Shown here one piece after another: positions 1-64,000 of a stretch of DNA of 64,000 nucleotides; positions within the stretch are counted from its first letter, which is position 1; each line of letters starts with the position of its first letter. Source of the stretch: Monocercomonoides exilis PA203 (taxonomy: Eukaryota; Protista; Preaxostyla). Made by a program: the position numbers and the translations under genes. The stretch is taken from the NCBI GenBank assembly GCA_001643675.2, contig LSRY02000013.1:558001-622000 (forward strand), given 5' to 3'. The notes beneath the pieces were generated by a model. That model searched no databases. It saw only the letters and a list, made by a program, of their open reading frames with translations, and was not told the origin of the DNA.

Positions 1-327
1 GACACAAGCATCGCCTCTGGTGACTCAGCATCGGTGGGAGCTCGAAACAAGACGCCGCTGCAGACAAAGCGGACCATCACAAAATCTCCTCTTTCTGGAA
101 TGACGAAGGCGAAGGCCAAGCAGTCAGCTGCACCATCTGCAACACCCACGAGCAGGCCATCTTCAACAGGTGGAATGAAGGCATCAGACAAGACAACAAA
201 GACTGCTGCAAAGACCGCTCAAAAGGCTTCTCCGAAGGCAGTGGCAAAAGCGAAAAGGCCTGCTGTTCGGCCTGGTTTGGAGTCGACGATTGGCGAGGAG
301 GCGTTTTGGGGAACTGGAGACATGTAA
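1..327 (+). CDS. 3' end of an unidentified protein (Lys/Ala/Thr/Ser-rich tail), 5' part outside the window
   Basis: Frame 1 is open from base 1 (DTSIASGDSASVGARNKTPL...) to TAA at 325-327. Coding-like GC content is followed by an AT-rich UTR. No recognisable domain. Confidence 0.6.
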   Translation, partial: DTSIASGDSASVGARNKTPLQTKRTITKSPLSGMTKAKAKQSAAPSATPTSRPSSTGGMKASDKTTKTAAKTAQKASPKAVAKAKRPAVRPGLESTIGEEAFWGTGDM

Positions 328-726
328 AATGGATTGCCTTTCTTTTTCACTTTATTCTTTTTATTCTTCTGTTCATTTTCTGATTAATCACATTCTTATC
401 CATTTCAAAGAAAACATTTCATCTTTTTTTAAATTGAGGAGCCTCGAACTTAAAAACTCAACGTGTTTCTTTTCAGCAATTTCTATTTTGTTTATTGTGA
501 ATAGAAATGTTGCTGAAAAAGAGCAAAAACTCTTTTGAAGAACTGAAAAAGAAAAAGAAAAAGAAAAAGAAAAAGGAAAAAAAAAATGTTTTGAAACAAA
601 TGTGACAGGGGAGAAGAGCTATTGTGGTGAAGTGAAAGTGTTATCTCAACAGAATAGGAAGAATCGACAGAGACAGCTGAAAAAGCCGAGTGTGAATTAA
701 AAGACAGACACTTCCATCTCCTCCTT

Positions 727-3700
727 TCACTTCGAGTTCGCAGTGACGTAGATTTTGAGTGCGTTTTGCGCCTGTGGGTTTGTCAGCCTCTCGCTCATTG
801 CCCTCAGCTCGTCCATGTTTGTGACCTGCTTCGCCGCCTCCAGCGCATCAGTGAACTTTCCTGTGCCGATGATGCCTGAGATCACAAACAGCAGCTCGCA
901 CTTGACTATCTTGTTGGGTATCTGCTCAGCATATTTCAGCGCCTCCCGCGGCTGGTTGTATCGCAGGCAGATTTCGGTGAGCTGCTCCATTCCAACTGGA
1001 AACTTCTTCTCCTTTGCGATCTTCTCCAGCAAGTCCCACTTCCCTTTGAGCGAATATGCCTGCACTTTGATCCACGCATACCGCCTTTGCGACATCTTGA
1101 AGAAGTCTGCCAGCCCATCCGCCGCCCTCTCTTCTCCTTGGCAGATCAGCTCAAACAGGAAGTCCCGAAGTGACATGTCCACAAAACCTGATGAAATAAG
1201 TCAATTTGTTGAATATTTACACAAAATAGATTCCAATCAATTTAGAAAAAAAATAAACAGCATTTTCAGAATAAACAGGGAGAGAGAGAGAGAGAGAGAA
1301 AACAAACCATTCGGTCCGCAAGTGCCTGGCTCGTGTGGCTGATCAGCAGCAGTCAGATGAAACGGGATCCTTCTGATAGCCACGCCATTGTCGCCCAGCA
1401 GCCCCACCGTCGCCTTCTCCTCTTCCTCCAGCAGTCGCGAGTGCAGACCGAACTGCTTTGCCAGAAAGCTCACGAGCGCCCCCTTTCCCTCCGAAAGCGA
1501 GGCAGCCAGCTCCAAATCGTCCTTCCTTTCGCTCAGCGTCTCCTTCTCGTAGCTGTGCAGCGCCACCGCCCGCGCCACCTCGAGCCGGTTGTCCTGATTG
1601 TACTGCAGCAGCTTGTACAGCTCCAGCTCCCGCAGCCCCATCCGCCGGCAGTGCGCCAGAAACAGCTTGATGGCTGCTGGGTCGCTTGTCACCATCGCCA
1701 CAAAGCGCTGCACGTCTTCTGCATTCGGGTCCCAGTCTTCAGTCAGCCGGGGACGCATCTTGAAGATGCAGCGGAACACTGATGGAAATAGGGGTGACAT
1801 GAATGTGAAACAAAAGGAGTGAAATGAGATAATTATAAAATTCATAAAAGCAAGAAGAAAAAAAGAATGTATTGAGGAGGGGGAAAAAAATATGAATTTC
1901 TTTGAAAAGAAATAGGGAAAATGACAAACTCAGAAGAAGATTGCCAGATTGAGAAGCCTTTTGGATAGCTTTCAGAGGTTCGTCGATTGCAAGAAGAGTT
2001 TTGACTTGCTCAACAGGATTTGTTTCATAATCAAGCAACTGGAAATAATGTTTTTTATTGTATTTAAAGAAGCAACATCAACAATTAACAAGCATTGATA
2101 TTTTGACACAAAAAACATTCATGTTATTTCATTAAGCATTTACGTCTTAATAACAATATCACACACCATCGCAGCTATCTCCCTCTCTCCGTGTGCTGCT
2201 GCGTCTCTCGCCACTTTGGCAAAGCTGATTGTTGGACACGACGCAAACTTCTTGCAGATCTGGGCAACGAGCGTGTTGTTGTCTGGCCGTGGGTCAGAGG
2301 CAATCTTCACAGAAACAATAACATTTCATAATTCATTCATTCGTTTATTCGTTTATTCATTTGAATAAATAGAACATATCATTTATATTGATTAATACGT
2401 TCATAATAAATAAAAAATTGCATTCCAGTTCAAAACAATTATATATAAATTTCATTAAACAAATCATTCTTCACACTTTTGCACGTGCCCAGTGGATAAG
2501 CACAGGCTCTCTGCTGATTCTGAGGAAGTCGCATATTCTGCAGGCAATCAGATGTTTATGCCTGTTAGACAGCCGATCAATCATCGTGGGCACATTCAGC
2601 ACACGAAGTCTGTTGGAGAATGCAAGAAGGTTAAAAGGGAAATGAATGGGATGAAATAGAAGAAGTTAAATGAAAGAATATGAAATGGAAAATAACATTG
2701 AATATGAAGTTGTAAATAAATAAAATAAACAATAAAAAACATTATTATTCCCAAAAATAAAATAAAATAAAAAATAATGCAGTAACATATGCAAAATGAG
2801 CATAGCATACTCTTCCATCGTGGCAGGCATCTGGACGTCGTTGCTGCGGAGTGCATTGGCCACACGCAGCTGGCTGCATCTGCTGGCAAATGTGTTGCTG
2901 TCTGCATCCACACTCACTCGAGAAGTTCCATCGTCTCCTTCATTCTGAGTGTCTAATGAGCGACCAAAGGCTGCGGCCTATAAATATAATAGAAAATGTA
3001 TTGGGATAATAATTACACGTAGTGGATACATAAATATTTATTAAAATTTCATAATGATTATAACATTGAAACCAAAGATAAAACATGAACAACAAAAACA
3101 ACACAATCAGCAGCATCACATAAAAATTAAATAATAAATAAAATAAAATAAAATAAAATAAAATAAAATAAAATAAAATAAAATAAAATAAAATAAAATA
3201 AAATAAAATAAAATAAAATAAAATAAAATAAAATAAAATAAAATAAAATAAATACCTGCATGAGAGTGATCTGATGCTCTGCCTGTGTGAAAAAGCCGGC
3301 AGCGTTGATGAGGCTGCGGATGCCCTGGTCGAGGGACTTCCTGGTGGCTGTGAGGTAAGTGAAGAGCTCAGCACTTTCTGCGTGGAAGCGCTGGTATGTC
3401 TCAAGAAGCAGTGCACCAGGTGACATCGTGCCGACTTCTGTGAGTTCACTGACACACCCTGAAATATATATTGAAACACACACACGAATAAATTATTTAA
3501 AAAAAAAAGAAGAAGAATAATTGAATAATGAATGAATGTTGGACAAACTGTGAAGAGGAGAGAGAAAGCTTGCGTCTGTGCGACGGTAGATGCGAACACC
3601 ATCACATTCAGGTGACAGAAAGACTGGTGTGTCTTGGGGCATTCTAAATAAAGAAAAAATGATTGAAAATGAACAAGATTTATAAAAATGCAATAGAAAT

Positions 3701-4897
3701 AGATAAAAAGGTCGAAATGAAAAATATATGTCACAAATAAAATGACAGGTTGGAATTTTTTCTTCTTTGTTTTTAAAATGAAGACACACTTTTTAGCTTT
3801 GCCATCCAGCGTGAACAGAGCAATGGTGTCTGTGTCGTCAAACTGCTCGTCAGTCTCTCTGAAGACAAGGCACACTGCAATGTTCGAGCACCAACACAGC
3901 TGCACCATCACCCCATTCAAATCTGCTCGAAACTCAACGCTCTTTCGAGTGTCATTGAGATCAAAAATTCTCTGAAAAAAATAAAATAATTTGCATTTTC
4001 AATCAGAAAAGTCTAAAAAATCAAATGGTAACAAACAAGATAGCCTGTTGCATAATAAACAGCAAGTTTTTGCCCATCTGGTGAAGTGCACATCATAAGT
4101 AATTTTTCGAATCTTGGAACGGTCTATTTATTCCCGAATATAAAAATATGCAAAAAATAAAATTGTTCGTTGTTTTCAAAAAAAACGTTGAGCAAACCAA
4201 AGGAAGAACGTCTTCAGCTCCAATTTGATAGATGGTTCCTTCTGCATCATTGAAAAATGCTTCAATAATTGGTTTGTTATCCTTGAATACTATTGAAGGA
4301 CACATGAAAACAGGAGGTTGAAGGATAGGTTTGGCAACACGAACATCAATAACACGAGAAGTACTCGCATCCTTGATTTCATAAACCTTCAAATCTTCTC
4401 CAACAAGTAAAACAGTGTTATATGCAATAACAGCACTCAATATTTCTTGACATAAGTTAAAAGTTTTCACAATTTCATGAAACATTGAATAAATATTTAT
4501 TCTTCCATCACTATTTAAAAAAAAATAAATTGCAGTAAAAGAAAACGCTCAAATTGACTGGAATTAAAGCACTATATTTAAAAACAAACTGAAAAACGAC
4601 AACAAATAATTCATTCATCACCCATCCCATCTTTAAAATATCGCTCCAAGTTTTCGTGTCTATTTTATGCAATGGAGTACCATATGCGGTGAAGAAAGAA
4701 AGAAATGTAAGATCTTGTCCTCCAAGAATGATGCTTTCTGGTTTCTTTACGATACTTAGGGCGCCTCCACAAGGAGCAGCATGCATTTCAAGCCCAGATA
4801 AAGTTGGATAAGGCAATTCTTGCAACATCTGCATGGGTTCCTCCCTGAAACGCTCCTTCCCGAGCGTGAAACTCTCGGCAATGATAGTATCGATCAT
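727..4897 (-). CDS. VPS16: Vacuolar protein sorting 16 (HOPS/CORVET core subunit), multi-exon
   Basis: The N-terminal exon has the Vps16 motif (MHAAPCGGALSIV...FFTAYG...MGW). The last exon matches the Vps16 C-terminal domain (DFFKMSQRRYAWIKVQAY...WDLLEKIAKEKKFPVG). The middle contains QLRVANALR. Exon 1 is 4897-4590, exon 2 starts at 4510, further GT-AG introns follow, and the stop is TGA at 729-727. Confidence 0.9.
3136..3254. repeat. (AAAAT)n pentanucleotide microsatellite, about 24 units, in a VPS16 intron
   Basis: Directly visible. On the minus strand it starts at the GT donor (cag|gtattttattttatttt...). Confidence 0.95.
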
Positions 4898-4955
4898 AAA
4901 AAGTATGTTAGTATGGCTGTATTGATCAAGATTTCATAAAAAGCAGTTCGACTCA
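4898..4955. promoter_or_regulatory. Putative bidirectional promoter between VPS16 and ARPC1
   Basis: Only 58 bp separate the divergent start codons (4897 on minus, 4956 on plus). Confidence 0.55.
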
Positions 4956-6244
4956 ATGCAAGCGAAAGTTATAACCAGTCATTGCTGGAACGGTGACAGA
5001 ACAAGTTTGTAGTATTTCTTGCTCTTGTTGTTCAAGAATATATGTTGTCCATTGCTTTTGATCCTTTGCTCTTTTTTTGATAGAAATTGCTATTGTTCCA
5101 AACAACAACATCGTTGAAATCTACAAAGTTGATGGATTTGATCCAAAAGACTGGAAATTGGAAACACGTTTTCGCCCTGAGCACGCACAGCTTATTACGT
5201 GTATCGATTGGGTTTGCAAAAATTGTGTTTTTGTAAATACTTTTTATTTAATTTCTTTACACTGTCCAGGCTCCTAAAACAAATAGGATTTTGACATGCT
5301 CACAAGACAGAAACGCCTATGTGTGGTCTCCTCCAACTGATCCATCTGGCGAATGGACACCAGAAATTGTTCTTCTTCGTTTTGAAAGAGCAGCTACTTG
5401 CTGCTGCTGGTGCCCATCCGAAACTAAATTTGCAGTTGGTGGTTCACAAAAACATATTTCATGCTGCTTTTACGATGAAGGAAATGATTTCTGGGTCAGC
5501 AAGCGTTTAACACGTCACGCTTCGGCTGTTATGTCTCTTGCGTGGCATCCATCATCAATGATGCTTGCGTCATCTGGCTGCGATTTCAAATCATTTGTTC
5601 ATTCGGCATTATTGGAGTCCGCTGGAGACAAAAGAAAAGCAATGTTAGATCATTTTGGCCAAGTGAAAGGATGCAACCACGGGACAACAATCCACACAGA
5701 GACAACCACTGGTTCATGGGTATCACTTGTGTTCTGGTCACCAGACGGTCTCCGTTTAGCAATGTGCCCACGTAATTCAACTCTTCAAGTTCTTCATTTT
5801 GATGCAAGCGCACCAGAAGAGGTGAAGCCCAAGAAATATGTTGTTCTATTGAAATCTTTGCCATTCACATGTGGTGTGTTTGTCGACAGCGACCATATTG
5901 TGGCAGCTGGATACGACGCTCAGCCTTCGCTCCTGGCCTTCAACAAAGAGAAGGACAATTGGGAGTTCGAACGCTTTTTGGTTGCTGAAGAGGCATCATT
6001 GGGAAAAGCCAGTGAAGCCCCAAAGTCAGGTGCTCTGGCAGCTATGGCAAGATTCCAGGCCAAAACAATGACAGGGCAGACCGATGCAAGTTCTTCCTCT
6101 TCCTCTTCCTCTGACAAGCCTGTTGATGGACACACAAACGCCACAACTGCACTGAAAATTGCAAAGACTAGTCCAGACGGGAGAGTCACTCACATCTCAT
6201 CATCTGGTTTGGATGGAAAATTGCTGATCTGGAAAGTCGAATAA
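4956..6244 (+). CDS. ARPC1: Arp2/3 complex subunit 1 (p41-Arc, WD40), about 383 aa
   Basis: Exons 4956-5004, 5084-5211 and 5270-6244 splice in frame. The protein reads MQAKVITSHCWNGDRTKIAIVPNNN...[25 protein letters not shown]...RAATCCCWCPSETKFAVG...NDFWVSK...SSGLDGKLLIW, which are ARPC1 hallmarks. Confidence 0.95.
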
Positions 6245-6532
6245 ATTTGATGTAATTTGATCAAGCTTGCAAATTTCAATATTGAAAAGAGTTAAAAACA
6301 AAACGCGAAAACATTTTTTGAAAGCCTCTTTTTCGTACAGACTTATTTTTTTAAACTTTATTTTATTTGAGAGAATCATGTCGTATCTTCTTTCATCAAA
6401 TGTAGTTGAATAATTAAATATACAACAAAAATTGTGAGGCATTTTTAAATTTATAAACATCTTCATTAAAAATTTGAAAGTAATTATTCCAAAAAAAAGA
6501 AAAAAAAATTTTTTTACCCATAGTTCACAACC

Positions 6533-9500
6533 ATGTCAAGATTTTTCACCCAAACTCTCACCGATCTCATCAAAAGCATTCGAGAAAATTCTCGTAATGA
6601 AGTTGCTTTTGTGAATGAAACCGTTAGACAGATACGTGAGGAGCTTAAAACAAAGAAAACAACAGAACATGGATTGCCTATTCAGAAGTTGGCTTATTTG
6701 CATCTTTTAGGATATGACCAAAGCTGGGCAGCCTTTAATGTTGTACAAGTGATGGCTCAGCCAAAGTTTTATTTGAAGAGGATTGGTTATCTTACTGCAA
6801 CACAGTTTTTTGAAGAAGGAAATGATTGCATTATGCTTGCAACACAAACAATTAAAAAAGTTTTATCCTTATTTTTCTCTTAATATCTTTTATATTTTAA
6901 TGTTTACAAATGATAATTTTTACAATTTAGGATTTTTCAAGCAGAAATCAATATGAAGTTGGATTGGCTCTTACTTGCGTTGCCAACCTGTGCAATGAAG
7001 ATCTTGCAAACAACACAGTTTCGGACATTGTTGGAATGCTCAATTCCCAATCTTCATACATTAAAAAAAGAGCAATTATTGCATGCTACAGAATTATGTT
7101 AAAAGTCCCAGCAAACATAAGAGCCATTTTCCCACGTTTAAAGGACAAATTGGAAGATCCAGATCCTGGTGTTTGTTCTGCCGCTGTTAGCGTGTTTACT
7201 GAACTAGCATTCAAAAACCCGAAAAATGTCTTGGAGCTTGCCCCACAATGCTACAAACTTTTGGTTGAGTCAAATCAAGTTTGGATGCAAATCAAACTTG
7301 TTAAACTGGTATGCACGTCATTCATTATAAACATATTTTATTAATATAAACACTATTTTTCTTGTTATTGCTGTGCAATTAACTTATTCCATTCAAATAA
7401 TAGTTGGGCTGCCTGTTTCCACTTGAGCCTCGACTCCCAAAGAAAATGGCAGACGTGCTGTTGAACCTGATATCCTCAACACACGCCAAGTCCCTCCAAT
7501 TTGAGTGCATCCGTGCTGCCCTTACAGCCTGCCAGGAGGTACCTGCGTTTGTCCCAACCTGTGTCGACCGTCTTCGCGAGTTCGTGACAGACAACGATCC
7601 AAACCTGACATACCTTGGCTTGTGGGGACTGAGCCAGGTGATGAAGATCCACCCGAAGGCAGTGGTGGAACACAGAGCACTGATTCTCGAGTGCCTGAAG
7701 TCGCCCGACACGTCCATCCGTCTCCGCTCATTGGACATCATTGCAGGAATGATTTCACAGAGAACATTCGAGTCAATCGCTGAGAACTTGCTGGAGATCC
7801 TTCGGGAGACAACTGGTGACTCCACATTCAAAACGGCTGTGGTTGAGAAATTGCTGACTGTGGCGATGGAAGATAACTATGCAAAAGTGCCTGACTTCGA
7901 GTGGCTGGTGGAGCTGATCTTGAAGCTATCGCTTTTGGGAGGTGTGGGACATGGCGAGCTGATGGGACGAACGCTGTTGGATGTGATGCCCCGTGTGAAG
8001 GCAGTGCGTGCTCGCGGAGTGAGGCTGATGGTTGACTACATCTCGAAAGTGTCGCTCGACCTGCTCTCCTTCAAGGGAGTGGCACAGCGCGGAAACAACG
8101 ACTTCCCGTCAGATGTGATTGAGTCATCCGCGTGGTGCATTGGAGAATACTGCGATTACGTTGCAACTGCTGATGGAGACGATGATGATGAGAGCGACAG
8201 CGACAGTAGCAGCGACAGTGATGATGACAGTGACGATGGACACCGCCACAGAGGGAAGAAGCGCCTGAGTGAGGAAGAGAGGAGAGAGAAAGTGAGCGAA
8301 GTGGTGATGCTGCTGCTGAACCCCAGCTGGCTTTCTCTGCCAGCCTCTGCACAGGCATCGCTTGTTTGGGCTGCACTGAAGGTGCTCACAGCCAATCCGA
8401 CGATTTTGGTGAAGGAGAACATCAGCAAGGCAGTCAAGAAGATTGTGAAGAACCAGACACTGATTGCTGCACTGCCTTTGTCATTCCTCGAGAGATTTGC
8501 ATTTGACATTGAAGACGAAGAGGAGGAGAACAAAGCCGACGATTCAGACAACGAAAGCGATACAAAAGAGGACAGCGAATCACACGATGAAGATGATGAG
8601 AATTCAGAGAGCGCTGCTGAAAAAGCAAAAGCACTGAAGAAGAAGAAAGAGGAGAGGACGAAAGAGGAAAGACTGCTGAGGTCGCTGCTGGAGTATGCGC
8701 GGTCGCCGTACATCGAAGTGCAGGAGAGGGCGTTTCTTGTGTTCAATGTGATTGTGGATGCCTTCCCCGTCGACGATTTCGAGGCGATCTTTTCGGAGGA
8801 GATGAAAGTGGTGAGCAAAGAGGCGCAGAGCAAAGTGCCCATTGTGGAAGGGCTGGAGCTCGATGAGGTGATCGACAAGGCGTGGAAGCGCAGCACCGAA
8901 GAAGACAGCGACGACGAAGACAACACTGGCTTTGGAGGGAAGATCAAGAGCGGAATCAATGTTGGATATGGCTTCTTCTTTGAGCCTCGCAAGCAGCCAA
9001 CTCAGTCATCGCTTTCTGCACTGCGTGACGAAGGCGTCGGATCAGGTTCCCAGTCATACGGTGGAATCTCCCCGAATTCGTCTCCTTCTGCAGTTGACAC
9101 GAAGCTTGGGGATATGTTCAACATTGGAAGCGACTCGAAGAGCGGGCACAAGCACAAGAGGAGCACAGATAGAGAAAAGAGCTCGCACCGCCACAGAGAC
9201 AAGCACCACCACTCGCATCGCCGCCATCACCACAGAGACTCCAGCGCTGAGGATGAGTCTGACCGCAACAGCTCAGCCTCACCTGCACGCGATGAGCGCA
9301 CAGAGAGCAAGAAGAGCAAAGACAAAGAGGCCGATCTCTTCTTCGGGTCGAGCACACCATCGTCGAAGAAAACGAAGAAGCCAGTGCGTCCAGTTGTGAT
9401 TGACTCGCTGGATGATGGCTACCCGGATCTCTCGCCTTCACCCGCAGCATCACCATCGAAGCTGAAGAAGGACTCGTCTGCTCAGTCGTCTTCGAAGAGC

Positions 9501-10316
9501 AAGATCGAAGACCTCTCCACAATCGACATCCACGATTCAGATGAGACATACGAGCTGCCAACTGTAAAGGCATATGCCCCACCGTCTGTTGGTGGATATG
9601 CCAGCCCTGCTGCTTCACCACCACAGGCATCGCCATCATCTAAACACGGTTCGCACAGACACCGCCACAGAGATGAGGATGAGAAGGCAGCATCGGTTGA
9701 GTCCAGCCCGAAAGCGCAGCCAGCTGCAGTGTCGTCGACATATGCAGATTCGATGTTTATTCTGCCATCGACAAAGAGAGACGCGAAGGAGGCAAAAGAC
9801 AAAAGCAGCCAGAAGGAGAGCGAGAAGGACAAAGATAGAAAGAAGGAGAAGGACAGCAAAGGACATCGCCACGACAAAGACAGACATGGAGACAAAGACA
9901 AAGACGAGAAGAAGGAAAGAAGCAGAGACAAAGATAGAGAGAAAGATTCTGAGAAGAGCAGATCATCAAAGAAAGAGTCGTCTTCTTCCTCCAAAAAGGC
10001 TGAAAAGGCATCGGATGACATGGACGATCTTCTTGCTGCATTTGATGCTGCACCACGTCCGATCAGCATTCCATACTCTGCTATGCCTGCCTCAGAGCAG
10101 CCGTCAACGTCTTCATCTTCTTCATCTTCTTCTTCGAAGAAGGAGAGCAGCAAAGAGAGCTCAAAGAGAGATAGTGACAAGCACAGGGATAGAGACAGAG
10201 ACAGAGACAGAGATAGAGGAAGAGATCATGGCTCAGATAAGAAAGAAAAGGACAAAGGATCAGACAAGCACGAGAAGTCGCATCACAGCAGCCATCGTCA
10301 CAGTCACAGACATTAG
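6533..10316 (+). CDS. AP3D1: AP-3 complex subunit delta, about 1205 aa
   Basis: Exons 6533-6859, 6931-7308 and 7404-10316. Motifs TLTDLIKSIR, KLAYLHLLGYDQSWAAFNVVQVM, KRIGYL, FPRLKDKLEDPDPGV, LEPRLPKK, DPNLTYLGL, EVQERA and KEAQSKVPIVEGLELD match delta-adaptin. Confidence 0.93.
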
Positions 10317-11223
10317 TTGAGTGTATTTACAATAATTATCTTTCTTTTATCGTCTATCATTTGACTTTCCTTTTTTCCAAAATTCTTTCTAACATTTGCA
10401 GAGAGTTTTATTTTAATTGTGAAATAAAAAATTACTTATTTATGTTCATCTACTTAAAAATGAAAAAAAAGCGAGGGAATTGTTGCTGGAGTGAGAGTTT
10501 CACAACACATAAATAAACAGATATGAAAGTGTTAAAAACAAAGAATAATAATAAAATATTTTTCATTCATTACATTTTGAAATCTTTGATAGTTCATTAT
10601 AAATTTTTTCTTATCTGTTTTTATTCACATGATTTTCAAATTGCAGAGAAGATGCAAGCAGTGTGCAGTTTCCTTCTCTCAGAAAATATTGCAAACTTTA
10701 AACTATAAGAAAATAAATGGACACAGAAAGATGCAAAAACTGAAAGTGTTTGAAAAATTATTGAAAAGATTAAAGATTACAGCAGGTCCATTGAACTTAT
10801 AAGCTCTTTTTCATACAATAAAATTGAGTCATGATTGGAAATGATGCAGTTGTGAAAAATGGACTGTTTCTTACTCAAGTTTAACAACATAACAAAATTT
10901 TTATAAAGAAAATATTTTACAGTTTTCATGGATTATCTAAACATTGCTCAGAAAAGTGTCAAAATGTGTATATTAATGTTTTTATTTGCAACAATTTCGA
11001 ATACCATTTAAAAACTTTGTAAACATACAAAGAAAAAACGAAATAATAATTTCAAGATTCATAATCAATTCGCAAAAACAAAAAATTATTGAACTAGCAA
11101 GGAGGCATTTAAAGAATTGATGTCTTGCAGATTAAGGAACAAAAAATCACGAAAACATTATAATAGCAAAGCTTTCTGAAAATAATCGTTAAGATCAGTT
11201 ACCCACTATTAAACATTTAGGAA

Positions 11224-13822
11224 ATGGATAATTTGAAAGAATTTATTTCATTTTTATCTAAAGAGGGGGAGACACCGCCAGCACCAGAGACACAAGAATC
11301 AATAGAAACACAGATAGAGGATGAACCCCGTTTTGATTCTGAATCTTTAAGTGCGCATGCAAAACAAACATTTCAAGCATCTGCTCTTTTAAGTAAACTT
11401 CCAAAAGCTGAACTCCAAACGTTACCTCTCAAATTTCAAGGATTTACATCATTGATTATTCCTTCAACGATAAATGAGAATCGAAAAGCATTGAAAACTC
11501 AATTTCTCAACGTTGTTCAAGCAATTCATGAAGAGACGAATCTTCCAATGATTTCAGATCCTTTAGCCATATCATCACTTGTTTGAAGACATATTTATAT
11601 CTTCTGTTTTTATCAAATTTTGTATTCAGAATGAAAAACTTCATTACGGACGAATTGTTTCGGATGATGTTTCTGAAGGACATCTTGTTCCTTCCTCAAT
11701 TTTAATTGAAGATTTCGAAGGGAAGACAATGCCTTTGCGTTTTTCTGTTCCGTATTGCGTTTTCCCTGGACAAGTTTGTTTTGTAAACAGAGTTAACTTT
11801 GTTCAATATTTTTTAATGAAAAGACCGTTGCAATTAGAGGAACAAATCCACAAGGAAATTTCATACAAGTTACAGAATTTATGGATGTATGTTTTATTCT
11901 ATTTACTTCATAAGCTATTTATGTCTTGTTCTCAACGAATAAGGGTTCTTTTCCAGCAGTTCCAGACCCATCAACAGAAGGAGGTGTTGCTCCTCAGGGA
12001 ATGCAAATCATAACGGTTCAAGGACCATTTTGGGCACCTTCTGAATCACAATGTATTTTCTTTGCATTAACATAAAACAATTATCATATTTTTAAAATTC
12101 TTCATTAGCCTTTGATATTCCACAAGATCCTTCAGAAGTCGATTTGCCAATTCTGAAGCCGTTGATAAAGCACATACAAAAAAATAAACCACATTTCGTG
12201 ATAATGGTATGTATTGATTTTTTTAAGAACAAAACTTCCTTTTATCTTAACTTTCAAATATCTAATTTTTTGAATGATAATCATTGCATTTTTGATTTCC
12301 ATAGTTTGGCCCGTTTCTTCAGTCAATGAATGACAGCTCGCTTGTTTATCAAGCAATGATGAAAGGGCTCCGACCAGAACTTGTGTTCGATGCGATTGTG
12401 ATGCAGATGGGTGTGTTTTGATTTTGTATTTTTATTTTTATAATTATCTTGTTATATTCACTTCATTTGTGTCATTTGGCAACTTCTTTCTTTCAGCTGC
12501 TGCCGCCGCTGCAACTCCACACACAAGATTTATTCTGGTTCCTTCATCGCAGGATTTGGCATACACAACAGACAGCGTCATTCCAATGAGGCCATTCGAA
12601 ATCGATCTCTCAGCCATCCCTTCGTCTTCAATGGATCCCAATCTCCACCCAAGAAATGTATGCTTAATTTTTTATCAGTCTTTGAAATATGTTAAATAAA
12701 TTGGAACATAAATGAATAATTGCTTTGTCTGTGATTTCACTCATCATCTTTGTAGCTGATGTATTTGGTATCTAATCCTTGTTTTGCAACACTCGATGGC
12801 CTTCGCGTCTGCTTGTTTGCAGAAGACGTCTTTCTTCATCTCAACAAAACTGCTTGTTTAGAGTGTGCTTCTTTTTGTTTATTTTTTATGATTTTTCATG
12901 AAATGAAATTCATTTTTTTTTTTTTTTTTGCACTAACATATTTTTTCATTCTTTTATTATTGCACTCAAACACAAAACATATAGATTTGTTGTTGCTCCT
13001 TCCTCTCCTCGTATTGGCTCTCCTGCTCTTCCTCCACTTCCATCTCCATCGTCTCAGCCTCTGTCAAGCTCTTCCTCTTCAAACAGTCAACCTTCTTCTC
13101 CTCCTCTTTCACCGCCTTTCTCAGAACCATTGAATGCTTCTTCTCCGACTTCTTCATCTGCTTCTTCTGCCATCTCCACATTCGCTGCAAGATTCAATGC
13201 AACAGACAAGGAATCGGCATTTTGTGAATGCTTGCTGAAGCAGAGAAGGTTTGAGTGCTCATTTTTTAATATTGGAATGATTTGTTAATGAATATCATTA
13301 TTTGTTAATGCATTATAATGCATTCATTTTGCCTTGCTTAGTGTTTATCCCATCTATCCAGCATATGCTCCACCTGCAACAATCAGAAGAAGACAGGCAG
13401 ATATGTTGATGCCAACCGATGAAGAAGCCGACGGGGCGTCTGCATTTGCAGTGGATGTGACACAGAGAGAAATGCTGAAAATTGAAGAAAATCCTCATCT
13501 TTTCATTACACCTTCTGTTCTGCGTCCGTTTGTGAAGGTTTGAGAAAGATAGAATGTTTCATTTTTAACTTTTCTTCTTTTCTTCATTTTTTCATTTTTT
13601 CACTCAAAATTTTCTGGTTTTCAATCTTTCTATTTGATATTTTTGATTGGTTCAAATAATCAACAGAAAACAAATGACTGTGTGTTTGTGACTGGCGGTT
13701 CTCTTTTGAGGCTCCGGAACTTTGTGACCATCACAGTGGCACCTCCAAGCAGCGATCTTGAATCGACCATTGTAAAGCCAGTGGATGAGAGAATTCGTGT
13801 TGATTTGTGCAAGTTCGAATGA
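11224..13822 (+). CDS. POLA2: DNA polymerase alpha subunit B (Pol12), multi-exon; start codon uncertain
   Basis: Ordered exon motifs of the polymerase B subunit: YCVFPGQ/VAIRGTNP, VQGPF, PHFVIM/FGPF, FILVPSSQD, VSNPCFATLDG, LLKQR/VYPIYP and PHLFITPSVLRPFVK. Stop is TGA at 13820-13822. Confidence 0.85.
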
Positions 13823-14953
13823 AAGTGAAGGGGGAAATGAGTTGTCTGTTTGTGTTGGGAATATGTCTGCTCTTCTTTGTTTGACTCTGTTTCACTTCAC
13901 AAAAAATAAATGAAAATTTGCTGATAAGCTATTTATTTACATTTAATTTCAACGAAAAGCGAAAAAGTATAAAAATAAAAAAAAAAAAAAAAAAAGATAT
14001 TTTAACAAGAAATGAAAAAAAGAATAATCTCAACAACAGAAAAATAAGGAGTAAAAAAACAATCCATTTAAAAAGGAAAATAATATTGTTTTATTCTGAG
14101 TCGTTCGAAAATAACAAGTTATATCAAACAAAACGGGCAAAAAAAAAGAAAGAAAGAAAGAAAGAAAGAAAAAGAAAAAAAGAAAAAAAAAAACACTTCA
14201 AAAAATTTGTGAGCATTTATGAAAACATTTCACGTGAGAGAATAACATTCCCAAAAAGTAGCTCTGAAAAGAAAAAGATAATCAAAGAAAAGAAAAAGGA
14301 AAAGAAACAAATGAAAACAAAAAGGAAAAGAAAACAAACATTTTTCTAAATTTTTATCACACAAAAAAAAAAAAAAACTTTTTCTGTTGGAAGCAGCAAA
14401 ACAGAAATGCCAGTCAAACAAATCCTATTGAAATTAGATGAATGGACATTACAAACAGACCAATCTCCCCTCGCAATTCACGCAAACAACACTGAACAGA
14501 CACAAAGAGGATGAAAACAAAGCAAAAATCTTCCAACAAACTTAATTTGAAGAGATAATGCGTATTTTAAAGAGAAGCAGTTCACAAAAAAAATAAAAGT
14601 AGAATATTTCAGTTGTCAAAGAGGCAATATCCAAAAGATAATCCAATCTTGCATGTGTAACCACAACATGCAAACAGACACCCTAACCACCGCCAATTAT
14701 AAGATAATTATTGGGAAAGCAAATACTAACTGGTTTTATTTTATTCCATTTCATTTCATGCAGGACTGTTACGAGCATGCAACAAGGGAAGGCAAACAAT
14801 TGCAAACAAAACGTGTCTCTATCGTTTTGCATTCAGATGGCTCGTCACTGATGGCTCATGGCAACAGCTCCAACAAGAAGCCAAAGCAGATTTCTCAACA
14901 AAATCCAAATTTGAAAGGAGGAAACAAATAAATTAAGACATTTGAAGATGGAA

Positions 14954-17633
14954 TCATCGCAGAGCATTTGAAGGATGCCGTGAAATGGAAGAGGCATCTT
15001 CGGATGACCCAAAGCTTGGTGAAAGTGTGTCAGACGAAAGAAAAAGAGGGTTGGGCCGTCTTTTCGACAGCAAAGAATTGCTTTTATTGGCTGAGTCGCC
15101 GTAGGTGTTGAGAGAATGAAGACGAGAAGGATTTTTCTCACTCGACTCTTCTGCTGATTCATCATTGGAATTAAAGGAAGGAGAAATAGAAGAAGACGGT
15201 GAGGGTGGAAGAGAAGAAGAAGAAGAGATGACATTGCCATCAACTGAATCAGAATCAGAATCAGAAGCAGATTCAGAGTCAGAGGCACAACAGTCATCAT
15301 CCACAGTATTCGACACAGAGATTTGCAGAGGCCGCTTCTGCAGTTTCGACCTGGGGGAGTTTGAAGGAGAATACCCGTCAGCATTCAAAGAGGAAGGGTC
15401 CTTGTCATTCATTGAGGACACTTCAGCCATCTCGTCCAATGTCTCCACAGAAGCAGATTTGACAGAAAAATCGCTCTCCTGAAGGGAAAAGGCTGCCCCG
15501 TTGCTTGCTGACACGTGCATGCTTCGCGTGCGTCTGAGCGGAATCTGCTTCGAATTCTTCATTTTTTCTTGGTTTCTTCTTTTATTTGGAGGAGATTGTG
15601 ATTTCGCAAATGTGACGTTCCTTTTTGCTTCCATTGCATGGGCTTCTGTTTTCTGTGATTGCGACATTTTCTCCGTTTGCGATCTGATTCGAGTCTTCTG
15701 CTGCATTCCACTGACTGCTCTTTCTGTGAAGCTTTTTTCTTTCTTTGCATCTTTCTTTGACTCTCTTTTCTGCTCTTTCGGAAGCAGCTTGTGCGACAGA
15801 TTCATTTCGAAATTGTGTTCACCTGAAGCGCCAGTCGGAGTTGGTGGCAAAGACTGTGTCTTCATCGCAAACGCTGCACTGCTGCTGCTTTCGTACTCGT
15901 CCTCAGACTCAAAACTCTCATCTGACAGAACCAAGAACTCGATGTCATTGTTCTGGAACCCTTCTGTCTGCAGAACAGCAGTGCAGTCTTCCTCGTCTGA
16001 TGTGCCATTGCTGAGCTGGCTGTGCTCAGATGAGTCGACATTTGCCCCATTCAACATGCGCACTTCTACTAGGCGCAAGGAAGGAGGCAGAGGCAGCTCA
16101 CTGGCTTGCGTCAAAATGGACGATGGATCGATTTCTGGATGATCAGGGTGGATGTGTTCGGAATGAACACGATTTTCCTCTGCTTCCATGTGAGAACAAA
16201 ACGCATCGACTGCTTCTTCATCTGCTGCGTTGCATCGTTGCTCATCATACTCTTCTTCTTCTTCTTCTATTCCACCTCCATCATCTCCTTCTTTTGCTTT
16301 TCCCAACCCCATCCCACAAACTTCAGCAGACTCTGGTCTTTCCTCCTGTTCCAACATCATCTGCTCTCCTGCTTTTCTTTCCTCCTCCATCTGCTGCATC
16401 AGCTGCTGATAGTGTTCTCTGGGTGTCGTATAATACAGCATCACCTGCTCCTGCGAGCACACCCCGTTCATCACAAGCATCTGCTGCGCCTGGAATGAGA
16501 ACAGCTCTGTCAGAAATGGGTGGTGCATCGGATAGTTTGAGAGGATGTATGGAATCGGCTGGATGTCGTTGGGGTTGTTCGTCGCAGGGAAGCGCACGGG
16601 AAGTTCGGGTGGTCGCCAGGTTGGATCGACCCATGTTGTTTGATCTTGAGTGAATGAAATGAAGGTGAATTGTTGGTGATTTTTTTTTAATATGCGAGTG
16701 AAAGAAATTGAAGGGAAAACAATAAGCTTTAAAGAATTTGAAAATTGGAAAGAAATAGAAACCTGCTAAAAACTCTTCCACTCCTTCTGCTTTTGCCATT
16801 CTTTCGAGAAGAGGAATCAATGAAGTCAAATCTCGATCTTTCTCATCGTTGAACCATGCCCCGATTCCGATGGTGTTCTGTGGATGAAACAATCCGCATG
16901 TTAAATTATTGTCAATCAGGCAAATGTTGTGAATTGGCCTTCCCAAACGCGACAAATCTTTCACATAAGTATCGTTGTAAAATACGCAATCTTCTCTGAA
17001 TAAACGATGTTTTATTACTCGCGTTTGGTCCAATAGATCAAGGAGCGGGGAAGCATAATCAGAAACTGACGCTGTAAAACAAACAATCTCATAAAGCATC
17101 CCCATTCGTTGAAGGAACAGATCAACTCCTGGTCGTTTTGAAACATAAATTAAAAGCGTTGATCCTTGAACCTCAACTGGGATAACATAATCAGCTCGTG
17201 GTATTGGCTTTAATGAATAATAATTCAACAAAACCAAAAAAAGCAATTCAATGCAAACTTTAAATGAACTATGAACAAGAGTTTCATCCAAATCTAAAAC
17301 AAGGCACTTTTTGTTTATATCTTCTGTTAAAGGTGGAGGAATAATTGAGTAAAAGCTTGCATTTTCAACTACAGGCTCAGGAACAGGAGGAGGATGTACA
17401 GTTTGTTCAGATTCCGGTGTTGGAATCATTATTTCCTTTAATATACAAATATGCAAAAGGAATAACGAAATATAACATATGGAATATGAATTAGATGTAA
17501 TTGCATTATGATAATCAAAAAATTATCCAAAATATAAAATGGATACCTGAGGAGGTGAATCTGGAACAGGATTTGGTGGCAGTGGATCAGAAACATTCTG
17601 AGATATCGCATCTTGTGAAGTGCATAACCCCAT
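14954..17633 (-). CDS. SCP/Psr1-like CTD small phosphatase (NIF/FCP1 HAD family) with long acidic/Ser-rich C-terminal extension, about 799 aa
   Basis: Motifs KKCLVLDLDETLVHSS, KRPGVDLFL, YEIVCFTAS, LFREDC, YVKDLSRLGR and IDN. Exons 17633-17547 (MGLCTSQ...), 17435-17259, 17207-16763 and 16644-14954 join in frame. Confidence 0.88.
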
Positions 17634-18352
17634 CTGAATTATTTAACTCCGTTGTTGAAAAGGGCTTAAATAAAAAAAGATATGATCGCGATCTTTACCA
17701 TTATGCAATACTTTGAATGATTGTGAATGAAAATACTATGAAAATGAAACTCAATATACCAACCTAAAAAGTTATTCAACAATTTTGTTTTTCTTTATTT
17801 GAAAAAAAAAATGATTTTGAATAAATTCAATAATTTATGAAACTTTCTTTGTTTTTAATCTTCTTGTTTTTGTTTATTGCCTGTCTTCACAAATCCGTTT
17901 TCGAATATGTGGATCTGCCATTCTGTTCTTTCGGAGAATAAAGAATTATCTTTTTAAAACGAATTTTCTTTGATTGAACAATCTTTCGGTTTCAAAAAAA
18001 TGAATCTTTCGCAATCATTTGGAATTTCTTTTTTATTTTTTTGAAATTAATTTAAAATTTTCAAGGTTGAAAGCATTTTTTAGTGATAAAATGAAATGAG
18101 TGGAAAAATTAGTATCTTTCATTCAGAAAAAGCAGCATCAAACTTTTTGTTCATCAAGAAGAATATTCGAGTCAAATAGCACAACCAAAAGCCATTTCAA
18201 AATAATTGAAAAACAAATAAATAAATATTAAATAATAAAAAGCAATCAGAATATCAGTGAAAACAAATACTTCTTCCTTCACAACCCTTCCCTTCTTCTC
18301 CCTCTTCTCCCTCTTCTCCCTCTTCTCCCTCTCTTCCTTCTCCTTTCGCAAT

Positions 18353-21300
18353 CTAACTCCTCTTCTTCGTGCACCGTGCATCGTTCATCACCGCCTCCAC
18401 ACTTGCCCTGAAAGTTGGGTAGTCCAGCGAATTCGGCACGTAAATCTGGTCCAAGTCGATTCTGATGCGCTCGAGGTATTTGTCTCTGAATGCGTTCTCT
18501 TCCATTCTGAGCAGCGTGTTCGGCACAACCGTCGTCGACCACCACTGCAGCACCTGCATCTCCATCTGCTGCTGCTTCGACACAACCGTCGGCGAAGGCG
18601 GTGGAGGAGGGAATCCCAACGCAGCTGAAGGAGCGCCTCCAGCACCCACACCAGCACTCTGCGCCTTTTCTTCGTCTTCCACTTTCTTCCTCGCTATGCC
18701 TGCCAGCACCAGCTGGATAACTTCGATGAGGCTGTCGTGCTTGGCGTCGGCGCCTTCGCCAATCACCAGCGACAGCAGCACACTCAGCGTCCGCTCGCTC
18801 AGATTGGCGTCTGCCCAGAACTTTGTGGAGAACAGCCGGTTGTGGTCGGCACAGCGGATAAAGCACACACACACGTTTTTGATGAGCGCGGGGGAAGGAG
18901 AAGGTAGATAGAGAGCTCGTGTGGTGGGCAGTCCAGGTGCAGCCGCGGGGACAGGAACATCCACAATTGGATCAATTAGCTGCACCAGCCCTGCAAACAC
19001 GTCCCTCAGAAGCTGCGGCTGGATCTTCTGCATGTGATAATAGAGGACATTCGTGAGCAGCTCAATGGTCTCCTGGCAGAATGTGGAAGACGGGGAGAGG
19101 GTGTTGATGGGGATGGCCTGCAGAGCAGTTGGGGCACCCACCGACTGCGGCGAAGGGGATGCAGCAGACTGCGCAGCCTGTGCTTCTTCTGTTGCCTTCT
19201 GGATGGCATATCGCTGAGACACACCTGTACAGATCTCCATGCACTGCAGGGCGATGCGGAGGGAAGGCTCAAGGAGCTGTGTGTAGTCAGAGGAAGGTGT
19301 GATGAGGAGGGAGAGGAACATGCGGATGAGGGCCGAGATGGGCTGTGTGCTGACCATCAGGTGCTGGCAGAGGCGCGACTGGAGGGCAGCCGAGGCAGAC
19401 TGCGGGGTGCCGGCGGGGGCAGCCTGCCCAGCCGACGGGGAAGAGAGGCACTCAACAGCACCTGTTGCTGTGGAGAGGAGGGAGAGCGCTGTGTTGATGA
19501 CAGGAGGGGTGAGGATGGGCGCAAATGCAGACAAGATTGTGCCGAATGCGCGCGGCAGGGCAACAGCTGAGCGGAGGCAGAACTGCATCGCAGCGGGTGT
19601 CTCGAAGGCGACGGCGGTGAGGTGGAGGAGAGGAATCACCCGCCTTCGGAAGATCTGCTCGAAGATGGCGGTGCGCAGCTGGGGTGTTCCTCGGAAGGAG
19701 AGCGTGGCGAGCCACGAGAGCTCGTTGATGGAGGCGAGGAGGGGCTCATCCAGTGCGACGGGGAGGGGGGAATCGGGGAAGCGGGACGAGTAGCCGGCAG
19801 CTGGGTGGCTCAGGAGGGCAAAGGAGCCCTCGTAGAAGGCAGCAGCACCGGAAGCACCAGCAGAAGAGGGGGAAGAAGAAGAGCCACCAGCAACAGAGGC
19901 AGAAGAGGCAGAGGAAGAAGAGAGAGAGCTGATGGCCTGCAGAACTTCGCGTGAGAGAGAAAGAGCGCTTTCGCAGAGAGGGCGGAGGGCGTCTGGCATC
20001 TTGGCGACGGCGCTGTCAGCAACCATCGACCAGAGCAAGTCGAAAGGAGCCAGAGGAGCATTGAAGAGGAAGGAGATGAGCTGCAGCTGGAGCTCTGGGT
20101 TGACAGGAGTGACTGGAGAGGGCTGTTTGATTGGGGCAGGGCGGACACGGGGTGGCTGGAGGAGGGACCAGACAACGGACTCGAGGAGCTTGTGCCTGTG
20201 GATGTAGAGCGGGTGGAAGGCAGAGAGGAGGGTGGAGGCAGGCGAGGAGAACGTGAAGAGAGAAGAAATGGCAGGGACAAGGAAAGATTGAAGCTGGGGG
20301 ATGGCGAAGAGGGCGGGGTGGCAGTGTGCGCGGCTGAGGGACTCGAAGAGGAGGGTGGCGTGGATGAAGCAGGGGGACATGAGCGAGCAGGCGAGAAGGA
20401 GCGTTTGCGGGAGGAAGACAGAAGAAGGGGAGACAGAGCCGCCAGAAGTGACAGTCGAGACGAGGGCAGCGAGGGACTGGTTGGTTGTGGTCTGAGTGTT
20501 GATGGCAGAAGAGAGGGAGGAAGAGAGCTGGAGGAAGATGAGGCAGATCTCGAGCAGCTTTGAGACGAAGGCAGGGCCATCGAAAGTGGCTGTCGGGTGG
20601 ATCGGGGCCATGTTCTGAGGGGGCTGGACACCTCCGCTCTGGTAGGAGAGCTCCTGGAGGTGCTGCTGGGCTTCAGTGTAGAGCTTCTGGCTGTGTGTGT
20701 AGAGGAGGGAGCAGCCGAGGGAGGAGAGGCAGTCGAGGCAGAGGCAGACACACTCAGACACCATGGCGAGGAGACGGATGTTCTGAGGGGTGAAGGCGAA
20801 GGGGGGATGGGATGAGGGAGAAGAAGAGGAAGAGGAAGAAGGAGAGGAAGAAGGAGAAGAAGAAGAAGACGCCAGTACGTTTATGAGAGAGGCCATGGCT
20901 GCACCAAGGAGCTGGGAGATGCCGAGTGTTTGAGCGAGGAACTCGATGTGAGCCTCGCGGGTGACAAGAGACAGGGCGTGGGGGTTGTTCAGGGGAAGGT
21001 CATTGGCGAGGGTGGGGAGGGAGTCAGATGAAGGAGAAGAAGAAGAAGAGGCAGAAGAAGAAGCAGTGTCGCCGATGAATTCGGTTGGAGTGTTTTCTGA
21101 GATGAATGGGTAGAATGGAGGGGCGATGGTGAGGAGAACAGAGAGAGCGAGGCAGCAGTCGCTGAGGACAGCAAAGGTCGCTTCATAAGCACCTGATGAA
21201 GGAGAAGAAGATGATGATGATGGCATTGCTGCTGCTGACTGGGAGAAGAAAGAAGAAGAAGGAGAAGGAGAAGAAGAGACAGCTGACAAGAGGAAGTTGT

Positions 21301-23931
21301 CTGTTTTGAAGTGCTGAGCCGCCTTCTGCAGCTGGGCGACGATGAAGCGGGCGAAGAGGCGGAAGAAGTGGCGGGGTAAAAGTTCAACAGGGTTTGAGAG
21401 GGAGAAGAGGGACGAGTCGTATACGTAGTGCCAGTTCGTCTTCTGGTGGCTGGACTCGCCCGGCGGCGGGGCGAAGATGGAGGAGTGGATCTGCGCAGAG
21501 AGCGAGGCAAACACGATTGTGCGCGACTCCGCCGAAGACGCGCCGAAGGAGCTGCTGCCAGAGGCGATGTCGTCGCGGGCGATGGAAGGGACGACGCTGC
21601 ACTGCGCGTTCAGCTGGGCGACACCCAAAAAGAGCGGGTTGAGCGAGAGCGCGCCATCGACAGGGGCCATTCCAGGGGGATATTGAGAAGAAGAAGCAGT
21701 CACTTTGGCGATGGTGTCGGTGCGCATGTGGTCGGCGATGAGGCAAGAGGCAATTTGAGCATTCTGGGCGAAGGAAGGGACAGCGAGGGAGAGGCCAGAG
21801 AGGGTGAAGAGGGCGGGGCAGAACTTGTAGAGGAGCGGGTTGATGACAGCATATGTTCTGATGGTCGCTTCAGATATCCCGCCGTAGCCAGCAGCAGCGA
21901 GTGAAGGGTCGATGGAGAGAGAAGAAGAGCCAGCAGAAGAGGCAGAAGAGGCAGAGGCAGATGAGGAAGACGCAGCAAGCGGAGAAGAAGTCATGGGCGA
22001 CTGGAACTTCTGTGTGAGGGAGAGCGGAGGATCCTCTTTGATGTCTGTGAGCTGTGCGCGTGCGGACTCGATGACGCTGAGGCAGCTGGCGTAGCGGGCG
22101 GGGCAGACAGCAGCGTCGATCTCGCGCCCTGTCCCGCGGGTGCGGGAGGATTCCGGGAAGAGGAGGAGCCACGGGGCAGCGGGGGAGACGAAGGGGGAGT
22201 CGGGGGTGAGGGAAGGGTTGGAAGACGGGGGTGGGAGGGAGAATTCGGGCAGAGAGGACTTCAGCGCGCTCGTTGGCATGCGGCCGGAGAGACGAGTGGC
22301 CAACTCCATCAGACGAGGAAGAACTTCATTTGCAACAACTAAGGGAGGGAGGGGGGAAGGTGAAGGGGAAGGGATGTTGAAGAAGAAATAGTTAATAAAT
22401 AAATAGATAAATAAATAAATAAATAAATAAGATTAAAAATAGAAAATATAAGGAAAATATTGATAATAAATTCAAATTAACTTTCTTGAAATCTCTTTAA
22501 GTGCCGCAAACCATCCAAAGTCTCGTTCTTGTTGTTTGCGAGTTTCAGCTGTGTCTCGAAGATCTCGTTCAGCGCATACATCGCGCGCGAAAAATACGAC
22601 TCCGGGAGCCAATGGACTGTCTGTGTGAGGAAGGAGCACAAGGGCAGGATGTGTGTGACGAAGAGGGACTCGACCTGTGTTGTGCGGGTGAGCTCGCAGA
22701 GGAGCTCGAGGGTGGTCTCGCCGATGCAGTCTGCCTCGTTCACCACGCCCTCTGCCGGCCACTGCGGGCTGTCGAGGGAGACATCCAAGTACTGTGTGAA
22801 GGTCAGCCCTGCTGCTGCCGCTGAGGACGGAGGCGCGCCGGCTGACCCGTTCTGAGGCAGAGTGATGGCCAGGCGGTGCTCGGCGGGGATGTATGTGCAC
22901 AGCGGAAGCGCGGCAAACAGCGCCTGCGGCAAGGGCGTGTTGTAGCTGGTGAACGGCGTTATCAGCTTCACACACCCGCGGAGTATTTCGAGTGCAGCAA
23001 GAAGCAGTTTTGTGTGGATGTTGAGAGACGACTGGTTAGTCGATATATGCGGAAAGAAAGATGTGAATGACATTACAAACGGATGCTGAGGAGGTGCAGT
23101 TTTGCTTTTCTAAATATTTTTTTTTTTTTAAAAAAAAAAGAATGGATTAGATTATTTGTTTTTTAAAATGAATGTAACAAACCATATTTGAGCAATAAGT
23201 TGTTAATGTTACTTCAATAAACTTCAACAATTTTGAAAAATTGAGTGAATGCTCTCCAGAAAGCAAACAAGAAACAAAACGTTTCAACCGAAATGTTGTC
23301 ATATTTGAATGCTTGGAATCGCAAAGTTCTTGCATCAATTCGGAAAATATGCTAAATACAACAACAATTGGCTCAGGTTTTTGAAGAAGGGGTGATATGT
23401 CGAAGGAAAACGGCTCTAAAGTTTGAGAGCCAACAATTGCAGAAAAGGTTGGGCAAGACTTGCAGATCAATTGGAAAAGACGATCAAAAAGTGTGCTGTC
23501 AATATCTGGAAAGTCTTGTTTAATAACATCTACAAGCACCTAAATATCATTTAAAAAGGAACAATATTCAAATTTGAGAAAATCAAAAAGAAAGATACTT
23601 TGTTCATCATCTTAAATAGATTTGAAGGCACAGCATTTGGTCCAGAAATTCTATTTTCAACATAATTCCACAAAAAGTGACGTATTTGATCTTTTCTTTC
23701 TCCATTAATTTTTGTCCAATGCAAAGTCACAAATTCTTGGCAGCAGCCTCCGCAAAACAAAGCGACAGATTGATTTTTCTCATTTATCTGCTCCATCAAG
23801 ATAGTTGCACAAACATTCCAACAATCCGAACGACGGAAAACTTTTAATTGCTCCTCTATTTGCTTATGTGTAGGTCCTGGATTTTGGAATAAAGCAAATG
23901 CTTCTTTAAGCTGTTCAGGGGTCACACTCAT
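18353..23931 (-). CDS. XPO6: Exportin-6-like importin-beta family karyopherin, about 1767 aa with many Ser/Pro/Ala insertions
   Basis: Exons 23931-23599, 23539-23183, 23109-22482 and 22338-18353. There is an IBN_N-like start (HKQIEEQLKVFRR...HWTKI...IRHFL...NKVLVDVIKQDFP). The C-terminus (RLFSTKFW...LLSLV...HDSLIEVI...DYPTFRASVEAVMNDAR) resembles the exportin-6 tail as I recall it. Confidence 0.7.
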
Positions 23932-24124
23932 GAAATCAACCTCAAGAAGTCAATAAATAAACTGTTATGGTACATTGATCAATTTAGCAATAAAAGTTTG
24001 CATATCAACATTATAAATTGCGATAACGAAGGACTTATTTTTAATATTCTTTTGAGAAATATACTCATTTGTTATCTTAATTTATATGAAATTTACTCAC
24101 AAAAAAGGAGTGAAACAAATAATA

Positions 24125-24524
24125 CAGTTATCGCAAAAAATACCTGCCATCGTACAAAATACCGGACAAGATCGATTTCACAATAGCTGCAAGAGGAATG
24201 ATTCTGACAATTTTCCTCAAAATATATCTCATCAATACAAACACATTTGATATTCAAGACCTTTTTTTATAGCTTCATTTGTGCCCAGAAAAAAATTATT
24301 ATAAAAATCTGGGAGAAACTCAAAATCCTATTTCTCATAGATTTTTATAATAATTTTTTTCTGTGCACAAATGAAGCTATAAAAAAAGGTCTTGAATATC
24401 AAATGTGTTTGTATTGATGAGATATATTTTGAGGAAAATTGTCAGAATCATTCCTCTTGCAGCTATTGTGAAATCGATCTTGTCCGGTATTTTGTACGAT
24501 GGCAGGTATTTTTTGCGATAACTG
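24125..24524. mobile_element. Tc1/mariner-type fold-back MITE (400 bp, almost fully palindromic)
   Basis: Arms 24125-24318 and 24331-24524 are reverse complements with a few mismatches around a 12-bp loop. Termini are CAGT...ACTG, flanked by TA on both sides (24123-24124 and 24525-24526). Confidence 0.85.
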
Positions 24525-25667
24525 TAAATAAAAACCAAAAATAGAAATAGCATATTGAACCAGGTTTGAATATGTGTCAAACGTTCATACGAAAAAAATA
24601 TTTTGTCAATTTTTGTTTTTGATGAAGATCTTGTGAATTTTTAATTTATTTTTGATCATTTGGGGGATAATATTTTTCTTCAGGCATTTTCATTGAAAAA
24701 TTATGAACTTTTCATTGACTTTTTTATATCAAAAAACACAATAAATATGAGTCCATTTTTTGACATTCGAAAATGTCACAACACTTTATGTTTTGATTTC
24801 AACGATGACTGTTTTCGGATAAGAAAATCAATTTTTTTTTAAAATCTGAGAAAATGAAATAAAGTTATGAGCGAAACAATTAATTTGTGCTTTGTGCATA
24901 AAAAGCTTGAAAGTCCGTGTTTTCCCCCATTTGTTTTGTCCATTTTGGACTGTCTTTCTTTTTTTGTTTATTTTTAACAACAAGGCCATGAAACACACAC
25001 AATGAAGTTTTATTATTCCAAATGTTTTATGTTTTTTCCTATTTTTTCAGGAGTTTTTCGCATTTCATCGTTTTTGACAAAAATCATGAAAAACAAAAAT
25101 TTTCTTATCTGTTGTTATATTTTACGACTAATATTACAACATGCTATGTTAAAAAGATTAAAATACATTTCATATTTCATTTGTCATTCATATTAAATTA
25201 TATCAAAAATGAAATGAACATATAATTAATAATCAAAAACTGATTGATACAACTATTGCAACAAGACTTTATAAAGCTTTAACCAAATAAAGACTTCGTC
25301 AAAGTATTTTCCTTTTCATGCACATCATTATAAATATGTAATAAATGTCGTATCATTAAAAATTATCAGTTTTTCATGATTTTTGTCAAAAACGATGAAA
25401 TGCGAAAAACTCCTGAAAAAATAGGAAAAAACATAAAACATTTGGAATAATAAAACTTCATTGTGTGTGTTTCATGGCCTTGTTGTTAAAAATAAACAAA
25501 AAAAGAAAGACAGTCCAAAATGGACAAAACAAATGATCAAAAATAAATTAAAAATTCACAAGATCTTCATCAAAAACAAAAATTGACAAAATATTTTTTT
25601 CGTATGAACGTTCAGTACATATTCAAACCTGGTTCAATATGCTATTTCTATTTTTGGTTTTTATTTA
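24525..25667. mobile_element. Second fold-back element with about 300-bp inverted arms; left arm interrupted by an insertion
   Basis: The right arm 25369-25667 is the reverse complement of 24525-24661 plus ~24928-25094. The central spacer is about 275 bp and has no credible ORF. Confidence 0.75.
24662..24928. mobile_element. About 267-bp non-autonomous element with GGGG...CCCC termini, inserted in the fold-back arm
   Basis: It is absent from the mirror arm (empty site gatcatttgttttg). It is flanked by duplicated ATTT (or CATTTG, depending on boundary) and has imperfect TIRs GGGGATAA/TTTTCCCC. A diverged copy lies at 59713-59977. Confidence 0.8.
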
Positions 25668-26117
25668 TTGAGTAACGCCATTAAAAAAATGTCCGGATAT
25701 AAAAAATTGTCCGGATTAAAAAAACCACCCAATGAAATTTTTTATGAAGTCAAATAAATTTTCGATGTGTGGCGCCTTTTATTTATTTATTTATTTATTT
25801 ATTTTTTTTTTTTTTTAACAGTGAGCATGTGTGTGTGAGTGAGTGTGTATGTGAAATGGGAAACCCGAAAGTTTATAAAAACACATGTTCTCTATTGCAA
25901 CAATTTATAAAAAAAACTTTTCAATTATTGCCTGAATATTGAAAATACAATACGGAAAAAGATTATTATACAATTTTAATAATGTCAAACGATACAACAA
26001 CATATTTCAGAGAATATTATTATTTTTAACCAAAAAATTATTACCAAAAACTGAAGTGTGTGACCCACAAGAATATTTAATTTTTTTGATCATGAAACCC
26101 TTCCACTTTCTCAGTCC

Positions 26118-29100
26118 ATGGAAAACACGAAAAAACTTGTGCGATCACCAGAAAACTCAAAGCACGTTGAGTATGCCTCTCATTGTTTGCAGGAATGATA
26201 TTTAACGAATGACCTTGTTGTTTTTATGCATAAACTGCAAATAATAGGCTTACGTCCACTTTAAAAGGGCTAACTTCTCAGCAAGCAACACAGCTCGTTG
26301 AAGTTCACGGATACAATGAAATTAAGAAGGAAAAACCAAAAAGCATTTTCCTTATTGTGATAGAAGCATTATTAGAACCAATGTTTATTATGCTTTTGGT
26401 GTGTCTGATCCTGTATTTTGTGCTCGGTGACTGGGGAGAAGGTTTGGTTTTCTGAGTGTGTGCAAACTGCATAGATGTATAAAAGCCAATTAGGATGGAT
26501 ATTATTCTTTTTATTTCATAAATTTTTAAATAAATATCTATTTTTTTTCAAATTTTATTAAAATTTGCAAAATATTTTTTCTTTAAATTTATTTTATAAA
26601 TAATTCATTAATGTTTTTATCTGATTTATATTTGTGGAGGAATTATGCTATCTGTATTTGTGTTTTTTGTTATTGGTCTTGAGGTGTATCAAGAAAAGAA
26701 AACTGAAAATGCTGTACATGCACTTCGGCAGCTATCTTCACCTCGTGCACTTGTTGTCCGTGATGGAATAACCACTCGAATACCTGGGAGGGAGGTAGTA
26801 CCTGGAGATTATGTGGTCCTTTATGAAGGAGATCGGGTTCCAGCAGACGGGGTTGTGCTAAAAGAGTGGAACTTGAGAGTGGATGAATCGCTTCTGACAG
26901 GCGAAAGCGTGGCTGTGAGTAAAGAAGTAGCAATAGAAAATAATTTGACAGAATTAATAAAGGAGATGGCAGCACCAGGTTCAGAAGAGGCAAACACTTG
27001 CGTATACTCTGGTACTCTGATTGTTGGGGGAAGTGGGGTTGTGGTTACGAAAGCGACCGGAATGAAGACGGAGCTTGGGAAGATTGGAAAGTCGCTGGAA
27101 AGCGTGGAAAGCGGAAAGACTCCGTTGGAACGAGAGATGGGGCGACTGGTTATTGTGATGCTCGGAATTGGGGTTGGGCTTTCTATCGCTGTGCTAATTG
27201 TGTACGGCCTGACGAGGAACGAAGATCAAGTGTGGGTGAATGCTGTTCTTGTGGCGGTTGCACTTGCGATGTCTCTGCTGCCAGAGGAGTTTCCAGTCGT
27301 GCGTTCGGTCTTTTTTGCGTTGGGGGCTTGGCGGATCTCGAAGAAGAATGTGCTGGCGAGGAAGAACAGGGCGATTGAGACGCTCGGTGCTGCATCGGTT
27401 CTGTGCAGTGACAAGACAGGCACACTGACACAGAACAAGATGGAGCTAGTGTGGCTATACATCCCTCGAGAAGATGCTGGCGCTGTTGCTGCATCTGAGG
27501 CTGAGGATGAGAATGAGGAAGAGGCAAGAAGCGAAAGCGTGTCTTCTTCAGAAATGAAGCGAACGCAAAAAAGAGTCATTTACAAAGTCCACCAAAGAAG
27601 CAAGGAAAATTTCGAAAAAGAAAAAGAAAATGGACGAGAAACAACAGCTCAGGGCATTTTGACTCAAATTGCAGATATTCCATCTCCGCAGAAATTGTCT
27701 GCTTCACACAACATTAATCTTGATGAGCCAGATGATTCTTTAAACAAATTACAAACTGATTCTTCTACAACAGTTACAACCATTCCTGAGCAACAGCCTG
27801 ATTCTATTTGTTTGCCATCTTCCTCTCATTCAGACTGTTCATATTCAAATGATGCGACATCTGAACAAACAATGGAGAATGCCGGACAAATTGCAGAGCA
27901 ACAGCAAATGGAATCTGAAACTAAAGAGGCAGCCGAAGCAGCCGTTGAGCCTTCTTTACAAACAACTATTGTCCAATCCGTTCTGAGGGAAACTTCACCA
28001 GAGAATTCCATTTCTAAAAATACTGAAACTTCTTTTTCACCGTCGAAGATGATGGAAGCTAGAGCAAAGGAATCATACGGGATACATTTGAATTTGGAAG
28101 AGCTTAAAGATGAGAGTGGAATTCCAGAGGCATATCACGAGCTTGTTGAATATGGAGTACTGGCATCTCAACAGGCTGCTTTTGACCCGATGGACAGCGC
28201 GATCAACAGTCTTGCAAAGAAATCAGCGGAGCTTGTGGAGCATCTGCATGAAGAGTGGGAGATGACACGAGAATATCCTCTTTCTAGGAAGATGCTGGCG
28301 GTTTCTCAGGTTTGGGTGAAGGTTCACTCAGAGTCGCTGGCAATTGCAGCGAAGGGAGCACCAGAAGCAATCGCGGATTTGTGTCATCTGCCAAAGGAGA
28401 TACAGGAAGAGGTGGGTAAAGCAGTGGAGGAGATGGCAAGACATGGACTGCGTGTGTTGGGTGTGGCCAGATCGGAGTTTGTTGTAGATGAAGACGGGGC
28501 TCTTCCAGAGGATCAGCACGATTTTGATTTTGAGTTCATGGGGCTTCTGGGATTTGTGGATCCGGTGAGAGAAGAAGTGGAGGAGTCGATAAAGGCGTGC
28601 CATGGAGCAGGTATAAAAGTTGTGATGATCACAGGAGATTATCCAGGAACGGCCATCAACATTGCACAGCGTGTGGGGATCCCTTCAGAAGAGGTTGTGC
28701 TGGGATCAGAACTGATGTTGCTGGAAGATGTGGAAGAGGAAGTTGAGAAAGAGGATAAAAAAGGAAAGAAAGTGATTGAAAAGAAAATAAGACAAAGGAC
28801 ACCCGAGGAGGAAGCGAGGAGAGCAGAAATTGCAGAGCGAGTGAAGCGGAGCTGTATCTTTGCGCGTGTTGTGCCTGAGCAGAAGCTGGCACTGGTGAAT
28901 GAGTTCAAACGACAAAGGAAGATAACAGTGATGACAGGAGACGGAGTGAACGATGCGCCTGCGTTGAAGTCTGCACATATTGGGATTGCAATGGGAGGGC
29001 AGCGGGGTACAGACGTGGCAAGGGAGGCTGCAGATCTTGTTCTTCTGGACGACTCCTTCTCATCCATTGTGCATGCATGCCGATTGGGAAGAAGAATTTA

Positions 29101-29827
29101 CACAAACATCAGCAAGGCAGTTATTTATATTATTTCTGTGCATATTCCGTTTGCAGGACTGGCTCTGTTTCCGATTATTTTTGGATGGCCTGTGTTGCTT
29201 CATCCAGTGCATATTGTGTTTTCAGAGATTCTGATTGATCCGGCATGTTCAGTTGTGTTTGAGATGGAACCAGAGGAGGAAGACGCCTTCAAGCAACCTC
29301 CACGATCTATTAACAAACATATAATGGGGATTCTGGACTACATAATTGCATTTGGGCAAGGACTGTCTATTCTCGCCTGCTGCCTTCTTCTCTTCTTCTT
29401 TAATTACACTTTCAACACTGATGCGAGAATGACAGAGCCTGTTTTGATTGGGATGGTATTTTGCTGCTTGTTAGTGTCAAATATGAGTATTATTGTGACC
29501 AACCGTTCAAAGAGGCATTCTGCATTGCACATGCTGCGGAGCAAAAACATGGGAGTGTTTGTAATTGTGCCTGTGGCGTTTATGACGATGATATTTTGCT
29601 TGTATGTTCCTGGGCTGCGATCGCTGTTCCACACAGACGTGATACCAGCTGGCTATCTCTTCGAGGCGATTGGGGCAGGACTGATCACGCCAGTGTGCTT
29701 TGAGCTTGTTAAGGCGCTTCTCCGATGCATCCACTCAAAACGTGACTCTGATGAAGCACAGGAAGAACACTCCAAAAGAAAAGAAGGAAAAAAAGATATC
29801 GAGATGGGCAGCATGACACAAGAGTAA
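26118..29827 (+). CDS. Cation-translocating P-type ATPase, prokaryote-like P2-related subfamily, about 1144 aa
   Basis: Exons 26118-26170, 26248-26441 and 26640-29827; the start is tentative. Motifs GLTS..A, DESLLTGES, PEEFP, CSDKTGTLT, KGAPE, MITGD and TGDGVNDAPALK, plus multiple hydrophobic TM segments. Confidence 0.93.
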
Positions 29828-30952
29828 CTTGAAGGAAAATGCGCTACAACAACTGTTGCAGCATCTCATTCATCAACAACAGAGCCAATATATGGAAATA
29901 AACAGATTAAATTCACAGAATCATCTTCTTTTTGATCATTCATTTTAATTTATGATAAAATAAACGAAATTTTCGAAGCTCTGATTATTGATGTGATGTT
30001 CTTTACAAACAATCTTTATTATTATAAGTTTTGTTATATTTTCTCTTGATTTGTCAATAGCAAGAATTTTGATAATTTTTTTTGAAGAATGTATTTTTTT
30101 AAATTCCGTACGTATATGTTTGGCGGAAGTGTTTAATTTATTGTGTTTGAAGATTTACAAATTCGTGGAAACATTTATTATTTTAATATTAAATAATTTT
30201 TCTTTCTTTCTTTCTTTCTTTCTTTCTTTTTTTTTTTTGAATGCTTTTGAAGCACTTGTGTTTGAATGTTGGAACAATTATTTTTAATTTATGTATTTTG
30301 ATATAATTCCTTAGTCTTCTTTTTTGCAAACGATTTTTTGACTTTGCTAAAAGCATGATTATTTTATTTTTATTTTGTCTTTTTTCCAAAAATTTATATA
30401 TTTTTTTTTTAAAAAAAAGGTAAAAAATATAACACCTTTTTTAAACGGATAAGAAATATGGGGAAAGAGGGTGCAAATGGGACAAAATTTTATGCTTTAA
30501 GAATATTGTTCCACCCAACATTTTTGAATATTTTTCCACATTCAACAATTTTTCTGAATAATTCCGGTTTGAATCCTTTCTCAAATTCTAGAATTCAAAT
30601 AATTTCCAAAAAGGTTGTTAAAAAAAAAAATAAAAATAAAAATAAAAATAAAAATAAAAAAAAACCATACCTGATAAAAATGTGAAAAAATTGTTTATTC
30701 TCCTGGGAAACTGAATCTGGACCCAAAGCCTGCAAGTTATTGCAATAATCGTTCAATTAAAGCAATAACAGGATGGATTCAGTCTTGTCCTCAATTTGGA
30801 TTCCAAATTTCATCGGATAAGCAAGAATAAACTAATTCTTTCACAACTCAAGATTCAACGATTGAAAAAAAAAAAATTAAAAAATCGAAAATTTAACTAA
30901 AATAACAAAAGAGTTCTGAAAAAAAGCATACCTGCCAGTTTCTGTAAATTTC

Positions 30953-33221
30953 TTAAAAAATCAATGAAGAAAAAGTATTTATTAACTCTAATCTTTTTTC
31001 CAGAACATTTCTAACCCTTTTCTTTAAATATAAACTTTCATTTTCTTCAAATTCATTGTTATTTTCAATCTCTCTTTTATAAACTTTTCTTTTCTTCTCG
31101 TCCAAATTCATTTCAATTTTAAATGATAACTCTTTCATACAAACCTTTTCGTTGCAACTCAGCGGCGATGCAAGCACTTTGAAGCCATTCGATTCGAAAA
31201 ATAAGTATTGTTTCATTCCATTAATAATTAATTTATTCCAACATTTATTCGGTAACTCTTCATGCCTAGAAAATGAAAAAGAAAACATTTTAGAAAAAAG
31301 TTCAATTAAAATCATTAGGAAAAAAAAATAAATATTAAAGATCAAACATCAAAAAGAAGTGCTTTGTCTTGTTCTGTTTTTCTTTCTGCTCGCTTGAATC
31401 TGAAACTTCATCCATTCGCCCTATAGAATTATTATCAGATATATCAGATATAAAAGAAGAGACAAAAATTGGAGAATTAGAATCATGAACACCAAAAAGA
31501 TAAGAATTACACTGTGAGCAAAAAAAATCTATTAGATCGTACACATTATTTAAAGTACGATCTCCTAGATTATTGTTCAATAACTGTGTTAAATAACCAA
31601 ATTCACTGTCACAATCATTCTTACCATGGTGTTCGGCAAAGAATGAAAGTGAGCAGTGTTTATTTAAAAACAATAAAGAATTAGGAGAAAATAGTGAATG
31701 AAAAATTTGTGAATTACGAAAATGAGGACCATTATCACAGAAAAAATGAAAAGAAAAAATATTCGAAAAAATATCGAAACGTAATAACTTATTCAAACAC
31801 TCCAAAACAAAACGATAATCATGAGATAAAATTTCAGAAAAAAAATTGAAACAACATTTTTGTAAAGCTCCAAAACAATCAACATAATAAACAACAAAAC
31901 ATAAATGAGAGATTTGTTTTTTATTAAAGAAAGATTTACCAGTTTCATTATTTGAAATTGGCAAGCTCCAATTTTCTTTAAAATCCATGATAATAATCAC
32001 TTCATCTTTTTTCAGCTTTTCTTTCTTTTCATAAAAATAATTTCTTTGATGTTGGGCCATTTTTTTATGCTGAATTATTAAATTCAATTCATCATTTTCT
32101 TTTTGGCCTATTTCTTTTCCGTTTCTTTCTGTTTCTAATTTTTTCTTTTCTAAATGTTTTCCTCTTTCACAGATTTCACACAAATCTGTTCTTTTCTTTG
32201 ATTTTATAAAATTTCTTGTTTTTTTGCAAAATGTCGAATACGACATTTTGACATCAATTTCTTTATTCATGTTTTCAAATAATTCTTTTTTCGTTTTATC
32301 AATAATTCTCCTTTCATTTAAAGAAAATATTCTTTTTGAAAGAAAATTACTATTTTCGTTTTCTTCTTTTTCAACATTTGCTTTTTCACAAACCTTTTGA
32401 ATACCAGAATGCGATTGAACGAAGCAGGTGTTTTCATTATTGGAAGAAGACGTGAAAGTGATGTGATTATGTATTTTTTGAATTTGAATTTCTTTTTTTT
32501 GATTGTTTTTGTAATTATTATTTATTTTTCTGTTGATATTGTTGAATTTCGATTCATTAATTATTTTTTTTTTATCTTTGTTATTTTCGAAAGAGTTGGA
32601 GTGTTGAAGAACTCCATGCTCCAAGAAATGCTCAGATGAAGAAGTATTTTCTTTCTCACTCCGCTCGCTTTGGATAATTCCGATCGGCGAATCATCTCCT
32701 CCAATTAATTGAGGCTGTGGATGAATGGAAGAAGCAGCAGGAGCCATTTTTGAACGGTTTAATCCTTTTATAGATTGATAATTTGTTGAAAAAAAATCAT
32801 AATTATCAAAAGATGAAACAAATTATAATTATTTCCGAAAAATAAACCTTTTTTTCGCTGTCTTCCATTTTCGCAACTGGCAGAGCTGTTTTTTACCAGC
32901 CATTCTTCTATCTTTTCAAATTGTTCTTTTTCTAGATATTAATATGTCAAAACAAAACACAAAAACATAATTAAAGAAATTTTGCACACTTTTTTCATTA
33001 ACTTTTTTTTTTCTCTCCATGTCTGCCAGGGACTCATTTCTTTTATTGGCTTGCTTATTTTTTGAGTAATAATATTCATTTTTTGTTACCAGCCAGCCAT
33101 TCTCTCTGAGTTCTGTAAGTTGAATTTCAGAAGAAATCGCAGAGAGAAGAGAAACTCTATCGTTTCGACCAAGCAAAGCGTAGAGTTGAGACAGATTTTT
33201 CAAAATATTTCTTAACTTGTC
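30953..33221 (-). mobile_element. Spliced DDD transposase gene, Sola-like (best guess Sola2); gene ends uncertain
   Basis: The main exon (ORF 31335-32747) has DLCEICE..H..A..QR followed by IIMDFKENW, LSHD, FFCDNGPHFRN and FFAEHHGKNDCDSEFG, a three-Asp RNase H-fold signature. Flanking exons at about 33221-32990 and 31266-30953 join through GT-AG introns. Confidence 0.72.
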
Positions 33222-34169
33222 TGAAATGAGTAATAATATACGTTAATCAGTTTCTGTAATTTTTTTAATTGCAATGGGTTAAATAAATGGAAAATTTACG
33301 AAAAATTATAAAATATAAAAAAATTGATTATTATCAATGAAAATTGTGAAAAAATATGGAAAACAAGGATATGGAAAAAATCGTAATTCAATTACAAAAA
33401 TCATGTATTTTTTAACATTAAAGTATCAATGAAATAAAGATAAAAATTTATTAACTGCAAAAAATTTTTTAAAATTTCAACTGTTGAATAATAATGACTT
33501 GAAAGAATAATGAGTTAAATAAAGAATTCAAAAATATTGATTGATGATCATAGAAAAAAAGTTTAAAGAAGAAAATAACACAACAACAAATTTGCTCACA
33601 ATTCCCCATTGCAATTAAAAAAATTAACAGAAAACATAATTAACAGTAAATTAATACACAAAGTATTAACATCTTTTGAATAAAAGTTTTGAGCAAACCT
33701 TTCAAATGAGTCTCAATTTTTGATTGGTAGGGTTTTCCTTTTTCACTGTGAAATAAAAATGAAAACAAACACCCTTCAGCATCCACAGGAGCAATTTGAC
33801 GAAGATAATCGTCAATTTGACTCGCGTGGCGACTTTTCGTCGACCGCGCTTTTTCAGCATAACAATTCATTATTATTTGGATTAGCAATTAATCATGGGA
33901 TTAAAGAAACGAATAAAGGGTATCAGATATCAAACAAAATGTGCCAAAATCAAATCATAAGTTTTTTTTAAGGAAATAATTGATTCAGTCAAATGGTTTT
34001 AAAATACAAAAATTGATAAAATAATGAACATTTTCTGATTTTTATCTTTTCAAAACAGTAGAGAATCTGTAAGACATCCAATAAAAGCAGTATTTATATA
34101 AGAATGTGAAGCATTGTCAAGTCAAAAGAGACAATAGTGACTCAAAATTGTTCGCTTCACTTGTTATTG

Positions 34170-36850
34170 TGGATATTAAAACAAAATCTTAAACATTGAT
34201 AGAATTAAAAGCAATTGCTTTTTCTTTTCATTTCTCATACTCGGAAACCTGAAAGGGCCCATGTTAAATAGAAAAATACGAGCATATGTTTCTTTCATCA
34301 TTCCAAATGTGACTGAAAGAATAATTTGTTCCATCAAAAGCTGCAATTTTGTAACTGTAATGGACATTAAGAAAGACGATGAGAGACATTTCATTTTGTT
34401 CAGAGTTTTGAGAAAGTGAAACTGAGTAGCTTTTCTTTCTCCTTTTCTCACTTTTCTTCTTTAACATTCTCTTCAAATGAAATGCGCTCATTTTCTTTCT
34501 CTTAGAGCAGTGCTTCGTTCGAATTGTCTTCTTTGCATTTCTCTTCATCTTCCTCGTTTGCTGTCATTCATCCTGCTACCGAACAACCGTCTTCAAAAAT
34601 TCATAGATCTCTATTTCCTTTTGTTTTCTCTTTCTCATTCTCTTATTGTCTCCATCTTCTTCTCATCCATGCCTTTCCTCAGACGATTCTTTCATACCAT
34701 GAAATTGTTATTCGCAAATAAGTAGTTTGTATTCCACAGCACAACCACTCCATCAGGCGAAGAAATGAATTCCCCGTTGCATTTTGCTCTTCCCAGAAGT
34801 TGCTGAAGCTTTTCTTCTCTTTCTTCTTCTATTTGTCCATCAAAAGTATTTGCCGCTTAAACAGTTTCTTTTTCTATCTCTCTTCCTCATTTCCTTCTCT
34901 ATTTTCAACCTTCTCACTTTATCTTTGGTATTTCATTTTATAAGATGCATTTGCATAATTTGAAGAGTTTCTACTGATATTGCATTCCAATCTCATCCAA
35001 TTTAATTTCTTTTCTGCTATATCAAAATGTTATTTCACAATTTTTGAAGCGTTGAGTAGCATCGATGCTTCATCAAATACTGTATCTGTCTGAACACACT
35101 TCTGTGACTTAATATCTAATATCCTTTGAGTTCTATCCAAAGAGAAAGTGACCAGATAATTTTTGCACCAACCTCGCTATGGCTCTTCAACTCTCCAAGA
35201 ATATGGAAAGAATTAATATTCTATTGAAGAATCCTGTCACAAAATCCGTTTGTTGCCTGTTGATGAGCTTTCTGCAGTAACACCTCTCAAAACACATATC
35301 ATCTGAAATTGAGGAGGAGAGAATGGTGAATGAGGCTATTGAAAGTTAAGAAGGCAGAAACCGCTTTGTGCGGCTTGCTTGTTTTGTTGTGCATTGCGTT
35401 CTGCTTATGAAGCGCTGTGCAACGTAATCATCTTTGCATTCGTTTCATTGGATGTTTTTTTCTCTAATTTAATTGCCATCATTTGCTCTTGATTACTTCG
35501 AATACATTATTCAACAGTGACCTTACAGTGGAGTAATGAGATGTTATGTTCATATAATTCATCTCTTTCAAACAATCCATTCATGAGATGGATTGGAAGG
35601 CGCGCAATGAAAAATTCCTCTGTTTGCATGCACACATATGTCAGAATGTAAGCAGTTTTGATAAGAAGAAGAAGAAGAAGAAGGAAAACAAAAAGAGTGA
35701 GAAGGAGAAGAATGAGAAGAAGAAGATTCGACAGAAGCGATAAAAGAGATAGAAGACTCACTTAAATTGGATTTATCTGTGTTGGCTGAAGAGATAAAAG
35801 AGGAAGAGGAAGAAGAAGGAGAAGGAGAATGAGAAGAAGAAGAAGAGGAGGAGGAGGAAGAGGAAGAGGAAGAAGAAAAAGAAGATGAACAAGTTTTTGG
35901 GAGAGGAGGAAGAGAAATATTGTTTTCAAGTTGAAAAGGAGTAGAAAATAATCTGTTTGAAACTTTTGGATGAGAAGAAAGAGAAGAAGAAGAAGAAGAC
36001 AAAGAAGACAAAAAAAAAAAAAAAAAAAAAAAAGAAGAAGAAGAAGAAGAAGAAGAAGAAGAAGAAGAAGAAGGAGGAGGAGGAGGAGCAAGAAGAAGAA
36101 GATAATGGTAATGATAAAAAAAGTTGGCAAAATATGTGGTGCAGAAGCATATACAGTTCCAAAAATCTTCTTTTTTTCCGTTTTTTGCTGAGCTTTCTTT
36201 TCAGTTATATGCTTTGTCACACTCATGTTCAGAAATGGGTGATGCACTTCCTTTTCGGCACTCAAGAGTATATGCGAGTTGAGAATGTGGAATCAGTCAG
36301 CGAGCGATGATAGGTCGCTCAGCAGTACTCGGCTTCTCATTTCGGACAACTCGCTTCTGCGAATGCGTTCGCTTCACACCCAGTTGATAGAACAGAGGAA
36401 AACACCACGTTATCAAACAGCATTTTGTGAATTTGTATCAATCTGTACGAAAAGATAATCACCTTTTTTGTCTTCACTTTGGCAACTGGAACAATTAATA
36501 TGCTCAATAACTTCTCAGTTTTGTCAATGCATCTGTTAGCCTGATACTCGCAGCTTTCTCTCCTCAGCTTACACTGTTATTCTCACTTTGAATGTTGAAT
36601 CAGCTTCAGCATCTCTTTGTTTGTCGTCCCAGGAAACAGAACTCACCCTTTCGCCAGCGCAAATGTCACACGTCACACGTCCAAATGTCTGCCTTCTGTC
36701 TCATTGCCAAGCTTGGAATTTCTTCCACGTGCATATCAAAAAGAGACGCCAGATGCGGAGCCCGTATCTCTTCTCCTTCTAAGATGGATATTACGGAGAC
36801 AAATTTACACAAGAAAATGAGGGAAAATCTCCGTTTCAGATTCCACTTGT
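34170..36850 (-). pseudogene. Degenerate coding-like tract with stops and low-complexity runs; identity unknown
   Basis: Codon-like composition with only short, interrupted minus-strand frames. One possible zinc-finger relic (WTCDV*HLRWRKGEFC) lies near 36620-36690. Confidence 0.3.
35660..36105. repeat. (GAA)n/(GAG)n trinucleotide tracts and a poly-A run
   Basis: Directly visible, e.g. 35800-35885 and 36010-36101. Confidence 0.9.
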
Positions 36851-37681
36851 GTCAATTTCGAAATTGATATCGAATTAACAAAAAAGAGAGAAGAAGATAG
36901 AGTAACTATTGAAGAATGAGATTTAGCCTGATTTCTTAAAATTGAACTAATCAATGCTTTGCAAGATTCATATGTCCGAATGAATATTTCTAACTTTGCA
37001 CGTGCGAAATGTCCAATGCAAAACATCTATGTTTTCTCTTTCTGAAGCAATCGATCTCAGCCGTCGGCTTTCTCTCTCCTAAAACATCGCGAAATGTTAG
37101 CGGTTGGTCTTCAAAAACGGTCCTTAAATGATTAATGCGATATAAATGCTCAATGCAATATTTTGTCCTTATTTTTCATTCAGCTCATAAGGTTATTTCT
37201 TCTTTCTTCTTTATTATCTTTCGTAACTTCTTTTTCTTTTTCATATATCATCAATAATGATAGAATTCTATGCTCCTCAAGAGTGTATGTTCGTCTTTTG
37301 ATGTCCTTTTGAATGATTCATTTTTCATCAATGTTAGTCATAACAGTGTTCACAATTTCACAGATAATTACTAACTTTCATCAGCAGTAAAAACAATTCA
37401 ATTTCGTTTGTTTCCTTTCTCTTCGTATTATTTTAATAATGCTGTGATCCTTATCGCTCCTTTCTTAAATGCTCTCCTATTATTTCCACAAATATGATGT
37501 TCGTTCATAAAACTCGAATAATATTTTAATTATGGATAACACAAAAATACTTTTATTGCATTATAATGTAACATTCATTGTGATATATAAGTGGAAGAAG
37601 TTTGGAACAAAACACGGAATTTTTCGTAAATGGAAAAATTTTGCCCCAAATTCTGTTTATATTGATTAATATTTTTTTTCA

Positions 37682-40600
37682 ATGCTCATTTTCTTAATTC
37701 TCTTATCGCATTGTTGGTGTGGTTTTCCAACAATGAAAGCCATTCACAATTTGTGTTTTGAAGAACGAAATAATTCAAAAAGTAATTTGTTTCAGATTAA
37801 ACTGTCAAGTCGTTTTGCTGGAACTTCAATAGACATAAAACCACACACTTGTGTTTATTCCAGCACGAACTTGAAAAACTCTTCTCTTATATTATCTTTA
37901 ATCACAATTTTCAAATCGGATTCAACTTATTCACTGTTCATTGGAAGTTCATCTTGCATCGAAATCGATGACTGTCATTTTCGTTTTGCAAATTGTTCAG
38001 ATGCATCTTTTATTAAATGTGAAAGTGTTGCCATTTTGAAAAATCTGTCAATTCTTGTGCCACACAGTCATTTCATTATCTCCTCTTTAATTGAATCCAC
38101 TTACTCATCCGAAATAACACTTGAACATTCAACAATTTCTGATATAGCTTTCATCAAAGATGAACCAGTTCTTTGTAAAGGAAGCTGTTTCACTCAAATG
38201 CTTGATTATTGCATTTTGACAAATATATCCATCGATCCTGTATCATTTCTATCAAAAGCTGAAATAAATCATTCAACAAACAGTTTGCTCGACAACTGCA
38301 TGATCAAATCATATGAAAGCTGCACAAGCGATGATGTATTTCTCCTTTCCGAACATCCACTGAATTTTTTTGCTTTCAATTCTTCTTTTGAAAAGAATCA
38401 TCGCTCTTCAAATAGGTTTGGCAATACCAAAAGAGCAACAATTCATGAATCAGCAACATATTCGCAGTGTGAATGGAGAGAATGCAATGCTGCTGATGGA
38501 GGAGCTATTAGCATCAGCGACAACACAGAGGCTTCACTCTCGATTACGGATTCTTTATTCTTTAACTGTTCATCCTCAAACCATGGTGGAGCAATGTATG
38601 CATCAGCAATAAAATCAATTTCGATAAAAGGCTGTATTTTTGATTCATGTTTTGCTGGAATGATTGGTAATTATTATGGTGGAGGTATTTATTGTTTGGG
38701 CATATTGTCAAGTCTTTTCGATGATTTAAAATTTCATAATTGCCAAGCTGGTAATGACGGAGGTGGTATAAGACTGATATCAACTTTTCCAGGGGATGGT
38801 CCAGGCTTGCTGAATTCAGTGTTTTCGCGTTGTAACAGTAATTCATCACTGGATTCCACAGGAGGAGCTTTTTATCAAGGAACGTCAACAATCCAATTTT
38901 CAATAAGTAACTGTGCATTTATCGAATGCCACTCTGAAAAAAGTGCAGGAGCGGTAATGTTTCATATTGATTCAAATTGTAATTGGATTCTTGTTATGTT
39001 TTGCTTTTTTCATAAAAACACAGTGAAATATGCTGGTATTGATATTGTATTAGACAGTTCCACAATAAATAACATTCATAAATCATGTGTAACAACAACT
39101 GATTCCAATACCGTCAGTCTGAAATGGAACAGTTTGATAGATAAAAGTGATTGGCTTCCAAACACAGGAGGAAAATGCAGATTTGTCTCCTCGAAGGAGA
39201 ATCAAGCAAATGCAAAAGATACATTCAGCTGTGGATTGAATGAATCGTGTGCATGCCTCACAATCAGCCATTGTCTTTCCCAAATGATTGTGGGATTTGT
39301 GGAGGTAATAAGTGTGCTTCCAGGAACTGTTGTTGAAGTGAAAGGAGTTGGAATTAGTGATGGAGCAATAACCATTCTTGGCTCTTCATCTTCAGGATCA
39401 TTCATCAATACGAGATTCAAAGAAGGTGATGCAACTCTATTTGCAGTTGAGGGAGGCTCAGGGAGCATTCATGATTTGAGTATCATTCATGATACAGAAG
39501 ATGCTGCTGGCAGAAGTGCCAGATTATTCAAAATACAAGGGAGTGGAAAATGCAAACTGTCAAATCTGAATATCTCAATGAATTCTGCTCATAGCAAAGG
39601 CAATTACTTGCTCAATTCGCTTGTGTCACTTGACGGCGGAGAACTGAAAATGCAAGATGTGAAGTGGGATAGGATTTTCAGTGATACATGCCTGATTTCA
39701 CTTTCACAGAGTGCAGCAACTTTGTTTCTACTGAACAATTGCACTTTTATCGATATCATTCGAGTATCGGATGGATGCTCTCTTGTGAGCACCAACAGTA
39801 ATCTGCCTGATTTGACAATAAAAGCGTGCACAATTGTCAGGTGCGGAAGCGCGGAATCAGAAAAAGGTGGAGCATTAGATTTGAAAGTTGACGCTTCCGG
39901 GTGTCTGAAGGTTGAAGATGGAGAAATTCGCAATTGCTTTGCCTCGACAGTCACTGGAAGAGGTGGCGGAATGTTTTTGACTGTGACAGATGAAAGTGCG
40001 GAATATTCAATCACCACCTTGTTCACAGATAACGAAGCCAGATGGGGGAGTGACATATTTGTGGATTCTGTCAATCTGGAATGCACGGCAACAGGAAGGA
40101 AAATCTCATCTGTGACTGAATCGAATGCAACGATCAACACAATTCGAGGGTTTGATGGAGGAGATGAAAGAGTCAGAATCCCGCTGTGCGTGTATCTGAT
40201 TCCATCACCAGACGAGCTTGTTGTGAGCGACAAGGATAGCTTTGATCACTTGCACTGTGGATTTGTTGAATTTCCTTGCTTGACATTGAAGCACACATTG
40301 GAGAGACAAGAAGGAGAGAGAAAGGTGTGCGTAAATGGGATAATAAGCATGACAGATGAAATAGAATTGGAAGCTTCTAAATACGCAATCAGAGGACAAG
40401 CCGAAGGAAGTGGATGGACTGTTGGGGAAGATGCTAATGGGCTGGAACTATTATTGGTAAAGATCAAAGCAGACACTCTTTTGAGTCAGTTATTGTTTGC
40501 TTTACCCTCAGAAATGCAGCAGCATAATACTCTTATTTCTGTGCAATCCGCAGCAAAATTGACAATGGAGGAATGCTCTGCTTCAATGAAAAACACAGGC

Positions 40601-43600
40601 ACTGAACTTTCATTTGCATTCATGGAAGTGATAAGCGGAACTGTTAATATCACACAGTTTAGCGCAAATTCTATTTCATTGGCTGGCTTTCCTCTTATTT
40701 CACTGGGAGGAGCAAGCACTTTTGGAATAATTGATAGATTGGAAATGGATGAAGTGTCTTCAACAGCAAACTGCGAGCTGATAAATATTCGAAATGGTGC
40801 TTCAATGAGTGTGAGCAACTCAAAAATAACTGGAAAGAAAGTGGTACAGAGGAATCTGTTGCTTTCTTTACGATTTCTTTCGACAATCGGTGGGAAGAGT
40901 GTTTCGCTTATGAACTGTTCCATAATAGGCTTTAGCTCATTTGAAAAGAATGGAGGAGCAATCGAGTGTGTATTGGGGAGCGAATGCTCATTCGAAGTAG
41001 TTGGTGGATTGATGGAGAATGGTGGATGCATTAGTGGAAATGGAGGAGGATTGTGCATTGAGATGAAGGAAGGATCACGGTTCAGCATTGGAAACGTATC
41101 TAACGCCGAGATAAAAAACGAAGAAGATTCTGAAAGGGATGGAAACGGGGCAACAGAGCTGAAGAACTGTACTTCAATAAGGGGCGAAGAAGGAAATGGT
41201 GGTTGCGGAGGTGGTCTGTGTTTGCTGTTGGCTGGAAGTGCTTCTGACTTCATTCTGAAAGAGGTGATATTTGAAGAATGCAATGCTGATGTTGGGAAGA
41301 GTATGTTTGTGAGTTCAGAGGATCTTTCTCCTGTAATTAACAGAAATAAACTAGGATTTAATTTTAATTTGACAGATTTAACTCAGATGTGTGGATGTGA
41401 AGGAGGAAGAATAAAAGAAAACAATGCCATTCCACTGGTTTTGTATTTTTGGACAAACATGTCAAAAGAAGCACATGCTGGCGGGAGCAAAAGTGGGGAT
41501 GCCGCAGTATGCGGATTTGAAGAATATCCATGTACAACGATTGAGAAGGCACTAAAAAGGCTTGGGAAAAGTGATGAAAAGACGGTTATTGTGAGAGGAT
41601 GTGCAGAGATGAGAAGCGAGGTTGCATTGAATGGTACATCAACAGTGATATCAGGAAATGACGAAGTTGCCTCAATTGCATTTGCATCGAATTTGAAGGG
41701 TTTGGAAAGGAAGATTGTTTGGTGCAATGGCAATCTGAACATTGAGAAGATAGAAATGCAAGTGCCTCTCAGCTTTGATAGCAATGCTGATGTGCTCTTT
41801 TACTCAGATGCAGCAGATGGAAATGTGAAGATAAAAGAGTGTTGCTTTGAGGTGATGAGTTCGGAAGGCGGGTATCTTGGCTTTTCTCTGATAAGTGCTC
41901 CGAAAGGAAATGTTTTTGTTAACAGCACAAATATTTCCAATCTGAGGTCACAAAGGGAACTGATTGCCATCACAATAAATTCGCAATTAGATCTGTGGAA
42001 CACGGCTGTCAGAGATTTGGAGTTGAAAGGCAAAAGCGCCATTGTTGTTGAATGCGCAAATCAAAAGGGGATGATGGAAGAAAATGGAGACGATGAGTGG
42101 AATGTTGTGATTGTTGGGTGTTCACTGGAGAATATTGATCAGAATGGATCACAGCACCCATCGCTGATTGAGTGGCCAGGAAGTGCAGGTGTGAAGATGA
42201 AGGTAGAAAACTCAACAATGGAAGGTTGTGGATCTGATGCTTCCAGCAAAGGAGGAGGTGTGATGTTCAGTCTGAGCGATGGAGGATGGATGGAATGGGT
42301 GAATTCTTTCGTTCTGAGTTGCTTCTGCTCGCTGGCTGGGAGAGGAGGCGGCATGTATTTGAAAAGCTCTTGTGAATGCGAGATGAAGCTGCCTTTCGTG
42401 CTTTGTGGTGTGACGTTTCTTGGAAACAAAGCATTTCGCGGGAGAGATGTGTATGTGCAATGTCAAAACATAGAAAATCAGGTTGGAGAAGAGCAGTTTG
42501 TTTTGGACTTCAGATTGCCATTTGTAAAGGAATTGGCTATGTGGGGATGCCCGGAAGGCGGATTTGCAAGCGAAGAAGATTTGTTGCTGATGGTGATTGT
42601 GTATCGGAGCGAAACAATCTTTGTGTCTGGCACAGCAATGAACAGCACAAGCACAAAGCAATGTGGCGAAATTACATCTCCATGCACATCTCTGGATATC
42701 GGCGCTCGTCACGTGATCGGAAGCCAATATTCACAGATTCTTGTGGAAAAGAGCACAACGCTAGAGAACGAGCTGTTACTGAAAAGCGTATCTGTAAGGT
42801 CGTTCAGTAGCGAAATGAGCGCATCAGTAATTGTTGAAGGAGTTGTAATGGGGAATGCGAAAAGCGTGATATCTGTGAAGGAAAGCGCCACATTCGAGCG
42901 AATATTGTTCGAGTTTTGCGAGAGGATAGAAAGTGAGCATAAAAGTCTAATTGAGGCTGAAGATTGTCGATTTAGATTGTATGCTGTTGGATTTAGAAGT
43001 AAAGAGTCAGAAGAACACACAGGAAAAGCAGATGTTCCGTTCTGTCTATTGGAAGTTAAAGGTGGAATCGTAATGTTTGATAGCTGCACTGTGAGTGAGC
43101 TGTCTTTTCGGAATTGCCTGTTTCGTTTTGTGGAAGCCAATGAAATAAAGATTACCGAATTAAATGCATCAATGGTGAATGCATGGAAGAGTCTCATCGA
43201 ATGCACAGCGTGCAGAAGTGTAACTATTTCAAAGCAAGATGTGGATGAAGTGAATACTGAGCAAGGAAGTTTACTAGAGTTGGAAGACTGTGAGAGTGGA
43301 GTTGTGAATGTTTCGCTGGTGAATATCAAAAACATAACAAGTCAAGCAGAAAGAGAGAGCTGCATATGCTTCAAGTCATGCTTGTCGATGATTGAACTCT
43401 CGTATTGTTCATTTGGAGGATGCAAAAGCGATTTGCAAAGGGAAGAATTGTGTCGCTTGACCAGTGTAATGATGTTTGCATCAGTTCATGCACATTCGAC
43501 GGAGGCTCTGATACAGAAGAAGAAAGAAACGAGAGTGGAAATGAGCTGTGCAAATGGAATGGGTCGCTTTTGGATGCAAGAAGCAGCAATATTGTGATGA

Positions 43601-45537
43601 AGGATACAACAATTACGTGCTCATCAGCAGGTGCCTTATCAATATCTGGTGGGAATATGAGAATCGAGAAGGGAGAATTCAAAGAGAATAGCCCATTGAT
43701 TGCCAATTATCCATCAGCTCGGAGAAACATTATGTGCAGCGATTCTGGGACGTTGAACATACAGAGCTTGAAAGGTGGAGATGGACTGAAAGACAACACT
43801 TCTCTGTGGATTTTGAATGAAGGCTGTGAACTGCGAGGAATGGAAGCCGAAAGACCTTCTGAGCTGTTTATCCCTATGCTAGAAAGCGTGGAGGCAGAAG
43901 AAGTTGAAGGCGAGACTGTGCTGATTTTCAAAGGTCAGTTGTTGCTTCCATGCGATTTATCATTCTGGATCTCATTGAAAAAGACTGGCTCTGATTTTTC
44001 TGAGGATTATTCATTTGTGGACGAGGGATATAAAAGTGAAAACGAAGTTCATGGAAGAGTTCCATCTTTGCGCGTGCTCAATGCTGGCAGCGAGACAGAA
44101 GTTTCTGTTGGAATATATTTTGGATCTTCCAAATGCTCAACTGAGTCTTTTATTCTGAAGAACAGGAGCGAGTCTCAGACAAGCGGAGATGAAAGGATTG
44201 CTGAAAGAGGAAAAGAAGGGAAATCATCATGGGCATTGATTGTGATCATTATGGCTATTGTTCTATTGATTGTTCTGATTGCTTCAATTGTTCTGGCTGT
44301 TCGATGGAGAAAGGCAAAGAATGAAGCAGAAGATCTGAGAGAGATTGTGAATGATAACATCAGAAAGGATCCGAAGGCATTCGAGATGGTGACGATGGAG
44401 ATGTCGCCAGAAGAGCAGTGGAGGAGAGCAGAGAGGGAGGCTGAGAAGAAGGATGAAGAGAGGATGAAGAAGAGGGTATATGCGAAAAGCCTTCAGCATT
44501 CAGAATCGTCAGAGCATTTGCTGGCTGAGAGTGGATCGACTGAATACATTCTGGGAAAAGATTCAGACAAGATTCCTGAATGGGCATTGGAAAAGGTTGA
44601 GGAAGAAGATGACATATCGAGAAAGAGATCTCCTTCACCATCCACTTCATCCACTTCATCCACAGACACTTCAGACACTGAATCCACTTTTGTTCGAAGG
44701 GAGGATCTGTGCCCAACCACTTCGTCAATGTCGAATCTGGTGGATGCGATGGCCTGCTCATCACCACATGAAAAGCTGATTGTGGATCTGAGGGATTCAC
44801 TATTTATGTTGTTGCATGGAAGGAATAAGACAAAGGAGATGGCTATTGGGACTCTTCAGGAGAGGGAAGTCTCGGCTGCTCAGATCCTGTTCTGGGTGGC
44901 TAATCTCGCTCTTCACTCCTTTGATGAAATGGAAAACAAGCTTCAGTCACTTGCCAATCTGAGTCCTCACATTGTGCTGTTCTCAGAACATATGGTCATC
45001 TGCATTGTGATGCATTCTGATTTATTGTCAGATGATAGTTCAGATTCCTCATCCATCTCATCATCAACTGTTGTGACATCTGCCAGTGATGATGATGACA
45101 ATGATGACTCCCTTCCCTCATCGGCATTTGAGGATGAAGATAGCTTCAAAAAAGAGTGTCTGAGGTGGAAGGCACCAGAGCTGCTGATCAACAAGAACAT
45201 GAAGGCAACAAAGAAGTCGGTGGTGTTCTCGATCGGGATGATGCTGTGGGAGTGCCTGACACTCCACATCCCGTTCGGGGAGTACGAGGCTGTGATTGCT
45301 GGAGACAAGATTGCAAAAGGAGAGGCTTTGAGCATGTGCGGAAATGCTGCAAGCTCATTCTCTTTGGTCGTCAGCGAATGCCTCTCCTTTCAGCCTTCCA
45401 ACCGGCCTTCTCTTGTCTCCATTTTGAGAGAGTTCTTTCAGAAGTTCCCCGAGTCAGCCAAGCTCCCCACAATGACTGACGCACTCTTCACAAACCAGCA
45501 ATCTGCCATCAGCAGAAACAGCTGCTGCAGCTATTAG
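37682..45537 (+). CDS. Large Cys-rich beta-helix (GGA/FxxN, Pmp-like) type I membrane protein with C-terminal TKL-like pseudokinase, copy A, about 2618 aa; one apparent frameshift near 43438
   Basis: Intronless, with signal peptide MLIFLILLSHCWCG and four CGx(4-5)[P/A]Cx[T/S] modules. The TM segment is WALIVIIMAIVLLIVLIASIVLAV and the kinase C-lobe reads RWKAPELL..VFSIGMMLWECLT..PF..RPS. ORFs 37682-43597 and 43405-45537 join if A3 at 43437-43439 is A4, as in the mirror copy. Confidence 0.85.
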
Positions 45538-47900
45538 TGTTTGCTTCTCTCATTCCAACACAAGCATTGCCATCGTTCGCACCCCTCGTATTCATCTCTT
45601 TATCTCTCTCTTTTTTCTTTTTTGCTTTTGGTGAATAATTACAAGAAAGAAAGAAATAAGAGCTGTCCATGGCTTCTGAAGGCTTTCTTTTGTTTTGTTT
45701 TCTTTTCTTTTGTTTCTGTTGCCTCCAAACAGGGCTTGACATTTGCCAGCCAGAGTCTGACGTTTGTGTTTTTCTGTGTTGTTTTTGCACTTCGCTCGAA
45801 AGTGATTTTTCACAACCACTTCCGCTTTATTGCTTGTAAATCCACTTCAAAATGGAAAGACATCGAGGCAAATGATTTCTAAAATCCTTTGATCTTCCTC
45901 TGTGAATTGCCTTCTTCTCTGAAATGAATGTTCCCTGAAAAATATATCCCAACATCCTTGCTTTGACTCAGCCAAGAAATCAAAATCAAAAAAAATATGT
46001 GATAACGTTGGCACCTGCGCAAAAACCCAGAATACATCTTTCTCAGCCTTGGCAAAATTTCTAGAGCCATGCCAAGATGACTTTTTTTTATTCATTCAAA
46101 ACATGAAATATAACAATATAAAAATTGTTGAGATAAAAACAACAGCAAACGATGCGAAAGGAAATGGCACTCAAGGAAATGAGAGGCTTCAAATAAGTTC
46201 CATCAAAACGAAGAGAGAAACACTCTGGAATTTATTTTTTTTATTGAGAGTTCATTGCCTCCTTCTTTCAAACGATTCAAGACAAAAGGCAAGAAGCTGA
46301 GTCATCTTGCGCATTCTTGCAGCGATTGCACCCAGAAACTCGCATTCCCATTCCATCCAAAAATAACTGCATTTCCCAATGAAAAATTCCCACCTCCATT
46401 AGCAAGGCGCAGATTCGCAGAGTATCCCCTTCCACTTTGTCATCCTTTTTGCGTTTCGGTGTTGATCACCAGCTTGGCACTTTCAGCCGAAGCATAAATA
46501 TCTCTTCCCTTTGTAAATAGAAGCGCGCTTTCGCTGCCGATGACACAAACAAAAATTATGCACTCAAGCTTCAGCTTTCGATTAACTTGCGATGCTCCAG
46601 GGGAAAAATAAAATTAAAAAAAATGTAATTGTGAACCAATGGAACATTTGCTGGCCATTTCTTGAACGCTCCAACTTGATCGGAATATCGCTTCTCTGCT
46701 TCCATTTGCAGCATCCCTTGTTTCCAGTTTGAAGAATCTGTTATCGCCACAGCTCCGTGCCCTCCAATCAACACACGCACCTGCTAGTTGGATGCATGCC
46801 CGCCAACAAAAGCACTGCTTTTCCTTTTCCTCATATCCTTTTCCTTCCAGAATCTGTCTTTTAGGTGTAGCAAAGATACAAATAGCGAAGCAAGCAAAAT
46901 CATTTGTTGGCAAGCATATCAGGTGGCCAATGTCAATTTCAGTTCTTGTTCGTTCAGCCATTTTCTTTGCTTTTCGCTGGCAAACATCCCTCGCATTTTC
47001 GCTTTCCACAAAATGTGACATGGCGCCTGCACATTTTGGAGGAAAAAAATAAAAAATAAAATAAAAAGGAAAAGTGCCAATAAAAGCAAACTGAGCTGAA
47101 GCCTCTTCAGCTGGCCATTTCCCAAACGATTTTTCTGCCAATATGGTTCTCATGGAATTTCTCAACAAAAAACTCTTAAAAAAGAAAAAAGCTGCTCTTT
47201 TCAACAAAAACATCCTTTCCATTCATAAAAATTCCAAACCTCTTTTTTTTTTCTTGCGCCTACAACATATTCAATATTTTTATTATCGGATCCTCAAGCA
47301 GAAGCAAAGGAGAGACTCTTTTTCCATTTTTGGGGGAAAAAATAAGACATCGAAAAGAAAAGGCATTTCACGCTCGATATTGGACAATTCCAAAAGACTG
47401 CATGCCTTGAGATATGTTTTATTGCTTTATTGCAAGCAATGTCTTTCTGTGCTGGCACCAGGCATTCCCTCGTTTTTTGAGTCATCGAAAAGAATCCTCC
47501 CAAACATGAGGGGGAAAAAAATTAAAAGAACAATTTCATCTGCCATGAAAATCACTTTTGCTCAATGGCTTCTCGAAACGGTCTCTCATCGCAGAACAGC
47601 TACAGTCCGGCACACACAAATTGATAGGAAAACAAAAATCATTTTCCAAATGATACGCTCTCCCCACAAATTGCAAACTTTGCTCAATGCTTAAATTCTA
47701 TCAAATCCAGCAACATAACATGTTCATCCGTTTTTGTGCTGCCTAAGAGCAAATATACGCTTTTTGCTCTCAATTTTTGATTTTGAAGATATTATTATTC
47801 GTTGATCATTTCGCTTCAAAATCTTTCAAACAAAGAAAATATTTTATTATAAAATAGCACATAGTCCTATAAATCAATTTATTACAGGTTTGTTATGATA
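39148..47900 (+). repeat. Left arm of 8753-bp inverted repeat
   Basis: Reverse complement of 49098-57850. The ORF track is mirrored, and end coordinates sum to 96998 at both boundaries. Confidence 0.97.
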
Positions 47901-48246
47901 CAAAATGTAAACATTCAAACACCTTCAAAAATTCGAAAAACTGGAAAAGAAAATAAACAAATGTTCATGTGAAACAAACAAGATTGTCAGTTCATCTTAT
48001 TTAAATAATAATTTATTTTCCAAAACTCAAATGCAATTTCAAAACAAAATCCTTTGGAATTTGAAAACAAAAAAACAAAAAAGTTCAACATTGAAAAGCA
48101 TTCAAACATTCATACATACAAAAATCGTCTTGAAAGCACTCGAAACGCAAATTAAATTCCAAAAGAAACTAAAAGAAACTAAAATAAATAAAATAAATAA
48201 AAAATAAAAAATAAAAAATACAATATTAATTTAGAAATCCTCTATT

Positions 48247-48867
48247 TCACATCAGAAAACATTTGAATGATGATTTCTCGTTTTTGGCAGACGGCTCCTC
48301 AGTAACATCCTCTTCTGCTTCAATGTCTTTGGATTCGTGGTAGCTCAAGCCCAGCCGTACCAGCTCCGTGAATGCCTCATCCACATTCTCTCCTGTTTCT
48401 GCTGACGTCTCAAAATACCCACAAAATCCCTCTTTTTTGCACCAGTCTTCCACCTCAAATCGGTTGACAGCCCGATGCTCCCTCTGATCGCTTCCGTTTC
48501 CAATAAGGATAAGCGGACAATCACTCGAAGCATTCACCATAATGCTGTCTATCTGTTTTTTCATCTCTTTCAAGTTATCAAAAGAATCATGCGATGACAG
48601 TCTGAAGACAAGTGCACAAGCATCTGATCCTCGAAAATATGCTTTCTGAATTGACTTATACTCGTGATAAAAAGGAACATTCCAAAAATATGCCTGAACT
48701 TTTTTGTCATCAACTGAAACATTTTTTGATTTGAAATCAGAATTTATTTAATGCCTGTAATTGTAAAAATCTTCATCAACGTATCTTTCGGTCAGTAAAG
48801 AGATGCCTACTCCATATTCACCAACGATGCACAATTTCACCCTCAACTCCTCTTTTGTTTCACTCAT
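48247..48867 (-). pseudogene. Rab-like small GTPase pseudogene (Rab7/Rab32-like appearance), intronless, 207 codons
   Basis: Reads MSETKEELRVKLCIVGEYGVGISLLTERYVDEDFYNYRH*INSDFKSK...WNVPFY...AYFRGSDACALVF...LIGNGSD...YFETSAETGENVDEAF...CFLM. There is an in-frame TAA at 48750-48748, and G1, G3 and G4 are all degenerate. Confidence 0.8.
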
Positions 48868-49097
48868 CAAAAAGAAATATTTTTATTATGTTCAGATCTC
48901 TTTCATCATTTTTTGAAGATTATCACTAATAATATTGAAAGAACTTCAATTCAATTGTAGCTTGAAGATAAAAATGACAAATATTAATTATTTTTAAAGA
49001 AAAACTCAAAAATTCATTGCTTGAATAATCAAAAATTTTTATATTGATTTTTACAAAAAAAAATTAATTTCTTTCTCTTTAAAAGGTTTTTATTTTA

Positions 49098-52000
49098 TAT
49101 CATAACAAACCTGTAATAAATTGATTTATAGGACTATGTGCTATTTTATAATAAAATATTTTCTTTGTTTGAAAGATTTTGAAGCGAAATGATCAACGAA
49201 TAATAATATCTTCAAAATCAAAAATTGAGAGCAAAAAGCGTATATTTGCTCTTAGGCAGCACAAAAACGGATGAACATGTTATGTTGCTGGATTTGATAG
49301 AATTTAAGCATTGAGCAAAGTTTGCAATTTGTGGGGAGAGCGTATCATTTGGAAAATGATTTTTGTTTTCCTATCAATTTGTGTGTGCCGGACTGTAGCT
49401 GTTCTGCGATGAGAGACCGTTTCGAGAAGCCATTGAGCAAAAGTGATTTTCATGGCAGATGAAATTGTTCTTTTAATTTTTTTCCCCCTCATGTTTGGGA
49501 GGATTCTTTTCGATGACTCAAAAAACGAGGGAATGCCTGGTGCCAGCACAGAAAGACATTGCTTGCAATAAAGCAATAAAACATATCTCAAGGCATGCAG
49601 TCTTTTGGAATTGTCCAATATCGAGCGTGAAATGCCTTTTCTTTTCGATGTCTTATTTTTTCCCCCAAAAATGGAAAAAGAGTCTCTCCTTTGCTTCTGC
49701 TTGAGGATCCGATAATAAAAATATTGAATATGTTGTAGGCGCAAGAAAAAAAAAAGAGGTTTGGAATTTTTATGAATGGAAAGGATGTTTTTGTTGAAAA
49801 GAGCAGCTTTTTTCTTTTTTAAGAGTTTTTTGTTGAGAAATTCCATGAGAACCATATTGGCAGAAAAATCGTTTGGGAAATGGCCAGCTGAAGAGGCTTC
49901 AGCTCAGTTTGCTTTTATTGGCACTTTTCCTTTTTATTTTATTTTTTATTTTTTTCCTCCAAAATGTGCAGGCGCCATGTCACATTTTGTGGAAAGCGAA
50001 AATGCGAGGGATGTTTGCCAGCGAAAAGCAAAGAAAATGGCTGAACGAACAAGAACTGAAATTGACATTGGCCACCTGATATGCTTGCCAACAAATGATT
50101 TTGCTTGCTTCGCTATTTGTATCTTTGCTACACCTAAAAGACAGATTCTGGAAGGAAAAGGATATGAGGAAAAGGAAAAGCAGTGCTTTTGTTGGCGGGC
50201 ATGCATCCAACTAGCAGGTGCGTGTGTTGATTGGAGGGCACGGAGCTGTGGCGATAACAGATTCTTCAAACTGGAAACAAGGGATGCTGCAAATGGAAGC
50301 AGAGAAGCGATATTCCGATCAAGTTGGAGCGTTCAAGAAATGGCCAGCAAATGTTCCATTGGTTCACAATTACATTTTTTTTAATTTTATTTTTCCCCTG
50401 GAGCATCGCAAGTTAATCGAAAGCTGAAGCTTGAGTGCATAATTTTTGTTTGTGTCATCGGCAGCGAAAGCGCGCTTCTATTTACAAAGGGAAGAGATAT
50501 TTATGCTTCGGCTGAAAGTGCCAAGCTGGTGATCAACACCGAAACGCAAAAAGGATGACAAAGTGGAAGGGGATACTCTGCGAATCTGCGCCTTGCTAAT
50601 GGAGGTGGGAATTTTTCATTGGGAAATGCAGTTATTTTTGGATGGAATGGGAATGCGAGTTTCTGGGTGCAATCGCTGCAAGAATGCGCAAGATGACTCA
50701 GCTTCTTGCCTTTTGTCTTGAATCGTTTGAAAGAAGGAGGCAATGAACTCTCAATAAAAAATAAATTCCAGAGTGTTTCTCTCTTCGTTTTGATGGAACT
50801 TATTTGAAGCCTCTCATTTCCTTGAGTGCCATTTCCTTTCGCATCGTTTGCTGTTGTTTTTATCTCAACAATTTTTATATTGTTATATTTCATGTTTTGA
50901 ATGAATAAAAAAAAGTCATCTTGGCATGGCTCTAGAAATTTTGCCAAGGCTGAGAAAGATGTATTCTGGGTTTTTGCGCAGGTGCCAACGTTATCACATA
51001 TTTTTTTTGATTTTGATTTCTTGGCTGAGTCAAAGCAAGGATGTTGGGATATATTTTTCAGGGAACATTCATTTCAGAGAAGAAGGCAATTCACAGAGGA
51101 AGATCAAAGGATTTTAGAAATCATTTGCCTCGATGTCTTTCCATTTTGAAGTGGATTTACAAGCAATAAAGCGGAAGTGGTTGTGAAAAATCACTTTCGA
51201 GCGAAGTGCAAAAACAACACAGAAAAACACAAACGTCAGACTCTGGCTGGCAAATGTCAAGCCCTGTTTGGAGGCAACAGAAACAAAAGAAAAGAAAACA
51301 AAACAAAAGAAAGCCTTCAGAAGCCATGGACAGCTCTTATTTCTTTCTTTCTTGTAATTATTCACCAAAAGCAAAAAAGAAAAAAGAGAGAGATAAAGAG
51401 ATGAATACGAGGGGTGCGAACGATGGCAATGCTTGTGTTGGAATGAGAGAAGCAAACACTAATAGCTGCAGCAGCTGTTTCTGCTGATGGCAGATTGCTG
51501 GTTTGTGAAGAGTGCGTCAGTCATTGTGGGGAGCTTGGCTGACTCGGGGAACTTCTGAAAGAACTCTCTCAAAATGGAGACAAGAGAAGGCCGGTTGGAA
51601 GGCTGAAAGGAGAGGCATTCGCTGACGACCAAAGAGAATGAGCTTGCAGCATTTCCGCACATGCTCAAAGCCTCTCCTTTTGCAATCTTGTCTCCAGCAA
51701 TCACAGCCTCGTACTCCCCGAACGGGATGTGGAGTGTCAGGCACTCCCACAGCATCATCCCGATCGAGAACACCACCGACTTCTTTGTTGCCTTCATGTT
51801 CTTGTTGATCAGCAGCTCTGGTGCCTTCCACCTCAGACACTCTTTTTTGAAGCTATCTTCATCCTCAAATGCCGATGAGGGAAGGGAGTCATCATTGTCA
51901 TCATCATCACTGGCAGATGTCACAACAGTTGATGATGAGATGGATGAGGAATCTGAACTATCATCTGACAATAAATCAGAATGCATCACAATGCAGATGA

Positions 52001-55000
52001 CCATATGTTCTGAGAACAGCACAATGTGAGGACTCAGATTGGCAAGTGACTGAAGCTTGTTTTCCATTTCATCAAAGGAGTGAAGAGCGAGATTAGCCAC
52101 CCAGAACAGGATCTGAGCAGCCGAGACTTCCCTCTCCTGAAGAGTCCCAATAGCCATCTCCTTTGTCTTATTCCTTCCATGCAACAACATAAATAGTGAA
52201 TCCCTCAGATCCACAATCAGCTTTTCATGTGGTGATGAGCAGGCCATCGCATCCACCAGATTCGACATTGACGAAGTGGTTGGGCACAGATCCTCCCTTC
52301 GAACAAAAGTGGATTCAGTGTCTGAAGTGTCTGTGGATGAAGTGGATGAAGTGGATGGTGAAGGAGATCTCTTTCTCGATATGTCATCTTCTTCCTCAAC
52401 CTTTTCCAATGCCCATTCAGGAATCTTGTCTGAATCTTTTCCCAGAATGTATTCAGTCGATCCACTCTCAGCCAGCAAATGCTCTGACGATTCTGAATGC
52501 TGAAGGCTTTTCGCATATACCCTCTTCTTCATCCTCTCTTCATCCTTCTTCTCAGCCTCCCTCTCTGCTCTCCTCCACTGCTCTTCTGGCGACATCTCCA
52601 TCGTCACCATCTCGAATGCCTTCGGATCCTTTCTGATGTTATCATTCACAATCTCTCTCAGATCTTCTGCTTCATTCTTTGCCTTTCTCCATCGAACAGC
52701 CAGAACAATTGAAGCAATCAGAACAATCAATAGAACAATAGCCATAATGATCACAATCAATGCCCATGATGATTTCCCTTCTTTTCCTCTTTCAGCAATC
52801 CTTTCATCTCCGCTTGTCTGAGACTCGCTCCTGTTCTTCAGAATAAAAGACTCAGTTGAGCATTTGGAAGATCCAAAATATATTCCAACAGAAACTTCTG
52901 TCTCGCTGCCAGCATTGAGCACGCGCAAAGATGGAACTCTTCCATGAACTTCGTTTTCACTTTTATATCCCTCGTCCACAAATGAATAATCCTCAGAAAA
53001 ATCAGAGCCAGTCTTTTTCAATGAGATCCAGAATGATAAATCGCATGGAAGCAACAACTGACCTTTGAAAATCAGCACAGTCTCGCCTTCAACTTCTTCT
53101 GCCTCCACGCTTTCTAGCATAGGGATAAACAGCTCAGAAGGTCTTTCGGCTTCCATTCCTCGCAGTTCACAGCCTTCATTCAAAATCCACAGAGAAGTGT
53201 TGTCTTTCAGTCCATCTCCACCTTTCAAGCTCTGTATGTTCAACGTCCCAGAATCGCTGCACATAATGTTTCTCCGAGCTGATGGATAATTGGCAATCAA
53301 TGGGCTATTCTCTTTGAATTCTCCCTTCTCGATTCTCATATTCCCACCAGATATTGATAAGGCACCTGCTGATGAGCACGTAATTGTTGTATCCTTCATC
53401 ACAATATTGCTGCTTCTTGCATCCAAAAGCGACCCATTCCATTTGCACAGCTCATTTCCACTCTCGTTTCTTTCTTCTTCTGTATCAGAGCCTCCGTCGA
53501 ATGTGCATGAACTGATGCAAACATCATTACACTGGTCAAGCGACACAATTCTTCCCTTTTGCAAATCGCTTTTGCATCCTCCAAATGAACAATACGAGAG
53601 TTCAATCATCGACAAGCATGACTTGAAGCATATGCAGCTCTCTCTTTCTGCTTGACTTGTTATGTTTTTGATATTCACCAGCGAAACATTCACAACTCCA
53701 CTCTCACAGTCTTCCAACTCTAGTAAACTTCCTTGCTCAGTATTCACTTCATCCACATCTTGCTTTGAAATAGTTACACTTCTGCACGCTGTGCATTCGA
53801 TGAGACTCTTCCATGCATTCACCATTGATGCATTTAATTCGGTAATCTTTATTTCATTGGCTTCCACAAAACGAAACAGGCAATTCCGAAAAGACAGCTC
53901 ACTCACAGTGCAGCTATCAAACATTACGATTCCACCTTTAACTTCCAATAGACAGAACGGAACATCTGCTTTTCCTGTGTGTTCTTCTGACTCTTTACTT
54001 CTAAATCCAACAGCATACAATCTAAATCGACAATCTTCAGCCTCAATTAGACTTTTATGCTCACTTTCTATCCTCTCGCAAAACTCGAACAATATTCGCT
54101 CGAATGTGGCGCTTTCCTTCACAGATATCACGCTTTTCGCATTCCCCATTACAACTCCTTCAACAATTACTGATGCGCTCATTTCGCTACTGAACGACCT
54201 TACAGATACGCTTTTCAGTAACAGCTCGTTCTCTAGCGTTGTGCTCTTTTCCACAAGAATCTGTGAATATTGGCTTCCGATCACGTGACGAGCGCCGATA
54301 TCCAGAGATGTGCATGGAGATGTAATTTCGCCACATTGCTTTGTGCTTGTGCTGTTCATTGCTGTGCCAGACACAAAGATTGTTTCGCTCCGATACACAA
54401 TCACCATCAGCAACAAATCTTCTTCGCTTGCAAATCCGCCTTCCGGGCATCCCCACATAGCCAATTCCTTTACAAATGGCAATCTGAAGTCCAAAACAAA
54501 CTGCTCTTCTCCAACCTGATTTTCTATGTTTTGACATTGCACATACACATCTCTCCCGCGAAATGCTTTGTTTCCAAGAAACGTCACACCACAAAGCACG
54601 AAAGGCAGCTTCATCTCGCATTCACAAGAGCTTTTCAAATACATGCCGCCTCCTCTCCCAGCCAGCGAGCAGAAGCAACTCAGAACGAAAGAATTCACCC
54701 ATTCCATCCATCCTCCATCGCTCAGACTGAACATCACACCTCCTCCTTTGCTGGAAGCATCAGATCCACAACCTTCCATTGTTGAGTTTTCTACCTTCAT
54801 CTTCACACCTGCACTTCCTGGCCACTCAATCAGCGATGGGTGCTGTGATCCATTCTGATCAATATTCTCCAGTGAACACCCAACAATCACAACATTCCAC
54901 TCATCGTCTCCATTTTCTTCCATCATCCCCTTTTGATTTGCGCATTCAACAACAATGGCGCTTTTGCCTTTCAACTCCAAATCTCTGACAGCCGTGTTCC

Positions 55001-57850
55001 ACAGATCTAATTGCGAATTTATTGTGATGGCAATCAGTTCCCTTTGTGACCTCAGATTGGAAATATTTGTGCTGTTAACAAAAACATTTCCTTTCGGAGC
55101 ACTTATCAGAGAAAAGCCAAGATACCCGCCTTCCGAACTCATCACCTCAAAGCAACACTCTTTTATCTTCACATTTCCATCTGCTGCATCTGAGTAAAAG
55201 AGCACATCAGCATTGCTATCAAAGCTGAGAGGCACTTGCATTTCTATCTTCTCAATGTTCAGATTGCCATTGCACCAAACAATCTTCCTTTCCAAACCCT
55301 TCAAATTCGATGCAAATGCAATTGAGGCAACTTCGTCATTTCCTGATATCACTGTTGATGTACCATTCAATGCAACCTCGCTTCTCATCTCTGCACATCC
55401 TCTCACAATAACCGTCTTTTCATCACTTTTCCCAAGCCTTTTTAGTGCCTTCTCAATCGTTGTACATGGATATTCTTCAAATCCGCATACTGCGGCATCC
55501 CCACTTTTGCTCCCGCCAGCATGTGCTTCTTTTGACATGTTTGTCCAAAAATACAAAACCAGTGGAATGGCATTGTTTTCTTTTATTCTTCCTCCTTCAC
55601 ATCCACACATCTGAGTTAAATCTGTCAAATTAAAATTAAATCCTAGTTTATTTCTGTTAATTACAGGAGAAAGATCCTCTGAACTCACAAACATACTCTT
55701 CCCAACATCAGCATTGCATTCTTCAAATATCACCTCTTTCAGAATGAAGTCAGAAGCACTTCCAGCCAACAGCAAACACAGACCACCTCCGCAACCACCA
55801 TTTCCTTCTTCGCCCCTTATTGAAGTACAGTTCTTCAGCTCTGTTGCCCCGTTTCCATCCCTTTCAGAATCTTCTTCGTTTTTTATCTCGGCGTTAGATA
55901 CGTTTCCAATGCTGAACCGTGATCCTTCCTTCATCTCAATGCACAATCCTCCTCCATTTCCACTAATGCATCCACCATTCTCCATCAATCCACCAACTAC
56001 TTCGAATGAGCATTCGCTCCCCAATACACACTCGATTGCTCCTCCATTCTTTTCAAATGAGCTAAAGCCTATTATGGAACAGTTCATAAGCGAAACACTC
56101 TTCCCACCGATTGTCGAAAGAAATCGTAAAGAAAGCAACAGATTCCTCTGTACCACTTTTCTTTCCAGTTATTTTTGAGTTGCTCACACTCATTGAAGCA
56201 CCATTTCGAATATTTATCAGCTCGCAGTTTGCTGTTGAAGACACTTCATCCATTTCCAATCTATCAATTATTCCAAAAGTGCTTGCTCCTCCCAGTGAAA
56301 TAAGAGGAAAGCCAGCCAATGAAATAGAATTTGCGCTAAACTGTGTGATATTAACAGTTCCGCTTATCACTTCCATGAATGCAAATGAAAGTTCAGTGCC
56401 TGTGTTTTTCATTGAAGCAGAGCATTCCTCCATTGTCAATTTTGCTGCGGATTGCACAGAAATAAGAGTATTATGCTGCTGCATTTCTGAGGGTAAAGCA
56501 AACAATAACTGACTCAAAAGAGTGTCTGCTTTGATCTTTACCAATAATAGTTCCAGCCCATTAGCATCTTCCCCAACAGTCCATCCACTTCCTTCGGCTT
56601 GTCCTCTGATTGCGTATTTAGAAGCTTCCAATTCTATTTCATCTGTCATGCTTATTATCCCATTTACGCACACCTTTCTCTCTCCTTCTTGTCTCTCCAA
56701 TGTGTGCTTCAATGTCAAGCAAGGAAATTCAACAAATCCACAGTGCAAGTGATCAAAGCTATCCTTGTCGCTCACAACAAGCTCGTCTGGTGATGGAATC
56801 AGATACACGCACAGCGGGATTCTGACTCTTTCATCTCCTCCATCAAACCCTCGAATTGTGTTGATCGTTGCATTCGATTCAGTCACAGATGAGATTTTCC
56901 TTCCTGTTGCCGTGCATTCCAGATTGACAGAATCCACAAATATGTCACTCCCCCATCTGGCTTCGTTATCTGTGAACAAGGTGGTGATTGAATATTCCGC
57001 ACTTTCATCTGTCACAGTCAAAAACATTCCGCCACCTCTTCCAGTGACTGTCGAGGCAAAGCAATTGCGAATTTCTCCATCTTCAACCTTCAGACACCCG
57101 GAAGCGTCAACTTTCAAATCTAATGCTCCACCTTTTTCTGATTCCGCGCTTCCGCACCTGACAATTGTGCACGCTTTTATTGTCAAATCAGGCAGATTAC
57201 TGTTGGTGCTCACAAGAGAGCATCCATCCGATACTCGAATGATATCGATAAAAGTGCAATTGTTCAGTAGAAACAAAGTTGCTGCACTCTGTGAAAGTGA
57301 AATCAGGCATGTATCACTGAAAATCCTATCCCACTTCACATCTTGCATTTTCAGTTCTCCGCCGTCAAGTGACACAAGCGAATTGAGCAAGTAATTGCCT
57401 TTGCTATGAGCAGAATTCATTGAGATATTCAGATTTGACAGTTTGCATTTTCCACTCCCTTGTATTTTGAATAATCTGGCACTTCTGCCAGCAGCATCTT
57501 CTGTATCATGAATGATACTCAAATCATGAATGCTCCCTGAGCCTCCCTCAACTGCAAATAGAGTTGCATCACCTTCTTTGAATCTCGTATTGATGAATGA
57601 TCCTGAAGATGAAGAGCCAAGAATGGTTATTGCTCCATCACTAATTCCAACTCCTTTCACTTCAACAACAGTTCCTGGAAGCACACTTATTACCTCCACA
57701 AATCCCACAATCATTTGGGAAAGACAATGGCTGATTGTGAGGCATGCACACGATTCATTCAATCCACAGCTGAATGTATCTTTTGCATTTGCTTGATTCT
57801 CCTTCGAGGAGACAAATCTGCATTTTCCTCCTGTGTTTGGAAGCCAATCA
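49098..57850 (-). repeat. Right arm of 8753-bp inverted repeat
   Basis: Reverse complement of 39148-47900. The only differences I found are three homopolymer length changes. Confidence 0.97.
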
Positions 57851-59283
57851 TTTTTGTCACCATTTGCATAATATCTTATTCCATCTGTTCTTGTTGAAAA
57901 GCAACAAACAATTTGTGAATGTGTTGAGTTATCATCAATGAATATGTCATTTCCATATGGAGCGGTGTTGTTATGAAAAAAGCAAAACCACACAAGATTT
58001 CCGTTATATCCATTTGTTTTAATGCTCAATCCGCCACCTCTCCATTCTGAATAACAACATTGAAAGAAACAGTTATGAGCAATGATTTTATCTACTGTTT
58101 CCCAAACAATAAATCCGGCTCCATCGGAATCTCTTGGATCATGTGTGCTGCAGTTCAGAAATGAGCAATCCATTATGCAGTCTTTTGTTTTTAACGTTTT
58201 TGAGTTCCAAATTCCAAATCCACCCCCATCGTTTCCTGACCATCCATGTTTAAAGCAACTGTTTTCAACGAAAACTTGGACCGACACTCCATTTGTCTCT
58301 ATTCCGGCGCCGCCATAACCAAGTGACGATACACAATAGCAATAATCAAATGTGGAATGTTTTACTGTGCATTCGGCAATTCTCAAAGCATAAATTCCAC
58401 CCCCTCTTGTTGAAGTTGCATTGCATTTTATAAACGATGAGTTTTCAACCGAAAGAGTTGCATCCAAATTATCATGCACATACAATGCTCCGCCACAAGA
58501 GGCAGAACATCCATCCCATTCTGAATTCTGGAACTGCTGAGATTGTGTTGTGTCCAAATGCTCATTATTTCCTTTTTTCCAGTCATTTCTTGTATTGTTG
58601 TTGAATGTGCAATTGTCACAGAAAAAGCAAGCTGAACCCAATGTTCCGCACACAACCCCTCCTTCCAGCACATCCGTGGAACCTTCTGTCAAACAATCTT
58701 GTATTGTGCTTTTTATTAGCATTGTCTTTGTGTTGCATCTGCAGTTTTCTTTGCTCAATTTTCTTGTGATATTTGCAAACTTGGAGTTTTTGATGCTTTC
58801 TGAGCATCCTTCACCACTTCTCAAAAAGTTCCCACATCCACAAAACACACAATCTCTGCATTCGCAATTTTCAACCTGAATTCGAGACATTTGCTTGTCA
58901 ATTCTCACAAAACTTTTCATTGCCGTCCCTCTTGTGAAACTCATTTCAGACACGTTCATAAAAATGCATATTCCTTCAGAATGCATTAAACAAGATTTTT
59001 GTATTGGACTTCTAACAAATCTGCAAGTGCATGTTCGTGCTGACGATTGATTATCAACAACCAAGGCGCTTTTCTCGCTCACATGATGAAATATCATTTG
59101 ATGGAATTCCACTGAAGAGTTGAATAAGAAGCATGTTATTTCAGTAACGCTTTCTGTGTCTCTGATTTTGTTTCCTTCGAAAGAGCCTCTATTAATCACA
59201 TTATCCTCTGCTTTGCAATCATAGTTTTCTTCTTTGCATTTAAAGGATATCAGTGCACAAAGGGAAAAAATGAGAAATCTCAT
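51459..59283 (-). CDS. Beta-helix receptor pseudokinase, copy B, about 2607 aa; one apparent frameshift near 56157-56160
   Basis: ORFs 56062-59283 and 51459-56156 join if one extra T is removed relative to copy A. Signal peptide is MRFLIFSLCALISF. The sequence matches copy A from DWLPNTGGK onward and differs over the first ~478 aa. Confidence 0.85.
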
Positions 59284-59712
59284 CTCTTGTTCAATAAAAA
59301 AAAATTGATCTTATTCCTTTATTCCGCTTTCTTTTCGAAATATTTCGTTATATCTTCTTTTGGCTGTGCTAACAGTGATAACAGTAAATGAATTGAGAAT
59401 TTCACATTTCCACTTGGAAAAGTTGTTCTCTTTTCCTTGGTACACTCAATATCATTGATTTTGCTTCAATGAAAATAGTGATTGTCAAAGTTGAGAGTTT
59501 AGCTTGTTTCGAAAAATCTTAAAATGTTTTTGAAATATTGCATTCAACTCTTTTAATGTTTCATTTTCACTATTCTTTGAATTCGCCTTTTCAAAATTTT
59601 GAAAATTTTTATTTATTCAATATTCTTATAAAAAAGCAGAAAATAAAAGAATATCATTCAACTGAAAGAATCAATAAGCATTCGAAGAAATCTTTTAAAT
59701 ATATGCATGTAT

Positions 59713-59977
59713 GGGGTAAAATATTTTGCTTCAAGCATTTTCATTGTAAAATTATTCACTTTTCATTGACTTTTTCATGTCGATAACACAATAAAAATAG
59801 GTCTATTTTTTGAAATTCATGAAATGTTGGAAAAATTAATGTTTTGATTTCAACGATGCCTGTTTGAGGATATAAAAATCAAATTTATTTCTAAATCTGA
59901 GAAAGCTAAACTAAGTTATGAACGAAGTAATTTCAACGCCTTGTGCAAAAAAAGCTTGAAAGTCCGAATTTTCTCCC
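59713..59977 (+). mobile_element. Diverged second copy of the GGGG...CCCC element at 24662-24928
   Basis: Collinear shared blocks: gcattttcattg, cttttcattgacttttt, aacacaataaa, atgttttgatttcaacgatg, aaatctgagaaa, aagttatga and aaaagcttgaaagtccg. Confidence 0.85.
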
Positions 59978-62257
59978 AATTGAACAGTGAGGTACAGGAT
60001 AATCAGAATTTTTTCTATTTCCTTCCTCCCAAATAGATGAATCAACTTCATTTCCAACTGTATCAAATAATGTGTTCGTAAAAAGCACAAAATCTTAATC
60101 CGAAATTTTCCATTCGTTTTATTCATTGAATAAGAATCTTCTTCCTCTTCTTCTGGTTCAAAAGTTTCTTCTTTTCGAGCTTTGTATTCTTTTTCAGTAT
60201 TTTTCATGTATTTTTAAATGAAAAATGAGAATTTTTTTGTGCAACAAAATGAAATTATTTGAAAGAGTGAAAACAAATGCACACTATTTTTCATCATTAA
60301 TGAAACAGAATTAACATTTGATAATCAGTCAACAATACTTTAATGCTATTTGCACATGAAATGATGATTCGATTAAAATTTTTAAAAATGACATTTTGTG
60401 AAAAAATTAAAATCAAAAGAATAAAAACGAGAAAAATAATCGGATTTATTGACAGTCTTATGAGCGTCAACGATTTCACTCAGACAAGAAAAAATTTTCC
60501 GTTCAGCAGACAGAACATCCAGTTTATGAAAAATAATTTTTTTATTATTATGAGTGATTGCAAAAAATGATTGAGAGGCCGTACGAAAAAAAGTTTTCCA
60601 TTTTATTCGAGAAATCCAAAAATCCTAATTTTCATTATTGAAAAACTGATTTTCAAAGTCATTATTGATTTTTTTCACAACCATTTGATAGCATCCAAAC
60701 ATATTTATTAAAATTTCCACTTCCGCACTCAACTTTGATAATTTCACAAATTCAATCAAAATCCAACATTGTCACATCAAAAATCATCACGTGTCAAAAT
60801 ATATAAATGAGTAATAATTTTTGAAAAGTCGCGAATGTTTAATATCTGAGTAAAAAAAAAATTCACCTCTTTTTATCTCCTTTATGCAATATATTTATCA
60901 AACTTTATCATTTTGCCAATTTGAATATTGAAACAAATATGATATGAGAATAAGTGCATAGTGGAGAAATATGATGGATTCACTACGAAAAACAACAAAA
61001 AAAGATTCAATTTTTAGAAATACAGTACGAAAACATTAGCGAATTTTCAAAAAGAGAAATTGATAATCTTCAATTGTTTCATTATAAGTGCTTTATTCAA
61101 CAAAAATCGATTTGTTGTTCAAAAATATCACAATATCGATAAATCATAAATAAGTTAAAGAATGTTCAAATTACATTGAATCATGGTCAAAAAACATTTA
61201 TGTTTTGAAAAATATCTGTTTGCAAGGAATTCTCTGAAATGAAAAAATTGACGGAAAATTAAAATAATATTATATGTGTGTTTGTATGTATGTATGTATA
61301 TTATTCTGTGAAAAAGTTTCACATATATTTAATCGGATATTGTTTTTAAGAGTCGTTTCAATCTTGTTGCAATAATGTCCGATTTCTGTGATCCTGAATA
61401 ATACGCCAATTAAGTTTTTTCATCCATTTAACATCAAAGCACATGTTCTCGGACATACACATAAATAATTGATAAACAGTGTAATTTGCACATCGACAAA
61501 GAAAGCATTAAAGGAATAAAAGAAAGACAATTTTCATTTAAGTATGATTCGTAGGCGATATGACCAGAAAGATTTTATTTTGAAAAAGATATTCCAGATT
61601 TAAAGAAGTTTTTTCTTTCATCTTTCTTCAAAAAAATAATCATTATCATCGTATTTATTGAGGAAATAAATTAAAGAAATGCATCCAGAAAAAAGATATT
61701 CTTATTTTAATATCTCATCGTAATCATGAAGCAGTAGCTAAGGGTTTTAAAAAAAAAAAAAAATAAAAAAAATAAAATAAAAAAAAAACTTTCAATTTAT
61801 TGGTTTCAACATTTCTTCAAATATGAATATAAAGTTTGAAATATTCATTACAATTTTTGTGACAACAATTATCCTGAATTACATATTTTTTGAAAATCTT
61901 TTGAGAAAATTTTAGGAAAAAATCAAAAGAAAAACAAAAATTATATTCAAAATTATTATAACAACTTCTTTTCACTAAATTGAGGATCAATTTTGTACCA
62001 AGAATGTCCAAAATGAAAATTTGAAGTTAAATTCTATCATTCATAAATTGAAAAATGTTCTGAACTTTTTCCAATTTTTTTCAATTGAAATATATTGTCA
62101 CACCAAATAAAATACAGAAATAATTAAAAAGATGAAAAAAACTTTGAATGCGATAAATGGAACAAAATTCATAAAGGATTATAATTTGTCTTATGGTGAA
62201 ACTTCGATCACGTTAAACCATTGTTTAATAAAGAAACAAATCTTTTCAATATCAAAT

Positions 62258-64000
62258 ATGTTTTTTTGGGCTTTTTTGCATGTTTGCTTCAATTTTTTAG
62301 CGTGCGAAAGCTACGTGGGATTGGATTTTGGATCCCGGAATGTAGTCGCAGGGATGATTGGAGGAAAATTTAATAATGAAATTGTTCAATTTCAAAACGG
62401 ACTCCGATACATTCCTTCTTATGTGACTTTGGACGGAAAAAGGAGATACTCTGGTACAGAATCATACGGAAAAGTATGTGTGTCTTGTTCGTTGCATTAG
62501 AATACAAATTTTGACTTAACTCATTGAAGTTTATCAAATCATCAAATCGTACTTTTGTGGATATTATTAACACAGTTGGGAAAAACGAATTACCAAATAC
62601 CTTGAAATTCCCTTTCCAAGGGGCGAAGTTCCATAGAAATCAATCAACTGATCGGTTCACATTTCTTGATTTCCAAAATTCAGTGTATTTATTCCCTGAA
62701 GAAATTGCAGCAACATTGATTCATCATATCGAACGAGAAGTTGAGATTGCTTCAGGAGTGGAAGCTTATAATTATGTAATTGCGATCCCTCCTTCTTTTA
62801 CTCAAGCACAACGCGAGGCTTTACTTGATGCAGCAGAAATTGCTCACGTTAACATAATTGCGCTATTAGAAAGCAACGCAGCATCTGCATTATGGTTTGG
62901 AGCAGAAAGCCATCGAACACTTCCTTATTCGCCAATTTTGCCTTCTCAAAAAACACCAACAAATCATCTTCGGACAGAAACGAAACAAAATCAGGGAAAA
63001 GAACCAGAGGCAGAACAAGCGCAAAAGCAGCAGCACCCGCAGACATCAACAGAAAAGTTAGCAACAAAAATTACATCAACAGAAAAACTGAGCGGAACAC
63101 AGTCAATTCTAAAGAAAGCCTTATCAAAATTTGGACTTTCCAAGCCGAAACAACAAGAGCCCCAATCAAAAAAATGGACGACTCATTTTACTTCATCTGA
63201 CGAGGATTCAAATGTGGCTGCTGGTTCCCATGCTGACAGATCATCTTTGAAGAAGCAGCAAAAGAAAATGCTCGACGGAAACACTATTTTTGAGCATGGC
63301 GACAGGCCATCTGTATATCCTCCGTCTCAATCGAAGTATCCAGACGAGGTGCGTCCGGTGTTTTTTGTGGATGTTGGCGCAAAACAAACAACTTTTTCAT
63401 TTGTGGAGTTCCGATTCGAGCAGAAGGAAGTTGTTAAGATGGTAAAAAGCTCAGCGCCAAAAGAGCAGTCTGAGAATAGCACAGCTGCTGGAGATGAAAC
63501 AGATTCCAAAGCGGACAATTCAACAAGCAAAGGAGAAAGCAGTAAGACGGAAGAAAGAAAAGTGGAAGAGCGGTCCGTGGTTCGCAGCTACGGCATGATG
63601 GACATGCGGCACGTGAAGACATACGACATGTTGGGCGGATTTCGCTTTGACGAGCCGCTTCTTAATGACGCTGTGAAGCAGCTGTGCTATGTGCTCCATC
63701 ACAAACAGTACGAGCAGACTGCAAATGGTACAAGCAGCCAGAATGGAGAAAATGAAGAGGAAGAAGACGAAGACGAAGAAATGTGCAGCTCTCCCTCTGC
63801 GCTTTTGAAGGAAGTCAAAGAGCGAAGGAAGCTGGAGGCCGCGCGGGCACAGAGAAAGAAGAAGGGAACCGGACCGAAGAAGCTGCGCTATGGCTATCGG
63901 ATGGACGACTTCGATGTGAGCGACGAGGTGAAGACGCCTGAAGAGCGTTTGGCTGAGCTGCATGAGGACGAAGACAGGGAAAAGGAGATCGAGAAAAAGC
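62258..64000 (+). CDS. Hsp70-superfamily ER chaperone, Grp170/HYOU1/Lhs1-like; 3' part outside the window
   Basis: Signal-peptide-like MFFWAFLHVCFNFLAC, then VGLDFGS..RYIPSYV. After the intron 62474-62529 the frame reads PEEIAA..VIAIPPSFTQAQREALLDAAEIA..ASALWFG, VFFVDVGA and LGGFRFD, and stays open to the window end. Confidence 0.8.

Follow-up and report, generated by a model that had tools for sequence, protein, structure and literature searches.

In trypanosomes, gene conversion anchored in the conserved 3′ end of variant surface glycoprotein (VSG) genes can produce mosaics. In Plasmodium falciparum, exon 1 sequences of diverged var paralogues (63% average identity) recombine in frame with their architecture kept (PMC4270465). 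Arm-to-arm gene conversion is known from palindromes with near-identical arms, where it extends over multiple kilobases with a mean tract of 2 kb and a maximum above 9 kb (PMC3723533). Entamoeba histolytica, a gut protist, encodes ~90 transmembrane kinases with highly variable ectodomains (PMC7762796). For Monocercomonoides exilis, a gut flagellate that lacks mitochondria, the passages on kinases in two published papers present these as the largest gene family, with 332 genes (PMC6759080), overlapping unclassified repeats (PMC8767320). The genes analyzed here come from the same organism and family, and MONOS_15653 is identical to the segment that they share. Against the published count, one exact tail motif occurs 780 times in the assembly, which puts the family at 780 genes or more; neither a β-helix ectodomain, nor loss of catalytic motifs, palindromic pairs or mosaicism is described in the kinase passages of PMC6759080 and PMC8767320.

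The window, a stretch of 64,000 nucleotides from M. exilis PA203, contains two such receptor genes (Table 1), and the assembly searched for relatives comprised 82.3 Mb in 101 contigs. Gene 1 encodes a signal peptide, a tandem β-helix ectodomain, one transmembrane (TM) segment and a pseudokinase tail. The best homologues of the pair were annotated M. exilis MONOS proteins with tyrosine-kinase-like PF07714 matches, which assigns both genes to the TKL/PTK receptor family of this organism. Within the tail, PF07714 matches the C-lobe only (profile positions 163–257 of 258), and HRD-like or DFG motifs were found in 0 of 121 tails, so that the set of Gly-rich loop, HRD and DFG that defines an active kinase is not present. 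The term ‘pseudokinase’ used in the initial annotation is, therefore, correct.

No Pfam match was obtained for the ectodomain. An alignment-based AlphaFold2 model of the second half of the head and module 1 (pLDDT 91.8) contained two right-handed β-helices, residues 1–240 and 241–505, which superpose separately on lyase/tailspike folds (VIA Z ~17 and r.m.s.d. 2.7 Å each, for residues 1–240 and 242–500) and are, thus, predicted to be pectin lyase-like. The tryptophan of a DWLP motif is residue 237 of this model and lies where the two separately superposing helices meet, so that DWLP marks a true border between two predicted β-helix domains. Ectodomain modules 1–4 open with CG motifs near 39230, 40256, 41510 and 42662. 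Across the family, tails are 85–90% identical at the amino acid level in most alignment windows of a sample chosen on the tail, and ectodomains are ~30% identical; module number differs among 70 full-length family proteins, the models of which contain false introns. Judged by fold alone, the most likely role of these proteins is that of surface adhesins, or of glycan or microbe sensors signaling through a scaffold pseudokinase. Their nearest architectural parallel is the large receptor-kinase family of the gut protist Entamoeba, with the difference that its ectodomains are CXXC-rich and lectin-like while those of M. exilis are β-helices on tails lacking HRD and DFG.

Table 1 Features of the window (positions count from its first nucleotide; arm features are given for the left arm).
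Feature	Position	Strand	Remarks
Adaptin N-terminal domain protein	7404–10316		Ordinary neighbor
P-type ATPase	26645–29827		Ordinary neighbor
Gene 1	37682–45537	+	~2,618 aa, type I membrane protein
Head 1	37682–39147	+	Signal peptide and distal β-helix, 489 aa
Left palindrome arm	39148–47900	+	8.75 kb, 99.9% identical to right arm
Patch after DWLP	39140–39350	+	~200 nt; linker and CG..C..T motif opening module 1
Ectodomain modules 1–4	39351–44136	+	Gene 1/C1 lineage, ~4.8 kb; mirrored at ~52860–57647
Tail	44137–45537	+	Juxtamembrane stalk from TESFILKN motif, TM (~44227–44304), pseudokinase
Downstream block within arm	45538–47900	+	2.4 kb, noncoding; mirrored in right arm
Rab/Ras-family GTPase gene in spacer	48247–48867	−	1.2-kb spacer; in-frame stop at codon 40
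Right palindrome arm	49098–57850	−	Mirror of left arm
Gene 2	51459–59283	−	~2,607-aa paralogue of gene 1
Head 2	57851–59283	−	478 aa
Divergent Hsp70-like ORF	62515–64000		Ordinary neighbor

Self-BLAST of the window returned one large inverted match, 39140–47915 against 57858–49083, with 99.886% identity over 8,778 columns. Going outward, the first mismatch lies at 39147/57851 and perfect identity begins at 39148/57850. The alignment, thus, places the break inside DK(S/N)DWLP, where the initial annotation had seen it, and leaves exactly 2,130 shared codons up to the stop codon, for which ~2,130 had been given; the heads, described there as paralogous but diverged, are 27% identical and have the motifs named in that annotation in common. 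Arm identity passes the stop codons by ~2.4 kb and reaches ~47900/49098, so the inverted repeat is a palindrome arm rather than a coding ‘body’. The locus is an 18.7-kb palindrome with two 8.75-kb arms, in which the genes lie tail to tail on either side of a 1.2-kb spacer with a probable Rab/Ras-family GTPase pseudogene. The arms differ in three homopolymer-length indels only (40837/56160, 43436/53560 and 46235/50762), and the lack of any substitution in 8.7 kb indicates that the latest exchange event was recent. The downstream 2.4-kb block recurs at 88–92% identity beside ~11 other family tails, exclusively on contig 7, and by this distribution is a chromosome-specific cassette; its two ORFs (45538–47900) had no match in a Pfam search. 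Palindromes of mammalian sex chromosomes likewise combine inverted arms of >99.9% identity with a short spacer and multi-kilobase tracts (PMC3723533). Unlike these, the M. exilis arms measure 3–9 kb and their outer end lies within a gene, where a longer tract yields a chimeric protein.

Two of the indels each shift the frame of one gene in the assembly, at 43436 in gene 1 and at 56157–56160 in gene 2. The extra base at 56157–56160 is missing from read contigs of four runs, position 53560 has no variant in contigs of three DNA runs, and MONOS_15653, a protein annotated in a different set, is continuous across both sites with 100% identity over 2,084 aa. Real frameshifts were rejected on this evidence; both are probable assembly errors, and the genes are, therefore, probably intact at the lengths given in Table 1. 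For local comparisons only, residues were numbered from the open frames joined across the two arms. In three DNA runs, the word depth of contigs over the arm was ~2× that of head 2 and long difference-free contigs covered the arm, which fits two real arm copies. Among the contigs listed, none bridges the junction at 57850 or its 39148 counterpart, which adjoins a multi-copy patch, and a protein search with head plus patch returned no independent model spanning either junction (targets 0.55–1.75× the query length). At low depth, contigs of one RNA set from a synthetic metagenome overlap parts of the arm. Inside head 2, contigs covering 58389–58651 and 58841–59056 have double depth with a few variant letters, which suggests short near-identical patches common to another paralogue, perhaps C7:500k.

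Further repeats flank the palindrome. A dispersed repeat with a length of at least 4.5 kb covers 33200–37683, extends further left and stops 0–30 nt upstream of the gene 1 start codon. It is 98% identical to C28:362893–367403 and 90–97% identical to copies on contigs C36, C58 and C40, and could represent insertion of a mobile element into the promoter of gene 1; a terminal inverted repeat was looked for in it and not found. The ORF at 31335–32747 had no Pfam match. Nested inverted repeats occupy 24123–25667, with a 196-nt hairpin at 24123–24526 and further arms at 24525–24662/25530–25667 and 24928–25108/25355–25535 (97–98% identity). This structure is possibly a foldback element, and part of it (24661–24933) recurs at 80% identity upstream of gene 2 (59712–59982).

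The initial annotation had read the pair as variable heads set on a constant stalk at the DWLP motif, and had proposed that this could be a receptor-diversification or antigenic-variation system. The shared body exists in two copies only, with two contig-1 genes as its next relatives (77%), and its segments have different affinities. Head 1 represents a rare ‘C1’ lineage with two close relatives only, C1:1099065 and C1:1298026 (~75–79% nucleotide identity). Head 2 belongs to a large ‘B’ subfamily, and its closest relative, C7:500202–502229, is 88% identical in nucleotides; in the search table, the match of this C7:500k gene to gene 2 runs through the head and DWLP and ~200 nt on, to 57648. The corresponding patch after DWLP shares 82–89% identity with over 30 B/X-type genes, best with C7:500k, and 64% with gene 1’s own relatives. 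Informative sites are of the X type, that of the head 2 subfamily, from DWLP to ~aa 546 and of the C1 type from ~aa 560. In the tail, the first 560 nt from 44137 are 89–95% identical to contig-7 neighbors and 81–85% identical to other family members. By these affinities, the ‘constant body’ is a mosaic of three lineages: a gene 2 patch, a gene 1 ectodomain and a contig-7 tail. We infer that gene 1 acquired the patch from gene 2 by copying, and that gene 2 acquired modules 1–4 from gene 1, out to ~57648. Transfer in both directions implies two events or more, or else a single heteroduplex that was repaired in patches.

Building separate trees for the parts before and after DWLP, as the initial annotation had advised, confirmed different histories: gene 2 grouped with the B heads in the head tree (support 100/100) and with gene 1 and its two C1 relatives in the trees of modules 1 and 2 (SH-aLRT 100). 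DWLP itself was rejected as the place where gene 2 changes lineage, since the informative sites and C7:500k put that change ~200 nt downstream. Head 1, compared with its contig-1 relatives, is 89–94% identical in nucleotides over aa 150–300 and 61–76% over aa 300–480, and a further exchange point inside the head is possible.

The DNA examined covered four palindromes of contig 7 and 30 head regions; other palindromes lie on contigs C32, C22, C1 and C6. Besides the pair studied here, the four comprised the tail-to-tail pairs C7:653k, C7:711k and C7:292k, which have the same inner limit and Rab spacer and arms that are ~100% identical over ~3.0, 4.5 and at least 5.2 kb, respectively. Between the four pairs, identity is 88–93% (7–12% different), so that the two arms of a pair resemble each other far more than the palindromes resemble one another, a pattern characteristic of arm-to-arm conversion. 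The identity tracts of C7:653k and C7:711k stop within the tail, with older homology extending to TESFILKN. Seven tight tail-to-tail pairs were found among the first 100 of the 780 tails, and in five of them both arms contain one and the same 26-mer. A cassette in which the Rab spacer is flanked on each side by a 2.4-kb block and, further out, a tail has, thus, been multiplied on contig 7 as a tail-to-tail palindrome, with the arms of each copy kept ~100% identical while the copies drifted apart. One of the sister palindromes (C7:709916–723109) is perfect to its center and contains two Rab copies, both intact and identical to each other; of the remaining sisters, C7:653k has an intact Rab and C7:292k one with a stop at a different place.

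The proposal that recombination or gene conversion acted at a conserved border between domains held up, with the DWLP border, the incongruent trees and other family members in its favor. In a 30-locus set picked by a query spanning DWLP, which over-represents genes with the X patch, pairs of common history have heads of 81–91% and module 1 of 83–97% nucleotide identity; L022/L026, L030/L024 and L034/L040 have heads of 50–51% and module 1 of 81–91%. In the family protein P0065, a B head is followed by the other type of linker. Exchange at or near DWLP, thus, recurs, with at least three cases, but is not the family’s main join. In the DWLP-selected set, tree compatibility falls again at aa 820–835, where L040 switches subfamily, and does so as deeply as at DWLP (0.40 versus 0.41). 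Pairwise triplet scans of 120 tail-selected paralogous proteins detected 49 partner switches in 40 of them. Of these, 9 fell on the tail border and 20 in the 175 aa before it, 3 on the head junction and 5 on other junctions between modules; the remainder lay within modules (10) or heads (2). These counts are rough, as the statistic favors conserved regions, events are partly non-independent and the models contain false introns. Switches within 220 aa of the membrane stalk made up 29 of the 49, and the three at the head junction correspond to 6.3 per 10,000 testable positions (p = 0.18). Mapping of breakpoints, also suggested in the initial annotation, consequently supports recurrent exchange at DWLP and no significant enrichment there; the motif itself varies across the family.

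A silent cassette pool was sought among 150 head matches and not found: 124 of them lie in open frames of at least 2,000 aa and 8 in frames of at most 702 aa. The search for orphan heads proposed earlier, hence, yielded mainly full-length frames, and a pool of orphan heads was rejected on these 150 matches. Nor did we find a single constant acceptor with a fixed join, given the mosaic body and the 3 of 49 switches at the head junction. With neither cassette pool nor fixed acceptor, we do not class the pair as an antigenic-variation system, and M. exilis differs from trypanosome VSG in that no expression site, silent head-cassette pool or single constant body was found. Further points against a dedicated system as proposed initially are the 2.4 kb of noncoding identity, the different ends of the sister palindromes and the lack of significant enrichment at DWLP in the tail-selected sample. 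Pooled dN/dS values for six close pairs, which are averages across sites, were 0.29–0.38 for heads and 0.25–0.33 for the body. At this level the heads are under purifying selection and vary no more than the bodies between close paralogues, and hypervariable heads were rejected for these pairs.

We regard it as likely that the pair results from gene conversion, both arm-to-arm and ectopic, in which reading frame and domain order are preserved. Arm-to-arm conversion would hold the arms of each palindrome alike, with tracts that are anchored in the identical center, reach outward over variable distances and resolve at a short conserved motif common to unlike ectodomains, often a module border. 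The ancestry of the segments records at least two steps in opposite directions, for which we suggest an order: the gene 1 ectodomain would have replaced that of gene 2 out to ~39350/57648, and the 200-nt linker patch of gene 2 would then have replaced that of gene 1 out to DWLP, the place where the tract of this pair would have halted. Ectopic exchange among unlinked family members, visible in the triplet switches, adds to the patchwork, and the process yields receptors that stay in frame and combine domains anew, possibly only at an evolutionary rate. Copying of 4.8 kb across unlike ectodomains exceeds most known tracts and counts against conversion. By analogy, the locus would work most like var exon 1 recombination combined with palindrome conversion.

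How far the likeness to var extends bears on a more dynamic explanation, high-rate mitotic reshuffling within the host with module borders preferred and new combinations selected. Like var, the M. exilis family has a variable ectodomain, a conserved intracellular tail and in-frame, architecture-preserving chimeras of diverged paralogues. Recurrent exchanges that preserve domain order, arms recent enough to be free of substitutions and a copy number of 780 or more, combined with conserved tails and divergent ectodomains, would all suit such reshuffling. Selection is not diversifying on average (dN/dS ~0.3), and ancestry blocks match paralogues at only 75–92%, which makes most exchange events old; we consider this explanation unlikely. 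For var, mitotic rate, immune exposure and exclusive expression have been measured (PMC4270465). The M. exilis family, known here from sequence, is more than tenfold larger and ends in a pseudokinase. Switching of variable heads onto one constant body at DWLP in the style of an expression site could draw on the motif being a true domain border with at least three independent exchanges at or near it. The two-copy body, the scarcity of heads in short frames, the variability of the motif and the unremarkable number of switches at the junction leave this programmed form hardly credible.

Two simpler explanations concern the pair itself. Recent inverted duplication by template switching would, for one pair, yield the same end state as conversion, and a single event of this kind with microhomology at DWLP and no ongoing conversion would account for the sharp arm ends on both sides and the short homology at the outer end. 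It would not account for a shared segment with donors from both directions, nor for three sister cassettes that are ~10% diverged, each with its own 100% identical arms and the same inner limit, and we judge it very unlikely. An assembly artifact, either a chimeric junction or polishing that homogenized two similar copies, seems more improbable still. Among the contigs listed none crosses 57850, and a section of the assembly paper warns that multi-copy regions polish poorly (PMC8767320); set against this are the difference-free contigs and doubled depth of the arm in three DNA runs, the colinearity of head 2 and patch with the independent sibling gene C7:500k and the recurrence of the palindromic layout at other loci.

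Conversion between arms and among paralogues, our preferred reading, leaves room for a bolder possibility, which we hold to be unlikely, that the palindromes are a built-in shuffling device in which tail-primed conversion, resolved at module borders, makes new ectodomains within the host. If true, a commensal oxymonad would possess a var-like surface repertoire of ~800 receptor-pseudokinases. The locus is a clean, recent example of a large protist receptor family gaining domain combinations, with a tract that ends on a domain border and donors in both directions. While the mechanism of conversion is familiar, the architecture and mosaic evolution of these β-helix receptor-pseudokinases, which occupy several Mb of the genome and appear in the kinase passages of the published papers only as ‘tyrosine kinases’, are worth describing.
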